Position numbers and translations under genes: made by a program. Below the pieces are notes generated by a model. That model ran no database searches. It saw nothing but the letters and a program-made list of their open reading frames with translations, and was not told the origin of the DNA. Positions 1 through 64,000 of a stretch of 64,000 nt of DNA are shown here, one piece after another. Position 1 is the first letter of the stretch, and every line of letters begins with the position of its first letter. The DNA comes from Tardiphaga sp. (lineage in GTDB: Bacteria > Pseudomonadota > Alphaproteobacteria > Rhizobiales > Xanthobacteraceae). The stretch is taken from NCBI GenBank assembly GCA_036561845.1, contig DATCUS010000223.1:7965-71964 (forward strand). The letters are read 5' to 3'.

Positions 1-1
1 A

Positions 2-49
2 TGGAGCTATCCGCGCGGCGGCTACGGCGTGCTGTTCAAGTTCGGCTGA
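2..49 (+). CDS. 3' end of an unidentified gene entering the window (…WSYPRGGYGVLFKFG*)
   Basis: Frame 2 reads with typical high-GC codons (GGC, TAC, TTC, AAG) to TGA at 47-49. Not in the ORF track. Confidence 0.4.
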   Translation, partial: WSYPRGGYGVLFKFG

Positions 50-151
50 AGCATTTGCGGCCCCGCGGGGCGGCACAAATGCCGGCCCAAACAGAAAATC
101 CCGCGATGCAAGACATCACGGGATTTTCGACTTCAGAACTTCCGCCTGAAT

Positions 152-709
152 TTACTCTGCGGCGACCGCGAGTTCGCCGGCGCCGGCGGCTTCGATGGCC
201 ACCGCCACCGACTGGATAATGGCCGCGAAGCGTACGGCGGTCTGGATCGTCGCCGAGGCGACGCCGGCCTCATGCAGCGCCTTTTCGTGGGCGTCGATGC
301 AGGCGCCGCAGCCGTTGATCGCCGATACAGCCAGCGACCACAGCTCGAAGTCGGCCTTGTCGACGCCGGGACTGGCGATGACGTTCATGCGCAGCCGCGC
401 CGGCATGGTGGCGTAGTCCTTGTTCGACGCCAGATGCACGAAGCGGTAGTAGATGTTGTTCATCGCCATCACCGCCGCGGCCGATTTTGCCGCGGCCATC
501 GCCGCCGGCGACAGATGGCCGGCTGCCACCGATTCCATCGCCGCCAGCACCACCGGATTGCGGGTGGTGATCGCGCAGGCCAGGAACAGGCCGTATTTGG
601 CCTGGGGGCTCAGCGTTTCGTCCGAGGCCATCGACGTCAGGTTGAGCCTGACGTCCTTGGCGAAATCCGGAATGCGGTCCTTCAGCGCGTCGATCGACAT
701 CGAACTCAT
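152..709 (-). CDS. ahpD: Alkyl hydroperoxide reductase AhpD (carboxymuconolactone decarboxylase family)
   Basis: [11 protein letters not shown] CxxC motif and MNNIYYRF. The ATG at 709 overlaps the ahpC stop (ATGA coupling), so the start is trimmed from 754. Confidence 0.92.
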
Positions 710-1260
710 GCCACCTTCAGGGTTTCGCCGCCGGCTTCGCGGTTGCAGGCGCACAATTCATCGGTCTGCAGCGCATCGAGCACGCGCAGCGTGTCCTTGG
801 GGTTGCGGCCGACGTTCAGGTTGGTGGCGTAGACGTGCTGAATGACATTGTCGGGATCGACGATGAAAGTGTAGCGATAGGCGACGCCGTCCGGCGACCG
901 CACGCCGAGGCCGTCGACCAGCGATCCCCGGGTGTCGGCGAACTGCCAGATCGACAGGTGATGCAGATCCTTGTGCTCGCGGCGCCAGGCCAGCTTGCAG
1001 AACTCGTTGTCGGTCGATCCGCCGAGCACGATGGCGTCGCGATCGGCGAAGTCCTTGCCGAGCCGCGCGAACTCGGCGATTTCGGTCGGGCAGACGAAGG
1101 TGAAATCCTTCGGATAGAAGAAGATCACCTTCCACTTGCCGGGGAAGCTCGCCTCGGTCAGCGCCTCGAAGGCGCTCTGGCCTTTCTCTTCCTGGCTGTG
1201 AAAGCCGGGCTTGACGCCGACGATCTCGAACGGCGGCAGCGTGTCTCCAATTCCAAGCAT
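706..1260 (-). CDS. ahpC: Peroxiredoxin AhpC
   Basis: [14 protein letters not shown] peroxidatic Cys motif and C-terminal ELCACNR. Start trimmed to MLGIGDTLP. Confidence 0.93.
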
Positions 1261-1458
1261 CTCTGAACTCCGTGAGGATTTTTGTGGCGAAAGCCATGCT
1301 GGAATCGTTGCAAGCGACGTGCCATCGACCGGCGCCTGGACGATCGCGGCACGGATGACGATGGCGTGCCGCGCGAGTTGATTTGCGTCATATACAGACG
1401 ATCCTCGTCGGTACATATTTCGTATCAAGAGCAATTCACACGCAGCGAGGACAATCAA

Positions 1459-1665
1459 ATGAAGCTCAGCGCACGCAACGTACTTCCCGGCAAGGTCGTG
1501 GCAGTGACCAAGGGAACGACAACCGCCCATGTGAAGGTCGAGCTTGCGTCGGGCCTGATGGTGTTCTCGTCGATTACCAATGAGGCGGTCGACGAGCTCG
1601 CCCTCAAGGTGGGCGACGCCGTATCGGCTGTCATCAAGTCGTCAGACGTGATGATCGGAAAATAG
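1459..1665 (+). CDS. mop: Mop/TOBE molybdate-binding protein (molbindin)
   Basis: MKLSARNVLPGKV…SITNEAVDELALKVGDAVSAVIKSSDV is a single Mop domain. GAGG Shine-Dalgarno at 1447-1450. Confidence 0.88.
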   Translation: MKLSARNVLPGKVVAVTKGTTTAHVKVELASGLMVFSSITNEAVDELALKVGDAVSAVIKSSDVMIGK

Positions 1666-2256
1666 ACGGTCTTCGTCGACTCTTTGCCGATGCATGTCGT
1701 TACGCATGCGAGCCATGCGGAACGATGTTTCCTGCCACCATTCGGCGATGACGTGCCGCTGGCACAGTAATGTCGTGCCGCGGTCGCCGGTGAATCGGGT
1801 CCAGGCATCGAAGCAGCGGTCCGGAACGGCGGTCAGGACCGGGATCCCTGCGATGATCGCCTCGGCGATCTCGCTTCGCAGCCCTTGGCCGGCCGCCTCC
1901 TGCTTCGAGAACTTGTTGATCACGATCAGCGCGACGTCCTGCGCGATCGCGCGCGTCACGGCCTGCGCGGCTTCGGCCAGCCCCGCAGGATCGAGCTTGC
2001 ATGACGTGGCGCCGCGGCCGAGCGGTTGACAGATCGAGATCTGGCGTCCGGTCATCAGGTCGACCATGCCCATGCCGGTCAGGTGACCGTCTTCGTCCTT
2101 GAGGTTGCGTTGCACGACGCCGCCGATTCGCTCGCCGTCGCGCAGCAGGTCGCGGGCCAGATCGGCCAGCAGCGAATCCACGTCGTCATCCGGTCGATAG
2201 AGCACCGCCGCCAGGCGATTTGGATCGATCTCGTTGAAATCCGGCATCATGGTCAT
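1642..2256 (-). CDS. DUF2478 family protein
   Basis: GGVVQ…ICQPLGRGATSCKLDPAGLAEA…INKFSKQEAAGQGLR pattern. This family is often found beside mod genes. Confidence 0.8.
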   Translation of the reverse strand: MTMMPDFNEIDPNRLAAVLYRPDDDVDSLLADLARDLLRDGERIGGVVQRNLKDEDGHLTGMGMVDLMTGRQISICQPLGRGATSCKLDPAGLAEAAQAVTRAIAQDVALIVINKFSKQEAAGQGLRSEIAEAIIAGIPVLTAVPDRCFDAWTRFTGDRGTTLLCQRHVIAEWWQETSFRMARMRNDMHRQRVDEDRLFSDHHV

Positions 2257-2318
2257 GATCCTGATCTGTCGGTGACTCCGAGGCAATCAAGCGTGGTCCG
2301 CGGGTGCCGCCACGCCAC

Positions 2319-3080
2319 TCAGCTCTGCCCATCGAGCACGTAGCCGTATTTTTCGATAATGACGCGCGCTTCGGGTCCTCTGAGGAAGGCGATGAAACCC
2401 GTCGCGGCCTCGTTGCCGGCGCCGCTCTTCAACAGCACCGCGTCCTGGCGGATCGGCGCATAGAGCTCCTGCGGCACCACCCAGCGCGAACCGGTCTCGA
2501 TGCCGGTCAGCTGCGACAGCGCCACGAATCCCAGCTCGGCATTGCCGGTCTCGACGAACTGATAGGCTTGGGTGATGGTTGCGCCCTCGACGATTTTCGG
2601 CAGCAGCGCCTCGCGGAGCTTGAGCGACTCCATGGTCTGTACGGCTGCGGCCCCATAGGGCGCCGCCACCGGGTTGCAGATCGATAGTTTGGCGAAGCTC
2701 GCGGCCTTCAGCGTTTCCGCGCCTTTCACAAGGTTCGGCGTCTTGCTCCACAGCACCAGCCTGCCGATGGCGTAGGTGAAGCGGCTGTCCGACATGGCGA
2801 GACCGTCCTCGATCAGCTTCTTCGGGCGCGCTTCGTCTGCCGACAGGAAGACCTGAAACGGCGCACCCTGGGTGATCTGGCTGTAGAACTGGCCCGCCGA
2901 GCCAAAGCTCAGAACCGCATCGTGACCGGTCTTCTGCTTGAACGCCGCGGCGATCTCCCGGGCGGCGTCGGTGAAATTGGCGGCGACGGCCACGTTGGTC
3001 TGCGCGGTATAGGCGTGGCCGGAGGCCAGCAAAGCGAGCGCGACGCCGGTCAGGACTCGGAACGTCTGTCTGAAATGCAT
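2319..3080 (-). CDS. modA: Molybdate ABC transporter substrate-binding protein
   Basis: Signal peptide, VAVAANF, GSAGQFYSQITQGAPFQVFLSAD and APYGAAA motifs. Start trimmed to MHFRQTF. Confidence 0.92.
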   Translation of the reverse strand: MHFRQTFRVLTGVALALLASGHAYTAQTNVAVAANFTDAAREIAAAFKQKTGHDAVLSFGSAGQFYSQITQGAPFQVFLSADEARPKKLIEDGLAMSDSRFTYAIGRLVLWSKTPNLVKGAETLKAASFAKLSICNPVAAPYGAAAVQTMESLKLREALLPKIVEGATITQAYQFVETGNAELGFVALSQLTGIETGSRWVVPQELYAPIRQDAVLLKSGAGNEAATGFIAFLRGPEARVIIEKYGYVLDGQS

Positions 3081-3334
3081 TATGAACTCCCGCTCGTCGA
3101 CGATGATGACGCGAACCGCGCGAAGGCGACCCGCATGCATTGCCAGCAAGCCTCATGCCGTGTCGGGAATGGTGCGGTGCTTGCTTATTCGCGGCTACAG
3201 TCCTGTAATCTCCGGGCTGCCGCGGCGGGCCAGCGCCACGTTGGTGGAAAAGGCGACATTGATGTCATCAATCCAACATGACCGCGCGATGTCCGATGGC
3301 TGATGTCCGAGGTGAAGGCGCGGCCGGCCACGAA

Positions 3335-4210
3335 ATGAAGAGCAACGAGACAGGACCATCCATGCCGACCATCGCGTCCCGCGCCGATCTCGAGTCCCTG
3401 CTGCTCGACGACGTTCCCTATGGCGATCTGACGACCGATGCGTTGGGGGTCGGTTCTGCTCGCGCCGTCATGCAGTTCACGGCGCGCGATGCGATGGTGC
3501 TGGCGCTGGCCGAGGACGCCGCGGCAATCATCGAGATCGCCGGCGGCAAGGTTGATCTGCTGGCAGCGTCGGGCACGGTGCTGTCGCCGGGCGCGCCGAT
3601 CCTGATCGCGCACGGCCCCGCCGCGGCTTTGCTGCGCGGCTGGAAGGTGGCGCAGACGCTGATCGAGATCTGGTCCGGCGTGGCGACGGCAGCCCGCGGC
3701 ATCGTCGATGCCGCCAGCGCGGTGGCGCCGCAGATCGCGGTGGCCTGCACGCGCAAGACCATCCCGGGGACGAAGCGCTACGCCGTCGCCGCGGTGAAAG
3801 CGGGCGGCGCGGTGATGCACCGGCTCGGCCTGTCCGAGACGGTTCTGCTGTTTCCCGAACATCGCGCCTTTCTCGGCGACGAAGCGCTGGCATCCTTCGC
3901 CGATCGATTGCGGCGTGCTGCACCGGAAAAGAAGCTGGTGATCGAAGTCACCACTGTTGACGAAGCGGTCGCCGGCGCCGATGCGGGCTTCGACGTCATT
4001 CAGGCCGAGAAGTTCCTGCCCGCCCAGATCGCCGCGCTCGTCGCACGGCTGGCGTCCGCGCAACGGCGGCCGGTGATCGCCGCCGCCGGCGGGATCAACG
4101 TCGGAAACGCCGCGGCCTATGCGCAGGCCGGTGCCGATATCCTCGTCACCTCGTCGCCCTATCTGGCGCCGCCGCGGGATGTCCAGGTGCGGATCGGCCC
4201 GGCGGCCTGA
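3335..4210 (+). CDS. modD: ModD protein (NadC/quinolinate phosphoribosyltransferase-like)
   Basis: LLLDDVPYGDLTT, CTRKTIPG, HRLGLSETVLLFPEH and AAGGINVGNAAAYA. Start may be 3335 or 3362. Confidence 0.88.
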   Translation: MKSNETGPSMPTIASRADLESLLLDDVPYGDLTTDALGVGSARAVMQFTARDAMVLALAEDAAAIIEIAGGKVDLLAASGTVLSPGAPILIAHGPAAALLRGWKVAQTLIEIWSGVATAARGIVDAASAVAPQIAVACTRKTIPGTKRYAVAAVKAGGAVMHRLGLSETVLLFPEHRAFLGDEALASFADRLRRAAPEKKLVIEVTTVDEAVAGADAGFDVIQAEKFLPAQIAALVARLASAQRRPVIAAAGGINVGNAAAYAQAGADILVTSSPYLAPPRDVQVRIGPAA

Positions 4211-4225
4211 CGGCCGCCCGAATGC

Positions 4226-5095
4226 TTACAGGATCGACGCAAGAGACTGCCCGTGCATGTCGATGCTGAGGCCGTCGAGCGCCAGGTCGTCGAGTTCGCC
4301 GCCCATGGCCTTGATGCTTTCCTCGCGAATCAGCGACATCAGCCCGCGGCGCAATGCGAGGAATTCCGACGACATCATCATCGACTGCTGCCGCGGGCGC
4401 TCCAGCGGGATGGCGATCTCGGCCTTGATGGTGCCGGGCCGCGCCGTCATGCAATAAACCCGGTCCGACAGGAAGATCGCCTCGTCGATGTCGTGGGTGA
4501 CGAACAGCACCGAGATCTTCAGCCGCTGCCACATGTTGGTGAGGATCTGCTGCATGATCACCCGGGTCTGCGCGTCGAGCGCGCCGAACGGCTCGTCGAG
4601 CAGCAGGACCTTCGGCCCGGTGGCCAGCGCGCGGACGATGCCGACGCGCTGCTTCATGCCGCCGGACAGGCTGTCCGGATACTTGTTCTCGAACGCGGTG
4701 AGTCCGGCGAGGCCGAGCAAGGTGCGTGCGGCGCGGTCGCGGCTCGATCTGTCGAGGTGTTTCATCTTCAGGCCGAACTCGACATTGCCCTTCACCGTTT
4801 TCCAGGGAAACAGCGAGTACTGCTGGAACACCATGCCGCGGTCGGCGCTGGGGCCGTCGATGTCTTCGCCGTCGAGCGTGACCTCGCCCGCGGTTGGCTT
4901 GAGAAAGCCGGCGACGGCATTGAGCAGGGTCGACTTGCCGCAGCCGGACGGACCGACGATGGAGACGAACTCGCCGGGATTGACGTGGATCGATGCGTCG
5001 CAGACCGCTTCGACGGGGCCGTCGAGGGTGGGATAGCTCAATCCGAAATTGCGGACCTCGACGTGGCCGGTGGTCGGCGGGGATGATGCGATCAT
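4226..5095 (-). CDS. NitT/TauT-family ABC transporter ATP-binding subunit
   Basis: Walker A GPSGCGKST, signature LSGGMKQR, Walker B LLLDEPFGALD. ATGA overlap with the permease stop. Confidence 0.92.
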   Translation of the reverse strand: MIASSPPTTGHVEVRNFGLSYPTLDGPVEAVCDASIHVNPGEFVSIVGPSGCGKSTLLNAVAGFLKPTAGEVTLDGEDIDGPSADRGMVFQQYSLFPWKTVKGNVEFGLKMKHLDRSSRDRAARTLLGLAGLTAFENKYPDSLSGGMKQRVGIVRALATGPKVLLLDEPFGALDAQTRVIMQQILTNMWQRLKISVLFVTHDIDEAIFLSDRVYCMTARPGTIKAEIAIPLERPRQQSMMMSSEFLALRRGLMSLIREESIKAMGGELDDLALDGLSIDMHGQSLASIL

Positions 5096-5961
5096 TTGCG
5101 GTTCCATGGCATGAGAACGCGGCCCAGCCCGCGGATCAGTGCGCTCGATCCGAGGCCGAGGACGCCGATGCAGATCATGCCCAGCGCGATGTCAGCATAT
5201 TGCACCAGGGAATAGGCTTCCCAGGTGAAGTAGCCGATGCCGAACTGGCCGGAGATCATCTCGGCGGCGATCAGCGAGACCCATGCGACACCCATGCCGA
5301 CGGTGAGGCCGGTGAAGATGTGCGGCAGCGAGGCCGGGAAGTACACTTCACGGAAAATCGACAGTTCGCGTGCGCCGAGGCATTGCGAGGCCCGCACCAG
5401 CACCGGATCGACCAGCGACATGCCGTGCAGCGTGTTGACGAGGATTGGAAAGAACGCGCCGAGGAAGGTGATGTAGACGATGCTCTGCTCGTTGGTCGGC
5501 CACAGCATGATCGCCATCGGCACCCAGGCGATGGCCGGGATCGGGCGCAGCACTTCCGTGATAGGGAACACGAATTCGTGGATCAGCTTGAAGCGCCCCA
5601 TCACCAGGCCGAGGGGAACGGCGACGATCGCCGCCAGCGAAAAGCCGAGCAGGATGCGCCGGCAGCTCAGGATCACATGCATGAAGAACTTCGAATCATG
5701 CATCGCGCGCTGCAGGCTTTCATAGACCGCGGCGGGCGACGGCACGTTGGTAAAGCGAACGAAAAAAACGACCCGGTGGGTGGTGAGCAGATGCCACGCC
5801 GTCAGAAACAACAGCAGTGAGATAGTGCCGATCAGGGCGGTTCGCAGGCCGCCGCGGTTCACGAGAAACCAGCGCTTCAGATATAGCGCGGCTCCTGCTG
5901 GCGGTCGTCCCTGCGCCGCTGCCGGTGGTGGCGACCACGCGGCCGGATCGGGCAGCGTCAT
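5092..5961 (-). CDS. NitT/TauT-family ABC transporter permease
   Basis: Hydrophobic helices, LRPIPAIAW and an EAA-like loop (RASQCLGA). Start trimmed to MTLPDPAAW. Confidence 0.9.
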   Translation of the reverse strand: MTLPDPAAWSPPPAAAQGRPPAGAALYLKRWFLVNRGGLRTALIGTISLLLFLTAWHLLTTHRVVFFVRFTNVPSPAAVYESLQRAMHDSKFFMHVILSCRRILLGFSLAAIVAVPLGLVMGRFKLIHEFVFPITEVLRPIPAIAWVPMAIMLWPTNEQSIVYITFLGAFFPILVNTLHGMSLVDPVLVRASQCLGARELSIFREVYFPASLPHIFTGLTVGMGVAWVSLIAAEMISGQFGIGYFTWEAYSLVQYADIALGMICIGVLGLGSSALIRGLGRVLMPWNRK

Positions 5962-5998
5962 GGCCTGCCGCTCTTTTCGAATCGCGGAGCTTTCCACG

Positions 5999-7423
5999 TC
6001 AACCTCCACTGACTGCCGATTTGAGCGCGTCGTCGAAGCCGAGAACCTTGCCCTTGATCTTGACGGCATAGGCCTCGGCATCCTTCTTCAGCAGGAAGGG
6101 GGCGATATCGCTTTTGTCCGCGCCGACCGCGAAGAAGGCCTGGTCGGCGAACAGCTTGATGCCGCGGGCGGTGTCGAACACGTAAGCGACGTTGATCTTC
6201 TGCCCCCTGGCCTTCATGTCGGCGTAGGCGCCGAGCGTGCAGGCCGCGCTGCTGAACGGCTCGATGGCGCCGCCCTCGACCCAGACCTCGCCGGCCTTGC
6301 GCGGATCGGTGATCGGCTTCTTGCAGAACCTGTCCTCGCCCTTCACTTCGTAATTTTGCGTGCTCTTCAGCTGGGCGTCGTAGTCCATGTTGAGTTCGGC
6401 ATAGGCCTTGCGGATGTAGCTGTCGTCGACCCACTTCTTCGGGTCGAATTCCTTCATCCGGCCCAACGCCTGCAGCACCTTGACGTCGGTGGCCGCGGCG
6501 TCGATCAGCGCCGGCTTGATGGTCGGGTCGGTGGTCATGTTGCCGCCCGGGCCCAGGAAGATATAGACCACCTCCTTGTTGATGCCGGTCCATTCCTGGA
6601 TCTTCTCGGCGGCGAGCTTGGGATCGGCGCGCAGCCAGGCATTGGCGGCGATCACCGCCTTCAGATAGGCGACCACCACTTCAGGATATTTTTCGGCGAA
6701 GTCGGTGCGCACCACGACGCCATGCCAGGTCGGCAGGTTGGTCTCGACGCCATCGAAGATTTTTCGCGCGAAGCCGCGGAACGGAAGCAGTTCGGCGAAC
6801 GGCACGAAGTCGGCGTGCGCGTCGATCTTCTTTTCCTGCAGGTTGGTCGAGCCGACCTCCGGGCTCTGGCTGACCAGCTGGAAGTAGTCTGCCGGCCAGC
6901 CCTTGTCCTGCATGGCCTTCAGCACCATGCCATGCGCGGCCGAGCCGAACGGTACGCTGACCAGCTTGCCCTTGAGATCCGACAATTCGTAGTAGGGCGA
7001 GTCCTTGTGGACCACCATGCCATTGCCCGAACCGTCGAGACTATAGGCGGCCACCGCGATCAGCCGGCTCTTGCTTTCCGGATTACTCTCGAAGGTGAAG
7101 CCGTTCACCACCAGCGGATAGTCGCCCATGGCGCCGAACTGCAGCTTGTTGGCCATCATGCCGTTGGTCACCGGCGGGCCGGAGGTGAAGTTCTGCCATT
7201 CGTAGTCGAACTTGATGTTGGCGTATTTGCCGTCCTTCGGCAGATACTTGTCCATCAGCTTCAGCTGGCGGATGATCACCCCGGTGGTTGCCGTGTTGGT
7301 CGTGGTATCCTGGGTGCCGATTCCGATCGTCACTGTGGTTTGCGCATGCGCCTGACTGGCGATCAGCAGAGCCGCTCCGGCGCAGGCGCTGTAAAATGTA
7401 CGGTATCCCAAATTGCGAATCAT
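5999..7423 (-). CDS. Sulfonate/nitrate-type ABC substrate-binding protein with a C-terminal NosL-like extension
   Basis: Signal peptide, FTSGPP and VSVPFGSAAHG (SsuA/NMT1-like). At 474 aa it is about 130 aa longer than a plain SsuA. Confidence 0.85.
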   Translation of the reverse strand: MIRNLGYRTFYSACAGAALLIASQAHAQTTVTIGIGTQDTTTNTATTGVIIRQLKLMDKYLPKDGKYANIKFDYEWQNFTSGPPVTNGMMANKLQFGAMGDYPLVVNGFTFESNPESKSRLIAVAAYSLDGSGNGMVVHKDSPYYELSDLKGKLVSVPFGSAAHGMVLKAMQDKGWPADYFQLVSQSPEVGSTNLQEKKIDAHADFVPFAELLPFRGFARKIFDGVETNLPTWHGVVVRTDFAEKYPEVVVAYLKAVIAANAWLRADPKLAAEKIQEWTGINKEVVYIFLGPGGNMTTDPTIKPALIDAAATDVKVLQALGRMKEFDPKKWVDDSYIRKAYAELNMDYDAQLKSTQNYEVKGEDRFCKKPITDPRKAGEVWVEGGAIEPFSSAACTLGAYADMKARGQKINVAYVFDTARGIKLFADQAFFAVGADKSDIAPFLLKKDAEAYAVKIKGKVLGFDDALKSAVSGG

Positions 7424-7526
7424 GGCAGACCCTTTCGGTGGTTGAGACGCCTTCGGGTATTGCCCCTTGTTTTCCGTATCCTTTGTCGATCTCGCCGATC
7501 GAGCAAACGTCCTCGCGTGTTGGCGG

Positions 7527-7538
7527 TCGATTAGTTGC
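7527..7538 (-). promoter_or_regulatory. Putative operator GCAACTAATCGA upstream of the ABC operon
   Basis: Matches the palindrome GCAATTAATTGC at 8894-8905 at 9 of 12 positions. About 105 bp upstream of the binding-protein start. Confidence 0.45.
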
Positions 7539-7606
7539 CGTGATTGGATCCGTTGCTTAGTCCTTGAGCATTCTCACCGTGCCAAGCCATATCCGTAGGC
7601 ATCGGG

Positions 7607-8389
7607 TCAATCGCCCTGGCCCTTCATCTCCTGCAGCAGGTCGGGACGGCGCACGATGATGTGGGACTTTCGCGAGCTGACGATATCCTTGTCCTGCATG
7701 CGCTTCAGGCTGATGGTCACCCACTGGCGGGTGGCGCCGACCATGTGGGCGAGATCGGCGTGGGTGAATGCCGAGCCGATCAGGATGCCTTCGGGATCTT
7801 CCACACCGTAGAGTTCGACCAGATGCAGCAGCAGGTGCGCCAGCCGTTCGGTGATCGAGCGGGTGCCGAGCATCTGCGCCAGCGCCGAGTAGCATTTGCC
7901 CTTGAACGTCAGTCCCTCGATCAGGCCGATGGCGAGATTGGGTACCTCGACCACCAGCGCCCGCAACTCATGGCCGGGGAGCTGCACCACGCTGCTGTTG
8001 CTGGTGGCGACGCCGGACCACTGATGCACGCCGGCGCCGAACACTTCCGGGCCGCCGACGAAATTGCCGGGATGCCAGTAGGCAAGGGTGATCTCGCGTG
8101 CCGAGGGCGCGGTGTAGAACACCCGGATGCGACCCGTCTCGATCAGATAGATACCATCGTGCTTCGCGCCCTGGTTGAACAGGGTCTGCCCGCGGTACAG
8201 CACCTTGCGACGGCCGTGCTTGAGCACGGTTTCGCGCTCACGCAGCGAGAGCGCATCGAACAGCGACGGCGCGCCGCCCAGCGAACGTGCGCTTTCCGTC
8301 AGCAACAGGGATTGTCCGCTGATCGATGCTGGTCGCGTCGGCTTGACGGCCGCGCCGGACGGCGCAGTGGTGGCTGCTAAAAGCTGCAT
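7607..8389 (-). CDS. Crp/Fnr family transcriptional regulator
   Basis: cNMP-like beta-roll and HTH (THADLAHMVGATRQWVTISL). No Fnr Cys cluster and no canonical cAMP-binding Arg motif. Confidence 0.9.
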   Translation of the reverse strand: MQLLAATTAPSGAAVKPTRPASISGQSLLLTESARSLGGAPSLFDALSLRERETVLKHGRRKVLYRGQTLFNQGAKHDGIYLIETGRIRVFYTAPSAREITLAYWHPGNFVGGPEVFGAGVHQWSGVATSNSSVVQLPGHELRALVVEVPNLAIGLIEGLTFKGKCYSALAQMLGTRSITERLAHLLLHLVELYGVEDPEGILIGSAFTHADLAHMVGATRQWVTISLKRMQDKDIVSSRKSHIIVRRPDLLQEMKGQGD

Positions 8390-8498
8390 GGCGCACTCCA
8401 GACTTCAGAATTAGTCTAAGTGCGCAGCAAGCCCCGTGCCAGTCTCTATTCAGCAGGGAAAGAACAAGATTCTTGCTGTCGAACAGGGACTTGCAAGT

Positions 8499-8846
8499 TC
8501 AATCATGCGCGGCGCCCGGTTCGCGCCGGCCGAGGCTCAGCAGCAGCGCCCATGGATAGATGCCGCGCGCGTGACCATCCGAGAAGGCGATGTTGAGCGC
8601 GTAACCGCCGATCGGCGACACCTCGGTGATCGCAAGGCCCGCGAACTGTTCGGGAAACACGCCATCGATGCGGGCGCGCAGGCAATGCGCGCATTTGCAT
8701 GCGCTGCGCAGGCGCTCGGCGCTTATCCGGACGCGGACATCATCCGGGAAGGCGAGATCGAGACACCGCAGGTCGTCGCTGACCGCAATGCCCCGCGGGG
8801 CCGCGATGATCCTTGCCAAGGTGGACGGTGCCGCGGTCTGGGTCAT
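8499..8846 (-). CDS. DUF971 / GBBH-like N-terminal domain protein
   Basis: LRSACKCAHC (CxCxxC) and GGYALNIAFSDGHARGIYPW signature. Confidence 0.88.
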   Translation of the reverse strand: MTQTAAPSTLARIIAAPRGIAVSDDLRCLDLAFPDDVRVRISAERLRSACKCAHCLRARIDGVFPEQFAGLAITEVSPIGGYALNIAFSDGHARGIYPWALLLSLGRREPGAAHD

Positions 8847-8893
8847 GCATCGATCTCCGCACACATGTCATCATCTGCAGCCGTGTTCGCCCA

Positions 8894-8963
8894 GCAATTA
8901 ATTGCGCGCGGGCGACCGCGGCGACGCAAAGTTGTTGTTTCGCGGCGGCTGACAACTAATTGC
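8894..8963. promoter_or_regulatory. Two operator-like palindromes in the DUF971 / flavoprotein divergent promoter
   Basis: Perfect GCAATTAATTGC at 8894-8905 and ACAACTAATTGC at 8952-8963, both AT-rich in a GC-rich context. Confidence 0.55.
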
Positions 8964-9054
8964 TATCGCGTCCCGCTGGCCTGCCTATCCTCGATGCTCA
9001 GAGCCATTCCCCTGCTGGAATGGAACCTGCGCGGAACCAGACGAGGAATCAGCG

Positions 9055-10797
9055 ATGGCCATGGACGACATTATCGACGGTCTTTCCGAAGTGTCCTGCG
9101 ATGTTCTGGTGATTGGCGGCGGCACCGCCGGGCCGATGGCGGCGCTCAAGGCCAAGCTGAAAAATCCCAAGGCGAACGTGGTGCTGCTGGAGAAGGCCAA
9201 CGTCAAGCGCTCCGGCGCGATCTCCATGGGCATGGACGGTCTCAACAACGCGGTGATCCCCGGCTACGCCACGCCCGAGCAATACACCAAGGAAATCACC
9301 ATCGCCAATGACGGCATCGTCGACCAGAAGGCGGTCTACAAATACGCCGAGAAATGCTACTCGATCATCGAGGAGCTCGACAGCTTCGGCATCCGCTTCC
9401 TGAAGAACGAGAACGGCGACTATGCCGTCAAGAAGGTGCATCACATCGGCACCTATGTGCTGCCGATGCCCAATGGCGAGACCGTCAAGAAGGCGCTGTA
9501 CCGGCAGTTGCGGCGTGCGCGCATCCTGATCTCCAACCGTTACATGGCGACGCGGCTGCTGACCGGGAAAGACGGTCGCATCGCCGGCGCCATCAGCGTC
9601 AACACCCGCACCGCGGAAATCCTGGTGATCAAGGCCAAGGCGGTGATCCTGTGCATGGGCGCCGCCGGCCGGCTCGGCCTGCCGACCTCGGGCTATATGT
9701 TCGGCACTTACGAGAACGCCGCGAATTCCGGCGACGGCTACGCCATGGCCTATCATGCGGGCGCGGCGCTCGCGAACCTCGAATGCTTCCAGATCAATCC
9801 GCTGATCAAGGACTACAACGGCCCGGCCTGCGCCTATGTGGCCGGTCCCTACGGCGCCTTCACGGCCAACAACGAGGGCGCGCGGTTCATCGAATGCGAC
9901 TACTGGTCCGGCCAGATGATGCTGGAATTCTATAACGAGCTGCAGTCCGGCAAGGGGCCGGTGTTCCTGCAGCTCAACCATCTGCACGAAGACACCATCA
10001 GCGAGATCGAAACCACCCTGCACAAGGTGGAGCGGCCGACGCGTGGTCTGTTCCATGAAGGGCGTACCACGGACTATCGCCAGGAACCGATCGAGATGCA
10101 CATCTCGGAAATCGGCTTCTGCTCCGGCCACAGCGCGTCGGGCGTGTTCGTCGATGAATTCGCCCGCACCACCGTGCCCGGCCTCTACGCCGCCGGCGAC
10201 ATGGCCAGCGTACCGCACAACTACATGCTCGGCGCCTTTACCAACGGCTCGGTGGCCGGCGAACATGCGATGGACTATGCCGACAATGTCGACTTCGCCG
10301 ATTTCGACGCCGCCGATGTCGCCAGGGAGCGCGATCGCGTGATGGCGCCGACGAAGCGCGAGGATGGCATTCCGCCGAACCAGATCGAGTACAAGGCGCG
10401 CCGCCTGGTCAACGACTATCTGCAGCCACCAAAGGTCAGCCGCAAGTTCGAGATCGGCCAGAAGCGGCTCGGTGAGGTGCGCGAGGACATGGAAACGCGG
10501 ATGATCGCGCGCAACTCCCATGAGTTGCTGCGCGCGCTGGAAACCCAGTCGATCGTCGACTGCGCCGACATGGCAGCGCATGCCTCGCTCTATCGCACCG
10601 AGAGCCGTTGGGGCCTCTACCACCTGCGCACCGATTATCCCGAGAAGAACGACGAGGACTGGTTCTGCCATACCCTGCTGAGCAAGAAGGATGGCCGGAT
10701 GAGCAGCGAGAAGCGCGCGGTCGAACCCTATATCGTGCCGATCGCCGACGACGAGAAGGATCTCTATGACAAGCAGCGCATCCGCGCCAGCGCCTGA
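9055..10797 (+). CDS. AprA/AsfA-like flavoprotein (fumarate reductase/succinate dehydrogenase flavoprotein superfamily)
   Basis: VLVIGGGTAG FAD motif, KRSGAISMGMDGLN (AprA-like ERSGAV), GLYAAGD, RTESRWGLYH. Confidence 0.88.
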   Translation: MAMDDIIDGLSEVSCDVLVIGGGTAGPMAALKAKLKNPKANVVLLEKANVKRSGAISMGMDGLNNAVIPGYATPEQYTKEITIANDGIVDQKAVYKYAEKCYSIIEELDSFGIRFLKNENGDYAVKKVHHIGTYVLPMPNGETVKKALYRQLRRARILISNRYMATRLLTGKDGRIAGAISVNTRTAEILVIKAKAVILCMGAAGRLGLPTSGYMFGTYENAANSGDGYAMAYHAGAALANLECFQINPLIKDYNGPACAYVAGPYGAFTANNEGARFIECDYWSGQMMLEFYNELQSGKGPVFLQLNHLHEDTISEIETTLHKVERPTRGLFHEGRTTDYRQEPIEMHISEIGFCSGHSASGVFVDEFARTTVPGLYAAGDMASVPHNYMLGAFTNGSVAGEHAMDYADNVDFADFDAADVARERDRVMAPTKREDGIPPNQIEYKARRLVNDYLQPPKVSRKFEIGQKRLGEVREDMETRMIARNSHELLRALETQSIVDCADMAAHASLYRTESRWGLYHLRTDYPEKNDEDWFCHTLLSKKDGRMSSEKRAVEPYIVPIADDEKDLYDKQRIRASA

Positions 10798-10832
10798 CCT
10801 TCGCAATCCCGCACTGACGATGGAGTCGACCG

Positions 10833-11066
10833 ATGCCTCTCGCAAGTTATCAAACATCCGTTCCGGTGGTCGTCGACGATGCCAAGTGCATCGCCGACAA
10901 GGGCTGCACGGTCTGCGTCGACGTCTGTCCGCTCGACGTGCTGCGGATCAGCGACATGACCGGCAAGGCGTTCATGGCCTATGACGAATGCTGGTACTGC
11001 ATGCCGTGCGAGGCGGATTGCCCGACCGGCGCCGTCAAGGTCAACATTCCCTATTTGCTGAGGTGA
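10833..11066 (+). CDS. 2[4Fe-4S] ferredoxin (AprB/AsfB-like)
   Basis: CIADKGCTVCVDVCP and ECWYCMPCEADCP clusters. Confidence 0.92.
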   Translation: MPLASYQTSVPVVVDDAKCIADKGCTVCVDVCPLDVLRISDMTGKAFMAYDECWYCMPCEADCPTGAVKVNIPYLLR

Positions 11067-11069
11067 CGC

Positions 11070-12044
11070 ATGGCAGATCCGTTCGAATCCTATGACGACC
11101 TGGACGACGTCGACGACCGCCTGAATGCCGCCGATCCCGGCGAGCGCCGTGTCGCCATCATCGCGCTCGGCCATTCCGGCGATCCGGCGGCCGTGGAGCA
11201 TCTCGACCGCATGACCGCAGATCCGGACGCCGGCGTTCGCCAGCAGGTGGCGCTGGCGCTCGGCGAGTTCGACGGGCCCGAGGCCGCTGCCGCCTTGGTG
11301 AAGGTCGTGGTCGATCCGGAGCAGGCGGTGGCAAACGCCGCGGCCGATGCCATGGCCGAGCTGAAGGATCCGGCGAGCGCCGATGCGATCCTGCCGCTGG
11401 TCGGCCACGCCCACGCTTTCGTGCGCATGGCGGCGCTGCGCGCCTTGAAGGAGTTGCGGCGCAAGGACTCGCTGAAGCCGGCTCTCGACGCGCTGCAGGA
11501 CGTGGATGCATCCGTGCGCGTGCAGGCCATCGGGGTCATCGGTTTTCTCAAGCTGGAAGAGGCGATCCCGGCGCTGACCGCGGCGACGGCCGATGCCGAT
11601 GCCCATGTGCGTCGCGCCGCGGTCAGCGCGCTGGCGTTTTCCCACATGAAGTCCGCCGCGGAATCCATCACCCGTGCGCTGACGGACGCCGACTGGATGG
11701 TGCGGGAGATTGCCGCCGAGACCCTCGGCAGCAACGTCAACGGCGTGCAGGCCGCCGATGCGCTGATCAAGGCCACGACCGATGAATTCTGGCAGGTGCG
11801 GCTGAAGGCGGTACGCAGCCTTGGCAGGATGCGGATCGCGCGCGCCGTGCCGGCGATCGGCGCCTGTATCGCGCATCAGCAGGCCAATCTGCGCAAGGAG
11901 GGCGCGGCGGCGCTGGGCGAGATTGCGGACCCCGCCGGCCAACAGTTCCTTACGCCGATCATGGATGACCCGGATCCGGAAGTCCGCAAGAACGCCCGCT
12001 GGGCAATGCAGAAGATCCTGTCGAACAGCGCCGCCTCAGGTTGA
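11070..12044 (+). CDS. HEAT-repeat (PBS lyase-like) protein
   Basis: Repeated DxDxxVRxxAxxALG units along the whole length. Starts 3 bp after the ferredoxin stop. Confidence 0.9.
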   Translation: MADPFESYDDLDDVDDRLNAADPGERRVAIIALGHSGDPAAVEHLDRMTADPDAGVRQQVALALGEFDGPEAAAALVKVVVDPEQAVANAAADAMAELKDPASADAILPLVGHAHAFVRMAALRALKELRRKDSLKPALDALQDVDASVRVQAIGVIGFLKLEEAIPALTAATADADAHVRRAAVSALAFSHMKSAAESITRALTDADWMVREIAAETLGSNVNGVQAADALIKATTDEFWQVRLKAVRSLGRMRIARAVPAIGACIAHQQANLRKEGAAALGEIADPAGQQFLTPIMDDPDPEVRKNARWAMQKILSNSAASG

Positions 12045-12277
12045 GCCCCGGTGCCACATCCGGCAGCGGCGCGCGCAGCGGCCGCGGCCGGCCCGGGCGG
12101 CGAACGCAGCCGACGCCTGGGGAAATCCAGCGCGCCCCGGCGGCGACCGGACACAATCCCGCATTCTTACGGTTGGCGGCGTTAACGAGCGTGAATTGCC
12201 GCCGGTGCTAGCCTTTGGTCGGGCCGACGTCTTGCTGATCGACACGCGAGCAAAGCGCGGCAGAAAAGGCGGACAAC

Positions 12278-12481
12278 ATGCAGACCATCGAAACAAACTG
12301 CGCCAAGGAAGCCAGGCGGTGCCGTTTTGCCCAATTCTCCGGCCGCAGTACGACCCTGATCCTCAGCGGCGCGAAGGTGAGTGGCGTCGTCTGGGCGGTG
12401 AAGCCTGACCAGCCGAAGGCGCCGTCGCGCTGGACCATCACCATTATCCCCGAGCAGTCCGCCAATGTGAATCTCGGCTGA
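12278..12481 (+). CDS. Small hypothetical protein (67 aa)
   Basis: GGA upstream of the ATG, plausible codon usage, same strand as and downstream of the HEAT gene. Confidence 0.55.
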   Translation: MQTIETNCAKEARRCRFAQFSGRSTTLILSGAKVSGVVWAVKPDQPKAPSRWTITIIPEQSANVNLG

Positions 12482-12501
12482 GGCGACGGCGCTCTGCGCG
12501 G

Positions 12502-14595
12502 TCAGGACGCCGCCTTCTTCACCCACACCTTGTTGTCGTGGAAGGCCGCGCCGCCATACGGCGCCACGGCTGCGGCGCCGGTCAGCATGTTGATGCCGTG
12601 GCCGCCCTGATGGGCGCGGTTCGGATGCACGGATTCGGCGATCAGAACGCCGCGGCGCAAGCCGCCGAACAGTTTCGCCGTCAGCGTGGTCTCGCCGCGG
12701 GTGTTGCCGAGGGTCACGGAATCGCCATCGGCGATCGCCAGCCGCGCGGCGTCTTCGGGATGGATCATCACGCTCGGCGCGCCTTCGCGGGCTTTCGACG
12801 ACGGGGTCTCGTTGAAGCTGGTGTTAAGGAAGCTGCGCGACGGGCTGGTGGCGAGACGGAACGGATGCACGTCGTCGGCGGCCTCGATCGCCGCCCAGTG
12901 GTCGGGAAATGACGGCATCGAGGCCCAGTCGCCCATCAGTCCGGCGTTGGGCATCGGCACGTTGCCCCAGTCGGCCTTGAAGTGGAATTTGCCGTCGGCG
13001 TGACCGAAACCGTCGAGATAATGCGAGGTGCGGAAATCCGGCTGGATGTCGCGCCACAGGTCGGCTTCGAGCGCATCGACGCCGCCGCGCCCGCTCAACT
13101 GCAGCGTCTCGTCGATCACCTCGCGCGGCGTCATGTCGAAGGCGCGATGCCGGGCGCCCAGCCGCGCGGCCAGGCCCTGCAGCAGGTCGTGATTGGAGCG
13201 ACACTCGCCGGGCGGATCGATCAGCCTGGCGCCCACCGAAATATGCTGGTGTCCGCCACCGTAATAGAGATCGTCATGCTCCATGAACATGGTGGCCGGC
13301 AATACGATGTCGGCCATCAGGGCCGTCTCGGTCATGAACTGCTCATGCACCGCCACGAACAGGTCGTCGCGCGCAAAACCTGCGCGCACCAGCGCCTGCT
13401 CCGGCGCCACGGTCATCGGATTGGTGTTCTGGATCAGCATCGCCTTGACCGGCGGGCCGTGATGCAGCGCCTCGGCATCATGGGTGAGGATACGGCCGAT
13501 CTTCGACTGGTCGAGCTGGCGCGTGGCGGGATCGATGGTTTCCAGCGCCTCGATCAGGCTCTGGTCGAATTTCCATAGCGCTGCATTGTTGTAGAACGCT
13601 CCGCCGCCTTCATATTGCCAGGCGCCGGTGACCGCGGGGATGCACAACGCCGCATGCATCTGCGTCGCGCCGTTGCGGCTGCGGGTGAAGCCGTAGCCGA
13701 GGCGGAAGAACGAGCGCCTGGTCTCGCCGACCAGTTTTGCGAAGGCTTCGATCTCGGCGACGGGGACGCCTGTGATCGCGGACGCCCATTCCGGCGTGCG
13801 GGCGGCGAGATGCGCCTCCAGTTCAGGCGAGGCATCGGTGTATTCGGCCAGATAGGCGCGGTCGGCGTGGCCGTCGCGAAACAGCACATGCATCACGCCG
13901 GCAGCGAAGGCGCCGTCGGTGCCCGGCCGCAGCAGGATCTTGATATCGGCCTGCTTCATGGTGTCGTTGTCGTAGATGTCGACCACCGCCAGCCTGGCGC
14001 CGCGCTCCTTGCGGGCGCGGGACACGTGGGTCATCACATTGACCTGGGTGTTGACGGGGTTGGTGCCCCAGATCACGATCAGGTCGGACTTCGCCATCTC
14101 GCGCGGATCGACGCCGGCGATCCTGCCGGCGCCGGCCGCGAAGCCTGCCCATGCGATGGTCGCGCAGATGGTGCTGTAGAAGCGCGAGTAGCGCTTGACG
14201 TTGGTGAGGCGGTTGAGACCGAAACGCATGACCAGGCCCATGGTGCCGGCATAGTAATAGGGCCACACCGACTGCGCGCCGAAATCCCGTTCGGCCGCGT
14301 CGAAGCGATGGGCGATCTCGTCCAGTGCTTCGTCCCAGGAGATGCGTGCAAACTGCCCGGATCCCTTCGGGCCGGTGCGGCGCATCGGATGCATCAGCCG
14401 GTCCGGATGATGGATCCGCTCGGCGTAGCGCGCGACTTTGGCGCAGACCACGCCGGCGGTGTAGCTCTGCTGTTTGGAGCCGCGAACCCGGCCGATGCCC
14501 GAGCCGTCGATGACCTCGATGTCGAGCGCACAGGCCGAGGGACAATCATGCGGGCAGGTGGAGTGACGGATGTCGATCCGGGGTACTGAATTCAT
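12502..14595 (-). CDS. Molybdopterin (Mo-bisPGD) oxidoreductase, YoaE-like
   Basis: STCPHDCPSAC…VCAK Fe-S motif, IVIWGTNP, ADIVLPAT and a C-terminal molydop-binding domain. Start trimmed to MNSVPRID. Confidence 0.9.
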   Translation of the reverse strand: MNSVPRIDIRHSTCPHDCPSACALDIEVIDGSGIGRVRGSKQQSYTAGVVCAKVARYAERIHHPDRLMHPMRRTGPKGSGQFARISWDEALDEIAHRFDAAERDFGAQSVWPYYYAGTMGLVMRFGLNRLTNVKRYSRFYSTICATIAWAGFAAGAGRIAGVDPREMAKSDLIVIWGTNPVNTQVNVMTHVSRARKERGARLAVVDIYDNDTMKQADIKILLRPGTDGAFAAGVMHVLFRDGHADRAYLAEYTDASPELEAHLAARTPEWASAITGVPVAEIEAFAKLVGETRRSFFRLGYGFTRSRNGATQMHAALCIPAVTGAWQYEGGGAFYNNAALWKFDQSLIEALETIDPATRQLDQSKIGRILTHDAEALHHGPPVKAMLIQNTNPMTVAPEQALVRAGFARDDLFVAVHEQFMTETALMADIVLPATMFMEHDDLYYGGGHQHISVGARLIDPPGECRSNHDLLQGLAARLGARHRAFDMTPREVIDETLQLSGRGGVDALEADLWRDIQPDFRTSHYLDGFGHADGKFHFKADWGNVPMPNAGLMGDWASMPSFPDHWAAIEAADDVHPFRLATSPSRSFLNTSFNETPSSKAREGAPSVMIHPEDAARLAIADGDSVTLGNTRGETTLTAKLFGGLRRGVLIAESVHPNRAHQGGHGINMLTGAAAVAPYGGAAFHDNKVWVKKAAS

Positions 14596-14877
14596 GCTGT
14601 CACGATAGCATAAGACATTCCGCAGGGAAGCGCCGGCCCCCCTGCGCGGAGCGCACCATCCGGCTGTCGGACGGTGAAAATTCGGCGACAGCCCCGATGC
14701 GCGCAACCCATCGTTGAACATCGTCGCAATACGATCTTCCTCGGGCGCAATGAGATGCCGAAGGCAGGGGCAAGGTCGACCGGCGTTCCTGCCCTTCTCA
14801 GATGCGCCAGCGGCGTCTAGTCTCCTGCGTTGCTACGGCCAGCGCCGGGGACACGGCGCGGATCAGGGAGTTGAACC

Positions 14878-15627
14878 ATGAGACTGCAGGGAAAATCCGC
14901 CATTGTCACCGGCGGCGCGTCGGGCTTCGGCGCCGAGATCGCCCGCGCCTATGTCCGCGAGGGCGCCAGCGTCGTCATTCTCGACCTCAATGACGAGGGC
15001 GCCCGAAAGGTCGCGTCCGAAATCGGTGCCGGGGCGGTGGCGATCGGCGGCGATGTCACCCGCAAGGCCGACATCGCGGCCTGCGTGAAGCTGGCGCTCA
15101 GCCGGTTCGGCAAGCTCGACATCGTCGTCAACAATGCCGGGTGGACCTTTCGCAACAAGCCGCTGCTCGAGGTGACCGAAGAGGAATTCGACCGCACCTT
15201 CGCCATCAACGTCAAGTCGATCTTCCTGATGACCAATGCGGTGGTGCCGATCATGCGCCAGCAGAAGAGCGGCCGCATTATCAATATCGGCTCGACCGCC
15301 GGCGTGCGGCCGCGTCCGGGACTGACCTGGTACAATGCCAGCAAGGGCGCGGTGAACCTGATGTCCAAGTCGATGGCGGTGGAACTGGCGCCCGACGGCA
15401 TCCGCGTCAACTGCATCGCGCCGGTGATCGGCGAGACCGCGCTGCTGGAATCCTTCATGGGCGTGCCCGATACGCCCGAGAACCGCGCCAAATTCGTCTC
15501 GACGATTCCGCTCGGCCGGATGTCGCGTCCGTCGGATATCGCCAGTGCCTGCGTCTATCTCGGTAGCGAGGAGGCGGAATTTCTCACCGGCGTGATCCTG
15601 CCGGTCGACGGCGGCCGCACCATTTGA
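14878..15627 (+). CDS. SDR family oxidoreductase
   Basis: TGGASGFG, NNAG and YNASK catalytic motif. Confidence 0.92.
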   Translation: MRLQGKSAIVTGGASGFGAEIARAYVREGASVVILDLNDEGARKVASEIGAGAVAIGGDVTRKADIAACVKLALSRFGKLDIVVNNAGWTFRNKPLLEVTEEEFDRTFAINVKSIFLMTNAVVPIMRQQKSGRIINIGSTAGVRPRPGLTWYNASKGAVNLMSKSMAVELAPDGIRVNCIAPVIGETALLESFMGVPDTPENRAKFVSTIPLGRMSRPSDIASACVYLGSEEAEFLTGVILPVDGGRTI

Positions 15628-15798
15628 GGCCGCCGGCGGGCGGCGCCGGAGCATGGCGGCCATAACTTATGCGGCGATGGTAATCCCCGGGGGGTGGTCG
15701 GATCGTTTTTTCGCGCTATGCTCCGATCTGCGTCGCACTGATGACGCATATCGACAACAGTCGGTCGAGGCGCCGCCAGAGCGCCGGGAGGAGGTCTC

Positions 15799-15999
15799 TT
15801 GCCTTATTTCGTGAAAGCAACTGATACGTCGGGCACGGTCACTTTGCGGCGCGACACCGCCGCGGCAGCGCTGAAGAAGGCGACCGAGCTCACCAATGAC
15901 GGATCCTGGGACGTCCAGATCGGGACGCCCGACGGCCGCGTTTACGAGTCGGACGCCTTTGGGGAGCTTCGCGCCGACGCCGAAGCGCACTCCGGCTGA
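15799..15999 (+). CDS. Small hypothetical protein (66 aa)
   Basis: GGAGGAGG Shine-Dalgarno before a TTG start, with coherent codon usage. Confidence 0.6.
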   Translation: MPYFVKATDTSGTVTLRRDTAAAALKKATELTNDGSWDVQIGTPDGRVYESDAFGELRADAEAHSG

Positions 16000-16286
16000 T
16001 CTTGCGGATCTGATGCGCGACGGCATCTTGCCTCCCCGGTGACGGGCGCTACTTGCGTTCGTTGCCTACGAACGCGTGATTGCCCCGGTTGTTTCATGAG
16101 CCGGAATATCATCGCACAAAGACGATGATGTCGTGGCCATGCCCGCGGCGGATTCGCGGTGCGCATCGTCGGCGCATTTGACGACGTCGCGCAAAGCCGG
16201 CTAAATCCGACCAAGCGAAATCTCGCAAATGGCAGCTCTGATCGGTCCGTGAGGGTCGATCAGATGGTCGTTCAACGATAATAAAA

Positions 16287-16301
16287 TGGCACACGCGTTG
16301 T
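16287..16301 (+). promoter_or_regulatory. Possible sigma-54 (-24/-12) promoter
   Basis: TGGCAC-N5-TTGT. The -24 box is perfect but -12 reads GT instead of GC. About 30 bp before the binding-protein start. Confidence 0.3.
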
Positions 16302-16329
16302 CGTGTACCCGCCGAACGGAGGAAGCCGC

Positions 16330-17574
16330 ATGACCATCACCCGCCGCACATTTGGCATTGGCGCGTCCGCCGCGCTGCTCGGGCCGGTTGCGGCGCCGTT
16401 CATCCGCACGGCCGGTGCGGCCGAGTCAGCGATCAGGATCGGTGTGGTCAATTCCATGAGCGGCGGCCTGGCCGCCTATGCCCAGGAAGGCCAGCCGGCC
16501 TTCGAATACATCATCAAGAAGATCAACGCCGAAGGCGGCATCAAGAGCAAGGGCGGCGCGAAGATCGAGCTGGTGATGGCCGACGACACCAGCCAGCCGG
16601 CGCGTACCGCGGCCGAGGCGCGCCGGCTGATCACCGAAGAAAAGATCCAGCTGCTCACCGGTACCATCCTCAGCGCGCAGATGCTGGCGCTCACGCCCGT
16701 CATCGACGAGGCCAAAATGCCGACGCTGTCGGTCTGGGCCGGCGGGGCCCAGTCGAACTACATGTTTACCCTGGGCTATCCCTATGACCGCGGCTACGCG
16801 CAATCGATGCATGACTTCGTCATCTCGCTGCGCGACGACAGCAAGTTTCCCATCAAAACCGCGGTGATGGGCTATTCGAACTACGAGGCCGGCCAGCAGT
16901 CCAACAAGTTCCTGGTGGAGAAGCTGAAGAAGAGCGGCATCGAGATCATCGGCGAGGCCGCGCTCGACATCCGCGCCCAGGACCAGACTGCGGCGATGAT
17001 CCGCATCCGCTCGCTGAAGCCCGACGTGGTCGTCGGCCTGGTCACGCCGCGCGACGGCATCCTGCTGCACCAGGCGCGCTACAACCTCAACTATCACGGC
17101 AGCATCTTCTGCGGCGGCACCGGTGGCTATTCGGACCTGTCGCTGTGGAAGGATCTCGGCCCCGAAATCGGCAAGGCGGTACTGACCCGCAACCTGTTCG
17201 GCATGACCGGCTTCAGCGAGGGTGCCAAGATCCCGTCGATGCAGGCCATCGTCAAGGAATTGCGCGATGTCGCCAAGCTTGAGAAGATCGGCCAGGGCGC
17301 CATCCAATATGCCCAGGCCGCACGGGTTCTGCAGCAGGCGCTGGAGAATGCCAAATCGCTGCAGCCCGACGATCTGCTGTCGGCCCTGAAGAACGTCAAT
17401 ATCCCCTACGGCGATCCCAACCTCTACGTTTCCAAGCCCCGGGGATTGCAATTCGCCGAGGATCGCTTGCTCAAGGACGGTTCGGCGATGTTCATCCAGT
17501 GGACGCCCGAGCAGCAGCAGGAGGTCGTATTTCCCAAGGAATTCGCCCAGGTGCCGCCGCGGCCCAAATCCTAG
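16330..17574 (+). CDS. LIV-family ABC substrate-binding protein with Tat signal
   Basis: TRRTFG twin-arginine signal, RIGVVNSMSG and a type I periplasmic binding fold pattern. Confidence 0.88.
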   Translation: MTITRRTFGIGASAALLGPVAAPFIRTAGAAESAIRIGVVNSMSGGLAAYAQEGQPAFEYIIKKINAEGGIKSKGGAKIELVMADDTSQPARTAAEARRLITEEKIQLLTGTILSAQMLALTPVIDEAKMPTLSVWAGGAQSNYMFTLGYPYDRGYAQSMHDFVISLRDDSKFPIKTAVMGYSNYEAGQQSNKFLVEKLKKSGIEIIGEAALDIRAQDQTAAMIRIRSLKPDVVVGLVTPRDGILLHQARYNLNYHGSIFCGGTGGYSDLSLWKDLGPEIGKAVLTRNLFGMTGFSEGAKIPSMQAIVKELRDVAKLEKIGQGAIQYAQAARVLQQALENAKSLQPDDLLSALKNVNIPYGDPNLYVSKPRGLQFAEDRLLKDGSAMFIQWTPEQQQEVVFPKEFAQVPPRPKS

Positions 17575-17594
17575 AAACGGCTTGAGATCCCGCA

Positions 17595-18306
<712 letters not shown>

Positions 18307-18314
<8 letters not shown>

Positions 18315-19011
18315 GATCGATCACCTGGTTGCAGGCTATGGCGGCGTCGCGGTGCTGCACGATATCTCCGCCACGATCGGGGCCGGCGAGATCGTCGGCC
18401 TGCTCGGCGCCAACAATGCCGGCAAGACCACGCTGATCAACGCGCTGTCCGGCATGGTCAAGCCGATGTCCGGCCGCATCCGCTTCCAGGGCGAGGATAT
18501 TTCGCAGATGACGCCGCAGGCCCGCGTCGAGGCCGGCATCGTCCAGGTGCCGGAAGGCCGGCTGGTGTTCCCCGACATGAGCATCCGCGAAAATCTGCTG
18601 CTCGGCGGCATCAATGCCCGCGCGCGAAAAAGCCGGCCGCAGCAGATGGACAAGGTGCTCGGCCTGTTTCCGCGGCTCAAGGAGCGGCTGGCGCAGAACG
18701 CCGGCTCGCTGTCCGGCGGCGAGCAGCAGATGCTGGCGATCGGGCGCGGGCTGATGGCCGAAGCCAGGGTGCTGATGCTCGACGAGCCCTCGCTCGGCCT
18801 GTCGCCGCTGTTCGTGCAGTACATCTTCGAGATCATCGACAGATTGCACGCCGAAGGCCTGACCATCCTGCTGGTCGAGCAGAACCTGAACCTGACATTG
18901 CGCCATGCCAGGCGCTGCTATGTGCTGGAGCGCGGACAGGTGGCGGTCGAGGGCGAGGCCGACCTCGTCCGCAACGACCCGCGCACCCGCAGCGCCTATC
19001 TGGGACTGTGA
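18307..19011 (+). CDS. LivF-like ABC ATP-binding subunit
   Basis: GANNAGKTT, QVPEGRLVF, LSGGEQQMLAIGR and LDEPSLGL. Confidence 0.9.
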
Positions 19012-19023
19012 TCGGAGAGTGAT

Positions 19024-19890
19024 GTGACTGAACTCTACCAGGCGCTGGCGCAGGGCCTTCTGATCGGCAGCACCTACGGTCTGCTGGCGCTCGGCATGGG
19101 CCTCGTCTATGGCGTGTCGGGCGTGGTCAACTTTTCCCACGGCGACTTCATCTCGCTCGGCATGTTCATGTGCCTGGCGCTGTATTCCGCCTTCTCGCTC
19201 GATCCCTACGTCTCGGTGATCATCACCGTACCCGTGATGACCGCGATCGGTGCCCTGGTCTATCTGTATCTGATCCGGCCGATGGTCGGGCACCAGTTCC
19301 TGATGGTGGTGCAGCTGACATTGGGACTCAGCCTGGTGCTGCAGAACGGCATCCTGATGGTATTCGGCGGCCAGCCGGCGCGCACGCCGTCGATGGTCGA
19401 ATCCAAGCTGTTCATCCTTGGCGACGTGGTGCTGCGGGTGCCGCACATCATCGCCTTCGCGATTTCCTTCGTGCTGGCCATCGGCCTCTACATCATGCTG
19501 CGCTCCACCGATTTCGGCCGCTCCATTCGCGCCGTGCACCAGAACGCCCATGCGGCGGCGCTGATGGGCATCGATGTCGGCCGCGTCCAGGTGCTGACCT
19601 TCGCGCTCGGCATCGGCATTCTCGCATTGGCCGCGGCATTGCTGCTGCCGGGGACGCCGATCCAGCCGACGCAGGGGCTGCGCTACACCGTCATCACGCT
19701 GCTGGTCGTGGTGCTCGGCGGCATGACCAATTTCGTCGGCATCATGCTGGGCGGGCTGATCATCGGCATCGCCGAGGCCTTCGGCACCATCTACCTGGAC
19801 GGCCCGCTGGGACTGCTGATGCCCTACATCATCTTCGTCGCGATCATGCTGTTCCGGCCGCAGGGCCTGACCTGGAGGTCGCAGCGATGA
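19024..19890 (+). CDS. LivH-like ABC permease
   Basis: GLLALGMGLVYGVSGVVNFSHG motif with multiple TM helices. Confidence 0.9.
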   Translation: MTELYQALAQGLLIGSTYGLLALGMGLVYGVSGVVNFSHGDFISLGMFMCLALYSAFSLDPYVSVIITVPVMTAIGALVYLYLIRPMVGHQFLMVVQLTLGLSLVLQNGILMVFGGQPARTPSMVESKLFILGDVVLRVPHIIAFAISFVLAIGLYIMLRSTDFGRSIRAVHQNAHAAALMGIDVGRVQVLTFALGIGILALAAALLLPGTPIQPTQGLRYTVITLLVVVLGGMTNFVGIMLGGLIIGIAEAFGTIYLDGPLGLLMPYIIFVAIMLFRPQGLTWRSQR

Positions 19891-20876
19891 GAGAGGAATT
19901 CTACAACACGCTGAGGTCGCCGGTCTGGTGGGGCGTGCTGGCGCTCGCCGCAATGGTGCCATTCGTGCTGCCGAGCTACTACGTCCACATCCTGACGCTG
20001 TCGCTGGTCTATGTGGCGCTGGCCTCGTCCTGGAACATCGTCGGCGGCATGGCCGGGCAGATCTCGCTGGCGCACAGCCTGTTCATCGGCACCGGCGCCA
20101 TGCTGTCGACCGCGCTGCTGCTCAAGCTCGGCGTCAACATGTGGCTCGGCCTGCTGATTTCGGCGGCGATTTCCGGCGCGCTCGGCGCGCTGATCGCCTG
20201 GATCGATTTCCGCTTCCAGCTCGGGCACCTGTCCTTCGTGCTGATCACTTTGGCCTTCGCGGAGATGGGCAGCATCGTGGTCGAAGGCTCGGAGTTCCTC
20301 GGCGGCGCGTCCGGCTTGTTGTTGCCCAAGGACACCGGCAATTTCCTCGCCTTCCAGTTCGGCGGCGGCTCCGGCGCGTTCTGGATGATGCTGGCGCTGG
20401 CGGCGATCTGCGTGCTGGTCAGCGTCGCCATCCTCAATGCGCCGCTGGGCTATTATCTCCGCACCATCCGCGACAACGAGAAGGCGGCGCAGGCGATCGG
20501 CGTCGACATACTCCGCTACAAGATCACGGCCATGGTGATTTCCGCCGTGCTGGCCTCGGTGGTCGGCACCGCCTATGCGCGCTACCTCACCTTCGCCGAT
20601 CCCTATCTGCTGGTGTCGCCGGTGATCACCATCGAGATCGTGCTGTTCGCCACGGTCGGCGGCCTCGGCCGGGCCTATGGTCCTGCGCTGGGCGCGCTGC
20701 TGCTGGTGCCGCTCGGCGAGGTGCTGCGCGGCAAGCTCGGCAGCACCCTGCCCGGCCTGCATTATTTCATCTACGGCATCGTGGTGATCGCGGTCATCCT
20801 GATCACGCCGCGCGGGCTGCTGCCGTTGTTCGAGAGGCTGTGGGCGCGGGTCAGACCGGCAACTAGAATTTCTTGA
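19887..20876 (+). CDS. LivM-like ABC permease
   Basis: ATGA-coupled start MREEFYNTL; GGMAGQISLAHS and IRDNEKAAQAIG. Confidence 0.9.
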   Translation: MREEFYNTLRSPVWWGVLALAAMVPFVLPSYYVHILTLSLVYVALASSWNIVGGMAGQISLAHSLFIGTGAMLSTALLLKLGVNMWLGLLISAAISGALGALIAWIDFRFQLGHLSFVLITLAFAEMGSIVVEGSEFLGGASGLLLPKDTGNFLAFQFGGGSGAFWMMLALAAICVLVSVAILNAPLGYYLRTIRDNEKAAQAIGVDILRYKITAMVISAVLASVVGTAYARYLTFADPYLLVSPVITIEIVLFATVGGLGRAYGPALGALLLVPLGEVLRGKLGSTLPGLHYFIYGIVVIAVILITPRGLLPLFERLWARVRPATRIS

Positions 20877-21030
20877 CGATCATCAGGCACAGCAGGATCG
20901 TCGCGCACGACGCCATCACCGCTGCCATGTTCAGCAGGTTGCGTGCGGCCACGATGACCGTCGAGGTCGGATAGACCGCGGCCGTTGCATTGGCCTTCTT
21001 GCGCGGTGCCGATCGTTTCTTGTTCGCCAT
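20863..21030 (-). CDS. Small basic/hydrophobic hypothetical protein
   Basis: MANKKRSAPRKK followed by a hydrophobic C-terminus. Overlaps the livM 3' end by 14 bp. Confidence 0.4.
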   Translation of the reverse strand: MANKKRSAPRKKANATAAVYPTSTVIVAARNLLNMAAVMASCATILLCLMIVKKF

Positions 21031-21214
21031 GCTGGTTCCCGAATGGAGGGTCAGGCTGCCGTGCAACCTGACCCTGACGCCGTCCCTGCCGGGGTTTGTC
21101 CCCGATCATGGCCAGACCATCGCATGAACGGGCGCTGAATTGCTTAATCGATGTGGTGAATCAATCCTGACCGGAATCGATGGTTTATGAAATTTATCCG
21201 CCCGCGAAGGCGCC

Positions 21215-22798
21215 TCACACGAAGCGGCGCACATTGACCTCTTCGAGATCGAGTTCACGCTCGATGGCATGCAGGACATCGTCGTGGATCTCGCCGCTGC
21301 GGTGCAGTCGCAGCAACTCGGCGCGGCCGGCGGCATTGGCGGCGAGCACGGCGTTGTAGTGCTCGATGCGATGCGCCGCGAGGGCATCCTTCTCTTCGCT
21401 GAACCGCGTCGCGGCGCGGACGCGGTAGGAATATTGTTCGAACAGCCGCGGATGGCGATGGCTACCGTCAGGATTGAGCGATTGCGCCTCCACCGCGGCA
21501 AGCTGTGCGGTGGCGACACGGGCGCGGGCCTGCTCCTCGGTCAGCGACGAAGGGCGCTGCGCCGTGAAGTCGCCGCGCAACACCAGCCGCACCAGCGGCG
21601 CCAGCGTGGTGCCCTGCACCAGCACGGTCACCAGGATCACCGCGAAGGTCACCGCAAGGATGAAATCGCGGCCCGGAAAGCCTTCCGGCAGCGATAGCGC
21701 GACCGCGAGGCTGACCACCCCGCGCAGTCCGGCCCAGCTCATGATGAACGGCACCGCCAGCGCCGGATAGGGATCGCGGTGACGCAGCGAGGGCGACATC
21801 AGCCGCGGCAGATAGGTGGTAGGAAAGATCCAGACGAAGCGCGCCACGATCACTGCGGCGACGATCGCCGCGGTGGCCGGCAGCAGGCTCATCAGGGTGT
21901 CGCCGTTGTCGCTCAGCCGAGTCAGCACGCCCCTGAGCGACAGGCCGATCAGGATGAACACCAGCGATTCCAGCACGAATACCATCACGCCCCACACCGA
22001 GAGCGCCCGCGTGCGCGTGGCGGCGTCGATGATCTCGTGCTGCTTCCAGCCGAGGATAATGCCGCAGGTGACGGTCGAGAGCACGCCTGAAACGCCGAGC
22101 TTTTCCGCCGCGATGTAGGAGATCCAGGCGTTGAGAAAGGTCCAGATGATGATCAGGTCGGTGTCGCGCAGCCGCTTCACGGCGAAGATGCTGATGACCG
22201 CGCAAGCGATGCCGGCGGCGATGCCGCCCGCGGCCAGCCAGACGAAATTCAGGCTGGCTTCTCCGATGCTGAAGCTGCCGGTCAGCGCCGCCGCGACCGC
22301 GAAGCGAAACAGCACCAGGCCGGACGCATCGTTGACCAGACTCTCACCCTCCAGCAGCACGATCACGCGCGGCGGCAGCGGCAGTTTCGACAGCACCGCC
22401 TTGGCGGCCACGGAATCCGGCGGCGACACGATCGCGCCAAGCGCGAAACACGCCGCCCATGGCAGCGACGGCATCACCAGATGGGTCACCACGCCGACCA
22501 CCAGCGTGGTGAAGAATACCGCGCCGACCGCGAGCTGCAGGATGATGCGGATGTCGGCGCGAAAATCCCGCCACGAGGTGAACCAGGCGCTGGACATCAG
22601 CAGCGGCGGCAGGAACAGCACCAGCACCAGGTCGGGATCGAGTTCGATATCCGGCGTGCCCGGGATCAGCGCGAAGCCGATGCCTCCCAGAATCAGCGCC
22701 GCCGCGCGCGGCAGGTTGAGGCGCCGGGCCACCAGGTCGAGCAACACGATGACGGCCATCAGCAGCAGGATCAGTTCGAAGCGCGAGACGGCGGTCAT
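21215..22798 (-). CDS. CPA1-family Na+/H+ antiporter
   Basis: LFLPPLL, AIVSPPDSVA, LEGESLVNDASGLV and GLRGVVSLAVAL. Confidence 0.92.
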   Translation of the reverse strand: MTAVSRFELILLLMAVIVLLDLVARRLNLPRAAALILGGIGFALIPGTPDIELDPDLVLVLFLPPLLMSSAWFTSWRDFRADIRIILQLAVGAVFFTTLVVGVVTHLVMPSLPWAACFALGAIVSPPDSVAAKAVLSKLPLPPRVIVLLEGESLVNDASGLVLFRFAVAAALTGSFSIGEASLNFVWLAAGGIAAGIACAVISIFAVKRLRDTDLIIIWTFLNAWISYIAAEKLGVSGVLSTVTCGIILGWKQHEIIDAATRTRALSVWGVMVFVLESLVFILIGLSLRGVLTRLSDNGDTLMSLLPATAAIVAAVIVARFVWIFPTTYLPRLMSPSLRHRDPYPALAVPFIMSWAGLRGVVSLAVALSLPEGFPGRDFILAVTFAVILVTVLVQGTTLAPLVRLVLRGDFTAQRPSSLTEEQARARVATAQLAAVEAQSLNPDGSHRHPRLFEQYSYRVRAATRFSEEKDALAAHRIEHYNAVLAANAAGRAELLRLHRSGEIHDDVLHAIERELDLEEVNVRRFV

Positions 22799-22875
22799 GA
22801 TGGCCTGTGGTGTTGCGAGAGAAAACGAATGGATGTTTCTCGCAAATGCCGGGCGGGCTGTACAGGCGTCTTGGC

Positions 22876-23030
22876 GTTCCCCGGATGCTGCGCAACGCGG
22901 CCCCCTTCCGGGCGTGGTGCGCTGCTGATCCGGGGTCTCGGTGTCTTGCTAGTAAGCTGGATCCCGGATCTGCGGCGCAGCGTTGTCGGCGATGCTCTGC
23001 ATCGCCTGCGCTGCGCCGCGTCCGGGACAC
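22876..23030. repeat. Intergenic palindromic REP/MITE-like element (CCGGATGC…TCCGGGACAC type)
   Basis: Nested inverted repeats: CCCCGGATGCTGCGC, GATCCGGGG, GATCCCGGATC, GCTGCGCCGCGTCCGGGACAC. Confidence 0.7.
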
Positions 23031-23037
23031 CAGCCTG

Positions 23038-24102
23038 CTACTCCGCGCTGCTGACCAGCCGCAGCGGCGCGGTGTGTTCCGTCAGGCTGCGATACACCGC
23101 CAGGTAATCCAGCGCCATTCGCCGTGCCGTAAAGCGCGCCTCGAACTGCCTGCGGATCGCACCGCGGTCCATTCCCGGCAGTCGCCTCACCGCCGCCACC
23201 GCGCTGGTCTCATCTTCAACGATGAAGCCGGTCAGTGCCTCGTCGACGATCTCCGGTACCGAGCCGCGGTTATAGGCAATGACCGGTGTGCCGCAGGCCA
23301 TGGATTCGATCATCACCAGTCCGAACGGCTCGGGCCAGTCTATCGGCAGCAGCAGGCCGAGCGCACCCGAGAGGAACTGCGGCTTCTCGTGGTCGCCGAT
23401 CTCGCCGATATATTCCACCAGCGGGTGATCCATCAGCGGACGAATCACCTCGTCGTAATAGTCCTGATCGGCGCGGTCGATCTTGGCGGCGATCTTCAGC
23501 GGCATGTTGGCGCGAATCGCGATCTTGATGGCGCGGTCGACACCCTTTTCCGGTGCGATGCGCCCGAGCACCGCGAGATAGCTCGGCGTCACCGGCTGCG
23601 GCGTCAACAGCTTTTCCGGCAGGCCGTGATGGATGGTGCGCACGAAATTCGCCTGCGGCACTGGGCGCCGCTGCGCGTTGGAGATGGAAACGACCGGGGC
23701 CTTGGAGAAGGTGGTGAACACCGGCTGGTGTTCGGGCAGGTCGAGCCGGCCATGCAGCGTGGTCAGGAACGGGGTGGGCTGGCGGGCGAACAGGGAGAAG
23801 GGATAGTAGTCGAGATGAAAGTGCAGGAAGTCGAACTCGTCGTCATCGGATTTCTGTCGGACCCTTTCCAGCATCTCCATGTGGAGCGCGTTGGGGTCGC
23901 GGACCGAGCCGTCGAGCCGCAGCGCCTTCGGCCATCCGGCGTCGAGCTTTGCCGAGGTCCGGGAATCGCCGCTGGCGAACAGCGTGACATCGTTTCCGAG
24001 TGCCACCAGTTCCTCGGTCAACCAGTGAACGACACGTTCGGTGCCGCCGTAAAGCTTGGGCGGTACGGCTTCCGTCAGCGGAGCAACCTGCGCAATGCGC
24101 AT
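23038..24102 (-). CDS. Glycosyltransferase family 4 protein
   Basis: VPPKLYGGTERVV, GRIAPEKG and EPFGLVMIESMACGTPV. Confidence 0.93.
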   Translation of the reverse strand: MRIAQVAPLTEAVPPKLYGGTERVVHWLTEELVALGNDVTLFASGDSRTSAKLDAGWPKALRLDGSVRDPNALHMEMLERVRQKSDDDEFDFLHFHLDYYPFSLFARQPTPFLTTLHGRLDLPEHQPVFTTFSKAPVVSISNAQRRPVPQANFVRTIHHGLPEKLLTPQPVTPSYLAVLGRIAPEKGVDRAIKIAIRANMPLKIAAKIDRADQDYYDEVIRPLMDHPLVEYIGEIGDHEKPQFLSGALGLLLPIDWPEPFGLVMIESMACGTPVIAYNRGSVPEIVDEALTGFIVEDETSAVAAVRRLPGMDRGAIRRQFEARFTARRMALDYLAVYRSLTEHTAPLRLVSSAE

Positions 24103-24171
24103 CTCAACTTCTCCTGTTGTTGTCGCGGATTAGAATTCCCTCACGGTTAGCGGCACCGGCATGCCGGATCG

Positions 24172-24198
24172 GGAACGTTTTCGCAGGTGCGAAGTTCC
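24172..24198 (-). promoter_or_regulatory. EcfG (general stress sigma) promoter GGAAC-N16-CGTT, with an overlapping near-match on the + strand
   Basis: Minus strand: GGAAC (24198-24194), 16 nt, CGTT (24177-24174), about 70 bp upstream of the GT4 ATG. Plus strand: GGAAC (24172-24176), 16 nt, AGTT. Confidence 0.65.
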
Positions 24199-24405
24199 TC
24201 ACTGCAAGCGTACTTCCTCCACACTGTGGTCTTGCTGATGCCACCTCATCGAACCAGAGTTTCCGCATCTCTTGTGCTGCAAGAATGTTGCGCGGAGATG
24301 GCGACATCGTGGGGAATAGTGATCAGTAATGCTCAGTATCGATGCACCGAGCGGCGCGACCTTTCCTGAAGATTCTCTTTATCCTCCAACGGGTTTGCAG
24401 GTCAC

Positions 24406-26169
<1,764 letters not shown>

Positions 26170-26237
26170 GCAGCTTACAATTGCGGACCGGATCGCCTCG
26201 CGATTCGGTTCCTTCCCGGAACCCGCCGAGGTCTTCC

Positions 26238-28436
26238 ATGCCTATCGAAGCCGCAGCCAAAATCAGCGCCATCCCAGTCGAACCGGTCTCGGAATCGCCC
26301 TTCTACATTCCGATGACCGGCCCCGCCGCGCGGCCGCGACGTGCTTTGAAACACGATGATACCTTCGTCGTGCTCGACAGCCATGGCGACATCGGCGCCT
26401 CCGCCGGTGGACCTGACGGGCTGTTCAACGCTGACACGCGCTATCTGGCGCGGCTGGAACTGACGCTCGACGGGCTGCAGCCGCTGCTGCTCGGTTCCAA
26501 CCTGCGCGACGACAATTCGGCGCTGACCGTCGATCTGACCAATCCGGACATCTACAGCAGCGGCCGCCTCGTGCTGCAGAAAGACATGCTGCACATCGTG
26601 CGCACCTTCTTTCTGTGGCGCGGCACCGCCTATCAGCGCATCGGCCTGCAGAATCACGGCGAGCATGCGGCCAGCTTCGATCTGACGCTCGCCTTCGACA
26701 ATGATTTCGCTGATCTGTTCGAGGTGCGCGGCTCGCAGCGTCCGCGCCGCGGCGTCGCCACCAGCCGGCTGCTCGGTCCCAGCGACGTCGCGCTGGAATA
26801 TACCGGGCTCGACGACACGCCACGCAGCACCATGGTGCATTTCGACCCCCGGCCGACCCGGCTGTCGCCCAATCTGGCGACCTATCATTTCGAACTTGCG
26901 CCGCAGCAGGTGACCTCGCTGTTCGTCGCGGCGTCGTGCAACGCCAGGCCCGGCCACCAGCCGGCACCGTTTTTCCGCGGCCTGCTGGCGCATCGCCGCG
27001 AGATGCGCCAGCTGACCAGGGGCGCCACGTCGATTGAGACGTCCAACAACATCTTCAACGAGGTGCTGTGCCGGGCGACCGCCGACCTCAACATGCTGAT
27101 GACCGAGACCCCTGAGGGTCGCTATCCCTACGCCGGCATTCCCTGGTATTCGACCACGTTCGGCCGCGATGGCCTGATCACCGCGCTGCAGATGCTGTGG
27201 GTCGATCCGCGCGTCGCCCGCGGCGTGCTGAAGCGCCTCGCCGCGTTCCAGGCGAAGAGCGTCGACCCGCTCAACGATGCCGAGCCGGGCAAGATCCTGC
27301 ATGAAATGCGCGGCGGCGAGATGGCCGCGCTGCGCGAGGTGCCGTTCGCGCAGTATTACGGCAGCGTGGACTCCACGCCGTTGTTCGTGATGCTGGCCGG
27401 CCTCTATGTCGAACGCACCGGCGACGACGACACGTTGCGCGAATTGTGGCCGGCGATCGAGGCGGCGTTACGCTGGATCGACGGCCCCGGCGATCCCGAC
27501 GGCGACGGCTTTGTCGAATACCAGCGCGCCACCGAGCAGGGCTTGCAGAACCAGGGCTGGAAGGATTCCTACGACGCGATCTTCCATGCCGACGGCAAGC
27601 TCGCCGAGGGCAATATCGCGCTCGCTGAAGTGCAAGGCTATGTGTTTTCCGCCAAGCAGCTGGCCGCGAAGCTGGCGTTGCGGATGGGCCTGGCCGACCG
27701 TGCCCGCGAACTGATGGCCCAGGCTGAAACGCTGCGACAGAAATTCGAGGACGCGTTCTGGTGCGAGGAACTCGGCACCTATGCGCTGGCGCTGGACGGC
27801 GAGAAGATGCCCTGCGAGGTGCGGACCTCCAATGCCGGCCAGGTGCTTTTCACCGGAATCGCCAGCGAGGACCGTGCGCGCATGGTTGCCGCCGACCTGA
27901 TGCGTCCGCACTTCTTCACCGGCTGGGGTATCCGCACCGTCGCGCGCGGCGAGGCGCGCTACAATCCGATGTCCTATCATGACGGCTCGATCTGGCCGCA
28001 CGACAATGCGCTGATCGCCCTCGGCCTCGCCCGCTACGGGCTGAAGCATTCGGTGGAGGCCGTGTTCAAGGGTCTGTTCGACACCGCGGCCTATATGGAC
28101 CTGCGGCGGCTGCCGGAACTGTTCTGCGGCTTCCAGCGCGAAAAGCGCCGCGGGCCGACGCTGTATCCGGTGGCCTGCGCGCCGCAGGCCTGGGCCAGCG
28201 CGACGCCGTTCACGCTGCTCGAAGCCGCGCTCGGCATCGAGTTCGACGCTGCGCGCGGCGAAATCCGGCTGCGCAACCCGCGGCTGCCGTCATTCCTGAC
28301 GGAAGTGATCCTGCGCGACCTGACGCTGAATCAGTCCAGCGTCGACCTGCGGCTGCGTCGTCACAACGACGATGTCTCGCTCGAAGTGCTGCGCACCCGT
28401 GGCCGCATTCAGGTCTCGATCGTGCTGTCGCGCTGA
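26238..28436 (+). CDS. Amylo-alpha-1,6-glucosidase (glycogen debranching enzyme-like)
   Basis: AGIPWYSTTFGRD, EPGKILHE, YYGSVDSTP, NQGWKDS, YHDGSIWPHDN and LPELFCG. Confidence 0.9.
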   Translation: MPIEAAAKISAIPVEPVSESPFYIPMTGPAARPRRALKHDDTFVVLDSHGDIGASAGGPDGLFNADTRYLARLELTLDGLQPLLLGSNLRDDNSALTVDLTNPDIYSSGRLVLQKDMLHIVRTFFLWRGTAYQRIGLQNHGEHAASFDLTLAFDNDFADLFEVRGSQRPRRGVATSRLLGPSDVALEYTGLDDTPRSTMVHFDPRPTRLSPNLATYHFELAPQQVTSLFVAASCNARPGHQPAPFFRGLLAHRREMRQLTRGATSIETSNNIFNEVLCRATADLNMLMTETPEGRYPYAGIPWYSTTFGRDGLITALQMLWVDPRVARGVLKRLAAFQAKSVDPLNDAEPGKILHEMRGGEMAALREVPFAQYYGSVDSTPLFVMLAGLYVERTGDDDTLRELWPAIEAALRWIDGPGDPDGDGFVEYQRATEQGLQNQGWKDSYDAIFHADGKLAEGNIALAEVQGYVFSAKQLAAKLALRMGLADRARELMAQAETLRQKFEDAFWCEELGTYALALDGEKMPCEVRTSNAGQVLFTGIASEDRARMVAADLMRPHFFTGWGIRTVARGEARYNPMSYHDGSIWPHDNALIALGLARYGLKHSVEAVFKGLFDTAAYMDLRRLPELFCGFQREKRRGPTLYPVACAPQAWASATPFTLLEAALGIEFDAARGEIRLRNPRLPSFLTEVILRDLTLNQSSVDLRLRRHNDDVSLEVLRTRGRIQVSIVLSR

Positions 28437-28481
28437 AATATCTGCGCGCCAGTCGCGCAGCCAAACATTGCCGGAGGCTGT

Positions 28482-29015
28482 ATGCGTCAAACAGGTTGGA
28501 AAATTGTATTGGTGGTTGCCGGCGTTGGGCTTTCGACGGGTCTGGCATGGCCGGCCAATGACACAACTACGCCGCAGGCTGCCCCGACTTCGCCGCAGGT
28601 GATTTCAGGCCCGACTCAGGACAAGAAGCCCGCCGAGGCTGCAACCCCACCCTTGGTAACCGTGATCGACGCCGTCGATGCGCGAGGCATTCTCGGTCGC
28701 GATGTACGCAGCCCGACCGGCGAGAACATGGGGCGCATTGCCGATGTCATTGTCGATCGCGCCGGCCAGACCCGCGCCGCAGTCATCGACTTCGGCGGCT
28801 TTCTCGGTGTCGGCAGCCGCAAGATCGTGGTCGACTGGAGCGCGCTGCACTTCTGGAACGTCGCCAACAAGAGCGAGAGCATCAGCCTCGAGCTGACCCG
28901 CGAGCAGGTCCGCGCCGCGCCGGAATACAAGGATGACCAGCCGATCGTGGCGCTCGGGGCGTCCGGCAAGCTGGAGCCGCTGCGCTTTCCGCCATTGAAC
29001 GGACAGGAGAAGTAA
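28482..29015 (+). CDS. PRC-barrel domain protein (exported)
   Basis: Signal peptide and DVIVDRAGQTRAAVIDFGGFLGVGSRKIVV. Confidence 0.88.
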   Translation: MRQTGWKIVLVVAGVGLSTGLAWPANDTTTPQAAPTSPQVISGPTQDKKPAEAATPPLVTVIDAVDARGILGRDVRSPTGENMGRIADVIVDRAGQTRAAVIDFGGFLGVGSRKIVVDWSALHFWNVANKSESISLELTREQVRAAPEYKDDQPIVALGASGKLEPLRFPPLNGQEK

Positions 29016-29016
29016 A

Positions 29017-30342
29017 CTGTCCGCGCATGCACCCATCCTTGCCAATGACGACGCTCGGCGCGATGACCACGCGCTGCCGGACATTGGCTCGCATGCGCCT
29101 GGCATCGCGCCGGATCTCGGTGGCGAACCGCCGCCGGAGGCCGTACCCTCGCGGCAGAGCCTGCGCGGCCTCGACTGGTTCATCTTCTTCCTCGCCGACG
29201 TTCAGACTGGATTCGGCCCGTTCGTCGCGGTCTATCTCACCACGCAGAAATGGACCCAGGTTGAGATCGGCCTCGTGTTGTCGATCGGCGGAATTGTCGC
29301 GCTGATCGGACAAATGCCCGGCGGCGCCATCGTCGACGCCGCCAGATCGGAAAAGCTTGTGGCCGGGCTCGCGGTGGCGACGATCGGCTGCTGCGCGCTC
29401 GGTTATGCCGCGATGCCGATCCTGCCAGTGGTGATGACCGCGGCAACGCTGCATGCCATGGCCAGCTGTGTGCTCGGGCCTTCCATCGCCGCGATCAGCC
29501 TTGGCCTGGTCGGGCCGCTCAGGATCGGCGAACGGCTCGGTCGCAACGCGCGCTACGCCTCGCTGGGCAATGGCGTTGCCGCCGCCGTGATGGGCACCTG
29601 CGGGTATTTTCTGTCGAGCCGTTCGGTGTTCGTGGTGACGTTCCTGCTGGCGATACCCACATTGCTGGCGCTGTCGCGGATCCGCGCCCGCGAGATCGAT
29701 GCCGCGCAAGCCCACGGCGCGACGCCGCTGGAAAATACGGAGCGCAGATCGATACGCGTCGTCGATCTGCTGCGCCAGCGCCCGCTGCTGATCTTTGCCG
29801 CCGCGGTGCTGCTGCTGCAGCTTGCCAATGCGGCGATGCTGCCGCTGATGGCTGGCGTGGTGACGACCCGCTCCGCCGACTGGGCGCCGGTGCTGATCGC
29901 CTTCTGCATCGTGGTGCCGCAGGCCATCGTCGCGCTGACCTCACCCTCGGTGGGACGCCGCGCGCAGCAATGGGGGCGCCGGCCGCTGCTGTTGCTCGGT
30001 TTCGCGGCGCTGGCCATTCGCGGCCTGCTGTTCGCCATCGTGAAGGACCCCTATTTGCTGGTCGCCGTGCAGGTGTTCGACGGCATCACCGCCGCGGTGT
30101 TCAGCGTGATGATCCCGCTGATCGTCGCCGACGTCGCCTTCGGCAGCGGCCGCTTCAGCCTGGCACAAGGCATCGTCGGCACCGCAACCGGAATCGGTGC
30201 CTCGCTCAGCACGGTGCTGGGTGGATTCGTCGCCGACCGATTTGGCGCGCCTGTGGCTTTTGTCGGCCTCGCCGGCATCGCTGCGCTCGGACTGCTGATG
30301 ATCTGGACCATCATGCCGGAAACAAGGCGGGAAGTTTCGTAA
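29017..30342 (+). CDS. MFS transporter, probably starting at a CTG codon
   Basis: The frame is open from 28999 and contains conserved-looking MFS TM1 (LRGLDWFIFFLADVQTGFGPF) upstream of the track start at 29275. AGGAG lies 7 nt before CTG 29017. Confidence 0.8.
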   Translation: MSAHAPILANDDARRDDHALPDIGSHAPGIAPDLGGEPPPEAVPSRQSLRGLDWFIFFLADVQTGFGPFVAVYLTTQKWTQVEIGLVLSIGGIVALIGQMPGGAIVDAARSEKLVAGLAVATIGCCALGYAAMPILPVVMTAATLHAMASCVLGPSIAAISLGLVGPLRIGERLGRNARYASLGNGVAAAVMGTCGYFLSSRSVFVVTFLLAIPTLLALSRIRAREIDAAQAHGATPLENTERRSIRVVDLLRQRPLLIFAAAVLLLQLANAAMLPLMAGVVTTRSADWAPVLIAFCIVVPQAIVALTSPSVGRRAQQWGRRPLLLLGFAALAIRGLLFAIVKDPYLLVAVQVFDGITAAVFSVMIPLIVADVAFGSGRFSLAQGIVGTATGIGASLSTVLGGFVADRFGAPVAFVGLAGIAALGLLMIWTIMPETRREVS

Positions 30343-30514
30343 CCTCTCCCCGCCCTTTGCGGGGAGAAGTCGACCGGCGCAGCCGGTCGGGTGAGGGGCA
30401 TTGCACGCGGCTCAACGCTAACGCTGCATTCGAGGATCGCAGGAGGCCCCTCACCCGACTCGAATGACCTTCGGTCCTTCGAGCCACCCTCTCCCCGCAA
30501 GCGCGGGGCGAGGG
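30343..30514. repeat. Family A REP-like composite element (CCTCTCCCCGC…GCGGGG[A/C]GAG caps)
   Basis: Two hairpin caps flank GGGTGAGGGG/CCCCTCACCC arms. Its first 57 bp differ from the 50815 copy at 2 positions. Confidence 0.85.
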
Positions 30515-30533
30515 AAGAAGCGCGGCGCTGACA

Positions 30534-31712
30534 CTACGCCGCGACGTTCTCGCCGAGATAGTTGATCGCGGCCTCGGTTCCGCCCTTGCCATGCGGGATG
30601 CCGAGCGCCTGCAACCCCATCTCGATGACCCCCAGCGTGCCCAGGATCATCGGCGCATTGACGTGGCCCATATGGGCGATGCGGAACGCCTTGCCGGAGA
30701 GGTCGCCGATGCCGACGCCGAGAATGACGCCGCACATGTTCTTGCAATAGGCCAGCAGCGGCGCGGGATCCTGCATCGTCACCGTCGTCACCGTATTGGA
30801 GCGCTCGTTGGGCTCCTCGATGTTGAAGTTCACCACCTGTCCCTCCGACCACACGGCGACCGCGCGGCGCACCGCTTCGGCGAGCAGGCTGTGGCGCCGG
30901 AATACGTTCTCCAGCTTCTCGTCGAACAGCATGTCGATGGCCTGGCGTTGCGCGAACAGCAGGTGCACCGGCGCGGTGCCGGAATATTTGTTGTAGTGCT
31001 CCGGCCCCTCGCGCTCGGTCCAGTCCCAATAGGGCGTGCGCAGGCCGGCGGTCTTGTGAACGGCGCGGGCGCGGTCGTTGGCGGCGACGAAGCCGAGGCC
31101 GGGAGGCGCCATCAGGCCCTTCTGCGAGCCGGACATGGCGACGTCGATGCCCCATGCGTCCATCTCGAACGGCATGCAGCCGAGCGAAGCGACGGCATCC
31201 ACCATGAACAGCGCCGGATGGCCGGCGGCCTTGATCGCGCGGCCGATGGCTTCGATGTCGTTGTAGGCGCCCGACGCGGTATCGACCTGCACCGCCAGCA
31301 CCGCCTTGATCTCGTGCCTGGTATCTGCGCGCAGCCGCGCTTCCACTTCGGCGGGGCGGATGGCGCGGCGCCAGTCTCCCTTAAGACCTTCGACATCGAC
31401 GCCCATCGCCCGCGCGGCCTGGCCCCAGCCGACCGCGAAGCGGCCGCTCTCCAGCACCAGGATCTTGTCGCCGCGCGACAGCACGTTGGTCAGGGTCGCT
31501 TCCCACGCGCCATGGCCGTTGGCGATGTAGATGTAGGTGTGGCCCTTGGTCGCGAACAGCGTGCCGAGATCGCGCAGGATGCTCGCAGTCATCTGCACCA
31601 TGGTGTCGGAATAGATGTCGAGGGCCGGGCGATGCATGGCGCGCAGCACTTCGTCGGGCATGGTGGTGGGGCCGGGGATGGCCAGAAACTCACGCCCCGC
31701 TCGAACGACCAT
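30534..31712 (-). CDS. Class V PLP aminotransferase (serine/alanine-glyoxylate type)
   Basis: LAIPGPT, VDAVASLG, SGSQKGL (PLP Lys) and AFRIAHMG. Confidence 0.92.
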   Translation of the reverse strand: MVVRAGREFLAIPGPTTMPDEVLRAMHRPALDIYSDTMVQMTASILRDLGTLFATKGHTYIYIANGHGAWEATLTNVLSRGDKILVLESGRFAVGWGQAARAMGVDVEGLKGDWRRAIRPAEVEARLRADTRHEIKAVLAVQVDTASGAYNDIEAIGRAIKAAGHPALFMVDAVASLGCMPFEMDAWGIDVAMSGSQKGLMAPPGLGFVAANDRARAVHKTAGLRTPYWDWTEREGPEHYNKYSGTAPVHLLFAQRQAIDMLFDEKLENVFRRHSLLAEAVRRAVAVWSEGQVVNFNIEEPNERSNTVTTVTMQDPAPLLAYCKNMCGVILGVGIGDLSGKAFRIAHMGHVNAPMILGTLGVIEMGLQALGIPHGKGGTEAAINYLGENVAA

Positions 31713-31822
31713 TTCATATTCCTTGCTGGCAACGGATGATTGGAGGGCGATGGTGGCATGGCGCAGCGGGGAATCAAAGCGCGCGCGCTGCATGCGATGG
31801 ATGCAACGGCGGCAGGCGAATT

Positions 31823-32674
31823 TCAAGGCGGCGAGGCGTCATTTCCAAGCGCAGTGCCGATGGCGCGCCAGATGGCGTCCTTGATTTCGGTCGCCGGCGG
31901 ACTCGGGATCGTCACCGCGGGCCCCTCGCGCTTCTGGCAGGCGACCACCAGGCGTGCGATCCAGACCTCGCCGTCAGTGAAATACGGATCGCCGCCGCCG
32001 TTGCGTCCGATCAGCGTCGGTCCGATGCCGGTCACCTGATATTTTGCGGTGACCATTCCGGCTTTCGCTAGGTCGGCCGTGAGCAACGTCCGCTCGGCAT
32101 CGATGTCGGCGGCGATATGGTGCGTAATGGCGCCGGTGTAGGAGCTGATGCCGACGCTGCGATCGAAGGTGGCGTCGCCGAGCCACACCGGCCGGTCTTC
32201 CTGGCCGTGGTCGAGCACTTTCCAGAACCGCACGTGGTGGCGATGATCGGCGCTGCCGCCGACCGGCTTCTCGAAGGCGAGATCCTCGCGGCGGCCGAGA
32301 TAGAAAAGCGGGCTCACCGGCGCGTCGCGATAGGGCCGGTCGAGCAGCACGCTGCCGACGATCTCGATGGACGATTTCAGCGTCACGGGATCGGCAGGAT
32401 ACCAGCCCGCTTCATGCATCGCGCACAGCACGTCCGTGCGGTCGCCGATCAACCCGACATTGATCGGGTCGCCGGCAATGCCCTGTGCGGTCATGGTGAC
32501 CATCGGCAAACCGGCCAGCCGCTGCTGGTGCTCGTAATGGGTCCAGAATGTCGGCAGCAGAAAGTAGGCGACGAGGCCATAGATCGCGAGCAGGAACACG
32601 GTGAGGCGCGCGGTCTGGTGCAGTCGTCCGCGACGGGGCCTCGGCGTCGGCGCGTCGGGTCGATTGTCAGCCAA
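31823..32674 (-). CDS. LssY C-terminal domain protein
   Basis: GDPINVGL, GRREDLAFEK, HHVRFW and THHIAADIDAER. Confidence 0.8.
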   Translation of the reverse strand: MADNRPDAPTPRPRRGRLHQTARLTVFLLAIYGLVAYFLLPTFWTHYEHQQRLAGLPMVTMTAQGIAGDPINVGLIGDRTDVLCAMHEAGWYPADPVTLKSSIEIVGSVLLDRPYRDAPVSPLFYLGRREDLAFEKPVGGSADHRHHVRFWKVLDHGQEDRPVWLGDATFDRSVGISSYTGAITHHIAADIDAERTLLTADLAKAGMVTAKYQVTGIGPTLIGRNGGGDPYFTDGEVWIARLVVACQKREGPAVTIPSPPATEIKDAIWRAIGTALGNDASPP

Positions 32675-32806
32675 TGCGTGATGCCCTCGAAATCATCGAT
32701 CGATGATGGGAGAGTAACACGTCACGCTGCGCGCCGCTCACCTCGCCCCGCCCGGCGGCGACATGCTTCCCGCGACGCGGGAAAGCACGGTCGCCGCTGC
32801 GTCGGT

Positions 32807-33532
32807 TCAGCGTCGCGTCTCGCGGCAGCCGGCGGCCTGGGCCTCTTCCACCGAGCAGAACCAGCGGGTGCCCTTGCTGATCTTCATGCTGATCTTGGCG
32901 TACCAGCGGCTCGACGGCGTGTGATAGATGCAGACGCCGGAGCGGTTGACGTTGCCCTTGATGGTGCAGGTCGGCGACGGCGCCACCGAGCCGGACGCCG
33001 AAGCCAGCAGGATGGCCAGCGCATTCTCGGGCGGCTTGATCGATCCGAGGATCGTGGTCTTCTTGTTGCGGACGCGCCAGTCCCACGGCGCGATGAAAGC
33101 GCCTTCCCACAGTCCGGTCTTGGCGTCCCGCGCGATTTTCTGGTCCGCATCGTAGTCGTGGGAGAACTGCACGAAGGACAGCGCCCAGCCGTTGGCCACC
33201 ATCCATTTCTGGATATCCTCACCGTCGACCTCGCATTTGGCCACCGAGCGGCCGAAACGGTCGGTGCGCGTCACATGGCAGGTCCAGCTCTTGTCACCGA
33301 CATGCTTCACCAGCGCGTCATGGGCCGCGACGCCGCAGGTCCAGCGTTCGCCGGTGGCATTGAGGCAGAGCTGGTCGTGCGACGGCGCGTCGATGCCGGC
33401 GAGGCGGATGCGGGTGCTGCCGATGGCGATCTGGTCGCCGTCGCGGATCTTCGGAACGCCGGTGACGTCCGCCGCCTGCGCCAGGGCAGGCAGGCCAAGC
33501 AGGCAAAGCGATATCAGAAATCGTTTAAACAT
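32807..33532 (-). CDS. Exported thermonuclease (SNase-like) family protein with ExoI-like C-terminus
   Basis: Signal peptide, DGD…IRLAGIDAP, DRFGRSVA and C-terminal IKGNV…YH…RWFCS. Confidence 0.88.
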   Translation of the reverse strand: MFKRFLISLCLLGLPALAQAADVTGVPKIRDGDQIAIGSTRIRLAGIDAPSHDQLCLNATGERWTCGVAAHDALVKHVGDKSWTCHVTRTDRFGRSVAKCEVDGEDIQKWMVANGWALSFVQFSHDYDADQKIARDAKTGLWEGAFIAPWDWRVRNKKTTILGSIKPPENALAILLASASGSVAPSPTCTIKGNVNRSGVCIYHTPSSRWYAKISMKISKGTRWFCSVEEAQAAGCRETRR

Positions 33533-33633
33533 CGGGAACCGACTCTGCGGAAGGGCTGCACAAGGCTGTGACGTTCAATTGTGCGGGGATTGCGGCACGC
33601 AAGCCAGCGCGGCGAACCGCTGATGGCATCAAC

Positions 33634-35385
33634 TTAGCGCGATGACTGCCTGTTGGCGCGGTCCTGCAGCATCGACCGCCGCGCCAGCGCCAGCCCCATC
33701 AGCACGAAGGCCGAGGTCACCTCCGGCCCGCCCACCAGAATCCGGGTCGGCGTCTTCATCTTATTCCATTCATAGGCCCTGAATGGACCCTTTCGGCCGC
33801 CTTCGCCCAGATGCGCGACAATGCAATGCAGCGCCGGTGTGAAGCTGTTCGCCTCGGCGCCGAGGTGGCCGAGCGCGATCAGCGCCAGCGCGGCGTCGAA
33901 CACGTTCATCTCGGCTACGATCATCTGGTCCTGAACGTAGGCCAGCACGCGGGTGCGGATGAAGGCGAAGCTGCCGTCGGGATCGATCGCCTGCCGGGCG
34001 GCCAGCGGCAGCAGCAGGAACGCCGCATAGCAGCGGCCGAAATAGGCGCAGTACAGTTCCGGCAGGTAGTAGATGTGCGAGCGTGGATCGGCGAAGGCGC
34101 CGGACGCCACCAGCCGATGCTGGAAGCCGATGATCCTCTGCACGGTCTGCAGTCGCTGCGGCGTTTCCAGGATCTTCCAGCGCGCGCAGTTGCGGAAGCT
34201 GACCTCGAGAATGTCGAGGTTCAGCGTTGGATCCAGATCGTTGCCGAACGGCTGCTCGCCCTTGAGGTTGTCGATCCAGGTGACCACGCCGCCGTCGTAG
34301 TCGATATGATCGTTGAGCGGTACGGTGACCAGCGGTTCATTGGCGCCGTTGCCGATCTGATAGCCGGCGTAGAAATCCAGCAGCGGCTGGTCGAGCAGCG
34401 GGTCGGTCGAACCGGCCTGGGTCGCTGCGGAAAAAGAGCAGGCGGTGGTGTCGCAGTCGGGCACATAGACGTCGAAGCCGAGGCTGTGCTTGATCCCGGT
34501 GAAGAACTTGCTGAAGCGCGGATGCGGCGGCGGCGCCAGCGCGGTGATGACGCTGACCGTGCTGCCGTCATGGGACGGCACCTGCTCGCGGCTGGTGGTC
34601 AGACAGAACGCCACCATTTCGGAGATCGCATGGGTGGCAGCCTTCGCCTGATCGGTCGTGGCGAGGCCGGTCTCGCCAAAACTCAGCAGCGCCTCGGTGA
34701 AGAACGCATCGTAGTAGGCGGAGCGATGGCGGATCTGCACCGGCGCCCACATCGGCTCGGCGATTCCCTGCCACGGCGGATTGATCAGCCGGCTCGCCGG
34801 CGAGCGGGCGATGAAGATGCGCGCCAGGTTGAACAGCAGCGTCGAATTCTTGTAGCCGCGGGCATTGAGCCCGGTCAGCGCCATCAGGAATTCGCGGCCA
34901 TGTACGTCGGGATCGCCGATCAGGTTGAAGGCGGCATAGGTCGGAATGAAGCCGTTGCTGCCGAACGAGCGCAACAGATGCGCGCCGCAGGTGCGGATCA
35001 CATTGTCGATCGCGGCAAGATCGGGCGCTGCCGCCGATGCGCAGAGTTGCGGAGGCACGGGATGACGCAGCCTCACGCTGTCCAGCAACTCGGCCACTGG
35101 CCCACCGATCGCCGCCCAGTCCGGCGTCCTGTCATCGCGGGCGCTGATCAGCGCGTTCTGCACGGCGCGAAATCGGGCGGGATCGCGCAATTCCGGCAGT
35201 CCGGCCCGCCGCAGCAGCGGCCGCAGCACTGGATTGCCGAGGGCGGTCTTGTAGAATTTCACGATGTGGGGATCGCCGCCGTTGTGGTCGAGAAAGACGG
35301 GATCGCAGAGGTCGTAGAGCGAAGGGCCATCCTTCGACCCGGTGAGCGCCTGGCAAGCCGCACGGACGAAATGCTGGATACTCAT
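33634..35385 (-). CDS. Hypothetical protein with class II terpene cyclase-like DxDTT motif
   Basis: Start trimmed to MSIQHFV. Contains PDCDTTAC, DLDPTLNLDIL, IYYLPELYCAYFGR and VGGPEVTSAFVL. Confidence 0.75.
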   Translation of the reverse strand: MSIQHFVRAACQALTGSKDGPSLYDLCDPVFLDHNGGDPHIVKFYKTALGNPVLRPLLRRAGLPELRDPARFRAVQNALISARDDRTPDWAAIGGPVAELLDSVRLRHPVPPQLCASAAAPDLAAIDNVIRTCGAHLLRSFGSNGFIPTYAAFNLIGDPDVHGREFLMALTGLNARGYKNSTLLFNLARIFIARSPASRLINPPWQGIAEPMWAPVQIRHRSAYYDAFFTEALLSFGETGLATTDQAKAATHAISEMVAFCLTTSREQVPSHDGSTVSVITALAPPPHPRFSKFFTGIKHSLGFDVYVPDCDTTACSFSAATQAGSTDPLLDQPLLDFYAGYQIGNGANEPLVTVPLNDHIDYDGGVVTWIDNLKGEQPFGNDLDPTLNLDILEVSFRNCARWKILETPQRLQTVQRIIGFQHRLVASGAFADPRSHIYYLPELYCAYFGRCYAAFLLLPLAARQAIDPDGSFAFIRTRVLAYVQDQMIVAEMNVFDAALALIALGHLGAEANSFTPALHCIVAHLGEGGRKGPFRAYEWNKMKTPTRILVGGPEVTSAFVLMGLALARRSMLQDRANRQSSR

Positions 35386-35752
35386 CGGTCGGTTCCGTGC
35401 GGCTGAAGCATGCAAGCCATTGCAAAAATTACATAAATTGAACAAGAACACAAACGTCACGGAGTCATGGCGGCTGGCGCTCTGGGAGGGCGTGGTATTT
35501 TCATGCTGCCGTGGATTCGTCTGGCGCCGCAATTCGGAGACGGGCGAAGTGTCTGGATACCCGTGGCATGCCGGGACAGCTCGAGCAGAGCGGCCGGGTT
35601 GCCGAGAAAGGCGCGGCGGGTTAACAGTCTGTTTGCTGCGATGCCGCAAATTGAGCGCAATCGATGCCCATAAGTCCGGCACCCCCAAAAACCTAAATCG
35701 ACGTTGGCGCGACCAAGAGGCGCGACCCCAACGCTGACAGGGATGGCTTGTT

Positions 35753-36628
35753 ATGAATGTACGGCTGTTCGGCGTCACCCGCCGCTCCATCACCATCGCC
35801 GCCGCCATGGTCGGTCTGGTGTCGCTGGTGCTTGGTGCCAACGCCGCACTCAACAAACGGACCGTCGGTGCTGCGACCGCCACGGCATCGAGCACCATCA
35901 GCGACGTCGCCAGCAAAGCCTCGCGCCTCGCGCTGGTGATCGGCAACGGCCATTATCCCGACGCCAGCGCGCCGCTGACCCAGCCGATCAACGATGCCCG
36001 CGCGCTAACCACCGCCTTGCGCCACGACGGCTTCGACGTCGATGTGGTGGAAGACGCGACCCGAGACGATATGGCGCGCGCGGTGCAGCGCCTCAAGGCC
36101 AGGATCAAGCCGGACTCCACTGTGATGCTGTATTTCGGCGGCTACGGAGTCCAGGTCGGCCGCGAGAGCTACATGATCCCGGTCGATGCCGCGATCTGGA
36201 AAGAGGCCGACATCCGCCGCGACGGCGTCAGCGTCGAGGCCGTGCTCGACGTCATGAAGGAAAAGGGCGCCCACGCCAAGCTGGTGGTCATCGATGCATC
36301 GCGCCGCAATCCCTATGAGCGCCGCTTCCGCGGCTATTCGCGCGGCCTGGCGCCGATCAACGTCCCCGACAATGCGCTGATCCTGTCCTCGGCAACGCCC
36401 GGCAAGGTGGCCGACGACGCCAAGGGTGGCAACAGCCTGCTGGTCAGCGAACTGCTGAAGAACCTCAACTCCAAGGCATCCGGAGCCGAGGCAGTGTTCA
36501 CCAAGACCCGCGTCGCCGTCACCCGCGCCTCCGACGGCGAGCAGATTCCGGCGATGTCGTCGTCGCTGGTGGAAGACATTCCGTTCGGCACCGGCCTCGT
36601 CAGCACCGCCGACAAGGCCGGCAGCTAG
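35753..36628 (+). CDS. Caspase-family (peptidase C14) protein with inactive Tyr/Ser dyad
   Basis: RLALVIGNGHY and PINDARAL. YFGGYG replaces HG and DASR replaces DACR. N-terminal hydrophobic segment. Confidence 0.88.
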   Translation: MNVRLFGVTRRSITIAAAMVGLVSLVLGANAALNKRTVGAATATASSTISDVASKASRLALVIGNGHYPDASAPLTQPINDARALTTALRHDGFDVDVVEDATRDDMARAVQRLKARIKPDSTVMLYFGGYGVQVGRESYMIPVDAAIWKEADIRRDGVSVEAVLDVMKEKGAHAKLVVIDASRRNPYERRFRGYSRGLAPINVPDNALILSSATPGKVADDAKGGNSLLVSELLKNLNSKASGAEAVFTKTRVAVTRASDGEQIPAMSSSLVEDIPFGTGLVSTADKAGS

Positions 36629-36640
36629 GCTTTACCTCAA

Positions 36641-36667
36641 CCTCTCCCCCGCAAGTGCGGGGCGAGG
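36641..36667. repeat. Solo family A hairpin cap between convergent genes
   Basis: CCTCTCCCCCGCAAGTGCGGGGCGAGG. Confidence 0.75.
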
Positions 36668-36672
36668 TTAGC

Positions 36673-37572
36673 CTATTTCGGCTCCGCGCTGGCGGTGATC
36701 GGCCGCACCGGGTCGCCCTCGCGCAGCAGGGCGCCGGCGCGGGCCACCACGATATCGCCTTCGGCGAGACCCTCGCGGACCTCGACCCGACCGCCTGACA
36801 TCAGCCCAACCTCGACCCGCCTTGTCTCGACGCGCTGCCGCCGGATCACCTGGACCACGGTGCCGGCGCTGCCGTACAGGATCGCCGTCAGCGGCACCGA
36901 GACGCCACAGCTTTCGCCGGTCTTGATCAGCGCGCGGGCGTAGGAATTGGCCATCAGCCGCCGCGTCGAGGTGATGGTGACGAACACCTGGCCAAGCTGG
37001 CTGTTGGGCTCCACCGTGGACGCCACCCGGCGCACCTTGCCGTCGAGTTCGCCAACGCCGATGACCTTGATCTTCGCGCTCTGGTCCGCCTTCAGCCTGG
37101 CGAGATCGCGGGTCGGCACCTGGCCGGCCAGTTCGAATTCGCTGCGCGGGATGATGCTGAACAGCGCCTCGCCCTTGCCCGATGCGACGGTGCCGGCGAC
37201 CGCAGATGACGCGCTGACCAGACCGGCGACGGAGGCTTGCACAGCCACGGCGCCGCCGTCCGGCGCGGTCAGCCGCGCCAGGGTCTGGCCGGCGGTCACG
37301 GTCTCGCCGGCATCGACCAGCACCTCGGCCACCTTCAGCCCCGGCCGGTCCGGCCGGATCGCGATCTCCTCCTTGGGAATCAGGAAGCCCGCCACTTCCA
37401 CGATGGCTGCGAAGCAGGATTTCTCCGCCTTCAGCACGGTGACTGCCGCGCCCTTCGGCGCCTCCTCGTCGGCGGCAAGACCTGGCTGCGCAGCGGCGCA
37501 CAGGACAGCCGTAACGATCAGCGTCGCCAGCTTCGGAGACGAGCGAGGCGCGGGGAACGGGCTGATCGGCAT
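36673..37572 (-). CDS. RND periplasmic adaptor (MFP) lacking the alpha-helical hairpin
   Basis: Lipoyl halves (VDAGETVTAGQTLARL / VQASVAGLV) are joined by about 8 residues. Membrane-proximal RRVEVGL…EVREGLAEGD. Confidence 0.85.
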   Translation of the reverse strand: MPISPFPAPRSSPKLATLIVTAVLCAAAQPGLAADEEAPKGAAVTVLKAEKSCFAAIVEVAGFLIPKEEIAIRPDRPGLKVAEVLVDAGETVTAGQTLARLTAPDGGAVAVQASVAGLVSASSAVAGTVASGKGEALFSIIPRSEFELAGQVPTRDLARLKADQSAKIKVIGVGELDGKVRRVASTVEPNSQLGQVFVTITSTRRLMANSYARALIKTGESCGVSVPLTAILYGSAGTVVQVIRRQRVETRRVEVGLMSGGRVEVREGLAEGDIVVARAGALLREGDPVRPITASAEPK

Positions 37573-37730
37573 GGCAATTCCGTTGGTCAATACAATCAAT
37601 CAATGGCGCGGCATGGCCGCAGTCTGACTTTAGTGAAGCCAGACAGGCGAGCCAAGCGGCCAATCCCGCAAAGCATCACCATTTTGCAGAGTGCCTCGAC
37701 GCACGAGGGGCGGATGAACCCAAGAGGCGA

Positions 37731-37949
37731 GTGATGCGACCACCGACCATGGCCGGTTTGCTCGGAGACGTTCTGCTCGCAATAGTTCGCGTCGTGATAT
37801 GGCGCTGGCTCAGTGCGCTTGCGCTCAGCGCTCTCACCTGGCTCGATACGAAGATCCCTGGGTGCCGAATGAAGATGGTGGTCGGAGGCGCGTGCGGGCT
37901 CGCGGCCTTTTTTCTAGTTCCGATTTTTGCCGGGTTGTTGGGCTTTTGA
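37731..37949 (+). CDS. Small putative membrane protein
   Basis: Two hydrophobic stretches in 72 aa. Lower-GC region, so uncertain. Confidence 0.4.
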   Translation: MMRPPTMAGLLGDVLLAIVRVVIWRWLSALALSALTWLDTKIPGCRMKMVVGGACGLAAFFLVPIFAGLLGF

Positions 37950-38110
37950 AGACAATGAAATCCAGACCCATCATCGCATTGGCAATCGGCTGTAGCGACG
38001 TCGCGCCGCAGGCGACGCCGGGCGGCGTCCGCAGACATCGCTGAAATGGCTGGAAAGTGATGCGGCTTGTGACAGACTGGCCATATCAGGTCCGGCCCCT
38101 TATCTTGTGT

Positions 38111-38138
38111 GCCGTCAGCCGTCAGCCGTCAGCCGTCA
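38111..38138 (+). repeat. Tandem heptamer (GCCGTCA)x4
   Basis: Four exact copies ending about 70 bp upstream of the Crp/Fnr GTG. Confidence 0.9.
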
Positions 38139-38209
38139 TTGACGTTCAGGCAAAGAGTGGACACCGGTTGCGACTGCATCCGGGGATCGAGCATGCGGGA
38201 TATCTTGCA

Positions 38210-38884
38210 GTGAGCAGTCAGGCCGAATTCGCCGTCATCCTGAAGATGAACCCGATGTTCGCCGATCTCGGCGCCGAGGAACTGCAGCGCATTTCCGGGC
38301 TCTGCCACACCCAGCAGCTCAAGGCCGGCGAGATGCTGTTCCAGAAAGGCGACAGCGGCGATGCGCTGTACGGCGTACGTCGCGGCCGGATCCGCATCGA
38401 GACCGGCGCCTCGGACGGATCGCGGCTGACGCTGAACTTCCAGGGGCCCGGCGACATGTTCGGCGAGGTCGCCGTGCTCGATGGCCGCACCCGCACCGCC
38501 GACGCCACCGCCGCCGAGCCCACCGAACTGTTCGTGCTGCGACGGGAGGATTTTCTCGACCATCTGGAGCGCGAGCCGCGGGTGGCGCTGAAGCTGATCG
38601 AGTTGTTGTGTCAGCGCATCCGCTGGATGAGCGAGCGGATGGAGGAATCGGTGCTGCAGCCGCTGCCGGTGCGGCTGGCGCGGCGGCTGTGTGCGCTGGC
38701 CTCCGACTTCGGCTCGGAAGTGCACATCTCGCAGGAGCAGCTCGGCGTGTTCGTCGGCGCCGCGCGCGAGAGCGTGAACCGGCAATTGCAGGCCTGGCGC
38801 AAGGACGGGATTCTCGACCTGCAGCGCGGCCGGATTCTGTTGCTCAATCTGAACGGACTGACGAAGGTCGCGAGGAACGAGTAG
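38210..38884 (+). CDS. Crp/Fnr family regulator with cNMP-binding motif
   Basis: FGEVAVLDGRTRTADA and HTH SQEQLGVFVGAARESVNR. GTG start at 38210. Confidence 0.9.
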   Translation: MSSQAEFAVILKMNPMFADLGAEELQRISGLCHTQQLKAGEMLFQKGDSGDALYGVRRGRIRIETGASDGSRLTLNFQGPGDMFGEVAVLDGRTRTADATAAEPTELFVLRREDFLDHLEREPRVALKLIELLCQRIRWMSERMEESVLQPLPVRLARRLCALASDFGSEVHISQEQLGVFVGAARESVNRQLQAWRKDGILDLQRGRILLLNLNGLTKVARNE

Positions 38885-38899
38885 GGGCATTGTTTTCTT

Positions 38900-39073
38900 C
38901 CCTCTCCCCGCCCGGCGAAGCGCAGCTTCGCTAGGCGGGGAGAGGGTGGTTCGAAGGACCGCAGGTCGTTCGAGTCGGGTGAGGGGGAGTCAGAGTTTTA
39001 TTTGAGAGTCCCCCTCACCCGACCGGCTTCGCTACGCTTCGCCGGTCGACCTCTCCCCGCAAGCGGGGAGAGG
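38900..39073. repeat. Family A REP-like composite element (opposite orientation to the 30343 copy)
   Basis: GGTTCGAAGGACCGCAGGTCGTTCGAGTCGGGTGAGGGG is close to the reverse complement of the 30343 copy's inner arm. Hairpin caps at both ends. Confidence 0.85.
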
Positions 39074-39092
39074 TGAAGAAGCTGATCGTCTC

Positions 39093-42000
39093 TTACTTAT
39101 GCCCCACCGCCGGCGGCGTGATGTCGCCGTTCTCGCCGTCGCCGGTGGAGATCAGGAGCTTCTTGCCCCAGCGCCACGACAGCTGGCCGACGTCGTCCAT
39201 CATCATGAACATCGCCGGCACGAACAGCAGCGAGAGCGCCGTCGAGAAGATCAGACCGCCGATGATGGCCAGCGCCATCGGCGAGCGGAATTCGCCGCCG
39301 GCGCCGAATGCCAGTGCCGAAGGCATCATGCCGGCGGCCATGGCGATGGTGGTCATGACGATCGGCCGCGCCCGCTTCATGCCGGCGTCGATCATCGCCA
39401 CCTCGCGGCTCTTGCCGTTACGGATCGCCTCGATGGCGAACTCCACCAGCATGATGGCGTTCTTGGTGACGATGCCCATCAGCATCAGGATGCCGATCCA
39501 CACCGGGGTGGTCAGCTGCTTGCCGGTCAACAGCAGCGCCATGATGGCGCCGCCGATGGACAGCGGCAGCGAGAACAGGATGGTGATCGGCTGCAGGAAG
39601 GTGCCGAACAACAGCACCAGCACGGCATAGACCATCATCAGCCCGGCGGAGATCGCGGTGGCGAATCCGTCGGACAGTTCATTGAGGCTCTCGGCGTCGC
39701 CGGACTGCTTGACGCTGACATTCTTCGGCAGGCTCTTCATGACAGGCAGGTCGTAGATCTTCTTCATCGCGTCGCCGAGCGCGGCGGTGCCGACCAGGTC
39801 CGCGGCCACTGTGGCCTGACGCTCGCGGTCGTAGCGGTTGATGCTGGTCGGCCCCTGGTCGAGCTTGATGTCGGCCACCACAGACAGCGGCACGCCGCCG
39901 CGGCCGCCGCCGAGCGGCACGCGCAACTGCTCGAGCACCGCGAGGTCGGCGCGAGCCGAGTCCTCGAGCTGGACACGGATCGGCACCAGCCGGTCGCCGG
40001 CGTCGAACTTGGCCAGCGCCGGGCCGACGTCGCCGATGGTGGCGACGCGGATGGTTTCCGACAGGCCCTCGGTGGAGACGCCGAGCCGTGCGGCGAGATC
40101 GGCGCGCGGCTGGATCCGCAGTTCCGGCCGGTCCAGCGAGGTCTCCGAGATCACATTGGCGATCAGCGGAATCCGCTTCATCTGCGTCGCCAGCTCGTTG
40201 GCGACGTTGCCGACGATGTTGCTGTCGGTGCCAGTCACCACCAGCGAGATGGCGCGCAAGCCGTTCTCGTCGAGGAACCAGTAGCGGATGTCCGGGACGT
40301 TCTCGAGCTCCTTGCCGATGTCGAGCTCGAGCTGGCGCTGGGTGTGGGCGCTGTCGCGCGCGCTCTTCGGCGTGTAGTTGATGATCAGCGCCGCGCGCCG
40401 CACCTCCTGGAGGCCCGGCGGCACGCGGCCGCCGTCGACGAACACGCTCACGACCTCGGGCCGCTTGCGCAAGCGGGCGGTGATCTCCTCGGTGACCTTT
40501 TCGGTGAAGGCGAGCTGCGAGCCCGGCGGCAGCTCCATCGCCAGCAGCGAGCGCGCGGTGTCCTGCGCCGGCAGGAAGCCCTGCGGCAGCAGCTGGATGC
40601 TCCAGATCGACAGCGCGAAGATGCCGAGTCCTGCCAGCACGGTCATGTAATAGTGCTTGACCGACCATGTGACGAGCCTGGTGTAGGTCTGCAGCACGCG
40701 GCCGGGCGGCGGATCGTCGTGCGGATGATCCTTGAGGAAATAGGCGGCCAGCACCGGCGTGACGAACCGCGCCGCCAGCAGCGAGAAGAACACCTGCACC
40801 GACACGGTGATGCCGAACTGCTTGAAGAACTGTCCGGCGATGCCCGACATGAAGCTGGCGGGCGCGAAGATCGCGATGATGGTGAGCGAGATGGCGATCA
40901 CCGCAAGGCCGATCTCGTCGGCGGCCTCGAGGGCCGCGCGATAGGGCGACTTGCCCATGCGCATATGGCGCACGATGTTCTCGATCTCGACGATGGCGTC
41001 GTCGACCAGGATGCCGGTCGACAGCGTGATGGCGAGGAAGCTCACGAGGTTCAGCGAGAAGCCGAGCAGGTCCATCGCCCAGAACGCCGGGAAGATCGAC
41101 AGCGGCAGCGAGATCGCGGCGATCACCGTGGCGCGGAAGTCGCGCAGGAACACGAACACCACGATGACCGCCAGGATCGCGCCCTCGAACAGAGTGGAGA
41201 TCGCGGCCTCGTAGTTGCCCTTGGTGAAATCCACCGAGGTGTCGATCAGCTTGAGATCGACGTCGGGATAGGCGGCCTTCAGCGCCTCGATGCGCTTCTG
41301 CACGGCGGCGGCGACCACCACGTCGGAGGCGCCCTTGGAGCGCTTGATGCCCAGCGCCACCACCGGCTCGCCGTTGAAGCGCGCGAAGGTGCGACGGTCG
41401 GCGACGGTATCGGTGACGGTGCCGAGGTCGTCGAGCCGCACTTCGCCACCGGCGGGCAGGCTGATCATGGTGCCGGCGAGTTCGTTCAGCGTCTTGGCGC
41501 CGGCCAGCGTGCGGATCGCCTGGTCGTTCTTGCCGATTTCGGCGCGGCCGCCGGCGAGGTCGACATTGGTGCCGCGCAGCCGCCGCGAGACATCCACTGC
41601 AGTGAGGCCGGCCGCCTGCAGGCGATCGGTGTCCAGCGACACCAGGATTTCGCGCTCGACGCCGCCGATGCGTTCGACCTGTGCGACGTTACGCACGCCC
41701 TGCAGCGCGCGCTTGACGACGTCGTCGACGAACCACGACAGCTGTTCCGGCGTCTTGCCGGGCGAGATCGCCGCATAGGTGACGATCGGCAGGCCGATCA
41801 CGTCGACGCGCTGGATCAGCGGCTCGTTGACGTTCTGCGGCAGGTTGGCGCGGACGCGGGTGATGGCGTCCTTGACGTCGTTCAGCGCACGATCGGTGTT
41901 GGTCTCCAGCGCGAACTGGATCGTGGTCAGCGACAGGCCGTCGGTGATCGAGGACGAGATGTGCCTGACGCCCTCGACGCCGGAGACGCCGTCCTCGATG

Positions 42001-42203
42001 GTCTTGGTGACCTGGGCCTCGAGCTCCGCCGGTGCCGCGCCGAACTGCGACACCGCGACCGAGATCACCGGGATGTCGGCGTTGGGCAGCCGCGTCACCG
42101 CCAGCTTGGTGAAGCTGATCCAGCCGAGCGCCAGCAGGATGATCGAGAACACGATCGACGGCAGCGGATGGCGGATCGACCAGGCGGAGATATTCAGGGA
42201 CAT
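39093..42203 (-). CDS. RND efflux permease (AcrB/AcrD/AcrF family)
   Basis: 1036 aa with 12-TM pattern. Proton-relay residues GILVDDAIV, IVTKNAI and RARPIVMTT are intact. Confidence 0.95.
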   Translation of the reverse strand: MSLNISAWSIRHPLPSIVFSIILLALGWISFTKLAVTRLPNADIPVISVAVSQFGAAPAELEAQVTKTIEDGVSGVEGVRHISSSITDGLSLTTIQFALETNTDRALNDVKDAITRVRANLPQNVNEPLIQRVDVIGLPIVTYAAISPGKTPEQLSWFVDDVVKRALQGVRNVAQVERIGGVEREILVSLDTDRLQAAGLTAVDVSRRLRGTNVDLAGGRAEIGKNDQAIRTLAGAKTLNELAGTMISLPAGGEVRLDDLGTVTDTVADRRTFARFNGEPVVALGIKRSKGASDVVVAAAVQKRIEALKAAYPDVDLKLIDTSVDFTKGNYEAAISTLFEGAILAVIVVFVFLRDFRATVIAAISLPLSIFPAFWAMDLLGFSLNLVSFLAITLSTGILVDDAIVEIENIVRHMRMGKSPYRAALEAADEIGLAVIAISLTIIAIFAPASFMSGIAGQFFKQFGITVSVQVFFSLLAARFVTPVLAAYFLKDHPHDDPPPGRVLQTYTRLVTWSVKHYYMTVLAGLGIFALSIWSIQLLPQGFLPAQDTARSLLAMELPPGSQLAFTEKVTEEITARLRKRPEVVSVFVDGGRVPPGLQEVRRAALIINYTPKSARDSAHTQRQLELDIGKELENVPDIRYWFLDENGLRAISLVVTGTDSNIVGNVANELATQMKRIPLIANVISETSLDRPELRIQPRADLAARLGVSTEGLSETIRVATIGDVGPALAKFDAGDRLVPIRVQLEDSARADLAVLEQLRVPLGGGRGGVPLSVVADIKLDQGPTSINRYDRERQATVAADLVGTAALGDAMKKIYDLPVMKSLPKNVSVKQSGDAESLNELSDGFATAISAGLMMVYAVLVLLFGTFLQPITILFSLPLSIGGAIMALLLTGKQLTTPVWIGILMLMGIVTKNAIMLVEFAIEAIRNGKSREVAMIDAGMKRARPIVMTTIAMAAGMMPSALAFGAGGEFRSPMALAIIGGLIFSTALSLLFVPAMFMMMDDVGQLSWRWGKKLLISTGDGENGDITPPAVGHK

Positions 42204-43105
42204 TACCGTACTCTCGATCGATCCAGGTCTTCGGCGAACATGGTCTTGATCTGGTCGCCGTCATGCAGCGAGGAGCCGGCGTCGGCGACCACGACTTCGC
42301 CGGCCTCGACGCCTTCGAGGATCTCGGTGGAGGTGTCCGAGGCCAGCCCGACCTTGACCCTGCGGGTTTCCACGGTGCTGCCCTTGACCACCTGCACCGT
42401 CAGATGATCGACCGCTGAACGCGGCACCGCGACGCCGCAGCTGCGCTTGGCGTCGATATTGGCGCGGGCGAACATGCCGATTCTGAGCGCGGGATTGGGC
42501 GCCAGCGACAGCCGGACGTGGCCGAGCTGGGTGACGCGGTCGATCTGCGGCGACACCAGCCGCACCTTGCCGAACAGATCGGGCTGGTCGTCGCGGCTGA
42601 TCCGCGCGGTGGCGCCCGGATTGAGCTTGAGGATGTGGATGCTGGGCACTTCGGCGTCCAGCTCGATCTCGTTGTTGATGGCGATGCGGAACATCGGCCC
42701 GGCCTGCGGCGATGCCGGCGCACCGACGGCGGTGGCGACCTGGGTGACCAGGCCGGCAGCCGGCGTGCGCAGAATGATGGGCGCGCGGGAACCGCCCGGC
42801 AGCGGCGGCGGCGTCAGCCGCGCCAGTTCCTGGTTCTCGGTGACGAGGTCGCCCTCGCGGACCATCACGTCGGTGACTTTCGCGCCTTCGGTCTCGACCC
42901 CGATCAGCGCTTCGCGCCGCGGTACGATGAAGCCGGTGACTCGCACCATGTCGGAAAAGCAGGCATTGGTGGCCTTGGCGACGATAACCATGGCGCCGCC
43001 CGGCGCGGCGGGGCCATCAGCGCTGAGCGCGGTCAAGGGCGCGGTCATCACGGCAGCCGCAACCGCCCATGTCGCGAGATGTCTGTGACGGGCAAGGACC
43101 TTCAT
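42203..43105 (-). CDS. Second RND periplasmic adaptor (MFP) lacking the alpha-helical hairpin
   Basis: VREGDLVTENQELARL-TPPPLPGGSRAP-IILRTPAAGLV. Adjoins the RND start codon. Confidence 0.85.
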   Translation of the reverse strand: MKVLARHRHLATWAVAAAVMTAPLTALSADGPAAPGGAMVIVAKATNACFSDMVRVTGFIVPRREALIGVETEGAKVTDVMVREGDLVTENQELARLTPPPLPGGSRAPIILRTPAAGLVTQVATAVGAPASPQAGPMFRIAINNEIELDAEVPSIHILKLNPGATARISRDDQPDLFGKVRLVSPQIDRVTQLGHVRLSLAPNPALRIGMFARANIDAKRSCGVAVPRSAVDHLTVQVVKGSTVETRRVKVGLASDTSTEILEGVEAGEVVVADAGSSLHDGDQIKTMFAEDLDRSRVR

Positions 43106-43271
43106 TGCGGGAACATTCCACCGTCTGTTCGGCCGCAACAATGAAAGACGCGGCGGCAGGTTGGGGCAATCTACACAGGACGGCGTCAATCACAACCAAC
43201 AGCGCACCGTCGAGAGCGGGACGCTCTCATCGGGCGACGATCGCTCCGGATCGCGCGCGGATCAGCGGAGG

Positions 43272-43925
43272 CTACTTGGCCGCGGTGGTCTTGTCGGCCA
43301 TGTTGACCACCTGGACGCGGCGGTTGGCCGGATCCAGCGGATGGGCAGGATCCTTTGGCTTGCTTTTGCCATAGCCGACCGTCACCAGGTCGGTGCCGGC
43401 AATGCCGTATTTCTCCACCAAAGCGCGCTTGATCGCATCGGCGCGGCGTTCGGAGAGATCCTGGTTGTAGGCCTCGCTGCCGACCGCGTCGGTATGGCCG
43501 GCCACGATGAAGGTCGAGCCCTTCAATTCGTCACTGGACAGCGCCTTGCCAAGCGCCTGCACCGCGGGCTGCGCCCTGGCGCTGATATTGGCCGAATTGT
43601 AATCGAAGGTAATTTCCAGATCGATGTTCGGCCTGGTCTGGGCCAGCGCGGCGATCTGCTCACGCTCGCCGGACGACAGCGAGCGGGTGTTGCGGTTGCG
43701 CAGGGTGTCGACGAACTTGCCTTCGGTGGCATTGACCGCCGGCTCAACCGGCGGCGTCATCGACAGGCCGCGGGTAAGCGGCTTCTTCGGCGCCAGCGCG
43801 CGCAGGATCTGGTCCGACGTCACGTCGTCGGCGGCGACGGCAAGCCCGGCGGTCAGCGACAATGCGGCGCCGACCAGGGCGATGGCGGACAATGCTTTCA
43901 GTCTGCGGTTTGCGGATCTGTTCAT
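43272..43925 (-). CDS. OmpA-family peptidoglycan-binding protein (no beta-barrel)
   Basis: Signal peptide, ITFDYNSA, GHTDAVGSEAYNQDLSERRA and NRRVQV. Confidence 0.9.
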   Translation of the reverse strand: MNRSANRRLKALSAIALVGAALSLTAGLAVAADDVTSDQILRALAPKKPLTRGLSMTPPVEPAVNATEGKFVDTLRNRNTRSLSSGEREQIAALAQTRPNIDLEITFDYNSANISARAQPAVQALGKALSSDELKGSTFIVAGHTDAVGSEAYNQDLSERRADAIKRALVEKYGIAGTDLVTVGYGKSKPKDPAHPLDPANRRVQVVNMADKTTAAK

Positions 43926-44140
43926 GGCTGAACCCCTGCTGCGCCTCCGCGCGCTCGGTGAATTTCCCGCCGGGCCCGCGCAAGCTGCCAACGCGGCGCT
44001 GCGGAATGTGGTGCTGGACCTCGGCTTGCCTTCGGTAGTCAGCGGCACGCCGCAACGGGTTCAAATCAATCGCGTCAAATCACTATCGAAAGATCCTGCC
44101 GTACGCAGCGCTCGCGCACGCCGTGCTCCCGCACGCTGTG

Positions 44141-45646
44141 CTAGTGCACGCCATAACTGGCGAATTCCTTGACAATATTCGGATCCATCGCCTTGGCGTT
44201 GGTAATATCGAGTTCACCCTCGGCGGTGGCGCCGGTGCGCTGCTTGGCGAGGCCGCGGCCGAACAGCGACGAGGTCAGCCGCGGATTGATCTTCAGCGCG
44301 GCGTCGAAATCAGCGATGGCGTTCTTGGAGGCGCCGTTCTTCAGGTTGACCAGGCCGCGGCTGTCCAGCGCATCGACGAAATTCGGCCGTAGTCGCAGCG
44401 CCTCGTTGCAGTCCTTCAGCGCGGCCGCCAGTTCGCCGATCACGGTGCGCGCCCAGCAGCGGTTGTTGAAGGCTTCCACATCCTTGGGGTTGAGCCGGAT
44501 CGCCGCGTCGAAATCCTTGATCGCCAGCGTGTAGGCGCCCTTGCTGGCATAGACCTGGCCGCGCCGGTACAGCGCACCGGCATCCTCGGGATTCTCGGCG
44601 AGCTTGCCGTTGAGCGTCTTCATCGTCGGATCGTCGGCCAGCGCCAGCGCGATCTTGGCCTCGTCACGGACCGGCTCGGCCGGCGCTGCGGCTACGGGCG
44701 CAGCTGCGGACGGGGCCGGCGTCGCAACATCGACAGGCGCGACGGGTGCGACCGGCGCCGGTGCGACGGGAGTCGGTGGCGGCGATGTGACCGCTGCGGC
44801 GGGTGCAACGGACTCCTTGACCGGCGGCGGCACAATGTCGTCGCGCGATTTGGCGACCGCCACCGGGGTGGTGTTCTGCGCGGCCTGGCCGGGGATGAAG
44901 GAGAAATCCTCCGCCAGCGACGACGAGATCCAGGGCACCTGCTCGCTGCGCGAGGCGCGGGTGACGCCGACGCGGGTGCGGTTCAGGGTTTCCTCGGCCA
45001 TCAGGTCGGGAACGCGGATTTCCTTGAGCAACTCGCTGACGAACAGGCTGTGGTCGGTGCCGTTGTCGCTGACCACCGAACTGAGCGCAGCCGAATACAT
45101 CACCAGAGTTCCGCTCGGGGCGATCACCGGAGCGAGGCCGGCGGAAAAGCTACGGAACCGGCGCTCGAACGGATTGCGGCGAGATGCATCGAGCAGCGCA
45201 ACCTTGACGCCGGCACCGCGGCTGTTGATTTCACCCAGCACGGTCTCGAGGCTGAAGCCGTCGCGCCGCACGTCGGGTTCCGTCCAGATCTGGGCGTCCA
45301 CCGGGATCATGTAGCTCTGGCGGGCCGACTGCACGCCGTAGCCGCTGAAGAAGATCAGCGCGACCGATCCCGGCTTGATCTTACCATACATCTTGTCGAG
45401 CGCACGACGCATGGCCTCGCCGGTCAGGTTCTCGCCGATCTCCACATCGAAGCCGTCGCGCTTGAGTTCGTCGGCAAGTTCGCGGGCGTCGTTGATCGGT
45501 TCCTTGAGCGGCGCTTCGGCGTCGGGATATTTGGCGTTGCCGATCACCAGTGCGACACGTCCGGCGCGGTTGTCGGCGGCCACAGACTCGGTGGCCGGCG
45601 CGACAGACAAGGTGAGAAAGGCAAGTAACGCGAAGCGAATTTTCAT
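44141..45646 (-). CDS. Exported caspase-family protein (inactive Tyr/Ser dyad) with Pro/Ala linker and TPR repeats
   Basis: Signal peptide, RVALVIGNAKY, FFSGYG, LDASRRNPF, a PAPVAP linker and four TPR-like repeats. Confidence 0.9.
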   Translation of the reverse strand: MKIRFALLAFLTLSVAPATESVAADNRAGRVALVIGNAKYPDAEAPLKEPINDARELADELKRDGFDVEIGENLTGEAMRRALDKMYGKIKPGSVALIFFSGYGVQSARQSYMIPVDAQIWTEPDVRRDGFSLETVLGEINSRGAGVKVALLDASRRNPFERRFRSFSAGLAPVIAPSGTLVMYSAALSSVVSDNGTDHSLFVSELLKEIRVPDLMAEETLNRTRVGVTRASRSEQVPWISSSLAEDFSFIPGQAAQNTTPVAVAKSRDDIVPPPVKESVAPAAAVTSPPPTPVAPAPVAPVAPVDVATPAPSAAAPVAAAPAEPVRDEAKIALALADDPTMKTLNGKLAENPEDAGALYRRGQVYASKGAYTLAIKDFDAAIRLNPKDVEAFNNRCWARTVIGELAAALKDCNEALRLRPNFVDALDSRGLVNLKNGASKNAIADFDAALKINPRLTSSLFGRGLAKQRTGATAEGELDITNAKAMDPNIVKEFASYGVH

Positions 45647-45877
45647 CAGAAGCCGGTCCAAGCGAAAAGGCGCCGATCCCAGCTTGCGCCACGGCGACCT
45701 TACTCCAGGCTATTCGCATTATCAAACCGGTGCCGCCGGGGCGTCAATTGCCCGCAGACCTGCGACGAGTGCGACCAACGAACGCATCCTCACAACGCGA
45801 TGCCGAACATCAATACCTGACGACCACACTGTCGAGGCGGCGAGTTGTGCACGGCGAGCATGCGCAGACGCCGTCAT

Positions 45878-46354
45878 TTAGTACGCCTCGGTCTGCTGCA
45901 CCGCCTCGCGGCCCTGCACAAGGTCGAGGCTGCACTCGATCTTGCCGAGCAGCGCCGCAAAATCCTTGCGCTCCTGCGCCGTAAGGCACGACAGGATGTC
46001 GCGCTCCTTGCGCAACAGCCGCGGGATCAGTTCTTCGTACAGCGCGCGTCCGCGGATTGTGAGGCGCAGCCTGAATTCGCGGCGGTCGTCGGCATTGGCG
46101 ACCCGCTCGATCAATGCACGGTCCATCAAGGTGGTCACCGCGCGGCTGATGGTGGATTTGTGAGTACGCGTGCATTGCGCGATATATTGCGCGCTGCACG
46201 CCTCGTCGCGAAAGCCGAGCGTCGCCAGCACCCGCCATTCCGGAATGTCGAGCCCGTAGCGCGCGCGGTATTCCCCGGACAATGCCGCGCTGACCTCGGC
46301 GGCCAGCCGGTTAAGCCTGAAAGGCACGAACTTGAACAGGTCGAGTTTCGCCAC
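45878..46354 (-). CDS. MarR family transcriptional regulator
   Basis: EWRVLATL, THKSTISRAV and DRREFRLRLT. GTG start. Confidence 0.9.
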   Translation of the reverse strand: MAKLDLFKFVPFRLNRLAAEVSAALSGEYRARYGLDIPEWRVLATLGFRDEACSAQYIAQCTRTHKSTISRAVTTLMDRALIERVANADDRREFRLRLTIRGRALYEELIPRLLRKERDILSCLTAQERKDFAALLGKIECSLDLVQGREAVQQTEAY

Positions 46355-46399
46355 GTGGCCCCGCCAATTTCCATTGACGCCGGCATCGGCCCGGCGTTT

Positions 46400-46423
46400 A
46401 GATGGTTGCAAATGAGACTATCT
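46400..46423. promoter_or_regulatory. Putative MarR operator
   Basis: Imperfect 24-bp palindrome AGATGGTTGCAAATGAGACTATCT between the divergent marR and monooxygenase genes. Confidence 0.55.
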
Positions 46424-46486
46424 TAAGGGGAGTGCGATCCGTTGGCCAGACCAGCGTCGATCATTGAAGCGGCCGGAGGCTGAGCC

Positions 46487-48091
46487 ATGGCGCAGCATGT
46501 CCGCGAATTTGCCTATCGCCGCCATCCCGATCAGGACCGCCGCGATGCCGCGCATCATCCGGTGGTCATCGTCGGCGCCGGTCCCGTCGGCCTGTCGCTG
46601 GCCATCGATCTGGCGCAACGCGGCCAGCGCGTGGTGCTGCTCGACGATGCCGACCGCATCGGCGACGGCTCGCGCGCCATCTGCTTTTCCAAGCGCTCGC
46701 TGGAAGTCTGGGACCGGCTCGGCGTCGCCGCGCCCATGGTCGCCAAGGGCGTGCAGTGGAATGTCGGCAAGATCTTCCGCGGCGAGGAGATCCTGTACCG
46801 CTTCGACCTGTTGCCGGAGCCGGGCCACAAGATGCCGGCCTTCATCAACCTGCAGCAATATTATGCCGAGAGCTTTCTGGTCGACCGGGTCCAGCAATTG
46901 CCTGAGATCGACCTGCGCTGGCGCAACAAGGTCAGCGGGCTCAGGCAGCACAACGATCACGCCGAACTCGCGGTGGAGACGCCGGATGGGCCCTATACGC
47001 TGCGCGCTGACTACGTGGTGGCTTGCGACGGCGCGCGCTCCGGGATGCGCGGGCTGGTCGGCGCGGAATTCACCGGCGAGACCTTCGAAGACCAGTTCCT
47101 GATCGCCGATGTGAAGATGACCGCGGCATTCCCCACCGAACGCTGGTTCTGGTTCGACCCGCCGTTCCATTCGGGCCAGTCTGCGCTGCTGCATCGCCAG
47201 CCCGACGACGTCTGGCGCATCGACCTGCAGCTTGGCCCGGACGCCGATCCCGCCGTCGAGCGGCTGCCGGAGAACGTCCGGCCGCGCATCGCGCGCATGC
47301 TCGGCCATGACGATTTCAGCTTCGAATGGATCTCGATCTACAAGTTCCAGTGTCGCCGCATGCAGCGTTTCGTGCATGAGCGGGTGATCTTCGCCGGCGA
47401 TGCCGCGCATCAGGTGTCGCCATTCGGCGCCCGCGGCGCCAATTCGGGGTTGGAGGATGGCGAGAATCTGGCGTGGAAACTGGCGATGATCCTTCGTGGC
47501 GAGGCGCCGGCGGGGTTGCTCGCCAGTTACGAGACCGAGCGCGGTCTTGCCGCCGACGACAACATCCGCGCCTCTACCCGCTCCACCGATTTCATCGCCC
47601 CGCATTCAAAGCAGGAGCAGCGGTTGCGCCAGGCGGTGCTGGCGCTGGCCGGGGAGGCCGATTTCGCCAGGCGCATGGTCAACGGTGGAAGGCTGTCGGT
47701 GCCGTCGGTCTATGACACGGTGCTGTCGACCGATGATGCCGAGGAATGGCGCGCGGGGCCGCAGCCGGGTGCGCATATGCCGGATGCACCGTTAGCGACC
47801 GATGACGGTGCGCATGTGTTTCTCTCGGAATGTTTCGCCCGGGCCGGTCGTGGCTTCACTGTACTGCAGTCGGATAGTGTTGCGATCGAACTGCCCGAGG
47901 GCGTGGCGCGCCTCGTGGTCGGAAACGATGCGCAACTGCGCGATCAGGCCGGACTGTTCGGGACGCGATACGGGATTGACCCTGGCGCAGCGTATCTGCT
48001 GCGCCCCGACGGCTATGTCGCCGCGCGTTTCCATCGTCCAACGCCGGGCGCAATCGCTGCCGCCGTGGCGCGCGCCAGCGGGAGAATGTGA
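46487..48091 (+). CDS. FAD-dependent aromatic monooxygenase (MhpA-like)
   Basis: GAGPVG, VVACDGARS and GDAAHQVSPFGARGANSG. Confidence 0.9.
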   Translation: MAQHVREFAYRRHPDQDRRDAAHHPVVIVGAGPVGLSLAIDLAQRGQRVVLLDDADRIGDGSRAICFSKRSLEVWDRLGVAAPMVAKGVQWNVGKIFRGEEILYRFDLLPEPGHKMPAFINLQQYYAESFLVDRVQQLPEIDLRWRNKVSGLRQHNDHAELAVETPDGPYTLRADYVVACDGARSGMRGLVGAEFTGETFEDQFLIADVKMTAAFPTERWFWFDPPFHSGQSALLHRQPDDVWRIDLQLGPDADPAVERLPENVRPRIARMLGHDDFSFEWISIYKFQCRRMQRFVHERVIFAGDAAHQVSPFGARGANSGLEDGENLAWKLAMILRGEAPAGLLASYETERGLAADDNIRASTRSTDFIAPHSKQEQRLRQAVLALAGEADFARRMVNGGRLSVPSVYDTVLSTDDAEEWRAGPQPGAHMPDAPLATDDGAHVFLSECFARAGRGFTVLQSDSVAIELPEGVARLVVGNDAQLRDQAGLFGTRYGIDPGAAYLLRPDGYVAARFHRPTPGAIAAAVARASGRM

Positions 48092-48095
48092 GGCG

Positions 48096-48374
48096 ATGGT
48101 GCAACTGTCCACGCAATCGAATTTCGCCGATCCCGACGCTGCCTACCGGCTGATCGTCGAGGCGCATCGCGGGCTCGCCGACGAACAGAGCGCGGCGCTG
48201 GATGCCGCGCTGGTGCTGGTGCTCGCCAACCATATCGGTGATCTCGACGTGCTGCGCGAGGCCATCGCGCTGGCGAAGCGAAGGTTGCCGGAGATTCGCG
48301 AGCCGCAAAATCGTCATTCCGGGGCGCACGCAGCGGAAGCCGCGGGCGAACCTCAGTCACTCCAATTGGAGTGA
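48096..48374 (+). CDS. DUF2783 protein with a repeat-derived C-terminal tail
   Basis: NFADPDAAY…AHRGL…LVLVLANHIGD. The last ~20 codons lie in the repeat starting at 48313. Confidence 0.85.
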   Translation: MVQLSTQSNFADPDAAYRLIVEAHRGLADEQSAALDAALVLVLANHIGDLDVLREAIALAKRRLPEIREPQNRHSGAHAAEAAGEPQSLQLE

Positions 48375-48456
48375 CGGGGAATTCCAAGATGAGACGATGA
48401 ACATATCGAGGTTCCGGGTTCGCGTCAGGCTGACGCCGACCGCGCCCCGGAACGAC
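48313..48456. repeat. CGTC-type palindromic element
   Basis: Terminal inverted repeats GTCATTCCGGGGCGC / GCGCCCCGGAACGAC. Internal perfect palindrome GTCACTCCAATTGGAGTGAC. Confidence 0.85.
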
Positions 48457-48485
48457 AGAGTGAAATACGCAAAGGACTTGAACTG

Positions 48486-49436
48486 ATGACCAAGGGTTTC
48501 GCATCCACCACCGACATGGCGGAAAAGAAGATCACCTTTTCCGAGATCGGCACCGACCTGTTCGCCTTCACCGCGGAAGGCGATCCGAACTCGGCCGTCA
48601 TCGTCGGCGACGATGGCTGCATCGTATTCGACGCCCAGGCGACGCCGGCGCTGGCCAACAAGGTGATCGAGCGGGTGCGCACCGTCACCGACAAGCCGAT
48701 CAAATATGTCGTGCTGTCGCATTATCATGCGGTGCGCGTGCTCGGCGCCTCCGCCTTTCATGCCGAAGCGGTGGTGTCGTCCAGCGAAACCCGCCGGCTG
48801 GTGGCGGAGCGCGGCCAGCAGGACTGGGATTCCGAATTCGGCCGCTTTCCGCGCCTGTTCCAGGGCTCCGAAAGCATTCCCGGCCTGACCTGGCCGACGC
48901 TCACTTTCGAAGGCGAGATGTCGATCTTTCTCGGCAAGCGCGAGGTGCGACTGATGCAACTCGGCGCCGGTCATACCTCTGGCGATATCGTCGCCTGGGT
49001 GCCGGACGCCGAGGTGATGTTCTCCGGCGACCTGATCGAATATCACTCGGCCTGCTATTGCGGCGACGCCATGCTGCGCGAATGGCCGTCGACGCTGAAC
49101 GAGATACGCGACTTCAACCCCAAGGCCATCGCGCCCGGCCGCGGCGACGCGCTAAAGGGGACGGCCACCACCCGCGAGGCCATCGCCATGACCCGCGATT
49201 TCGTCAGCACGCTGTATGGCGCCGCGGAAATCTCGGTGGCCAAGGGCCGTTCGCTGAAGGAGACCATGGCGGCGTGTCGCGAGGTGATGGACCCGAAGTT
49301 CTCTTCATTCGCCATCTACGAGCACTGCCTGCCGTTCAACGTGTCGCGGGCTTTCGATGAAGCCTCGGGCATCGACGATCCGGTGATCTGGACCGACAAG
49401 CGCGACCGCGAGATGTGGGCTGCGCTGCAGGGATGA
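48486..49436 (+). CDS. MBL-fold protein with degenerate metal motif
   Basis: SHYHAVR in place of HxHxDH, plus GHTSGD and FSGDL. Confidence 0.88.
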
Positions 49437-49458
49437 TACGGCTGCAAAGGAGGATGAC

Positions 49459-50805
49459 ATGAACATCACGACATCACCGGATCTGATCGGCCGCAGCGTC
49501 ACCGGCGTGACGCCGGGCTACATGTCCGGCTTCGGCAACAGCTTCGAGACCGAAGCCTTGCCGGGCGCGCTGCCGGTGGGCCGCAACTCGCCGCAGCGGG
49601 CCGCCTACGGGCTCTATGCCGAGCAACTGTCCGGCTCGCCGTTCACCGCGCCGCGCGGCAGCAACGAGCGGTCCTGGCTGTACCGCATCCGGCCCTCGGT
49701 GAAGCACTCCGGTCGCTTCACGAAGGTCGATGCGAAACTGTGGCGCACCGCGCCGTGCTTTGAGCAGGACATCAGCATCGAGCAGCTGCGCTGGGACCCG
49801 GCGCCGATCCCGAAGGAGGATATGACCTTCCTGCAGGGCGTGCAGACCATGACCACCGCCGGCGACGCCGGGGCGCAAGGCGGCATGGCCGCGCATGTCT
49901 ATCTGATCACCCAATCGATGGTCGACCAGCATTTCTACAATGCCGACGGCGAGCTGATGTTCGTGCCGCAGCAGGGCAGCTTGCGCTTCGTCACCGAGTT
50001 CGGCGTCATCGATGCGGAGCCGGCGGAGATCGTGGTGATCCCGCGCGGCATCAAGTTTCGCGTCGAGCTGACCAACGGTCCGGCGCGCGGCTATCTGTGC
50101 GAAAACTATGGCGGCGCCTTCACGCTGCCGGAGCGCGGCCCGATCGGCGCCAATTGCCTGGCCAATGCGCGCGACTTCCTCACGCCAGTGGCGGCCTACG
50201 AGGACAAGGACACGCCGACCGAACTCTTTGTGAAGTGGGGCGGTTCGCTGTTCATGACAAAGCTGCCGCATTCGCCCATCGACGTGGTGGCGTGGCATGG
50301 CAACTACGCGCCGTACAAATATGACCTGCGCACCTTTTCGCCGGTGGGCGCCATCGGCTTCGACCATCCGGATCCGTCGATCTTCACCGTGCTGACCTCG
50401 CCGTCGGACACCGCCGGCACCGCCAATATCGACTTCGTGATCTTTCCGGAGCGCTGGATGGTAGCGGAAAACACGTTTAGGCCGCCATGGTATCACATGA
50501 ACATCATGTCGGAATTCATGGGGCTGATCTACGGCGTCTACGACGCCAAGCCGCAGGGTTTTGTCCCCGGCGGCATCAGCCTGCATAACATGATGCTGCC
50601 GCACGGCCCGGACCGGGAGGCCTTCGACCACGCCAGCAATGGTGAGCTGAAGCCGGTCAAGCTGACCGGCACCATGGCCTTCATGTTCGAGACCCGCTAT
50701 CCGCAGCGCATCACGACGCATGCCGCCAATTCGGCGACGCTGCAGAGCGACTATGCGGATTGCTGGAAGGGGTTGGAGAAGCGGTTCGATCCGAACAAGC
50801 GCTGA
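49459..50805 (+). CDS. hmgA: Homogentisate 1,2-dioxygenase
   Basis: [34 protein letters not shown] and [12 protein letters not shown]. Confidence 0.96.
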
Positions 50806-50814
50806 TCTTTCTCA

Positions 50815-50946
50815 CCTCTCCCCGCCCTTTGCGGGGAGAGGTCGACCGGCGAAGCCGGTCGGGTGAGGGGCGAGGCACGCCATCTCCACATCTCCAACTT
50901 CGCGGATCGGAAGAACCCCTCTCCCCGCAAGCGCGGGGCGAGGGGG
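50815..50946. repeat. Family A REP-like composite element
   Basis: Near-identical 5' and 3' modules to the 30343 copy, with a different core. Confidence 0.85.
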
Positions 50947-50965
50947 CGCACCGCCGGTGCGAATC

Positions 50966-51439
50966 TTACCCCGCCGCCTTCAGCGGCAGCCGCGACGTCT
51001 CCTTGATCCGGTCCAGCACGATCGACGAGCGCACATGGGCCACGCTCTGATGCGGCATCAGCACGTTGTTGACGATATCCGACAGGCTCTTGAGATCGCG
51101 CAGCACCGCCTTCAACAGGTAGTCGGCATCGCCGGTCAGCGAATAGGCCTCCTGGATATCGTCGGTGCGGGTGACCAGCGCGCGAAACTTCTTCGCGTTG
51201 TCGGGCGAATGGGTCGCCAGCGTGATGTGAATGAAGGCGATGACGTTGAAGCCGAGCGCCTCGCTTGAGAGGTCGGCGTGGTAGCCGGAGATCATCTCGG
51301 CCTCCTCCAGCCGCATCCGCCGCCGCGAGCATTGCGACGCCGACAGTCCGGCGACATCGGCGAGCTGCTGGTTGGTCAGCCGACCGTCGTCCTGCAGCGC
51401 GGCCAGGATTTTCAGGTCGAAGGCATCCACCGGGATCAT
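50966..51439 (-). CDS. Lrp/AsnC family regulator
   Basis: DLKILAALQDDGRLTNQQLA HTH and AYSLTGDADYLL. Confidence 0.92.
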   Translation of the reverse strand: MIPVDAFDLKILAALQDDGRLTNQQLADVAGLSASQCSRRRMRLEEAEMISGYHADLSSEALGFNVIAFIHITLATHSPDNAKKFRALVTRTDDIQEAYSLTGDADYLLKAVLRDLKSLSDIVNNVLMPHQSVAHVRSSIVLDRIKETSRLPLKAAG

Positions 51440-51564
51440 GCGTCAAAACCCTCTTTCATGCACGAAGCGTGCATGACCATGCCACACTTGCTGCCCGTTT
51501 GCATGCACCTTGCAGCCAAAGCGACCGACACTCCCTGTCAGCAAATCAGTTCAGGGAGATCACC

Positions 51565-52683
<1,119 letters not shown>

Positions 52684-52694
52684 GTCGGCAGCTT

Positions 52695-52805
52695 GTAGGG
52701 TGGGCAAAGACACCGATCGCGCGAAGCGCGATGGTGGCGTACCCACCATGTCAAACGCAGCGCGTGATGGTGGGTACGGCGCAAGTGCGCCTTTGCCCAC
52801 CCTAC
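52695..52805. repeat. GTAG-type REP doublet
   Basis: GTAGGGTGGGCAAA…TTTGCCCACCCTAC termini with inner GTACCCACCAT/ATGGTGGGTAC. Confidence 0.88.
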
Positions 52806-53929
52806 GCCTTCCACTCCTTCACCACGTCGCCCAATTCCACCATCACCGGCATTCGTACCGACGAGGGCGTCCGTGAAAACCGCGGCGCCGGGGCAGGCTG
52901 GGTGTGGCCGTCATGCTGGATGAACACTTCGCGCGCCACCATGTGCGGATGCTGTGTCGCCTCCGACATGGTCAGCACCGGCGCGAAGCAGACGTCGGTG
53001 CCTTCCATGATGGCGCACCATTCGTCGCGGCTTTTGGTCTTGAACACGTCCGTCAGGCGCTGCTTCAGCGTCGCCCATTGGGTCTGGTCCATCTGTGCAT
53101 CGAAGCAGATATCGCCAAGCCCGGCGAGTTCGCGCAGTTGCGCGTAGAACTGCGGCTCGATTGAGCCGATGGAGATGAAGTGGCCGCAGCTGCATTCGTA
53201 GACGCCATAGAAATGCGCGCCGCCGTCGAGCATGTTGCTCTCGCGACCTTCTTTCCAGCGGCCGGCCGCGGTCATGTCGAAGAACATGGTGATGAGCGAT
53301 GCCGCGCCGTCGCACATGGCGGCGTCCACCACCTGGCCCCGGCCGGATCTGCCGGCCTCGAGCAGTGCGGCCAGCAGGCCCATCACCAGATACAACGAGC
53401 CGCCGCCGAAATCGCCGACCAGATTCAGCGGCGGCACCGGTCTGTCGGCGCCGCCGATGGCGGCAAGCGCGCCGGTGATCGAGATGTAGTTGATGTCGTG
53501 GCCGGCGGCCTGGGCCAGCGGGCCGCTCTGGCCCCAGCCGGTCATGCGGCCATAGACCAGTTTTGGGTTGCGGCCGAGCACCAAATCCGGCCCGAGGCCG
53601 AGCCGCTCCATCACGCCCGGCCGATAGCCCTCGATCAGCGCGTCGGCGCCGTCGAGCAGCGCCAGCACGCCGGCGACCGAGGATTTGTCCTTGAGATCGA
53701 CCGCGACAATCTTGCGCCCGCGCGCGGAAGCGCCTTTGGGTGTCTGGCCGGCGCGCACCAGCGTGATCACCTCGGCGCCCATGTCGGCCAGCAGCATGCA
53801 AGCGAACGGACCCGGCCCGATGCCGGCGAATTCGACAATGCGGATGCCGGCCAGCGGCCCGGTCGGTTTGGTGGCGGTTTGCGGCTGAACTGAAGCGGTC
53901 ACGATGTCCTGCACCCCGAGGTTTCCCAT
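52802..53929 (-). CDS. CaiB/BaiF CoA-transferase family protein (alpha-methylacyl-CoA racemase-like)
   Basis: GIGPGPF, EGYRPGVMERLGLG, GHDINY and PAPAPRFSRTP. Confidence 0.9.
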   Translation of the reverse strand: MGNLGVQDIVTASVQPQTATKPTGPLAGIRIVEFAGIGPGPFACMLLADMGAEVITLVRAGQTPKGASARGRKIVAVDLKDKSSVAGVLALLDGADALIEGYRPGVMERLGLGPDLVLGRNPKLVYGRMTGWGQSGPLAQAAGHDINYISITGALAAIGGADRPVPPLNLVGDFGGGSLYLVMGLLAALLEAGRSGRGQVVDAAMCDGAASLITMFFDMTAAGRWKEGRESNMLDGGAHFYGVYECSCGHFISIGSIEPQFYAQLRELAGLGDICFDAQMDQTQWATLKQRLTDVFKTKSRDEWCAIMEGTDVCFAPVLTMSEATQHPHMVAREVFIQHDGHTQPAPAPRFSRTPSSVRMPVMVELGDVVKEWKA

Positions 53930-54070
53930 GTTGCGTCGCTTGGCGCGGCGTCATCTGTGCGGGAAACTGTCTATGCTGGCACGGGTGAGGGCAAGGGACT
54001 TTTGGCCGCGGCAGCGCATGGCGGTATGCGTGAGGCGTAACGTGGATACGCTGTTTCGTAACATTCTCCA

Positions 54071-54211
54071 CTGTCATCGCCCGGCCAGGCGCGCAAATGC
54101 GCGTCGGGACCGGGCGATCCAGTGATCGGAGCGGGAGCTGTTCTGGAAAGCAGCGTTCTCATTGCAAAGGTCGAGTCTACTGGGTCGCCCGGTCAAGCCG
54201 GGCGACGACAG
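54071..54211. repeat. GTCATCGCCCGG-type palindromic element
   Basis: Terminal inverted repeats CTGTCATCGCCCGGC / GCCGGGCGACGACAG, with inner GGGCGATCCAGT / ACTGGGTCGCCC. Confidence 0.85.
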
Positions 54212-54248
54212 TTGTGCCGTCCGTCGACGCTGTGCTCCAGCTCGGACT

Positions 54249-55049
54249 TTACCCCGCTTCGGCCACCGCGCGCTGCGCCATCACCTTGATCAGGTTGGCG
54301 CGGTAGTCGGACGAGCCGTGGATGTCGGCCATCAGCCCGTCCGGGGAGATGGTGATGCCGTCGAGTGCCGACGCCGACCAGTTGGCCTTCAGTGCCGCCT
54401 CGATGGCCGGCACCCGCATCACGCCGTGCTGCGATGCGCCGGTGGCGGCGACGCGGACATCGCCGGCCCTGGTCTTGACCACGAACACGCCGGTGAGCGC
54501 AAAGCGCGACGCCGGGTGGCGCATCTTGGAATAGGCCGCCTTGGCGGGGATCGGGAACGACACCGCGGTGATGATCTCGTTGTCCTCCAGCGCGGTGGAG
54601 AACAGGCCCTGGAAGAATTCATCCGCCGGGATCAGCCGCTTGCTGGTCATCACCGTGGCGCCGAGCGCCAGCACCGCGGCGGGATAGTCGGCAGCGGGAT
54701 CGTTGTTGGCGATGGATCCGCCGATGGTGCCGCGATGGCGCACCTGGGGGTCGCCGAGCACCGAGGTCAGGTGCACGATCGCCGGGATCGCCTTCTGCGC
54801 GGCGGCGCTTTGCAGGATGTCGAAGTAGGTGGTGGCCGCCTTGATAATCAGCGCGTCGGCGGTGACCTCGATGCCGATCAGATCCTTGATCCTGCCGAGG
54901 TCGATGACGTCGCTGGGCGCGGCGAGGCGCTGCTTCATCACCGGGATCAGCGTATGGCCGCCGGCGAGATATTTGGCGTCGGTGCCCTTGGCGAACAGCG
55001 CGGCGGCTTCGTCGATGCTGGCGGGGCGGTGGTAGGTGGTCTCGTACAT
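54249..55049 (-). CDS. coxM: CoxM/CutM FAD-binding subunit (xanthine dehydrogenase family)
   Basis: LAGGHTL, RHRGTIGGS and NNDPAADYP. Confidence 0.9.
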   Translation of the reverse strand: MYETTYHRPASIDEAAALFAKGTDAKYLAGGHTLIPVMKQRLAAPSDVIDLGRIKDLIGIEVTADALIIKAATTYFDILQSAAAQKAIPAIVHLTSVLGDPQVRHRGTIGGSIANNDPAADYPAAVLALGATVMTSKRLIPADEFFQGLFSTALEDNEIITAVSFPIPAKAAYSKMRHPASRFALTGVFVVKTRAGDVRVAATGASQHGVMRVPAIEAALKANWSASALDGITISPDGLMADIHGSSDYRANLIKVMAQRAVAEAG

Positions 55050-55060
55050 GGTGCTGCTCC

Positions 55061-57415
55061 TTACTCTGCCGCCTGCTGCAACTGGATGGCATGCCAGACC
55101 CGGTCGGGGGTCGCCGGCATCTCGAGCCGGTTGTGGCCGATGGCGTCGGTGATGGCGTTGATCACCGCCGCCGAGGAGCCGATGGCGCCGGCCTCGCCGC
55201 AGCCCTTCACGCCGAGCGGATTGCCCGGGCAGAGCGTGGTGGTGTGCGACAGCTTGAACGACGGCAGGTCGTCGGCGCGCGGCATGGTGTAGTCCATGAA
55301 CGACGCGGTCACGAGCTGGCCGCTGTCGTCATAGACCGCGCCTTCGAGGATCGCCTGCCCGATGCCCTGGGCGAGGCCGCCATGGACCTGACCTTCGACG
55401 ATCATCGGATTGATCAGGCGTCCGAAATCGTCGGCGGCGACGAAGTTGACGAAGTGGGTCTTGCCGGTGCCGGCGTCGACCTCGATCTCGCAGATGTAGC
55501 AGCCCGCCGGGAAGGTAAAGTTGGTGGGATCGTAGAACGCGCCCTCCTTGAGCCCGGGCTCCATGCCGTCCGGCAGGTTGTGGGCGGTGTAGGCGGCGAG
55601 CGCAACCATCGCCAGCGCGATCGACTTGTCGGTGCCGGTCACCTTGAACTCGCCGTTCTCGATGACGATGTCGTCCTCGGAGGCTTCGAGCTGGTGCGCC
55701 GCGATCTTCTTGGCCTTGGCCTCGACCTTCTCCATCGCCTTGAAGATCGCGGACATGCCCACCGCGGCCGAGCGCGAGCCATAGGTGCCCATGCCGAACT
55801 GCACCTTGTCGGTGTCGCCATGGACGATCTGCACCTGATCGACGGAGATGCCGAGGCGCCCGGCAACCAGTTGCGCGAAGGTGGTCTCGTGGCCCTGGCC
55901 GTGGCTGTGCGAGCCGGTCAGCACCTCGATGGTGCCGACGGGATTGACGCGGACCTCGGCGGATTCCCACAGGCCGACGCCGGCGCCGAGGCTGCCGACC
56001 GCTTTCGACGGCGCGATGCCGCAGGCCTCGATATAGCAGGACAGGCCGATGCCGCGCAGCTTGCCTTCGGCTTTCGCCTTGGCCTTGCGCGCCGGGAAGC
56101 CGGCATAGTCGATCGCCTTCATGGCGGCATCCAGCGAGGCGCCGAAATCGCCGACATCATAGGCCATGATCACCGGGGTCTGGTGCGGGAACTGGGTGAT
56201 GAAATTCTTGCGCCGCAGCTCGGCCGGATCGACCTTGAACTGCCGCGCCGCGGTTTCCATCATCCGCTCCAGCAGGTAGCTGGCTTCCGGGCGCCCGGCG
56301 CCGCGATAGGCATCTACCGGCGTGGTGTTGGTGTAGACACCCATCACCTCGGCATAGATCGCCGGGATGTTGTACTGGCCGGACAAAAGCGTGGCGTAGA
56401 GATAGGTCGGCACCGACGACGAGAACAGCGACATATAGGCGCCGAAATTCGCGTGGGTCTTGACCCGCAGGCCGAGAATTTTGTTGTTGGCGTCGAACGC
56501 CATCTCGGCATGGGAGACATGGTCGCGGCCATGGGCGTCGGTGAGGAAGGCTTCCGAGCGGTCGCCGGTCCACTTCACGGGGCGGCGCACCTTCTTGGAA
56601 GCCCACAGCGCCACCATCTCCTCCGGATAGATGAAGATCTTCGAGCCGAATCCGCCGCCGACGTCGGGGGCGACCACGCGCAGCTTGTGCTCCGGCGCGA
56701 TGTTGTAGAACGCCGACAGCACCAGCCGCGCCACATGCGGATTCTGCGACGTGGTATGAAGCGTAAAATGCTCCTCGGCGTCGTTGTATTCGGCGATGGC
56801 CGCCCGCGGCTCCATGGCGTTGGGCACCAGCCGGTTGTTGGTCAGCTCCAGCGACACCACGTTGGCGGCCTTGGCGAAGGCGTCGTTGACGGCCTTCTCG
56901 TCGCCGATCGCCCAGTCATAGACCACATTGCCCGGCGCTTCCGGATGCAGCTGCGGCGCGCCCGGCGCGATCGCCGCCTTTATATTGGCGGCGGCGGGCA
57001 ATTCCTCATAGGTCACCACCACGGCCTCGGCGGCGTCGCGGGCCTGGTTCTTGGTCTCGGCGATCACCACCGCCACCGCCTGTCCGGCGAAGCGCACCAC
57101 CTCCGGCGCCATCGCCGGCCAAGCCCCCATCTTCATCGGCGTGCCGTCCTTGGAATGCACCGCCCAGCCGCAGATCAGGTTGCCGACCTTGTCGTCGACG
57201 ATCTGCTGGCCGGTCAGCACGTCGACCACCCCCGGCATCGCCTTGGCGGCGGTGGCGTCGATGCCCTTCACTCTGGCGTGGGCGTAGGGGCTGCGGACGA
57301 AATGCGCATGGGTCAGACCCATGACCTTGATGTCGTCCACGTAACGGCCGCGGCCGGTGATGAAGCGACGGTCTTCCTTGCGCACGACGCTTGCGCCAAT
57401 GCCTTCAACGCCCAT
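55061..57415 (-). CDS. coxL: Form II CoxL-like molybdenum hydroxylase large subunit
   Basis: GGGFGSK, active-site loop AYRGAGR (form II rather than form I AYxCSFR) and KGCGEAG. Confidence 0.9.
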
Positions 57416-57507
57416 GATGCTCTCCCTGTCGGACCGCGTCGCCCGCGCTTCACAGCGTCGGGCCGCCGTCACTTTGTTAGTTCACAATCGAATTCGCGCG
57501 CGCCGGA

Positions 57508-57993
<486 letters not shown>

Positions 57994-58227
57994 GTGCAAC
58001 CTCCCGATACTTTTTAATTGTTCCAATTAGAAGCGCGCGCCGAAAACTTTGCAACCGGGAAATTGGTTGGGGGTGTCATCGGGATGTCGCGTGGTGGGTC
58101 GTCCCTGCGCACCCCGCCTGCAAATTTGTGGCTTTATGCGCCGGTGGCTTGATGCTCTATTCGCGCTGCAATAAATGCGGCGGCGCGCGGCCGGCTGAGA
58201 ACAATATTCCGCGACGGGGAGTTTTGG

Positions 58228-58899
58228 GTGATCGACAAGCAAGTGCAGACTCTGGGCGATGCGGTGGCGGGAGTGGCCGATGGCGCCACCGTGCTGGTGG
58301 CGGGATTTGGCGCGGTAGGGGTCGCCGACGACCTGCTGGAAGCGCTGCACGCGCAGGGCGCCCGCGAACTGACCATCGTCGCCAACAATGCCGGCAACGG
58401 CGATGTCGGCCTGGCCCGGCTGATCAATTCCGGCCGGGTGCGCAAGGTGATCTGCTCCTATCCGCGCTCCGGCGACTACAGCGCCTTCCTTAACGCCTAT
58501 CGCGACAAGACCCTGGAGCTCGAACTGGTGCCGCAGGGCACCATCTCCGAGCGGATGCGCTGCCATGCCGCCGGCCTCGGCGGCTTCTTCTCGCCGGTGT
58601 CGGCCGGGACGAAACTCGCCGACGGCAAGGAGACCCGCGAGATCGATGGCAGACTGCACGTGTTCGAGAAGCCGCTGAAGGGCGACATCGCGCTGCTGCG
58701 CGCCGACAAGGCCGACCGTTGGGGCAACCTGACCTACATCAAGTCAGCACGGAATTTTAATCCGGTGATGGCCATGGCCGCCGACCTCAGCGTCGTGCAG
58801 GTCAATGAAATGGTCGAGCTCGGATCGCTCGATCCCGAAGCGGTGGTGACACCGAGCATCTTCATCGACCGTGTCGTCGTCGTCGGAGCAAACGTATGA
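58228..58899 (+). CDS. pcaI: 3-oxoacid CoA-transferase subunit A
   Basis: MIDKQV…GGF-like AGFG, NNAG, PQGTISER and DRWGNL. Confidence 0.85.
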   Translation: MIDKQVQTLGDAVAGVADGATVLVAGFGAVGVADDLLEALHAQGARELTIVANNAGNGDVGLARLINSGRVRKVICSYPRSGDYSAFLNAYRDKTLELELVPQGTISERMRCHAAGLGGFFSPVSAGTKLADGKETREIDGRLHVFEKPLKGDIALLRADKADRWGNLTYIKSARNFNPVMAMAADLSVVQVNEMVELGSLDPEAVVTPSIFIDRVVVVGANV

Positions 58900-59603
58900 C
58901 TACATCTGATAAGACTTTGAACTACAAGCCGCTCACCCGCGAACAGATGGCCTGGCGCGCGGCACAGGACCTGCCGGAAGGCGCCTTCGTCAATCTCGGC
59001 ATCGGCATCCCGACGCTGGCGGCGAGCTATGTGCCGGCGGGCCGCGAGGTGATCTTCCACAGCGAGAACGGCATTCTGGGGCTCGGCCCCAAGCCCGAAC
59101 CTGGCTTGGAAGACGAGAATCTGATCGACGCCGGCAAGAACTACACCACGCTGATCACCGGCGGCGTGTTCATGCATCATGCCGATGCCTTTCTCATGAT
59201 CCGCGGCGGCCATCTCGACATCAGCCTGCTCGGTGCCTTCGAAGTGTCGGAGGCGGGCGATCTCGCCAACTGGACCACCGAGGACCCGTCGTTCCCGCCT
59301 GGCGTCGGCGGCGCCATGGATCTCGCGGTCGGCGCCAAGGCGATCCGCGTCATCATGGATCACACCGACAAGAAGGGGAATCCGCGCATCCTCAGGCACT
59401 GCACTCTGCCGCTCACCGCGGCGGGCTGCGTCAAGCGCATCTACACCAACCTCGCGGTGATCGACGTCACCCCGCAGGGCCTGTTCGTGGTGGAGATGGT
59501 CGACGGCATGACGCTGGAGAAATTGCAGAGCCTTACCGAGCCGCAGCTGCAGCTCGCCAATAGCTGGCAGGCATTGTCACCGCCGGCAGCGATGGCGGCG
59601 TAG
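58896..59603 (+). CDS. pcaJ: 3-oxoacid CoA-transferase subunit B
   Basis: VNLGIGIPT, HSENG (catalytic Glu) and GGAMDL. ATGA coupling to subunit A. Confidence 0.85.
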   Translation: MTTSDKTLNYKPLTREQMAWRAAQDLPEGAFVNLGIGIPTLAASYVPAGREVIFHSENGILGLGPKPEPGLEDENLIDAGKNYTTLITGGVFMHHADAFLMIRGGHLDISLLGAFEVSEAGDLANWTTEDPSFPPGVGGAMDLAVGAKAIRVIMDHTDKKGNPRILRHCTLPLTAAGCVKRIYTNLAVIDVTPQGLFVVEMVDGMTLEKLQSLTEPQLQLANSWQALSPPAAMAA

Positions 59604-59618
59604 AGCTTCGCCCGGAGC

Positions 59619-59779
59619 GCCCCCTCCCTAACCCTCCCCCGCAAGCGGGAGAGGGGACTCGCAGCGTTCGTGGCCGGCGCCGCGGGCATGCTTACAATCG
59701 AATAATAACTCAACTCGCACCTGCAACACGGCGCCGCCTGCTCCCTCTCCCGCTTGCGGGGGAGGGCCGGGGAGGGGGC
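59619..59779. repeat. Inverted pair of family A-related hairpin units
   Basis: CCCCCTCCCTAACCCTCCCCCGCAAGCGGGAGAGGG (59620-59655) and its near reverse complement (59741-59779). Confidence 0.82.
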
Positions 59780-59796
59780 AGCCGCAAGCGGCGGCG

Positions 59797-60993
59797 TTAT
59801 GCTGTCTTCAGCGCCGCCTCGAGATCCTCGATCAGGTCGTCCCTGTGCTCCAGCCCGGTGGAGAACCGGATAAAACCTTCGCTGATGCCGAGTTCGGCGC
59901 GGGCTTCGATGGGTAGGCGCTGATGCGTCGTGGTGGCTGGATGCGTCACCAGGCTCTTGGAATCGCCGAGATTGTTGGAGATCCGCGTCAGCTTCAATGC
60001 GTTGAGCACGCGGAACGCCGCGGGCTTGCCGCCCTTGACCTCGAAGCCGATCAGCGTCGAACCGGCGCGCATCTGCTTCTTCACCAGTGCGGCCTGCGGA
60101 TGGTCGGCGCGGCCGGGATAGATCAGCCGCGAGATCTTCGGATGCGCGGCGAGGGCATCGGCGATGGCTCCGGCGCTCTCGGTCTGCTGCTTGACGCGGA
60201 TCGCCAGCGTCTCCAGTCCCTTCACCAATACCCAGGCATTGAACGGCGAGATCGCCGGGCCGGTCTGGCGCAGGTAGTTGTGGATGTGCTCCTGGATGAA
60301 GTCTTTGGAGCCGAGGATGATGCCGCCGAGGCAGCGGCCCTGACCGTCGATGTGCTTGGTCGCGGAGTACACCACGACATCGGCGCCGAGCGTCAGCGGG
60401 CTCTGCCAGATCGGCGTCGCGAACACGTTGTCGACGATCAGCCGCGCGCCGCCGGCGTGGGCGATCGCGGCGATGGCGGGAATGTCGAGCACGTCCAGGG
60501 TCGGATTGGTCGGGCTTTCCAGGAAGCAGCTCTTGGTGTTCGGGCGCATCGCCTTTTGCCAGGCGTCGAGATCGAGGCCGTCGACCAGTGTGAACTCGAT
60601 GCCGTACCGCGGCAGCAGCTCTTCCACCACGTAGCGGCAGGAGCCGAACAGCTGCTTGGAGGCGACGACGTGATCGCCGATGCGCAGCGGCGCCAGGATG
60701 GCGGCGGTGACAGCGGCCATGCCGGTGGCGGTGGCGCGGCCGGCCTCCGCGCCTTCGAGGTCGATCATCCGGCTCTCGAACATCGAAATGTTCGGATTGG
60801 AGAAGCGCGAATAGATGAAGCCGGGCTCCTCGCCCTTGAAGCGCGCTTCGCACTGTTCGGCGCTGTCGTAGACAAAGCCCTGGGTCAGGAACAGCGCCTC
60901 GGAGGTCTCGCCGAATTGCGAGCGCAGCATGCCGGCGTGGACGAGGCGGGTTTCGGGGCGATAGGGGGCGTTGTTGGATTTGGTCTCGGACAT
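59797..60993 (-). CDS. metZ: O-succinylhomoserine sulfhydrylase
   Basis: SQFGETSEALFLTQG, YSRFSNPN, YSATKHIDGQGR and NNLGDSKSL. Confidence 0.94.
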   Translation of the reverse strand: MSETKSNNAPYRPETRLVHAGMLRSQFGETSEALFLTQGFVYDSAEQCEARFKGEEPGFIYSRFSNPNISMFESRMIDLEGAEAGRATATGMAAVTAAILAPLRIGDHVVASKQLFGSCRYVVEELLPRYGIEFTLVDGLDLDAWQKAMRPNTKSCFLESPTNPTLDVLDIPAIAAIAHAGGARLIVDNVFATPIWQSPLTLGADVVVYSATKHIDGQGRCLGGIILGSKDFIQEHIHNYLRQTGPAISPFNAWVLVKGLETLAIRVKQQTESAGAIADALAAHPKISRLIYPGRADHPQAALVKKQMRAGSTLIGFEVKGGKPAAFRVLNALKLTRISNNLGDSKSLVTHPATTTHQRLPIEARAELGISEGFIRFSTGLEHRDDLIEDLEAALKTA

Positions 60994-61028
60994 GTGATCT
61001 CCCATCGTGGGCGCCTTGCAGCAGCCAC

Positions 61029-61062
61029 AAAAAAACCGGCCTGGACGAACGTCCAACGGCCG
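61029..61062 (-). terminator. Intrinsic terminator in the metZ leader
   Basis: Minus strand CCGGCCGTTGGAC-GTTC-GTCCAGGCCGG followed by T7. Confidence 0.75.
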
Positions 61063-61085
61063 GGATCACACATGCGTCCCCGGCC

Positions 61086-61142
61086 TGTTTAGCGACTTGT
61101 TTAACGTGGCTGCAAGCCGGCCGGCTCAAATCACCACGGGAT
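61086..61142 (-). ncRNA. SAM-II (SAM_alpha) riboswitch
   Basis: Minus strand CCCGTGGTGATTTGAGCCGGCCGGCTTGCAGCCACGTTAAACAAGTCGCTAAA matches the SAM-II pattern and lies upstream of metZ. Confidence 0.9.
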
Positions 61143-61244
61143 AATCTTGCTCATATTCCGGTCGCCCCTTCCCGTCAAGCTGATGGTGGGATAACCGATA
61201 AAATTGCGTTTTCGAAAGCGTTCCAGCGCCGCGATGCGACAAGG

Positions 61245-62360
61245 ATGAGTTCAGTGCCGTTCACGCTGCCTGTTGATGCCGATGGTATTCTGCCCGACCG
61301 CATGATCGCGGCGATGGCCGATGCCGGCCTGATCCTGCCGGCCTATCCCTTCGTGGAGAGCCAGATCCAGCCGGCCTCCCTCGATCTGCGGCTCGGCGAC
61401 ATCGCCTACCGGGTCCGCGCCAGCTTTCTGCCCGGTCCGAATTCGACCGTGGCCGAGCGCATCGACGAGCTGAAGCTGCACGAAATAGATCTCTCCGACG
61501 GGGCCGTGCTGGAGACCAACTGCGTCTACATCGTGCCATTGCTCGAAAGCCTGGCGCTGCCGCCGTCGATCTTCGCCTCGGCCAATCCGAAAAGCTCCAC
61601 CGGCCGCCTCGACGTGTTCACGCGCGTGATTGCCGACGGCACCCGCCGCTTCGACGTGATCGGCGCCGGCTATCACGGCCCGCTCTATGCCGAGATCAGC
61701 CCGAAGACCTTTCCGGTGCTGCTGCGCGAGGGCTCGCGGCTGTCGCAGGTGCGGTTTCGCGTCGGCAACGCCATTCTGGACAATGAAGCGCTGGAGGACC
61801 TGCACGCGCTGGAGCCGCTGGTCGACAGCGAGGATGCCGATCTCCACAACGGAGTCGCGCTTTCAGTCGACCTGTCCGGTGACAACGAGTCCGGCTTCGT
61901 GGGCTACCGTGCCAAGCGCCACACCGGCGTGGTCGATATCGACCGCCGCGCCGGCTATGCGGTCGGCGAATTCTGGGAGCCGATCGCCGCGCGTCGCGAC
62001 GGCACGCTGATCCTCGATCCCGGCGAGTTCTACATCCTGGCCTCCAAGGAGGCGGTGCAGGTGCCGCCGGACTACGCCGCCGAGATGGTGCCGTTCGACC
62101 CGCTGGTCGGCGAGTTTCGTGTCCATTATGCCGGCTTCTTCGATCCCGGCTTTGGCCACGACGGTGCCGGCGGCCGCGGCTCGCGCGCGGTGCTCGAAGT
62201 GCGCTCGCGCGAAGTGCCGTTCATCCTCGAGCACGGCCAGATCGTCGGCCGCCTGGTCTACGAGAAAATGCTGTCGCGCCCTGATGCGTTGTACGGCCAG
62301 CGCATCGGCTCGAACTACCAGGGCCAGAGCCTGAAGCTGTCGAAGCATTTCAAGGTATAG
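61245..62360 (+). CDS. dcd: dCTP deaminase (alphaproteobacterial long form)
   Basis: QPASLDLRLG, NPKSSTGRLD and HYAGFFDPGFG. Confidence 0.92.
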   Translation: MSSVPFTLPVDADGILPDRMIAAMADAGLILPAYPFVESQIQPASLDLRLGDIAYRVRASFLPGPNSTVAERIDELKLHEIDLSDGAVLETNCVYIVPLLESLALPPSIFASANPKSSTGRLDVFTRVIADGTRRFDVIGAGYHGPLYAEISPKTFPVLLREGSRLSQVRFRVGNAILDNEALEDLHALEPLVDSEDADLHNGVALSVDLSGDNESGFVGYRAKRHTGVVDIDRRAGYAVGEFWEPIAARRDGTLILDPGEFYILASKEAVQVPPDYAAEMVPFDPLVGEFRVHYAGFFDPGFGHDGAGGRGSRAVLEVRSREVPFILEHGQIVGRLVYEKMLSRPDALYGQRIGSNYQGQSLKLSKHFKV

Positions 62361-62528
62361 CGGCCGGCGCGGCGGTGAACGTCGCGAAGATCCCGGGAAT
62401 TCGACGGCAGCGGTCACAATCGGATCGCGCGCTGGCTGACGACGGATCGAAGGCGCTTGTTCCTCTCGGGAACCTGCGCGCCCGGCAGGTGTTATCGGAC
62501 GTTCGCCATTCGAACATCTGGAGACACC

Positions 62529-64000
62529 TTGAACCGACGACAACTCCTTGGGGCCTCGGCCGCGCTTCCGCTGCTGACCATATTGCCCCGCAGCCTTGCC
62601 GCGGCGCCTGGCCCGTCACCATTCGACGCCTCGGTCGTACGGCAGATTGCGCGCGACGCAGCCGCCAAGCCGTACAAGGCGCCGGACAACAAGCTGCCGG
62701 ATTCCCTCAAGGATCTCGATTACGACCAGTACCGCGCGCTGCGCTTCAACCCCGAAAAGGCGCTGTGGCACGGCCAGAAGCTGCCGTTCGAGGTGCAGTT
62801 CTTTCACCGCGGCTCGTTCTACACCAACCGCGTCGACATCTATGAAGTGGCCAACGGGCAGGCGACCCAGGTCCCCTATCAGCCCGAGAATTTCTCCTTC
62901 GGCACCACGCCGCCACCGCCGCCCGGCACCGATCTCGGTTTCGGCGGCTTCCGGCTGCACGCGCCGATCAACAAGCCCGATTATTATGACGAGGTTTGCG
63001 TCTTCCTCGGCGCCAGCTATTTTCGCGCGGTTGCCAAGGGCCAAGTCTACGGCCTGTCAGCGCGCGGCCTGTCGATCAACACCGGCGAGGCTGCCGGCGA
63101 AGAATTTCCGCAGTTCAAGGCGTTCTGGATCGAGAAGCCGGCGTCCAACGCCAGCTCCATCGTGGTGCACGCGCTGCTCGACAGCGAAAGCGCCGCGGCC
63201 GCCTATCGCTTCACGATCCGTCCGGGCGAAACCACCATTTTCGACGTGGAGATGGCGATCTATCCGCGCGTCGACCTGAAGAATGCCGGGCTGGCGCCGA
63301 TCACCAGCATGTTCTTCTTCGGTCCGAACGACCGCAAGGAGGTCGATGACTTCCGCCCCGCCGTGCACGATTCCGATGGGCTGGCGATCTATAACGGGCG
63401 CGGCGAGCAATTGTGGCGGCCGCTGAGCAACCCGCGTGACCTGCAGATCAGCTCGTTCGGGGACCTCAATCCGCGCGGCTTCGGACTGATGCAGCGGCAG
63501 AAGAATTTCCTCGACTACCAGGATCTCGAATCCAGCTTCGAACGGCGGCCCAGCCTGTGGGTCGAGCCGATCGGCGACTGGGGCGAGGGATCGGTGCAGC
63601 TGCTGGAAATTCCCACCAAGGAAGAGATCCACGACAACATCGCCAGCTTCTGGCGTCCGAAGAACCCGCTCGCTGCGAAGGGCGAGCACACCTACACCTA
63701 TCGCCTGCACTGGGGGCCGGATCATCCGAAGCCCTCGGCGCTGGCCATCTTCTCCCGCAGCGGCATCGGTGCGCGCGGCGACGACGTCAAGCTGTTCGTG
63801 CTCGACCTGATCGGCGAGAGGCTGAAAGCCATCGATCCCGCGAAGATCAAGGGCGTGGTCACCGCCGAAAAGGCCGAGATCCGCAACATCGTCACCCAGC
63901 CCAATCCGCAGAGCGGCGGCTGGCGCCTCAGCTTCGAAATGCCGGTCAAGGGCAAGGAGCCGGTCGAGCTGCGGGCGTCGCTGATGCAGGACGATCAGGC
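62529..64000 (+). CDS. Periplasmic glucan biosynthesis protein OpgG/OpgD family (runs off the window end)
   Basis: TTG start after GGAG gives the Tat signal MNRRQLL. Contains LDYDQYRALRF, FLGASYFRA, YGLSARGL, RPAVHDSDGL and PTKEEIHDNI. Confidence 0.9.
   Translation, partial: MNRRQLLGASAALPLLTILPRSLAAAPGPSPFDASVVRQIARDAAAKPYKAPDNKLPDSLKDLDYDQYRALRFNPEKALWHGQKLPFEVQFFHRGSFYTNRVDIYEVANGQATQVPYQPENFSFGTTPPPPPGTDLGFGGFRLHAPINKPDYYDEVCVFLGASYFRAVAKGQVYGLSARGLSINTGEAAGEEFPQFKAFWIEKPASNASSIVVHALLDSESAAAAYRFTIRPGETTIFDVEMAIYPRVDLKNAGLAPITSMFFFGPNDRKEVDDFRPAVHDSDGLAIYNGRGEQLWRPLSNPRDLQISSFGDLNPRGFGLMQRQKNFLDYQDLESSFERRPSLWVEPIGDWGEGSVQLLEIPTKEEIHDNIASFWRPKNPLAAKGEHTYTYRLHWGPDHPKPSALAIFSRSGIGARGDDVKLFVLDLIGERLKAIDPAKIKGVVTAEKAEIRNIVTQPNPQSGGWRLSFEMPVKGKEPVELRASLMQDDQ

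What the first reader, a model, noticed from the sequence alone, without database searches (positions are those of the whole stretch)
1459..12481. Candidate uncharacterised redox/uptake system: AprAB/AsfAB-like flavoprotein-ferredoxin, HEAT, DUF971, ABC importer, Crp regulator and Mo genes
Seen: two divergent arms with a shared palindromic motif. One arm is flavoprotein, 2[4Fe-4S] ferredoxin and HEAT protein; the other is DUF971, Crp/Fnr and a TauABC-like importer, followed by mod genes. Known: the flavoprotein/ferredoxin pair resembles APS reductase AprAB and the AsfAB aryl-desulfonation proteins of Pseudomonas putida S-313, which work with SsuD/SsuE and a LysR regulator. No ssuD/ssuE, sat, dsr or membrane anchor occurs in this window. 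Inference: a soluble reductase or dehydrogenase acts on an imported, unknown oxyanion or organosulfur substrate, and has its own maturation factors and a Mo link.
Basis: partly seen in the sequence, partly recalled or inferred. Interest (0 to 1): 0.75.

Follow-up and report, generated by a model that had tools for sequence, protein, structure and literature searches.

The report
Uncharacterised APS-reductase-like enzyme with own importer
Eight of the listed genes form a real, widely shared but functionally untested unit: an importer for a small, probably sulfur-containing compound, plus a flavin/iron-sulfur enzyme distantly related to sulfate-reducing APS reductase; the neighbouring molybdenum genes are unrelated neighbours.

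Summary
The conserved unit is 4226-12044: ABC ATPase, permease, long SsuA/TauA-like binding protein, Crp-family regulator and DUF971 on one strand; flavoprotein, 77-aa 2x[4Fe-4S] ferredoxin and HEAT protein on the other. All eight co-occur in 68-79 of 80 alphaproteobacterial loci. The core recurs in Acinetobacter, Cupriavidus, Paraburkholderia, cyanobacteria and Streptomyces, where flavoprotein and HEAT are fused. The palindrome GCAAYTAATTGC is a conserved operator upstream of three transcription units.

Two parts of the reading fail. The mod genes and the Mo-oxidoreductase are next to the module in 0-1 of 80 loci. The flavoprotein is not an AsfA orthologue: it is 24% identical to the primer-defined asfA product of C. 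metallidurans. It belongs to NCBIfam PRK08275. This is a tight clade separate from AprA and from the archaeal PAPS reductase (PDB 8A8O), its closest solved relative.

The clade keeps AprA's Asn and His near the flavin. It replaces four AprA-clade arginines and gains two clade-specific invariant cysteines, so APS/PAPS is unlikely to be the substrate. Related loci often add a ferredoxin-NADP reductase and YeiH/TauE-type sulfate/sulfite exporters. Best guess: NADPH- and ferredoxin-driven release of sulfite from an imported organosulfur compound. The substrate is unknown.

The parts
4226..5107 (-). ABC transporter ATP-binding subunit (NitT/TauT group)
   Evidence: Pfam ABC_tran 119 bits. Best NCBIfam hits are SaoA, nitrate and taurine ATPases, all below cut-off. 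Co-located with the flavoprotein in 72 of 80 loci.
5092..6081 (-). ABC transporter permease (likely true start at 5961, after the binding-protein stop)
   Evidence: Pfam BPD_transp_1. NCBIfam nitrate, SaoP, TauC and SsuC permeases, all below cut-off. Present in 69 of 80 loci. The start is inferred from the ORF reading.
5999..7423 (-). Periplasmic substrate-binding protein, 474 aa: SsuA/TauA-like body plus a family-wide C-terminal NosL-like domain of about 110 aa; Sec signal peptide
   Evidence: TIGR01728 SsuA_fam 115.8 bits (cut-off 163.5). Pfam NMT1 and NosL (24.5 bits). The only solved relatives are TauA and SsuA proteins. The C-terminal domain is conserved from Streptomyces to Acinetobacter, but its two Cys occur only in the window type. 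Present in 69 of 80 loci.
7527..7538 (.). Operator copy GCAACTAATCGA upstream of the importer operon
   Evidence: The identical 12-mer is found upstream of the binding-protein gene in about 40 Bradyrhizobium/Rhodopseudomonas-type loci.
7607..8389 (-). Crp/Fnr-family transcription regulator (cNMP-binding-like domain + HTH_Crp_2), effector unknown
   Evidence: Pfam. It has one Cys only, so no FNR-type cluster. Present in 68 of 80 loci. The palindrome is absent from the GntR-only loci of Cupriavidus, Paraburkholderia and Streptomyces.
8499..8864 (-). DUF971 / GBBH-like N-terminal domain protein with a CxCxxC motif (likely start ATG 8846 behind GGAG)
   Evidence: Pfam PF06155 66 bits. Solved relatives are only uncharacterised proteins. 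Present in 72 of 80 loci. Replaced positionally by Mrp/NBP35 in cyanobacteria.
8894..8905 (.). Operator copy, perfect palindrome GCAATTAATTGC, upstream of DUF971
8952..8963 (.). Operator copy ACAACTAATTGC, about 95 bp upstream of the flavoprotein start
   Evidence: The same 12-mer lies at the same distance from the flavoprotein start in about 45 loci.
9055..10797 (+). FAD flavoprotein of NCBIfam NF006131 (PRK08275), AprA-like, 580 aa
   Evidence: NF006131 1074.8 bits (cut-off 587). AprA models are below cut-off. Best solved relative is 8A8O alpha, 208 bits. Forms its own clade in the tree. Active-site comparison.
10833..11066 (+). 77-aa 2x[4Fe-4S] ferredoxin (AprB-like core without the AprB tail)
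   Evidence: Pfam Fer4_7 and others. Matches aprB profile positions 2-65 of 132 at 29.6 bits. Eight Cys in two cluster motifs. Present in 79 of 80 loci at 74-99% identity.
11070..12044 (+). HEAT-repeat protein, likely scaffold or partner of the flavoprotein
   Evidence: Pfam HEAT_2 173 bits. Matches the C-terminal part of NF010374, the flavoprotein-HEAT fusion model. Fused to the flavoprotein in Streptomyces. Present in 77 of 80 loci.

Best explanation
Window 4226-12044 is one copy of a self-contained, horizontally mobile importer-plus-enzyme module. A periplasmic SsuA/TauA-like binding protein and its ABC permease and ATPase import a small anionic compound, most likely an organosulfur compound (a sulfonate or another X-SO3 compound). 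In the cytoplasm an AprA-derived FAD protein, fed through a 2x[4Fe-4S] ferredoxin, acts on it. The most likely reaction is a reductive cleavage that releases sulfite. The HEAT protein is a bound partner or scaffold. DUF971 probably helps Fe-S maturation. The electron source is probably NADPH through a ferredoxin-NADP reductase; this genome encodes that reductase elsewhere (contig C156). The local Crp-family regulator controls the three transcription units through the palindrome GCAAYTAATTGC. Shown here: gene content, co-conservation, operator conservation, family placement, and loss of AprA's arginines. Inferred: direction of electron flow, sulfite as product, and the roles of HEAT and DUF971. 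Unknown: the substrate. The mod genes and the Mo-oxidoreductase are unrelated neighbours.
For: Co-conservation of eight genes in 68-79 of 80 loci in several gene orders. The same core occurs in Acinetobacter, Cupriavidus, Paraburkholderia, Nostoc, Pseudanabaena and Streptomyces. The flavoprotein-HEAT fusion is common in Streptomyces. Family placement: NF006131 at 1075 bits, and a tight clade with SH-aLRT 99 that is separate from the AprA/PAPS-reductase clade. Asn64 and His359 (A. fulgidus Asn74 and His398) and the C-terminal RxExRW motif are retained. Sulfur context: the nearest solved binding proteins are all taurine or sulfonate binders. Sulfonate or sulfur genes lie next to the module in Cupriavidus, Paraburkholderia, Nostoc, Pseudanabaena and Acinetobacter. 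YeiH-type putative sulfate exporters lie beside it in 29 of 86 loci, and TauE in two. Electron donor: a ferredoxin-NADP reductase-like gene is adjacent in 51 of 86 loci, between the two operator copies in Bradyrhizobium-type loci. This genome's copy is 81% identical and lies elsewhere. Operator: 175 of 233 motif matches fall in 6% of the bases. The motif is absent from the three GC-rich loci that have only a GntR regulator.
Against: There is no experimental datum for any member. Four literature searches found no characterisation. The catalytic Arg265 of AprA is Leu here, and three more AprA-clade arginines are lost, so AprA-type sulfite-adduct chemistry is not assured. The regulators are substrate-type (Crp-like, GntR/UTRA), not the usual sulfur-starvation LysR regulators. 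The binding protein and permease score below every curated cut-off, and nitrate-type models score about as well as sulfonate-type ones. Streptomyces loci have no sulfur genes nearby. The window itself lacks the Fpr and exporter genes that suggest direction and product.
Confidence: 0.5

Rival explanations
1. The module acts on a non-sulfur substrate. The AprA-like protein would be a dehydrogenase or reductase for an imported carboxylate, amine or nitrogen oxyanion, as SdhA, NadB and TcuA are in the same superfamily. The sulfur genes nearby would be coincidental.
For: Nitrate-type NCBIfam models score as high as sulfonate-type ones for the permease and ATPase. The motif ECFQINPL resembles the SdhA/FrdA 'EFxQFHPT' pattern more than AprA's 'EHRFIPFR' (compared from my knowledge of the SdhA motif). 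The AprA-clade arginines are lost, and invariant Glu80 and Glu220 are gained. The regulators are catabolic-type. The Streptomyces locus has no sulfur genes.
Against: Every solved relative of the binding protein binds taurine or sulfonates. Sulfur-related neighbours recur in five unrelated lineages, and sulfate/sulfite exporter families recur beside the module. The nearest characterised enzymes are both sulfite-releasing.
Confidence: 0.25
2. AsfAB-type function: the flavoprotein and ferredoxin are only an electron-transfer chain that feeds a separate oxygenase (SsuD or similar) for arylsulfonate desulfonation, as proposed for Pseudomonas putida S-313.
For: The gene pattern is the same: flavoprotein, small ferredoxin, binding protein (PMC4267179). 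The genome has an SsuD on contig C112.
Against: The protein is 24% identical to the primer-defined AsfA of C. metallidurans, which scores 56 bits on NF006131 and lies outside the AprA-like radiation. The asfA primers match neither the window nor the Cupriavidus PRK08275 locus. No oxygenase is co-conserved with the module. The flavoprotein keeps substrate-site residues of AprA.
Confidence: 0.08
3. It is an assimilatory APS or PAPS reductase of the AprAB type, like the Methanothermococcus enzyme.
For: The best solved relative is 8A8O alpha at 208 bits, followed by A. fulgidus AprA. Asn64 and His359 are kept.
Against: Four arginines that are uniform in all four AprA/PAPSR-clade sequences compared are F/Y, L, M and A here. 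The PAPS loop is replaced by a longer VKKVHH-GxYVLPMP loop. The protein scores below the AprA cut-offs and sits in a separate clade. The genome has a CysH-type reductase. The module always travels with a sulfonate/nitrate-type importer, never with sat.
Confidence: 0.04
4. The module handles a thiophilic metal or an organometallic/metal-thiolate compound rather than a simple sulfonate.
For: The binding protein has a NosL/MerB-like domain. Marine-type loci add Sco1, PCuAC, a TlpA-like thioredoxin, a dihaem cytochrome c and a membrane protein with a CCxxP motif. The ATPase and permease resemble SaoA and SaoP of the proposed organometallic SAO system (bioRxiv 10.1101/2022.07.06.499078).
Against: The NosL-like domain has no conserved Cys, Met or His across the family. 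The Sco1/PCuAC set is present in only 14-19 of 80 loci and is absent from the window. The SaoA/SaoP scores are below cut-off, and that paper itself calls the ATPase similarity generic to the nitrate/sulfonate/taurine group.
Confidence: 0.08

Closest known systems
AprA-type PAPS reductase of Methanothermococcus thermolithotrophicus (MtPAPSR, PDB 8A8O; PMC10322725)
   Same: Best solved relative: 208 bits over residues 12-539, about 40% identical in that alignment by my reading. FAD alpha subunit plus a 2x[4Fe-4S] beta subunit, soluble, no membrane anchor. The flavin-site Asn, the His and the C-terminal RxExRW motif are shared.
   Different: Separate clade. The PAPS-specifying loop (Lys120/Arg121/Ser122) is replaced by a longer loop. 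Four arginines are replaced, and invariant Cys244 and Cys259 are added. It travels with an ABC importer, a HEAT protein and DUF971 instead of ATP sulfurylase, APS kinase and PAP phosphatase.
Dissimilatory APS reductase AprAB (A. fulgidus 1JNR/2FJA)
   Same: Same superfamily and two-subunit logic. Asn74 and His398 equivalents are kept.
   Different: Scores 283.7 against a cut-off of 557 (NF005331) and 157.5 against 641.75 (TIGR02061). Changes: Arg265 to Leu250, Trp234/Tyr235 to Tyr219/Glu220, Tyr95 to Glu80 (A. fulgidus numbering partly from my knowledge of that structure). The ferredoxin lacks the AprB tail. No sat, qmo or aprM is in the module.
AsfA/AsfB of the arylsulfonate (asfRABC) system, Pseudomonas putida S-313; Rmet_4334/5 in C. 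metallidurans CH34 (PMC4267179, PMC2864759)
   Same: Flavoprotein of the fumarate-reductase superfamily followed by a small ferredoxin and linked to a periplasmic binding protein. Linked to organosulfur use.
   Different: Only 24% identity. A different family and a different part of the tree. LysR regulator rather than Crp or GntR. The asfA marker primers do not match.
SsuABC / TauABC sulfonate and taurine importers (NitT/TauT family)
   Same: Same transporter family. TauA and SsuA are the only solved relatives of the binding protein.
   Different: Below every curated cut-off. The binding protein is about 150 residues longer, with a conserved C-terminal NosL-like domain. Some related loci add a second membrane protein.
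NCBIfam NF006131 (PRK08275) and NF010374 (PRK13800), named only 'fumarate reductase/succinate dehydrogenase flavoprotein subunit'
   Same: The window protein is a full member (1074.8 bits, cut-off 587). The HEAT protein matches the C-terminal part of the PRK13800 fusion model.
   Different: The family name is a placeholder. The protein is closer to AprA than to SdhA or FrdA, and no function has been reported in the searched literature.

Membership tests
NCBIfam NF006131 / PRK08275 flavoprotein family | Whole-protein score above the curated cut-off (587 bits) | tested here: met
   1074.8 bits over model positions 6-575 of 577. It is the only such gene in the genome.
APS reductase alpha subunit AprA (NF005331, TIGR02061) | Score above the curated cut-offs | tested here: not met
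   283.7 against 557, and 157.5 against 641.75.
APS reductase alpha subunit AprA (NF005331, TIGR02061) | Falls inside the AprA clade in a tree | tested here: not met
   The AprA/MtPAPSR clade (SH-aLRT 100) excludes it. The window protein sits in a separate clade of 8 rows (SH-aLRT 99).
APS reductase alpha subunit AprA (NF005331, TIGR02061) | Flavin-site Asn74 and His398 (A. fulgidus numbering) | tested here: met
   Asn64 and His359 are invariant in 55 clade sequences and in the four AprA-clade rows.
APS reductase alpha subunit AprA (NF005331, TIGR02061) | Catalytic/substrate-binding Arg265 and the other arginines shared by the AprA-clade sequences; Trp234 | tested here: not met
   Leu250, Phe/Tyr245, Met288 and Ala370 replace Arg, and Tyr219 replaces Trp. 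Leu250 and Tyr219 are the same in all 55 clade sequences; Met288 and Ala370 allow at most one exception; position 245 is Phe in 46 and Tyr in 9.
APS reductase alpha subunit AprA (NF005331, TIGR02061) | AprB partner with a long C-terminal tail; association with sat, qmo or aprM | tested here: not met
   The ferredoxin is 77 aa and covers aprB profile positions 2-65 of 132. None of these genes is among the co-conserved neighbours. The whole genome was not searched for sat or qmo.
MtPAPSR-type PAPS reductase (8A8O) | PAPS-specifying loop residues Lys120/Arg121/Ser122 (PMC10322725) | tested here: not met
   The aligned loop is VKKVHHIGTYVLPMPNG, which is longer and differently charged.
AsfA (asfA marker gene of arylsulfonate desulfonation) | Orthology to the primer-defined asfA product | tested here: not met
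   The asfAF1all primer finds one 549-aa ORF followed by a ferredoxin gene in C. metallidurans CH34. That protein is 24% identical to the window protein, scores 56 bits on NF006131 and branches with a NadB-like protein. That replicon holds no PRK08275-type gene. That this ORF is Rmet_4334 rests on the paper's naming and the primer match, not on a locus tag.
AsfA (asfA marker gene of arylsulfonate desulfonation) | Published asfA primers match | tested here: not met
   No match with up to 3 mismatches in the flavoprotein or ferredoxin genes. No match with up to 5 mismatches in the module genes of the other loci tested.
SsuA/TauA sulfonate-binding proteins | Score above the curated cut-off of TIGR01728 / TIGR01729 | tested here: not met
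   115.8 against 163.5, and 62.1 against 304.25. TauA and SsuA are nevertheless the only solved relatives, with E from 1.6e-12 to 3e-4.
SsuA/TauA sulfonate-binding proteins | Sulfonate-contacting residues of the binding pocket | not tested
   I could not map the pocket residues reliably without coordinates.
Crp/Fnr transcription regulators | cNMP-binding-like domain plus Crp-type HTH | tested here: met
   PF00027 58 bits and PF13545 54 bits.
Crp/Fnr transcription regulators | FNR-type N-terminal Cys cluster, or membership of a named equivalog (CRP, Fnr, NtcA, FixK) | tested here: not met
   One Cys in 260 residues. All named models are far below cut-off. The operator is neither TTGAT-N4-ATCAA nor TGTGA-N6-TCACA.

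The most novel reading that the evidence does not exclude
The module encodes an undescribed, oxygen-independent desulfonation (or other X-SO3 cleavage). The enzyme would derive from APS reductase, with the nucleotide pocket rebuilt around two invariant cysteines. Electrons would flow from NADPH through Fpr and the ferredoxin, and the sulfite or sulfate product would leave through YeiH/TauE-type exporters. This would be a third route to sulfite from organosulfur compounds, beside oxygenases and glycyl-radical lyases. It would be present in about 5% of Pseudomonadota and in streptomycetes and cyanobacteria.
Probability: 0.33. Interest if true: 0.8.

Novelty: new variant of a known kind. Interest (0 to 1): 0.6.

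Why it matters
If the enzyme does free sulfite from an imported compound, it would add a new reaction to the organosulfur cycle in soil, freshwater and marine aerobes. Carriers include rhizobia, Acinetobacter baumannii, streptomycetes and cyanobacteria. It would also give a real name to a large family now labelled 'fumarate reductase/succinate dehydrogenase flavoprotein subunit'. The work here has a practical consequence as well: this family must not be counted as asfA or as aprA in gene-centric surveys. For this particular window, the molybdenum genes should be dropped from the model.

Tried and rejected
1. AsfA orthology. I tested it with the published primers and by locating the real asfA in C. 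metallidurans CH34. Rejected.

2. Mo link. Tested by tblastn and blastn of the mod genes and the Mo-oxidoreductase against 80 loci. Rejected.

3. A 4-Cys metal or cluster site in the flavoprotein (C244, C259, C356, C503). C356 and C503 also occur in wider relatives that lack C244 and C259, so only the C244/C259 pair is clade-specific. The geometry could not be checked.

4. AlphaFold2 model of the flavoprotein from a 21-row alignment. Mean pLDDT was 54.5 and the active-site segments were below 50, so I used it neither for geometry nor for a fold search.

6. Promoter and terminator scans gave nothing usable. Rfam found no family in 1-16000.

7. Literature. Four searches for a characterised member found none. 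Two papers that looked promising, on Gordonia and on Rhodococcus, were unrelated.

8. Link to the SAO organometallic system through the SaoA/SaoP hits. I read the preprint; the similarity is generic to the transporter group.

9. Link to the cyanobacterial pANL/CysR sulfur regulon. The search gave no evidence, and I dropped it.

Full report
**What is in the window**

The ORF list and the Pfam/NCBIfam scans give this gene order.

| Coordinates | Strand | Gene |
|---|---|---|
| 152-754 | - | AhpD |
| about 706-1290 | - | AhpC-like |
| 1459-1665 | + | Mop |
| 1642-2286 | - | DUF2478 |
| 2319-3149 | - | ModA |
| 3278-4210 | + | ModD |
| 4226-5107 | - | ABC ATPase |
| 5092-6081 (likely start 5961) | - | ABC permease |
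| 5999-7423 | - | 474-aa binding protein |
| 7607-8389 | - | Crp-family regulator |
| 8499-8864 (likely start 8846, behind GGAG) | - | DUF971 |
| 9055-10797 | + | 580-aa flavoprotein |
| 10833-11066 | + | 77-aa 2x[4Fe-4S] ferredoxin |
| 11070-12044 | + | HEAT-repeat protein |
| 12045-12501 | . | 456-bp spacer |
| 12502-14721 | - | molybdopterin oxidoreductase |
| 14878-15627 | + | SDR |

**Which genes belong together**

A scan of species-representative genomes returned 80 loci encoding a flavoprotein 75-96% identical to the window's. All of them are from Alphaproteobacteria. I searched these loci by tblastn with the window's proteins.

| Protein | Loci with it next to the flavoprotein (of 80) |
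|---|---|
| Ferredoxin | 79 |
| HEAT protein | 77 |
| DUF971 | 72 |
| ABC ATPase | 72 |
| Permease | 69 |
| Binding protein | 69 |
| Crp regulator | 68 |
| ModA | 0 |
| ModD | 0 |
| Mo-oxidoreductase | 1 (23% identity) |

- Most of the missing cases among the top seven are at contig ends.
- At least four different gene orders occur, which argues for selection on the set rather than inherited order.
- The DNA of the mod region, of the oxidoreductase and of the 12045-12501 spacer matches none of the 80 loci.
- The unit is therefore 4226-12044, and the 'Mo link' is an accident of this genome.

Outside the Alphaproteobacteria the same core recurs.

- **Acinetobacter baumannii, Cupriavidus pinatubonensis, Paraburkholderia:** GntR/UTRA regulator, flavoprotein, ferredoxin, long binding protein, permease, ATPase, HEAT; Acinetobacter and Paraburkholderia also have DUF971.
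- **Nostoc and Pseudanabaena:** the core lies on plasmids.
- **Streptomyces:** flavoprotein and HEAT protein are one polypeptide of about 910-950 residues, next to GntR, ferredoxin and the importer.

In an even sample of 301 Pseudomonadota genomes, 15 carry the family. A genome of the window's own genus lacks it. This is a patchy, mobile accessory module with an unusually conserved enzyme: 215 of 580 positions are invariant, with at most one exception, across 55 sequences from three phyla.

**The palindrome**

Within the window the pattern GCAAYTAATTGC with two mismatches is not significant by itself: 9 matches against 4.6 expected. The three best copies, however, all lie in the three promoter regions (8894, 8952, 7527).

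- Across the 80 loci, 175 of 233 matches fall within 300 bp upstream of DUF971, the flavoprotein or the binding-protein gene. Those zones make up 6% of the bases.
- The matches often lie at the same distance and with the same sequence. ACAACTAATTGC sits about 80-100 bp before the flavoprotein start. GCAACTAATCGA sits before the binding-protein gene.
- The motif is absent from the Cupriavidus, Paraburkholderia and Streptomyces loci, which have a GntR regulator and no Crp. In AT-rich Acinetobacter it occurs only inside coding sequence.
- It is therefore a conserved operator and most likely the site of the co-conserved Crp-family protein.
- That protein has a single cysteine, so it carries no FNR-type cluster. 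It matches no named Crp/Fnr equivalog. Its effector is unknown.
- One caveat applies: AT-rich words are commoner in intergenic DNA of GC-rich genomes. Positional and sequence identity across genera is the stronger argument.

**What the flavoprotein is**

- It is a full member of NCBIfam NF006131/PRK08275 (1074.8 bits, cut-off 587). That family's name, 'fumarate reductase/succinate dehydrogenase flavoprotein subunit', is a placeholder.
- AprA models come next but stay below cut-off (283.7 against 557). SdhA and NadB models score far lower.
- The best solved relative is the alpha subunit of the AprA-type PAPS reductase of Methanothermococcus thermolithotrophicus (8A8O, 208 bits over residues 12-539). 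A. fulgidus AprA follows (enzyme described in PMC10322725).
- At 50% clustering of 1.8 billion proteins, the family collapses into very few representatives at 58% identity or more. Identity then drops to about 40% and then into a large AprA-like radiation at about 30-38%.

- The window protein forms a clade (SH-aLRT 99) with the Labrenzia, Acinetobacter, Cupriavidus, Nostoc, Pseudanabaena and Streptomyces proteins.
- That clade sits inside a wider PRK08275-like group.
- The AprA/PAPS-reductase clade is separate (SH-aLRT 100).
- SdhA-like and NadB-like proteins of the same genome are distant.

**It is not AsfA**

- The published asfA primers (PMC9694294 supplement) match neither the window nor the Cupriavidus PRK08275 locus.
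- C. metallidurans CH34 is the organism in which AsfA/AsfB are named Rmet_4334/5 (PMC2864759). In its second replicon the forward primer finds one site, inside a 549-aa ORF followed by a 111-aa ferredoxin gene.
- That protein is 24% identical to the window protein. It scores 56 bits on NF006131 and branches with a NadB-like protein, outside the AprA-like radiation (both are long branches, so only the exclusion is safe).
- That replicon has no PRK08275-type gene.
- The AsfAB resemblance is thus one of gene pattern, not of family.

**Active site**

I aligned clade members with 8A8O and three AprA-clade representatives.

*Retained:*
- Asn64 (A. fulgidus Asn74).
- His359 (A. fulgidus His398).
- The C-terminal R514-x-E516-x-R518-W519 motif.

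*Replaced, and invariant in the clade:*
- Tyr95 becomes Glu80.
- Trp234/Tyr235 become Tyr219/Glu220.
- Arg265 becomes Leu250.
- Three further arginines shared by all four AprA-clade sequences become Phe/Tyr245, Met288 and Ala370.
- The loop that specifies PAPS in 8A8O is replaced by a longer VKKVHH-GxYVLPMP loop.

*Gained:*
- Two cysteines, Cys244 and Cys259, are invariant in the clade and absent from AprA. They flank the position of Arg265 and of the ribose-contacting Val273/Gly274.

The A. fulgidus numbering and residue roles come partly from my knowledge of 1JNR/2FJA and are not a tool result. APS or PAPS is therefore very unlikely to be the substrate. The pocket is less cationic, and a thiol-based step is possible. 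The genome also has a CysH-type reductase and an SsuD elsewhere, so neither sulfate assimilation nor ordinary alkanesulfonate use depends on this module.

**Accessory proteins**

- The ferredoxin has eight cysteines in two cluster motifs and covers only the ferredoxin core of AprB.
- The Streptomyces fusion indicates that the HEAT protein works bound to the flavoprotein. It has no His-Glu metal motifs of the deoxyhypusine-hydroxylase kind (my reading).
- DUF971 carries CxCxxC, the zinc site of the gamma-butyrobetaine hydroxylase N-domain as I recall it.
- In both cyanobacterial loci the DUF971 place after the HEAT gene is taken by an Mrp/NBP35 Fe-S carrier (DUF59 plus the NUBPL-type ATPase). 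Plant HCF101 joins these very domains with DUF971 (from my own knowledge). A role in Fe-S delivery is therefore a reasonable inference.

**Direction and product: evidence from relatives only**

- In 51 of 86 loci a 257-aa ferredoxin-NADP reductase-like gene lies beside the module (Pfam FAD_binding_6 + NAD_binding_1; best NCBIfam hit PRK10926 at 146 bits, below cut-off).
- In Bradyrhizobium/Rhodopseudomonas-type loci it sits directly upstream of the flavoprotein gene, between the two operator copies. In marine loci it is divergent from DUF971.
- The window lacks it. Its two operator copies are only 58 bp apart. The genome's copy (81% identical) is on contig C156, away from any module gene.
- YeiH-family 'putative sulfate export' genes flank the module in 29 of 86 loci. 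TauE/SafE genes flank it in Pseudanabaena and in Rhodopseudomonas sp. P2A-2r.
- In the window, the mod genes lie where many Bradyrhizobium loci have the YeiH-like gene.
- Sulfur genes adjoin the module in several lineages:
  - Cupriavidus: SsuA-like binding protein, NtaA/DmoA monooxygenase.
  - Paraburkholderia: 3-mercaptopropionate dioxygenase, rhodanese.
  - Nostoc: two sulfonate-binding proteins, metX.
  - Acinetobacter: a TSUP transporter.
- The only solved relatives of the binding protein are TauA and SsuA.

Together these suggest that NADPH-derived electrons pass through Fpr and the ferredoxin to the flavin, and that sulfite or sulfate is a product. None of this has been shown experimentally.

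**What argues against the sulfur reading**

- The regulators are of the substrate-responsive type.
- Nitrate-type transporter models score as well as sulfonate-type ones.
- AprA's catalytic arginine is gone.
- Streptomyces loci have no sulfur neighbours.
- A non-sulfur substrate therefore remains a serious rival. I give it about one chance in four.

**Other variants**

Marine and some soil loci add a GntR regulator, a TlpA-like thioredoxin, a membrane protein with a CCxxP motif between permease and ATPase, Sco1, PCuAC and a dihaem cytochrome c (14-19 of 80 loci). With the NosL-like domain of the binding protein, these hint at thiol or copper chemistry in the periplasm. However, the NosL-like domain has no conserved metal ligands, and the window has none of these genes.

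**Earlier notes of this scan**

Several earlier agents met the same module in Methylorubrum, Cupriavidus and other genomes and also called it an uncharacterised AprAB-like reductase with its own importer. I had reached the family placement and the 8A8O relation before reading them. I re-tested the arginine loss and the operator myself. These notes are not independent evidence.

**What could not be done**

- The AlphaFold model was too poor to use (mean pLDDT 54.5).
- Literature searches found no characterised member.

**Verdict**

- The module is a catalogued but unstudied variant of the AprAB kind. It is widespread and already seen repeatedly in this scan, and the window's copy is a minimal version.
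- It is worth experimental work, because one binding assay and one sulfite-release assay could name a large protein family.

Noticed in passing
window 8865-9054; L104 4486-5259; L007-L047 about 9120-9900: Most Bradyrhizobium/Rhodopseudomonas relatives carry a ferredoxin-NADP reductase-like gene between DUF971 and the flavoprotein, flanked by the two operator copies. The window and a few other loci (L014-L017, L020) lack it. The window genome's copy is on contig C156.
   Followed up: partly
L103 8937-9857 and 17229-17984; L022-L047 about 3000-4300; L096 13285-15089: YeiH-family putative sulfate exporters (29 of 86 loci) and TauE/SafE exporters lie beside the module in relatives. In the window the mod genes occupy the position next to the ATPase gene instead.
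   Followed up: partly
L060 13001-14334 and 17156-20534; L081 15615-18732: Marine-type loci insert a GntR/UTRA regulator, a TlpA-like thioredoxin, a 238-aa membrane protein with a vicinal CCxxP motif (no Pfam match), Sco1/SenC, PCuAC and a dihaem cytochrome c into the same operon. No explanation yet.
   Followed up: partly
window 5999-6337 (C-terminal domain of the binding protein): The NosL-like C-terminal domain is a hallmark of all module binding proteins, from Streptomyces to Acinetobacter. The two cysteines (FCKKP...SSAACT) exist only in the window-type proteins, so a conserved metal site is unlikely.
   Followed up: partly
window flavoprotein residues 244, 259 (also 356, 503): Cys244 and Cys259 are invariant in 55 clade sequences and absent from AprA. 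They flank the position of AprA's Arg265 and ribose-binding loop. Cys356 and Cys503 are also invariant but occur in wider relatives. The geometry is untested.
   Followed up: partly
L093 (C. metallidurans CH34 second replicon, 928678-929820 region): The real asfA/asfB pair (a 549-aa flavoprotein and a 111-aa ferredoxin) belongs to a family with no NCBIfam model above cut-off. It is preceded by a 343-aa ORF with a faint fatty-acid-hydroxylase-like hit. AsfA surveys and PRK08275 annotations should not be merged.
   Followed up: partly
window 1459-4210: A molybdenum gene group without modB/modC nearby: Mop (68 aa), DUF2478 (NTPase-like), ModA, and a divergently oriented ModD. It is not conserved next to the module in any relative.
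   Followed up: no
window 12502-14721: A 739-aa molybdopterin oxidoreductase, below the cut-off of every named NCBIfam model (best is Fdh-alpha at 242 bits against 666). The true start is probably the Met before 'NSVPRIDIRHSTCPHDCPSAC'. No Tat signal is evident.
   Followed up: no
window 12045-12501: A 456-bp stretch with no convincing ORF, no Rfam match and no similarity to any related locus. It may be the junction of a rearrangement.
   Followed up: partly
window 152-1290: An AhpD/AhpC-type peroxiredoxin pair lies at the window start. It is unrelated to the module.
   Followed up: no

Follow-up and report, generated by a model that had tools for sequence, protein, structure and literature searches.

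The binding-protein gene and its neighbours

The window, the whole stretch of 64,000 nucleotides analysed here, holds on its minus strand the gene of P0001, a binding protein whose stop codon occupies positions 5999-6001 and whose residue 363 is encoded by nucleotides 6335-6337 (Table 1). The sequence pieces on which the earlier note was based, EDRFCKKPITDPRKAGEVW, FSSAACTLGAY, AYVFDTARGIKLFADQAFFAVG and APFLLKKDAEAYAVKIKGKVLGFDDAL, are exact matches in the translated 5999-7423 reading frame. Pfam recognized an NMT1/SsuA-like region at residues 128-269 and NosL (PF05573) at residues 374-467. The signal peptide would be cleaved after residue 27, with Cys14 removed on export. An AlphaFold2 (AF2) model from the single sequence gave only pLDDT 34, and the model from a 107-sequence alignment was used instead (pLDDT 92.7, pTM 0.90). 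In this model residues 1-25 had low pLDDT, and the linker and NosL-like domain reached pLDDT 94-98, which suggests that the predicted NosL-like domain is rigidly packed.

Table 1. Features of the binding-protein locus, with positions in the window
Feature	Position	Strand	Basis and occurrence
Periplasmic substrate-binding protein P0001, 474 aa, NitT/TauT-type ABC importer	5999..7423	-	ORF and translation, Pfam NMT1 and NosL
Sec-type signal peptide, residues 1-27 (…LIASQAHA|QTT), with Cys14	7343..7423	-	sequence inspection
SsuA/TauA-like two-lobe binding core, residues 28-355	6359..7342	-	phmmer/hmmsearch alignments to TauA 6ssy
C-terminal NosL-like domain, residues 363-474	6002..6337	-	PF05573, PDB NosL profile match, hhalign
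Cys367 codon, NosL Cys62 position (Cys of C-x-M motif)	6323..6325	-	alignments
Cys395 codon, NosL Asp92 position	6239..6241	-	alignments
ABC permease (BPD_transp_1)	5092..6081	-	Pfam PF00528, 85 bits
ABC ATPase	4226..5107	-	PF00005, 119 bits; SaoA/ntrCD/TauB-like
Crp/Fnr-family regulator	7607..8389	-	cNMP_binding and HTH_Crp_2; adjoins the binding-protein gene; 82/84 related loci
DUF971 / GBBH-like_N protein	8499..8864	-	PF06155, 66 bits; 77/84 loci
AprA/AsfA-like FAD flavoprotein	9055..10797	+	NF006131, 1075 bits; 79/84 loci
2x[4Fe-4S] ferredoxin, 77 aa, flavoprotein partner	10833..11066	+	Fer4_7 and related matches; 79/84 loci
HEAT-repeat protein	11070..12044	+	HEAT_2, 173 bits; 77/84 loci

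The permease reading frame as listed overlaps the binding-protein gene, and translation probably begins at the ATG at 5961; its NCBIfam matches were ntrB/SaoP/TauC-like, each below the cut-off. The flavoprotein scored 284 bits against the APS-reductase alpha model, under the cut-off of that model, and its homologues in 79 of the 84 related loci were 65-94% identical. The AprA/AsfA-like flavoprotein, the ferredoxin, the HEAT protein, the DUF971 protein and the ABC importer make up a widespread, uncharacterised module, in which the fused protein ordinarily serves as binding protein: the fusion of substrate-binding protein (SBP) and NosL-like domain is the dominant form, present in 13 of 15 flavoprotein-bearing genomes. 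A variant of the module has a plain binding protein of 330 residues (G283), so that the module can do without the NosL-like domain. Relatives of the fused protein were found in at least 579 stretches of the species-representative genome collection, and about 3-4% of the sampled Pseudomonadota have the module, with hosts including Bradyrhizobium, Methylobacterium, Burkholderia/Paraburkholderia, Cupriavidus and Acinetobacter.

A link to molybdenum was rejected, as modA and modD adjoin the operon in the window, yet neither was present in any of the 84 related loci. A selenocysteine in the domain of one genome (G020) was also dismissed, since the reported TGA is a normal stop codon. Likewise, a cytoplasmic location, considered from a 779-residue ORF joining HEAT and binding-protein parts (P0212), was discarded because of an internal lipoprotein signal (…VLGGC); P0212 is a fusion with a membrane anchor or else a read-through gene call.

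Binding core and NosL homology

The core of P0001 has the Type II periplasmic binding-protein fold and is closest to TauA and SsuA. The best Foldseek matches of the AF2 model were TauA 6ssy (E=2e-20, TMt 0.81) and SsuA 3uif, 3ksx (TMt 0.84) and 2x26. The NCBIfam models scored below their cut-offs, with 115.8 bits against 163.5 for TIGR01728 (SsuA_fam) and 62.1 against 304 for TIGR01729. In TauA the sulfonate is held by Gln30, Gly61, Gly79 and Thr132 (PMC6906117), and Gly82, Gly100 and Ser161/Ala162 of P0001 align to TauA Gly61, Gly79 and Ser/Thr132. Gly82 and Ser161 were invariant across the 107 sequences, and so was Gln38, TauA Gln30 itself lying outside the alignment. The core also carries the family-specific residues His203, Asp205 and His234, which are invariant columns of alignment A2.

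On profile evidence, residues 363-474 of P0001 are homologous to NosL. PF05573, with a curated cut-off (GA) of 24 bits, matched the entire protein with 24.5 bits and the C-terminal piece alone with 29.3 bits (E=1.2e-6), far more than chance would give. A family profile of 39 C-terminal domains, from which canonical NosL was left out, matched no PDB chains other than those of NosL (7og7, E=3e-6; 2hpu; 7osf), and the same profile picked out NosL encoded as a separate gene in 34 other genomes; in a separate test, PF05573 was matched individually by 32 of the 39 members. The alignment of the domain with the canonical NosL of the same genome by hhalign had a probability of 95.3% and E=2.2e-8 over 102 columns. 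The earlier note had read the last ~110 residues as a NosL/MerB-like domain attached to a solute-binding protein of the SsuA type, and had proposed a PF05573 profile search of this region as a check; the match above the cut-off, together with the profile and alignment evidence, confirmed both the NosL-family domain and the fusion.

In the AF2 model the domain begins with an N-terminal arm (363-377), after which come two beta-beta-alpha-beta units, for which DSSP gave strands 378-382 and 387-390, helix 393-405 and strand 410-416 in unit 1, and strands 430-433 and 440-443, helix 446-455 and strand 459-461 in unit 2. This secondary-structure order is that of NosL; the three-dimensional comparison covered the entire model only, and because its top 50 Foldseek matches were all binding proteins, it is uninformative on the C-terminal domain. 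The alternative that the binding-protein fold is simply longer at this end, as in NrtA/CmpA, or that Pfam matched by chance, is almost certainly wrong. The entire-protein Pfam score lies only 0.5 bit over the cut-off, and clades B and C (described below) carry no precomputed PF05573 label, as this alternative would have it, but four independent profile tests support NosL, as does the predicted secondary-structure order, and the PDB profile, hhalign and standalone-NosL retrieval refute it.

The relationship with MerB that had also been suggested was not supported. The domain profile matched no MerB chain in the PDB, even at E<=10, and the catalytic Cys/Cys/Asp triad of MerB (Cys96/Asp99/Cys159) has no alignable counterpart in the domain. 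Since there was no profile match, the likeness to this organomercurial lyase goes back only to the resemblance of the NosL and MerB folds described in the literature.

Metal-ligand positions, the cysteine pair and the role of the domain

Six metal ligands have been described in Shewanella NosL (SdNosL): Cys62, Met64 and Met145 are the strictly conserved Cu(I) ligands, and Cys59, Cys88 and Asp92 belong to a Zn site found in a subset of NosL proteins (PMC8457098). The strictly conserved Cys62 bridges Cu and Zn, positions 62 and 92 share one zinc ion, position 92 is Cys in the 'swapped' clade-II-type NosL, and copper transfer in SdNosL requires Met64 and Met145 (PMC8457098). In P0001, Cys59 corresponds to Phe366, Cys62 to Cys367, Met64 to Lys369, Cys88 to Ser391 and Asp92 to Cys395, and the Met145 loop is deleted. 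Thiols thus stand at just two of the six positions, 62 and 92. The strict Cu(I) set is reduced to one of three ligands, Cys367, with Lys369 at position 64 and no Met145 loop, and two of four Zn-site positions are kept, with Phe366, Ser391 and Cys395 at the positions of Cys59, Cys88 and Asp92. Equivalents of Met64 and Met145 were missing from every clade of the fused proteins. The canonical NosL of the same genome keeps the F-C-G-M motif and the G-G-M-G loop; it has a lipobox and is encoded on another contig in a nosF-nosY-nosL-nosX-like cluster, flanked by ABC-2 permease (nosY-like) and ApbE (nosX-like) genes. From the loss of nearly all NosL metal-binding residues, the degenerate NosL-derived domain is probably a structural add-on and not a copper carrier.

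The mature P0001 has no cysteines other than Cys367 and Cys395. Both were present together in all 119 members of clade A, the close relatives, in none of 116 in clade B and in none of 119 in clade C, so that both are missing in 235 of 235 clade B and C members, with the same fusion architecture and gene context. Such cysteine-less proteins come from Acinetobacter, Cupriavidus, a Bradyrhizobium plasmid paralogue and metagenomic clade C. In the alignment of 55 domain sequences, no complete, unfragmented sequence had just one of the two cysteines, and the pair was kept down to ~30% identity (P0177, P0219, P0235). The covariation of the two cysteines is partly a clade-level signal. In clade C, residues 366-377 of the N-terminal "metal arm" are deleted entirely, and members have another cysteine pair across the cleft, at positions 41 and 207, which co-occurs with operon genes for a Cys-Cys membrane protein, SCO1 and cytochrome c; clade B is without any cysteine pair. 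Trp381, Tyr414, Asp417, Lys423, Ala429, Phe443 and Ala449 are kept in all three clades and, except for Trp381 and Lys423, fall at motifs shared with NosL (e.g., YVxD). Between clade A and clades B/C, the domain has 31-37% identity and the core 47-49%; the domain was retained although it evolves faster. As the mature protein has no other cysteines and is exported to the oxidising periplasm, Cys367 and Cys395 probably form a disulfide staple in clade A.

The earlier note had described a possible metal-binding domain with two cysteines, for metal-dependent capture or periplasmic processing of the substrate. The two cysteines are there; a functional metal site was not upheld, with the ligands lost and the cysteines absent from sister clades. 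A residual site in clade A, where Cys367 and Cys395 would bind two-coordinate Cu(I) or Zn and serve as a built-in metallochaperone or a device for metal-dependent capture, is accordingly unlikely in our view. Cys367 aligns with the Cu/Zn-bridging Cys62, Cys395 aligns with the Zn-ligand position 92 that is Cys in 'swapped' NosL types, the pair survives deep divergence, and SCO1 and PCuAC genes lie in the same operon in relatives. Yet Met64 and Met145 are missing throughout, the module is unchanged in the 235 members that lack both cysteines, the arm is deleted in clade C, and an exposed periplasmic pair would be expected to oxidise. Oxidation and reduction are themselves the basis of another proposal, in which the pair exchanges thiol and disulfide with a sulfur substrate (e.g., a thiosulfonate or S-sulfo compound) before uptake. 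The module is linked to sulfur by homology, and the cleft pair of clade C keeps company with the redox-type genes named above, but the pair of P0001 has neither CxxC nor thioredoxin-like geometry, the clade A operon encodes no redox partner and clade B does without a pair; we consider this very unlikely.

The domain might instead extend the ligand pocket, lying over the cleft and holding the non-sulfonate part of a bulky substrate through contacts from Trp381, Asp417 and Lys423. Such a use would draw on the fold by which MerB holds its organic ligand; Trp381 and Lys423 are invariant in the three clades, unlike in canonical NosL, the high pTM points to a defined position of the modelled domain on the core, and the fusion dominates the module. 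We nevertheless find this reading doubtful, because the N-terminal arm, the ligand site of NosL, is variable or deleted, the core is better conserved than the domain and the module variant with a plain SBP exists. Some clade C importer operons encode SCO1, PCuAC and cytochrome c, and given these genes the periplasmic processing raised in the earlier note may still apply, and copper or thiol chemistry may be relevant to the family. A broader version, improbable as we see it, would have the importer family handle a sulfur compound that needs periplasmic thiolate/copper chemistry, supplied by Cys367/Cys395 in the Bradyrhizobium-type clade and by the cleft pair, serviced by SCO1, PCuAC, cytochrome c and the Cys-Cys protein, in clade C. 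If true, this would be the first case of an ABC binding protein that has a reactive site of metallochaperone type built into it.

Considering the above results, we propose, with about an even chance of being right, that P0001 is an exported binding protein whose degenerate NosL domain is a rigidly packed accessory scaffold and not a metal carrier; this follows from the lost ligands and the most likely disulfide. The N-terminal 330 residues would form a clamp like that of SsuA/TauA, in which the backbone and Ser positions for a sulfonate-type oxyanion are preserved, and the last ~110 residues are a true but degenerate NosL descendant with both predicted beta-beta-alpha-beta units retained. With Met64 replaced by Lys and the Met145 loop deleted, the Cu(I) ligand set has been lost and thiols are left at 62 and 92, and in the oxidising periplasm a Cys367-Cys395 disulfide would pin the N-terminal arm to the domain core. 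The domain may then act as a fixed buttress or docking surface of this binding-protein lineage, a role that we infer to be structural rather than ligand-contacting. Against the scaffold stand the location of Cys367 at the one strictly conserved NosL cysteine, which makes a two-thiolate Cu(I)/Zn site conceivable in clade A, and the family-specific invariants Trp381 and Lys423, which could line a ligand site instead of an interface, together with the plain-binding-protein variant of the module, the copper-related genes in some clade C operons and the partly clade-level nature of the cysteine covariation.

Comparison with known systems

A literature search found no paper on an SBP-NosL fusion or on the domain structure of AsfC, and no phenotype data for the module. 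The asfRABC genes are required for growth on arylsulfonates. In Pseudomonas putida S-313 they encode the AsfA reductase, the AsfB ferredoxin and the AsfC binding protein (PMC4267179). The present module resembles this system in its grouping of genes for a flavoprotein, for a small ferredoxin and for an SsuA-like binding protein, flavoprotein and ferredoxin being present here in 79 of 84 loci, and the order in Acinetobacter and Cupriavidus is flavoprotein-ferredoxin-binding protein. It differs in having a Crp/Fnr regulator, in contrast to the LysR-type AsfR, in including HEAT and DUF971 genes, and in the variant with a plain 330-residue binding protein. With TauA and SsuA (6SSY, 2X26, 3E4R), P0001 shares the fold of the N-terminal 330 residues (Foldseek E down to 2e-20), residues aligned to the Gly61/Gly79/Thr132 backbone ligands and an operon with matching permease and ATPase. 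In contrast, it has only ~20% identity to them and scores under the NCBIfam cut-offs; its cleft region has a family-specific AHADF(V/C)P motif together with His234, and it carries the extra C-terminal domain.

The likeness to NosL (S. denitrificans 7OG7; A. cycloclastes 2HPU; PF05573) comprises profile homology over about 100 residues, two predicted beta-beta-alpha-beta units in the same order, the periplasmic location, the YVxD, AxFxV, PF and GGxV motifs common to the domain, and Cys at position 62. The differences are equally clear: NosL is an 18-kDa lipoprotein, whereas the domain is fused to a Sec-exported binding protein, lacks Met64, the Met145 loop, Cys59 and Cys88, and is encoded outside a nos cluster in a genome with a separate canonical nosL, and its cysteines are dispensable in sister clades. 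A NosL-type domain without the copper ligands marks this binding-protein lineage cleanly at the sequence level, and warns against automatic annotations of the kind "NosL accessory protein", already present on two database records. On the scaffold reading it would illustrate how a metallochaperone fold can be re-used for support; were the residual cysteine pair functional, the finding would speak for a sulfur nutrient being pre-processed in the periplasm. Compared with its known relatives, the SBP-fused domain is a new variant of the known NosL domain family.

Assignment of the C-terminal domain

Two Pfam regions were recognised in the binding protein, an NMT1/SsuA-like region (residues 128-269) and NosL (PF05573, residues 374-467). 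The PF05573 score, to be set against a curated cut-off of 24 bits, was 24.5 bits for the full sequence and 29.3 bits (E=1.2e-6) for a scan confined to the last 113 residues. When the last 120 residues were compared by phmmer with 1.84 billion representatives, 158 clusters matched. Almost all of these were ~470-aa full-length proteins or fragments thereof; one was a 145-aa NosL of the canonical type, bearing C-x-x-C-x-M. A profile of 39 C-terminal domains from these clusters, the canonical 145-aa NosL being excluded, matched NosL chains and no others across the PDB (7og7 at E=3e-6, followed by 2hpu, 7osf and 7znq); MerB was not among them. Scanned separately, one at a time, 32 of these 39 domains matched PF05573, and hhalign aligned the profile with the canonical NosL of the same genome over 102 columns (95.3% probability, E=2.2e-8). 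Profile scores were bimodal across 401 Pseudomonadota genomes, with the fused form exceeding 100 bits in open frames no shorter than 466 aa (13 genomes) and standalone NosLs giving 27-46 bits in frames mostly of ~160-270 aa (34 genomes). At the level of sequence, five independent tests concur that the NosL match is genuine. The earlier note had proposed a NosL/MerB-like domain; the Pfam, PDB profile and hhalign results bore out the NosL part but not MerB, and both its quoted peptides, all present in the translated 474-aa frame, and its domain coordinates, from residue 363 to the stop codon, were exact.

The AlphaFold model, computed from a 107-row alignment across the three clades, had a pLDDT of 92.7 (94-98 in the linker and C-terminal domain) and a pTM of 0.90. 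After residue 378 it is predicted to run beta-beta-alpha-beta, a second beta-beta-alpha-beta and a terminal helix, the same order as described for NosL (PMC8457098). The top Foldseek matches of the whole model were structures of TauA (6ssy, E=2e-20, TMt 0.81) and of SsuA, and a full-length profile matched TauA/SsuA over positions 27-292 and NosL 7og7 over 357-465. The domain is already recognised by databases, since PF09084 and PF05573 are precomputed on many of these binding proteins and the name "nitrous oxide reductase accessory protein NosL" is attached to two records. No paper describing an SBP-NosL fusion was found in the literature.

Coordinates of the features discussed (window positions, or locus or contig positions where so labelled)
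Feature	Position	Strand
Binding-protein ORF (474 aa)	5999-7423	-
Codon of residue 363	6335-6337	-
Stop codon	5999-6001	
His203 and Asp205	6809-6817	
His234	6722-6724	
modA and modD, abutting the importer operon	2319-4210	modA -, modD +
nos accessory genes in a row (ABC ATPase, ABC-2 permease, lipoprotein NosL, ApbE/NosX-like)	L086, contig C186:13119-16517	
Clade C add-on loci	L090:8196-15634; L091:7200-13712; L092:8001-13346; L093:8001-13314	
Module with plain binding protein, genome G283	L095:9528-13832	
Module of genome G075	L094:7545-11004	
fdxA and ferredoxin-NADP reductase genes, pMRAD01	L001:11086-12217	

Metal ligands, cysteine pair and role of the domain

In NosL from S. denitrificans (SdNosL), Cu(I) is bound by Cys62, Met64 and Met145, all three essential and strictly conserved, and zinc by Cys59, Cys62, Cys88 and Asp92 (PMC8457098). 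Alignment placed Phe366, Cys367, Lys369, Ser391 and Cys395 of the binding protein at SdNosL Cys59, Cys62, Met64, Cys88 and Asp92, respectively; position 92 is also Cys in "swapped" NosL types, among them the canonical match P0264. The loop carrying Met145 is deleted (…VGADKSDIAPF, compared with …ESRKQGGMGAAEAVPF in the NosL of the same genome), leaving one of three copper ligands. Of the possible metal-binding domain with two Cys suggested by the earlier note, the two thiols stand but the copper ligand set does not. Because Cys367 and Cys395 occupy positions that hold one common zinc ion in NosL, their thiols should be spatially close. The canonical lipoprotein NosL of this genome, encoded on a different contig with a nosY-like ABC-2 permease gene on one side and a nosX-like ApbE gene on the other, scored 162 bits on PF05573 and has the F-C-G-M motif and the G-G-M-G loop; with these accessory genes in a row, the organism is already equipped with a dedicated copper chaperone of the NosL family.

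The mature protein has no cysteines besides Cys367 and Cys395, Cys14 belonging to the signal peptide. Among full-length relatives, both were present in 119/119 members of clade A (Bradyrhizobium, Rhodopseudomonas, Tardiphaga) and both were missing from all 116 of clade B (Acinetobacter, Paraburkholderia, Moraxellaceae) and all 119 of clade C (metagenomic alpha- and gammaproteobacteria). No single-Cys sequence occurred among complete, unfragmented members of the wider domain alignment. The pair was kept in lineages with just ~30% identity to the query and was absent from P0154, P0160 and P0163, a group of proteins otherwise clade A-like. A disulfide is typically marked by all-or-none covariation of an exported protein's sole two cysteines, and this pattern is why we read the pair as a probable disulfide. 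The NosL structure paper likewise notes that its cysteines are liable to pair in this way without zinc (PMC8457098).

Conserved across the three clades were Trp381, Tyr414, Asp417, Lys423, Ala429, Phe443 and Ala449, all at motifs that NosL also has (e.g. YVxD) except Trp381 and Lys423. Divergence is faster in the domain than in the core: clade A shares 31-37% identity with clades B and C in the domain and 47-49% in the core, and for B compared with C the figures are 27% and 40%. The arm bearing the ancestral ligands is either variable or lost; clade C lacks residues 366-377, the entire arm bearing C-x-x-C-x-M in NosL. On this conservation pattern, faster divergence and arm loss, we favour, at about an even chance, a scaffold over a metal carrier; the domain would serve as a stiff buttress or as a docking surface, stapled by the disulfide in clade A. 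That clade A keeps a residual Cu/Zn site, for which the two retained thiols speak and the depleted copper set does not, is unlikely. An extension of the ligand pocket without metal, through the conserved Trp381 and Lys423, seems equally improbable, and a redox-active Cys pair is very doubtful.

A thiolate/copper-chemistry reading of the importer family, itself unlikely, draws on clade C, where four of five contexts examined had extra genes in the importer operon, the set varying among them. All four add-on loci encoded a ~225-aa unannotated membrane protein with a Cys-Cys motif (VVCCATPSW) and a c-type cytochrome; SCO1/SenC occurred in three, a TlpA-like redoxin in two and PCuAC in one. The binding proteins of these loci have another Cys pair, at positions corresponding to Thr41 and Val207 and spanning the cleft from opposite lobes, which 110/119 clade C members share; P0211, a protein without this pair, lies in an operon without add-on genes.

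Binding core and candidate ligand

Gly82, Gly100 and Ser161/Ala162 aligned by phmmer with TauA Gly61, Gly79 and Ser/Thr132, whose backbone amides grip the sulfonate group (PMC6906117). Gly82, Ser161 and Gln38 were invariant in 107 sequences; Gln38, in a stretch outside the alignment, probably corresponds to TauA Gln30. The protein fell short of the family cut-offs for both SsuA and TauA and is assigned to a separate NitT/TauT lineage, with a sulfonate-type oxyanion as its most likely ligand. The TauA specificity residues Leu204/Asp205 are matched in position by an A-H-A-D-F-x-P motif, which is invariant, and by His234, which is nearly so. TauA and SsuA lack the His203/Asp205/His234 residues, which may determine what substrate (or metal) this lineage binds.

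Module context and comparison with known systems

The binding-protein gene is followed by genes for a NitT/TauT-type permease and an ATPase and preceded by those for a Crp/Fnr regulator and a DUF971 protein; divergent to it lie genes for an AprA-like flavoprotein (NF006131, 1075 bits), a 77-aa ferredoxin and a HEAT-repeat protein. Within 9 kb of the binding-protein gene, 79 of 84 related loci had the flavoprotein and ferredoxin genes, 77 had HEAT and DUF971, and 82 had the Crp regulator. Neither modA nor modD was found in any of the 84 loci, and these molybdenum genes are chance neighbours in this lineage. Module genes with a ~475-aa binding protein also occur on a Methylobacterium plasmid and a Bradyrhizobium plasmid, in Acinetobacter baumannii and Cupriavidus pinatubonensis and on clade C metagenomic contigs, with either Crp/Fnr or GntR plus a nearby LysR gene as regulators.

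In the 401-genome sample, the flavoprotein was found in 15 genomes, including 13/13 with the fused domain, and lay a few kb from the fused protein in 12 of these 13. In G283 a plain 330-aa NMT1-type binding protein adjoins the module after DUF971, and G075 has no binding protein within 10 kb of it, so that the fusion is dominant in the module (13/15) but not obligatory. These two modules belong to one family; in G075, genes for a DUF899 protein and for a PpoB2 'copper chaperone' membrane protein lie ~4.3-6 kb from that for DUF971.

The unit of regulator, binding protein, permease and ATPase stands apart from the flavoprotein genes in Xanthobacter (L071-L073, L077), and in genome G048 the two lie ~2.9 Mb apart on the same contig. 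On Methylobacterium radiotolerans pMRAD01, fdxA and a ferredoxin-NADP reductase (FNR) gene directly follow the importer genes, which suggests an electron route from NADPH through FNR, FdxA and the small ferredoxin to the AprA-like flavoprotein. A 779-aa metagenomic protein (P0212) joins the HEAT-repeat and binding proteins in one ORF by a hydrophobic stretch with a terminal lipobox (…VFVLGGC), and represents either a HEAT-SBP fusion anchored in the membrane or a read-through gene call. Among known systems, the asfRABC arylsulfonate cluster has a like trio of flavoprotein, ferredoxin and binding protein (PMC4267179, PMC2864759).

Follow-up and report, generated by a model that had tools for sequence, protein, structure and literature searches.

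A probable reduced Tardiphaga version of an envelope gene cluster that joins an RND permease, hairpin-less adaptors and dead orthocaspases

Two components of the locus described here have been known separately for some time. Pseudo-orthocaspases of the YS, YA and FS types, in which the catalytic His-Cys dyad is replaced, were catalogued in 2019 by Klemencic et al. (PMC6426788), who placed 561 of the 582 alphaproteobacterial cases in Rhizobiales and proposed a link to photosynthesis. That paper contains no analysis of gene neighbourhoods (the string 'neighbo' gives zero matches), and neither it nor later papers using the term mention a pump context. BesA, described in 2013, is a periplasmic adaptor without the usual alpha-hairpin and yet part of a TolC-dependent pump (PMC3807786). 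We found no published description in the literature of a combination of caspase, short adaptor and pump. The gene cluster reported below provides a first genomic clue to the role of these already catalogued pseudo-enzymes.

Layout of the locus and its dead caspases

The window (the whole 64,000-nt stretch of Tardiphaga sp. DNA that was analysed) contains, in this order, genes for a protein with a DCDTT motif, casp2, MFP2, a Crp regulator, an RND permease, MFP1, an OmpA-like protein and caspTPR. All eight had been named in a preliminary description of this DNA and were found at the positions it gave. The gene for the DCDTT protein (33634..35385, minus strand, 583 aa, cytoplasmic) is divergent from casp2 (35753..36628, plus strand), which in turn converges with MFP2 (36673..37599, minus strand), so that casp2 and MFP2 are not co-transcribed here. 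The Crp/Fnr-family gene (38210..38884, plus strand, in a frame open from 38057) diverges from MFP2 and lies tail to tail with the RND gene (39093..42203, minus strand), a detail absent from the preliminary description, which did record the divergent pair and the common orientation of the genes that follow. These are MFP1 (42203..43105, start up to 43189), the OmpA-like gene (43272..43928, start up to 44048) and caspTPR (44141..45646, start up to 45661), all on the minus strand together with the RND gene and with caspTPR as the first gene of this pump arm. The stop codon of MFP1 overlaps the RND start by one base. The gaps between caspTPR and OmpA (~210 bp) and between OmpA and MFP1 (~165 bp) are larger, and co-transcription of these three genes in the window is therefore only putative.

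Two sequence elements might contribute to expression. A sigma-70-like match (TTGACG-18-GATAAT, 45718..45747, minus strand) located ~70 nt upstream of caspTPR is the only one between positions 33000 and 46500, where 1.5 are expected by chance, and is hence weak. The 17-nt element TGCTGCGATGCCGCAAA (35634..35650, plus strand), ~100 nt upstream of casp2, is conserved when the intergenic regions of five genomes, representing four genera, are aligned, and each locus has it once, at this site only; it might serve as an operator or belong to a promoter.

Both caspase-fold proteins are exported and carry a Peptidase_C14 domain (PF00656; E 5e-39 for casp2 and 2e-36 for caspTPR in Pfam). The N-terminus of casp2, as read from the sequence, is hydrophobic with a TRRS motif, and the protein has no C-terminal domain, while caspTPR continues through a Pro/Ala-rich linker into C-terminal repeats matching several TPR families. 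Orthocaspases differ from metacaspases in lacking a p10 domain; in Pfam, nothing other than TPR repeats follows the Peptidase_C14 match, which extends to about residue 253 of caspTPR and residue 274 of casp2. Alignment of casp2 with the MALT1 paracaspase reveals GYG instead of GHG and DASR instead of D-x-C-R, i.e. His is changed to Tyr and Cys to Ser, and caspTPR has the same replacements, just as had been noticed earlier. A p20 caspase domain with a replaced His-Cys dyad is what characterizes pseudo-orthocaspases. The dyad loss is specific since two of the five C14 paralogues in the genome retain His and Cys; the orthologues of the dead caspases have Y or F and S or A at the two positions.

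Strong constraint acts on the dead caspases. Over the caspase domain they share 86% identity with the B. sediminis orthologue, compared to 90% for the RND permease and 78% for MFP1, and an R-R-N-P-x-E-R-R-F-R block, forming the loop RRNP[F/Y]ERRFR, is invariant in 11 sequences covering both paralogues. A caspTPR orthologue is present in 24/24 genomes of the genus. In three distant genera a C-terminal FGE-sulfatase domain replaces the TPR part of this orthologue.

The permease and its short adaptors

The RND permease is HAE1-like and matches ACR_tran (PF00873) over its full length with 754 bits (profile positions 2-1020 of 1021). Among solved structures MdtB comes closest (374 bits), and in the alignment the Asp-Asp pair of TM4, the Lys of TM10 and the Arg of TM11 are all retained, the segments LVDDAIVEIENI, GIVTKNAIML and KRARPIVMTT coinciding with their MdtB counterparts; the proton relay is indeed intact, as the preliminary description had it. 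The scores fall below the NCBIfam multidrug cut-offs (678.5 vs 1250 for NF033617 and 451.7 vs 940 for TIGR00915), and by this measure the protein is a divergent branch that corresponds to no named pump.

MFP1 and MFP2 share 39% identity and the Pfam families HlyD_3 and HlyD_D23; against TIGR01730, with a cut-off of 94.9, MFP2 scores 102.9 bits and MFP1 94.3. No RND gene of its own follows MFP2. Both adaptors had been described as hairpin-less, and both are devoid of ~65-70 residues exactly at the coiled coil of two hairpin-bearing adaptor paralogues from the same genome. They differ in this from the adaptors of the two nearest RND paralogues in the genome, which have the hairpin and one of which is accompanied by its own OMF gene. 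What is left are lipoyl, beta-barrel and membrane-proximal domains without a coiled coil, that is, the BesA-like subtype, and the alpha-hairpin by which the adaptor of a tripartite pump meets the outer-membrane channel is missing from both proteins. In its AlphaFold model MFP1 is all-beta, with no helix longer than four residues (pLDDT 80.6 overall, ~90 over residues 40-290). The eight best matches in a fold search of the PDB are BesA chains (E 4e-16 to 9e-14, ~260 columns), and MFP1 also aligns with BesA by sequence from end to end; MFP1 is accordingly modelled as an all-beta BesA-like adaptor. Among 251 genomes of the order, no full-length match lacking the hairpin was found outside the family. 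The IhpABC divalent-metal exporter of Bradyrhizobium was considered as a candidate and rejected, MFP1 and MFP2 scoring 52.2 and 42.3 with the IhpB model NF045680, whose cut-off is 450.

No TolC/OEP gene is present on the 78.7-kb contig carrying the locus, in line with what had been observed around the pump; all 14 OEP-domain matches of the genome lie on other contigs, at about seven OMF loci. The preliminary description had concluded that this is not a standard drug pump. The atypical adaptors support this, but neither the missing hairpin nor the lack of a linked TolC gene proves TolC independence, since BesA works with the TolC-like BesC and this genome has the OMF loci just mentioned.

The locus might comprise an ordinary tripartite pump for xenobiotics or metals, in which the RND permease and MFP1 use an unlinked TolC-type channel, as in BesABC, while the caspases, OmpA, Crp and the DCDTT protein have no relation to it and stay nearby through common descent. 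The permease, a typical HAE1-like protein whose relay is intact and whose nearest structure is MdtB, the OMF loci, the TolC-dependence of the pump served by the structural twin of MFP1, and the 'AcrA-like' label given to the adaptor in public annotations would all fit, and the 165-210 bp gaps in the window permit separate transcription. However, such a pump would leave an orphan second adaptor to be explained, its permease scores far under the multidrug cut-offs, and it is difficult to reconcile with the near-perfect phyletic match and the caspase-MFP1 adjacency described below, or with a second caspase-adaptor pair that travels jointly, away from the pump. We give this explanation a modest though real chance.

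Co-inheritance, accessory genes and regulation

The preliminary description would have been weakened by genes that fail to co-occur, which is not what was observed. In a survey of 151 family genomes from 62 genera, dead caspases were found in 42 genomes and hairpin-less adaptors in the same 42 plus two (Fisher p 2e-35; 5e-15 by genus), i.e. they are co-inherited far beyond chance, and the gene cluster is not a chance assembly. Caspases and short adaptors are absent together from two genomes of otherwise positive genera (G041 and G059), and one genome (G047) contains a single MFP2-like gene only. The synteny survey gave a similar picture, with a caspase gene directly upstream of MFP1-RND, at 1.6-2.9 kb from MFP1 and on the same strand, in 33/41 family genomes, an adjacency that spans 19 genera. 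In G074 and G042, from the two genera read gene by gene, zero genes separate the caspase from MFP1, and MFP1 abuts or overlaps the RND gene. The second pair behaves as a unit of its own: casp2 and MFP2 are adjacent in ~18 genomes, casp2 orthologues across genera adjoin MFP2 and/or the DCDTT gene, and both pairings hold together even where they have moved off from the pump, casp2/MFP2 being megabases or contigs away in G042, G103, G150 and G179. One genome (G126) has MFP1-RND without caspTPR, and another (G056) lacks casp2, so some lineages can do without these caspases. The cluster is common to relatives of Bradyrhizobium, Tardiphaga, Nitrobacter and Rhodopseudomonas; the positive genera may form one clade, so that much of the co-occurrence could represent vertical inheritance of one ancestral block.

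Most relatives encode an AsmA-family protein and a periplasm-sensing nucleotide cyclase beside MFP2. The AsmA gene occurs in 28/43 genomes, every time inside the cluster, and the cyclase gene in 31/43, upstream of MFP2, which in most relatives is co-directional and directly downstream. Neither was detected in any of the five sampled genomes of the window's genus. One could suspect from the absence of two members of most relatives' clusters in five out of five genomes that the locus is a decaying remnant on its way out, with no joint function in this genome. Yet each of the eight genes that remain has an intact open frame, functional motifs are kept, and identities across 24 genomes of the genus range from 63 to 92%, which makes decay very improbable.

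The cyclases also suggest a different role. A dCache-HAMP-GAF cyclase, or a dCache kinase with a REC-cyclase, is present in the cluster of 17/19 genera, and the regulator in the window is of the cNMP type, as had been proposed: it has a cNMP_binding domain (PF00027, E 1e-23), a Crp-type helix-turn-helix (HTH_Crp_2, PF13545, E 3e-15) and, as read from its sequence, a single Cys at the N-terminus without the FNR Cys cluster. Its gene occupies the same position in G074, G042 and G160 and, over 224 aa, shares 87% identity with the B. sediminis gene at that position, from which the start at ~38210 was deduced. Pseudo-enzymes are often binding modules. The dead caspases might thus be receptors for ligands or peptides that report the state of the envelope to the dCache cyclase and via cNMP to Crp, the pump being one output of a periplasmic signalling device. 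However, the window's genus and a Rhodopseudomonas-like genus (g19) have lost the cyclase while keeping both caspases, both adaptors, the permease and Crp, indicating that the caspases have a role independent of that cyclase; moreover, the caspase genes pair with adaptor genes and not with the cyclase gene. We consider a signalling device of this kind unlikely.

The exported OmpA-like protein has a peptidoglycan-binding OmpA domain, as claimed before (PF00691, 75.8 bits vs a cut-off of 27.2). Its HTDAVGSEAYNQDLSERRA motif contains the conserved Asp and Arg, which we take to be the peptidoglycan-contact residues. Many genera have an orthologue between caspTPR and MFP1, others upstream of the caspase. 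No OmpA gene separates caspase and MFP1 in G074 and G042, and the orthologue is missing altogether from some system-positive genomes. OmpA is an accessory that often accompanies the core without belonging to it, and the idea that anchoring through OmpA is central to the design had to be abandoned.

The DCDTT protein and three distant relatives yielded no Pfam match (SQHop_cyclase and Prenyltrans included) even at E <=1, and the protein itself no NCBIfam and no PDB profile match. Its AlphaFold model (pLDDT 73, pTM 0.77) finds as best PDB folds drimenyl-diphosphate and drimenol synthases, oxidosqualene cyclase and squalene-hopene cyclase (E 2e-5 to 5e-4, probability 1.00); TM scores for this pLDDT-73 model are 0.34-0.54 (0.40-0.46 for the drimenol synthases). 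The protein is, with moderate confidence, a candidate for the class II terpene-cyclase fold, a double alpha-barrel (beta-gamma). The sequence contains a match to the class II general-acid motif (DxDD/DxDTT), with D310, C311, D312, T313 and T314 invariant in 24 homologues (VPDCDTTAC). Presumably DxDTT is also the acid motif of the reference enzymes SsDMS and AsDMS, as mutant names in the titles of PDB entries imply. The single-copy gene is present in 36/151 family genomes, 35 of these 36 being system-positive, and adjoins casp2 divergently in ~29/35 of the other genomes having it. A lipid or terpenoid cargo, raised in the preliminary description, gains two hints from this fold and from the AsmA gene in most relatives' clusters, but is still speculative.

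A model and its relation to known systems

On balance, and judging from sequence comparisons, we lean towards the view that the window holds a reduced form, of Tardiphaga type, of an envelope gene cluster specific to the Bradyrhizobium/Nitrobacter/Rhodopseudomonas clade, in which pump and dead-caspase subunits work together. Its core would be the proton-driven HAE1-like RND permease, two BesA-like hairpin-less adaptors, two exported dead orthocaspases, each paired in the genome with one adaptor, the cNMP-type Crp and the terpene-cyclase-fold protein. The full form in most relatives would add the AsmA-family protein and a dCache sensor nucleotide cyclase transcribed with MFP2, with OmpA as a frequent addition. 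We infer the cooperation of caspases and pump, the nature of the cargo and the regulation as follows. The RND trimer and the short adaptors, possibly arranged in a mixed MFP1/MFP2 ring as in TriABC, may remove some hydrophobic or amphiphilic molecule from the inner membrane or from the periplasm. In this model the dead caspases could be non-catalytic periplasmic subunits that bind adaptors or cargo through the conserved surface of the caspase fold with its RRNP[F/Y]ERRFR loop and through the TPR or FGE-type domain, thereby providing contacts made by the hairpins in ordinary pumps. Expression would be set by cNMP through Crp. The interpretation given in the preliminary description is partly supported.

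The individual parts resemble described proteins to different degrees. As in the classes of Klemencic et al. (PMC6426788), casp2 and caspTPR are apparently p20-only C14 proteins in which Tyr stands in for His and Ser for Cys (in some orthologues, Phe for His and, in some, Ala for Cys), and one of them has TPR repeats. That study ties the FS dyad to TPR and YS to plain C-termini, whereas the TPR protein of the window is YS; its B. sediminis orthologue is FS. The putative cyclase shares a D-x-D-T-T type motif with its top structural matches SsDMS (PDB 7XQ4, 8ZG0) and AsDMS (9M7D), but no sequence similarity detectable by HMMs (Pfam, PDB), and its cyclase activity is only putative.

MFP1 resembles BesA of Borrelia BesABC (PDB 4KKS/4KKT/4KKU; PMC3807786) in being a three-domain, all-beta protein without alpha-hairpin, although the two are only 22% identical. 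BesA is encoded with the TolC-like BesC, while here there is no linked OMF gene and two paralogous adaptors are each paired with a dead caspase. One RND permease with two different adaptors is also found in TriABC-OpmH of Pseudomonas aeruginosa (PDB 6VEJ), and the fused TriAB chain is the best PDB sequence match of MFP1. TriA and TriB are encoded by adjacent genes, have hairpins and use the OpmH channel, whereas MFP2 is located 4.6 kb away, beyond the regulator; we infer that MFP1 and MFP2 both serve the RND pump. Finally, pump binding by the caspases or OmpA of the window is only putative, and the lipoprotein YbjP is unrelated in fold to either, but its presence on AcrABZ-TolC and MacAB-TolC (PDB 9TG4, 9V53, 9QGY), in entries that appear among the fold matches of MFP1, sets a precedent for a non-transporter envelope protein that binds tripartite pumps.

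Gene content and conservation of the cluster

The window (C223:7965-71964) comes from a 6.3 Mb genome in 368 contigs and carries eight intact genes across 33.6-45.7 kb. Along the coordinates these encode the DCDTT protein (33634-35385, minus strand; 583 aa, no family match, with a VPDCDTTAC motif), the first pseudo-caspase casp2 (35753-36628, plus strand; Peptidase_C14), the RND adaptor MFP2 (36673-37599, minus strand), a Crp-type regulator (about 38210-38884, plus strand; cNMP_binding and HTH_Crp_2), the RND permease (39093-42203, minus strand; ACR_tran, 754 bits), the second adaptor MFP1 (42203-43105, minus strand), whose stop overlaps the RND start, an OmpA-C-like protein (43272-43928, minus strand) and caspTPR (44141-45646, minus strand), which combines Peptidase_C14 with TPR repeats. 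Identity to the B. sediminis orthologues is 90% for the RND permease, 87% for Crp, 86% for the caspase domain of caspTPR, 78% for MFP1 and 69% for OmpA. The preliminary description had read these genes as one envelope system, and the observation of the cluster is confirmed since the claims on catalytic dyad, proton relay, hairpin and TolC were each checked. We class the cluster as an RND-adaptor system whose putative accessory partners make up a previously undescribed set.

Immediately downstream of the DCDTT gene is an exported staphylococcal-nuclease-like ORF of 241 aa (32807-33532, minus strand). It is probably outside the cluster because one relative (G074) has a PNPOx-like gene at that position. 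At the other end, a 177-aa ORF (45878-46411, minus strand) is found upstream of caspTPR, followed by a divergent 534-aa ORF (46487-48091, plus strand). The corresponding region of B. sediminis holds a MarR gene, a FAD-dependent ring hydroxylase and homogentisate-pathway genes. On position only, the two ORFs are matched with the MarR and hydroxylase genes, and they are not counted as part of the cluster.

It had been expected that the cluster genes would co-occur in relatives, and caspases and short adaptors are indeed co-inherited, as are the RND permease and the cNMP-type regulator. Three queries were run against the same 151 family genomes from 62 genera, a phylogenetically structured sample with one genome per species. 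The dead-caspase domain (E <= 1e-45) was found in 42 of the 151 genomes (19 genera), mostly in two copies, and MFP1 (E <= 1e-30) retrieved the same 42 genomes plus two with a single MFP2-like gene (20 genera). The DCDTT protein is present in 36 of the 151 (15 genera), and 35 of these 36 are caspase-positive. For the association of caspase and adaptor, Fisher p is 2e-35 when genomes are counted and 5e-15 when genera are counted. Independence is overstated in these figures, since the positive genera possibly form a single clade. Caspases and adaptors also vary jointly within three mixed genera, where two genomes (G041, G059) lack both and a third (G047) has a single MFP2-like gene only. Among 251 genomes of the order, we found no hairpin-less adaptor outside the family; the matches, which start only at about residue 112 and belong to frames of at least 390-500 aa, are ordinary hairpin-bearing adaptors. 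The best out-of-family caspase matches are paralogues with 31-37% identity.

A synteny survey, with adjacency counts tabulated by hand from search coordinates, supports the proposed linkage. In 33 of 41 genomes a dead-caspase gene is found 1.6-2.9 kb upstream of MFP1 and on its strand, the exceptions being mostly contig breaks. Two relatives have no gene between caspase and MFP1, namely G074 (locus L023: caspTPR 1952-3565, MFP1 frame from 3584, RND 4591-7722) and G042 (locus L024: caspTPR 10601-12121, minus strand, MFP1 frame ending at 10593, RND 6353-9514). Convergent casp2 and MFP2 genes are neighbours in about 18 genomes, and in G042, G103, G150 and G179 this pair lies far from the pump. 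From the synteny of caspTPR with MFP1 and of casp2 with MFP2, a dead caspase beside a short adaptor thus occurs twice per genome and outlasts rearrangement. Besides the window's own genome, 35 genomes have the DCDTT gene, and in about 29 of these it is the divergent neighbour of casp2; two genera (g25, g56) keep this pair with MFP2 left behind. The full order, as for example in G092, extends over about 16.5 kb: caspTPR, OmpA, MFP1, RND, Crp (placed here on the evidence of other genomes), AsmA, cyclase, MFP2, casp2 (convergent) and the DCDTT gene (divergent).

Two catalytically dead caspases

Both caspase-fold proteins, which are exported, had been described as bearing the same inactivating substitutions, and this holds: casp2 and caspTPR each have Tyr/Ser at the dyad. 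In a phmmer alignment of casp2 with the MALT1 paracaspase, G-H-G is replaced by G-Y-G and D-M-C-R by D-A-S-R. A MAFFT alignment of the five C14 paralogues of the genome gives Tyr/Ser in caspTPR and casp2, Tyr/Ala in a third and His/Cys in two. The third dead caspase (C40:21266-22126) lies at a contig end, which makes its neighbourhood uninformative; the active-looking His/Cys paralogues are on contigs C365 and C235. Eleven sequences covering both cluster paralogues have Y/F and S/A at the dyad, and an R-R-N-P-x-E-R-R-F-R block following the dyad, as well as G-L-A, is invariant among them. On the aligned sequences, this is the pattern of a putative binding surface under constraint and not of decay.

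The C-terminal domain of caspTPR consists of TPR repeats in most genomes. In three distant genera, the cluster's dead caspase has an FGE-sulfatase/SUMF1-type domain in place of the TPR (L026 of G187, 12538-14370; L025 of G067, 1726-3363; L027 of G160, 3563-5323). The two proteins of the window differ at the N-terminus: casp2 (35753-35860) has T-R-R-S ahead of a hydrophobic stretch, with a counterpart kept in the aligned DNA of three other genera. For casp2 this points to Tat export or to a signal anchor, in contrast to the plain Sec-type signal of caspTPR.

Almost a fifth of alphaproteobacterial orthocaspases are pseudo-orthocaspases, and a 2019 study (PMC6426788) catalogued the YS, YA and FS types of Rhizobiales. 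That work contains no neighbourhood analysis and assigns no molecular role, only a loose link to photosynthesis, and the papers after 2019 which use the term pseudo-orthocaspase deal with cyanobacteria. The tight and repeated pairing with hairpin-less adaptors makes the role of pseudo-orthocaspases experimentally approachable in soil and symbiotic bacteria amenable to laboratory work, such as Bradyrhizobium and Rhodopseudomonas.

The DCDTT protein, accessory genes and regulation

The DCDTT protein has no match in Pfam or NCBIfam, even with relatives at 34-35% identity, and none in a PDB profile search. Its family is small (342 representatives, mostly fragments), and D-C-D-T-T is invariant among the homologues. 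The AlphaFold model, built with 24 homologues, has a pLDDT of 73 and a pTM of 0.77. Its best PDB folds are all class II terpene cyclases, namely drimenyl-diphosphate synthase, drimenol synthase, oxidosqualene cyclase and squalene-hopene cyclase (probability 1.00, E 2e-5 to 5e-4), at TM scores of only 0.34-0.54 (0.40-0.46 for the drimenol synthases). We lean slightly towards a class II cyclase-like enzyme. What links the protein to the pump is solely the conserved adjacency of its gene to casp2.

Relatives carry two further genes within the arrangement, an AsmA-family gene (PF05170, E 1e-32 to 1e-35) divergent from Crp and a nucleotide cyclase gene directly upstream of MFP2. The cyclase exists either as a dCache-HAMP-GAF-cyclase or as a dCache-HAMP-GAF histidine kinase together with a REC-cyclase. 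AsmA is found in 28 of 43 system-positive genomes (13 of 19 genera), the cyclase in 31 of the 43 (17 of 19 genera), and the best matches fall inside the cluster wherever coordinates are comparable. Both genes are missing from all five genomes sampled in the genus of the window, and tblastn of the window's own genome returned only paralogues at 28-31% identity. The cluster in the window is the full arrangement from which AsmA and the cyclase have been deleted. A cyclase-MFP2 fusion was considered as a Rosetta-stone link and dismissed, the 1063-aa frame in question being an unrelated GH113/RTX protein. In this genome of the same genus (G020; L015, 11608-14799), the protein, with GH113 and RTX repeats, is inserted between Crp and casp2.

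The OmpA-like gene is an accessory member, common but movable. It lies between caspase and MFP1 in many genera, and in G074 and G167 it immediately precedes the caspase gene; G042, G067 and G160 have no match at E <= 1e-35, and some system-negative genomes also carry the gene.

No regulon motif common to the cluster was established. A shared Crp box was rejected, as TGCAA-N4-TTGCA at 35411 is conserved in the closest relative only and occurs in the window as often as expected by chance. A conserved 17-nt element is present upstream of casp2 only, and promoter and terminator scans for operon structure gave counts at chance level. A perfect four-copy tandem heptamer (GCCGTCA, 38111-38138) precedes the likely Crp start by about 70-100 nt and could be a slippage-prone element in the Crp leader or promoter. 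GC-rich palindromes of the CCTCTCCCCGC...GCGGGGAGAGG type (38900-38946 and 38974-39023) take up the space between the convergent Crp and RND genes, and the casp2/MFP2 gap has a similar one (about 36640-36668). These look like REP-type elements or bidirectional terminators.

The pump, its outlet and comparison with known systems

The proton relay of the RND permease is intact as proposed, with the TM4 Asp-Asp pair, TM10 Lys and TM11 Arg aligning with those of MdtB, its closest solved structure (374 bits). The nearest paralogues in the same genome are pumps with 44% (C238) and 41% (C191) identity. Compared with the adaptors of these two pumps, MFP1 and MFP2 each lack about 65-70 residues at the coiled-coil site, which bears out their designation as hairpin-less. 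Both have conserved cysteines at two sites (NAC(F) and SCGV), neither of which is present in the hairpin-bearing C238 and C191 adaptors, and a periplasmic disulfide peculiar to this adaptor type is possible. The reported absence of a TolC-type gene extends to the whole of C223: the 14 OEP-domain matches of the genome lie on seven other contigs, one adjoining the RND paralogue on C191.

The pump and its short adaptors may export a hydrophobic or amphiphilic compound from the inner membrane or periplasm. The dead caspases would act as non-catalytic periplasmic partners of the adaptors, and the TPR, FGE-type and OmpA-like modules might supply additional contacts. Crp would tune expression via cNMP signalling, in the full form with a signal from the periplasm-sensing cyclase. 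Possible outlets are the periplasm itself, a distant TolC homologue, as docked by BesABC, or an AsmA-type lipid bridge. We consider it unlikely that the cluster is a TolC-independent envelope transport machine, in which RND and stubby adaptors hand an endogenous lipid to periplasmic acceptors and the dead caspases receive or cap in place of the hairpin-TolC junction. The lipid could then be a cyclised terpenoid from the DCDTT enzyme. The onward link to the wall and outer membrane would fall to the OmpA-like protein, joined in the full form by the AsmA-like one. If true, this would be the first molecular function for alphaproteobacterial pseudo-orthocaspases, and the cluster could indicate an unrecognised lipid or terpenoid route to the outer membrane. 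Were it to prove an ordinary exporter that depends on TolC, the finding would be a modest one, a lineage-specific pump with odd neighbours. The cluster bears on the question of how a normal diderm envelope completes an RND pump that has neither adaptor hairpins nor a linked channel.

New in our analysis are the phyletic test, the finding that OmpA is accessory, the loss of AsmA and cyclase throughout the genus, and two structure models. In the literature searched, we found no paper joining caspase, Bradyrhizobium, RND and membrane fusion protein. Of the described systems, IhpABC is ruled out as IhpB scores far below the cut-off, and so is ExsFGH, a standard tripartite pump. The best PDB sequence match of MFP1 is a fused TriAB chain, and MFP1 and MFP2 possibly form a mixed ring like TriA and TriB. 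In the AlphaFold model of MFP1, pLDDT is about 90 for residues 40-290 and the longest helix has at most four residues (<=4). The eight best matches in a PDB fold search are chains of BesA (E 4e-16 to 9e-14, about 260 columns), whose publication (PMC3807786) made the hairpin-less type of adaptor known. The predicted fold of MFP1 thus resembles that of BesA, both being hairpin-less.

Follow-up and report, generated by a model that had tools for sequence, protein, structure and literature searches.

The window analysed here is a 64,000-nucleotide stretch of the genome of Tardiphaga sp., a soil-dwelling member of the Bradyrhizobium family (assembly GCA_036561845.1, contig DATCUS010000223.1, positions 7,965 to 71,964 of the forward strand). 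It carries the genes of an RND permease and of two periplasmic adaptor proteins, PAP1 and PAP2, which are embedded in a conserved gene cluster. The features of the locus are as follows (coordinates are those of the window, and the evidence is given in parentheses).

35753..36628, forward strand: exported caspase-domain protein, divergent from PAP2, a conserved neighbour (Peptidase_C14, 134.7 bits; synteny)
36673..37572, reverse strand: PAP2, a hairpin-less adaptor of 299 residues (translation, TIGR01730, BLASTP against PAP1, AlphaFold model, BesA match)
36907–36909 (C222) and 37414–37416 (C53), reverse strand: PAP2 cysteines equivalent to those of PAP1 (conservation)
37252..37266, reverse strand: residual loop APDGG of PAP2, residues 103–107, at the α-hairpin site (model and alignment)
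38057..38884, forward strand: Crp/Fnr-type regulator with a cyclic-nucleotide-binding domain (cNMP_binding, 83 bits; HTH_Crp_2, 56 bits)
39093..42203, reverse strand: RND permease of the HAE-1 type, 1036 residues, full length (ACR_tran, 754 bits, profile positions 2–1020)
42203..43105, reverse strand: PAP1, a hairpin-less RND periplasmic adaptor of 300 residues (translation, HlyD_D23, HlyD_3, TIGR01730, AlphaFold model, BesA fold match)
42437..42961, reverse strand: span of the PAP1 cysteine codons, C223 (42437–42439) and C49 (42959–42961) (conservation)
42779..42811, reverse strand: residual loop PPPLPGGSRAP of PAP1, residues 99–109, at the α-hairpin site (model and alignment)
43272..43925, reverse strand: exported OmpA-family protein with a C-terminal peptidoglycan-binding domain (OmpA, 75.8 bits)
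44141..45661, reverse strand: caspase-domain and TPR protein, a conserved neighbour in the cluster (Peptidase_C14, 126 bits, and TPR; synteny)

The stop codon of PAP1 overlaps the start codon of the RND permease gene (TAATG), and the two genes are translationally coupled. The OmpA-family gene, whose product has a predicted cleavable signal peptide as read from its sequence, is located 166 bases upstream of PAP1. PAP2 has the same orientation as the RND gene but is set apart from it by the Crp gene, which is found on the opposite strand and converges on the RND gene; PAP2 is 484 bases away from the start of the Crp gene. PAP2 is thus outside the transcription unit of the pump here. The first-pass annotation assigned the stretch 36673–43105 to the two adaptors. 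Both do lie inside it, but it also holds the opposite-strand Crp regulator and the RND permease.

The permease can be aligned end to end with AcrB and MexB, and its nearest solved chain is MdtB (E-value of 1e-110). It contains the motifs GILVDDAIVEIEN, VTKNAIMLVEF and RARPIVMTT, which we take to be the TM4 DD, TM10 K and TM11 R elements of the AcrB proton relay. The protein is a drug-type HAE-1 permease and belongs to neither the HpnN nor the MmpL type. Its nearest paralogues (41–44% identity) adjoin normal adaptors, and one of them also has an outer-membrane factor gene.

PAP1 and PAP2 lack the α-helical hairpin

The junction between the two lipoyl half-motifs reads ELARL-TPPPLPGGSRAP-IILRTPAAG in PAP1 and TLARL-TAPDGGAV-AVQASVAG in PAP2, and both half-motif strings on which the first-pass annotation based its claim of a missing hairpin are present in the sequence. 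In the AlphaFold models, the lipoyl strands comprise residues 93–98 and 110–113 of PAP1 and residues 97–102 and 108–112 of PAP2, with no helix between them in either protein. In the models, the linker is therefore 11 residues long in PAP1 and 5 in PAP2 (the first-pass annotation had counted about 12 and about 8 between the half-motifs), against a hairpin of 65–107 residues in ordinary adaptors. Both models are all-β and have pLDDTs of 90.5 (PAP1) and 89.4 (PAP2), and the mean pLDDT of residues 101–110 of PAP1 is 92.

When PAP1 and PAP2 are aligned with four ordinary adaptors of this genome, a clean gap of ~65–75 residues falls exactly where the four have their coiled coil. The same gap is seen at the level of profiles. 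TIGR01730 matches both adaptors only at profile positions 137–321 (and additionally at 1–57 in PAP2), and positions ~58–136 are skipped, whereas about twenty other adaptors of this genome match positions 1–321. The TIGR01730 score of PAP1 is 94.3 bits (profile positions 137–320), which is just below the cut-off of 94.9, and that of PAP2 is 102.9 bits, above the cut-off. Both proteins pass Pfam HlyD_D23 (44.9 and 34.6 against a cut-off of 30) and HlyD_3. PAP1 has a signal peptide, PAP2 retains all three adaptor domains, and a lipobox is present in neither.

The linker length is bimodal among 105 full-length relatives, with 9–45 residues in 49 rows of the alignment and 73–107 residues in the other 56; the short ones have a high content of A, G, P and S. 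Among the ~35 adaptors encoded by this genome, PAP1 and PAP2 are the only ones that are hairpin-less. The sequence, the profile gap, the AlphaFold models and the linker lengths of the relatives thus all agree with the original claim that both RND adaptors are devoid of an α-helical hairpin; structure prediction, which had been suggested as a check, gives models that show no normal hairpin and match BesA best. With the hairpin absent, PAP1 and PAP2 cannot build a helical tube of the AcrA/MexA kind, which contacts TolC tip to tip.

Origin of the hairpin-less clade

PAP1 and PAP2 are 38% identical (BLASTP E-value of 2e-50) and are each other's best match within the genome. In a tree that was derived from a quick search, has an assumed root position and does not include BesA, 47 hairpin-less rows and one row with a low-complexity insert form a single group with an SH-aLRT support of only 90 at the key node (95 at an inner node). 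The group splits into a PAP1 type (26 rows, support of 99) and a PAP2 type (21 rows, support of 90) and is nested among proteobacterial adaptors with 73–107-residue linkers. Apparently, the hairpin was lost once in long-hairpin RND adaptors, and a duplication then gave rise to the PAP1 and PAP2 types.

The clade is further characterized by a pair of cysteines (C49 and C223 in PAP1), which is found in 45 of the 49 hairpin-less rows and in no true hairpin-bearing row. Both positions are near-invariant in the two alignments (A1 and A2). Judging by this conservation and by the strand topology, the pair probably forms a periplasmic disulfide near the barrel/membrane-proximal hinge.

Gene neighbourhood in relatives

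A survey of 150 genomes from this family gave the adaptors in ~40 of them, and they are always part of the same gene cluster. The gene order is the same in 27 loci from ~25 genomes, and genes of the PAP1 and PAP2 types are paired within 4–25 kb in the majority of sampled genomes that have the cluster. The location of PAP2 varies. In a sister genome of the same genus (locus L026, genome G238), it starts 13 bases after the RND gene, and in most relatives it is found ~5 kb from the RND gene, downstream of a cyclase gene. The Crp gene occupies the same position in ~20 of the 27 related loci, and an OmpA-family gene is upstream of PAP1 in ~17 of them. An AsmA-family gene lies within the cluster in most genera (19 of the 27 loci compared) and is absent in the genus of the window.

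The PAP2 type is linked to adenylate/guanylate cyclases in two ways. In most relatives, PAP2 is immediately preceded by a dCache-HAMP-GAF cyclase gene of the same orientation; this gene has been lost from the cluster in the genus of the window. In Methylobacterium and Enterovirga, at least 60 protein clusters combine a cytoplasmic cyclase domain, one membrane helix and a hairpin-less module in a single chain of 478–549 residues, and the three fused proteins that were placed on the tree all belong to the PAP2-type group. A search for longer fused PAP2 forms gave none above 525 residues, which is weak evidence. Such fusion and adjacency hint at a signalling role of the PAP2 type. The class III cyclase itself is fused in Methylobacterium and is encoded by an adjacent gene in most Nitrobacteraceae.

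Search for an outer-membrane channel

A search with an HMM built from the six outer-membrane factors of this genome gave no outer-membrane factor gene in positions 28001–52000 of the window or in ~490 kb around the 27 related clusters. The same HMM detected the IhpA control (E-value of 3e-22), whereas tblastn with the outer-membrane factor proteins of the genome missed this control in the related loci and was replaced by the HMM. PF02321 likewise has no match on the contig of the window. The genome as a whole carries at least six outer-membrane factor genes, and many of its ordinary adaptor–pump pairs are also devoid of a linked one.

Co-distribution with the cluster gave no partner for the pump. 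The housekeeping TolC (C12) is found in 149 of 151 genomes of the family, and its co-distribution with the cluster is uninformative because it is universal. A TolC paralogue (C310) does not track the cluster: by our tally, the two occur together in ~20 genomes, the cluster alone in 23 and the paralogue alone in 10. The neighbouring OmpA-family protein consists of a signal peptide and a peptidoglycan-binding domain with no barrel; it is not a channel and therefore not the non-TolC partner envisaged earlier. The microoxia-induced adaptor/RND pair of B. diazoefficiens could not be mapped to the PAP1/PAP2 cluster. The first-pass annotation had the pump work without TolC, either by releasing its cargo in the periplasm or by coupling to a non-TolC partner. 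The lack of a linked outer-membrane factor gene fits this idea, but the genome does have a housekeeping TolC, and BesA and IhpB are both TolC-linked. TolC independence of the pump is therefore only a possibility.

Function of the hairpin-less adaptors

We consider it likely that PAP1 and PAP2 represent one hairpin-less clade, marked by a single deletion, a cysteine pair and a duplication, which has been kept in a conserved envelope gene cluster and serves an RND pump. A short Ala/Gly/Pro-rich loop has taken the place of the α-helical hairpin in both adaptors. A single deletion in a long-hairpin RND adaptor probably founded the clade, which gained the cysteine pair and then duplicated into the PAP1 and PAP2 types, and the two types are retained together in one conserved envelope gene cluster. 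The adaptors would surround the periplasmic head of the RND trimer and may form a mixed ring there, similar to that of TriA/TriB. Because there is no helical tube to open TolC tip to tip, the pump would either contact a channel of the TolC family directly, which is the proposal made for BesABC, or pass its cargo to periplasmic or envelope partners. PAP2, which is ~5 kb off the RND gene or across an opposite-strand gene from it, may have another role.

How such a pump would deliver its cargo can be viewed in several ways. Direct docking, in which the RND trimer and its adaptors touch the housekeeping TolC or a paralogue and the lipoyl domains stabilise the contact, is a possibility, though less likely than not. 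The two hairpin-less adaptors with functional studies each have a gene neighbour of the TolC family (BesC for BesA and IhpA for IhpB), this genome has at least six outer-membrane factor genes, one of them near-universal in the family, and the permease is an ordinary HAE-1 protein whose nearest paralogues are encoded beside normal adaptors and, in one case, an outer-membrane factor gene. Outer-membrane factor genes that are unlinked are common for ordinary pumps, e.g. ExsFG with ExsH (PMC10760861). The 27 related loci nevertheless differ from bes and ihp in having no outer-membrane factor gene, and the TolC paralogue does not follow the cluster. According to a 2026 review, AcrB alone is unable to reach TolC in current structures, and adaptor hairpins are needed (PMC13328181); direct docking is so far a proposal, for BesABC as well. 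The very absence of a linked outer-membrane factor gene from all 27 clade loci speaks for a TolC-independent envelope machine, in which the pump and its two short adaptors would act only at the inner membrane and in the periplasm, handing a hydrophobic or lipid-like cargo over to partners in the periplasm or to a bridge instead of exporting it through a channel. Its conserved neighbours, i.e. an exported peptidoglycan-binding OmpA-family protein, two exported caspase-fold proteins and, in 19 of the 27 loci, an AsmA-family protein, are in line with such a function. The whole case is one of guilt by association, however, the AsmA-family gene is missing in the genus of the window, and the permease is of the drug type rather than of the HpnN/MmpL type; we regard this arrangement as rather unlikely.

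The cyclase fusions in Methylobacterium and Enterovirga, those placed on the tree being of the PAP2 type, the cyclase gene directly upstream of PAP2 in most relatives and the retention of a cNMP-binding Crp gene in the cluster raise the idea that PAP2 is mainly a signalling module, whose periplasmic body would report the state of the envelope or pump to a class III cyclase, with the Crp protein reading the signal. The genus of the window has lost the cluster cyclase, and PAP2 can be found directly after the RND gene there (L026); the protein has kept all three adaptor domains and scores above the TIGR01730 cut-off, and an adaptor role is not mutually exclusive with signalling. We regard a mainly signalling PAP2 as unlikely. 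Quite improbable is the combined version, in which the PAP2-type module couples the state of the RND pump or envelope to the class III cyclase, Crp responds and the whole would constitute a TolC-independent, self-regulating envelope system. The notion that the short adaptors come from decaying genes or wrongly called reading frames can practically be dismissed. We found no point in support of this; the reading frames are intact, the residues are conserved over ~40 genomes and 49 clusters at 50% identity, the AlphaFold models are confident and the cysteine pair co-varies. The loss of the hairpin is neither a product of chance nor a gene-call artefact.

The likely reading, a hairpin-less clade that serves an RND pump, touches on how a tripartite pump works without an adaptor hairpin, a question that has stood since the BesA structure of 2013. 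Borrelia is a poor system for this question, as BesB expression and BesC crystals failed. The clade described here offers a proteobacterial test case in soil bacteria, some of which are genetically tractable, and the ~35 ordinary adaptors and the housekeeping TolC of the host genomes are internal controls. Two adaptor types that arose by duplication, a clade-specific cysteine pair and the cyclase link of one type provide experimental handles. A TolC-independent pump would show that RND pumps of the drug type can be converted to tasks within the envelope; a TolC-dependent one would revive the idea of direct pump-to-channel docking.

Comparison with known systems

The closest solved structure to both adaptors is BesA of Borrelia burgdorferi (PDB ids: 4KKS, 4KKT, 4KKU), which is ranked first by Foldseek for PAP1 (4kkt_A, E-value of 3.1e-17) and PAP2 (E-value of 4.8e-17, TM-score of 0.75, rmsd of 3.6 Å). 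The alignments of the models with BesA, and with MexA, AcrA and CusB outside their hairpins, extend over 260–270 columns. BesA had been named by the first-pass annotation as a hairpin-less precedent, which is borne out; calling it rare, however, understates how common the hairpin-less design is. BesA has the same three-domain body and an RND permease partner, its loop at the hairpin site is 9 residues long (11 in PAP1 and 5 in PAP2) and it matches the PAP1 sequence in one unbroken stretch (E-value of 5e-6), but its identity to PAP1 and PAP2 is only 16–22%. Furthermore, BesA is a single adaptor, whereas the system described here has two paralogous adaptors, a clade-specific cysteine pair and no linked outer-membrane factor gene. 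The hairpin-less state of the PAP1/PAP2 clade would be independent of that of BesA, which is outside the tree, because the clade nests among proteobacterial long-hairpin adaptors.

IhpB (NF045680), from the same bacterial family, is also hairpin-less in our alignment, and its profile gives a single continuous match across the junction in both PAP1 and PAP2. The scores of 52.2 bits (PAP1) and 42.3 bits (PAP2) are far from the equivalog cut-off of 450, so that neither protein is an IhpB equivalog. IhpB is part of IhpABC, which is said to have been described by Zhang and O'Brian in 2024 as a divalent-metal exporter of Bradyrhizobium japonicum. Unlike PAP1 and PAP2, it belongs to the CzcB type and serves a CusA/CzcA-type pump, carries no cysteine pair and is encoded in an operon with the TolC-family protein IhpA (NF045679, 822 bits), a link not found in the 27 PAP1/PAP2 loci. 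The tree places a hairpin-bearing CzcB-like adaptor beside it as sister, so IhpB represents an independent hairpin loss. The ihpABC genes are absent from the genome of the window.

Two adaptors serve one RND permease also in the TriABC–OpmH system of Pseudomonas aeruginosa (PDB id: 6VEJ), which is the top PDB sequence match of PAP1. TriA and TriB bear hairpins, and their outer-membrane factor is OpmH. Their alignment to PAP1 is split in two by an insertion at the junction. AcrA and MexA, like PAP1 and PAP2, have a drug-type RND pump as their partner, but they are lipoproteins with a ~60–90-residue coiled-coil hairpin that contacts TolC or OprM, whereas PAP1 and PAP2 lack the hairpin and have no lipobox. 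In the besCAB operon, BesA is encoded beside the TolC homologue BesC, and Greene et al. (2013) proposed direct docking of pump to channel for BesABC, with the authors reporting failure to express BesB and to crystallise BesC (PMC3807786).

Two hairpin-less adaptors in one RND gene cluster

The two periplasmic adaptors, PAP1 and PAP2, belong to a set of genes that runs, in transcription order, from an OmpA-family gene to PAP2 and is flanked by caspase-domain genes.

44141–45661, minus: caspase-domain (Peptidase_C14) gene, flanking the set
43272–43925, minus: exported OmpA-family protein, first of the set
42203–43105, minus: PAP1, 300 aa, after the OmpA-family gene
39093–42203, minus: RND permease, 1036 aa, after PAP1
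38057–38884, plus: Crp/Fnr-type gene with a cyclic-nucleotide-binding domain, between the permease and PAP2
37676–38038, minus: 120-aa open frame, Arg/Ser/Ala-rich, without family match, between the Crp gene and PAP2
36673–37572, minus: PAP2, 299 aa, last of the set
35753–36628, plus: caspase-domain (Peptidase_C14) gene, flanking the set
33634–35385, minus: 583-aa gene without Pfam match

The stop codon of PAP1 and the start codon of the permease overlap (TAATG). The 120-aa frame is probably not a gene, since it has no family match and an odd composition. The permease belongs to the HAE-1 pumps and is full length (nearest solved relative MdtB, 1e-110); its motifs GILVDDAIVEIEN, VTKNAIMLVEF and RARPIVMTT correspond to the proton-relay residues of AcrB. 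Its nearest paralogues in the genome (41–44% identity) adjoin ordinary long-hairpin adaptors.

The first-pass annotation had proposed that both adaptors lack the α-helical hairpin, and profile matching, same-genome alignment, AlphaFold models and Foldseek all bear this out; the two lipoyl-junction strings it quoted are both found in the sequence. PAP1 and PAP2 are 38% identical and are reciprocal best matches within the genome. The TIGR01730 profile aligns to them only at positions 137–321 (plus a weak 1–57 piece in PAP2), whereas about 20 other adaptors of the same genome match positions 1–321. Alignment against four ordinary same-genome adaptors leaves a clean gap of 65–75 residues exactly at the coiled coil. 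The structure prediction that the annotation had called for, built on 44–45 relatives, gave confident all-β models with no hairpin (pLDDT 90.5 for PAP1, 89.4 for PAP2), in which the connection between the lipoyl strands is 11 residues long in PAP1 and 5 in PAP2. BesA, the hairpin-less adaptor of the Borrelia pump BesABC, is the top Foldseek match for both (PAP1, E 3e-17; PAP2, E 5e-17, TM 0.75, rmsd 3.6 Å), followed by MexA, AcrA, CusB and ZneB, which match via their non-hairpin domains.

A clade with a conserved cysteine pair

Searching all 1.8 billion representatives with HMMER yielded 7405 relatives. Linker length in 105 full-length rows is bimodal: the stretch joining the two lipoyl halves has 9–45 residues in 49 rows and 73–107 in 56. 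Ala, Gly, Pro and Ser are abundant in the short linkers. In a tree computed without the linker columns (quick search, root assumed), 47 short rows and homologue P0139 form one group (SH-aLRT 90, inner node 95), nested among adaptors with 107-residue linkers and divided into a PAP1 type (26 rows, support 99) and a PAP2 type (21 rows, support 90). The 73-residue linker of P0139, the only one in the clade, is low-complexity and not a coiled coil. On the simplest reading of these sequences, one deletion followed by one duplication would have given the two types.

A cysteine pair (C49 and C223 in PAP1, C53 and C222 in PAP2) occurs together in 45 of the 49 short rows and, P0139 excepted, in none of the rows scored as hairpin-bearing. 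In the models a pair of long strands connects the barrel to the membrane-proximal domain, and the two cysteines sit close to its two ends, so a disulfide is predicted at this hinge.

Among 250 genomes sampled from the order, only those of the host's family gave full-span short matches, and a wider set of 200 genomes across the class contained no hairpin-less match outside that family. The full-length PAP1 type is present in about 40 of 150 family genomes, with the PAP2 type nearly always 4–25 kb away. Close homologues carry the source names Nitrobacteraceae, Tardiphaga and Bradyrhizobium, and one distant member comes from Methylobacterium.

Conserved neighbourhood and a link to cyclic nucleotides

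The order TPR-caspase, OmpA-family, PAP1, RND permease, Crp (opposite strand), PAP2, caspase-domain gene and the 583-aa gene recurs in 27 loci, drawn from about 25 genomes. All related loci examined have two caspase-domain genes, one with TPR repeats, at the borders of the cluster, and in many relatives the 583-aa gene stays with PAP2 and the caspase gene. The interval from Crp to PAP2 holds two further genes in most genera, one for an AsmA-family protein and one for a dCache-HAMP-GAF adenylate/guanylate cyclase (in the related locus L041, 9423–11363 and 11415–13907), with PAP2 immediately after the cyclase gene. The window's genus has lost both from the cluster: they are missing between 37572 and 38057, and in the same-genus genome G238 only 13 bases separate the RND gene from the PAP2 start. 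No close copy exists elsewhere in the window's genome, where the best matches are part-length at 27–33% identity. The 120-aa frame occupies the space in which relatives have these two genes.

The PAP2-type group includes three proteins of about 500 aa in which a cytoplasmic class III cyclase domain is followed by one membrane helix and the hairpin-less module. At least 60 such fusion protein clusters bear the source names Methylobacterium and Enterovirga. In P0174, P0194, P0232 and their relatives an adenylate/guanylate cyclase domain is fused to a periplasmic hairpin-less adaptor module, and source annotation calls them only HlyD or RND adaptors. Cyclic-nucleotide signalling is connected with the PAP2 type by three features: the fusions, the cyclase gene that lies upstream of PAP2 in most relatives, and the cluster's Crp gene with its cNMP-binding domain. 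Judged from sequence, PAP2 may act in signalling, as a pump adaptor or in both.

Possible outlets of the pump

We consider it likely that PAP1 and PAP2 are indeed adaptors. At least six full-length genes of the TolC family are present in the genome, all of them on contigs other than the window's. An HMM made from them detected the left-out IhpA, a positive control, at 3e-22, but no outer-membrane factor gene anywhere in the 27 loci, which amount to about 490 kb. This lack is weak evidence for TolC independence, because a TolC encoded elsewhere serves many ordinary pumps (as ExsH serves ExsFG, PMC10760861), because the TolC of contig C12 (14183–15571) is near-universal in the family (149 of 151 genomes) and because the paralogue on contig C310 (9147–10577), patchy in the family, is not co-distributed with the cluster as counted here. 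The two paralogues are unlinked and 47% identical. A further point against TolC independence is that the hairpin-less adaptors of functionally studied pumps are both encoded with TolC-family genes: BesA with BesC (PMC3807786), and IhpB of Bradyrhizobium with IhpA and a CzcA-type pump. We regard a TolC-independent role of the pump in the envelope as a tentative possibility, less likely than not.

The same two partnerships favour direct docking of the pump on TolC. Greene et al. (PMC3807786) offered such docking as a proposal only, however, and according to a 2026 review AcrB cannot reach TolC without AcrA (PMC13328181); we regard direct docking as slightly more probable than a TolC-independent role, but likewise tentative.

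Comparison with known systems

Hairpin-less adaptors as such are an already known kind: Greene et al. noted such sequences "rarely in proteobacteria (e.g. Legionella)" (PMC3807786). By our own alignment IhpB is likewise hairpin-less, though TolC-family IhpA is encoded in the same operon, and in the tree its hairpin loss is independent of the PAP1/PAP2 clade. The ihpABC operon is present in G238 (locus L037, 3997–9566) and absent from the window's own genome. No publication describing the PAP1/PAP2 clade was found in the literature searched. What is new here is the pairing of PAP1 and PAP2 types with their cysteine pair, their setting in an envelope gene cluster that consistently lacks a channel gene, and the connection to cyclases.
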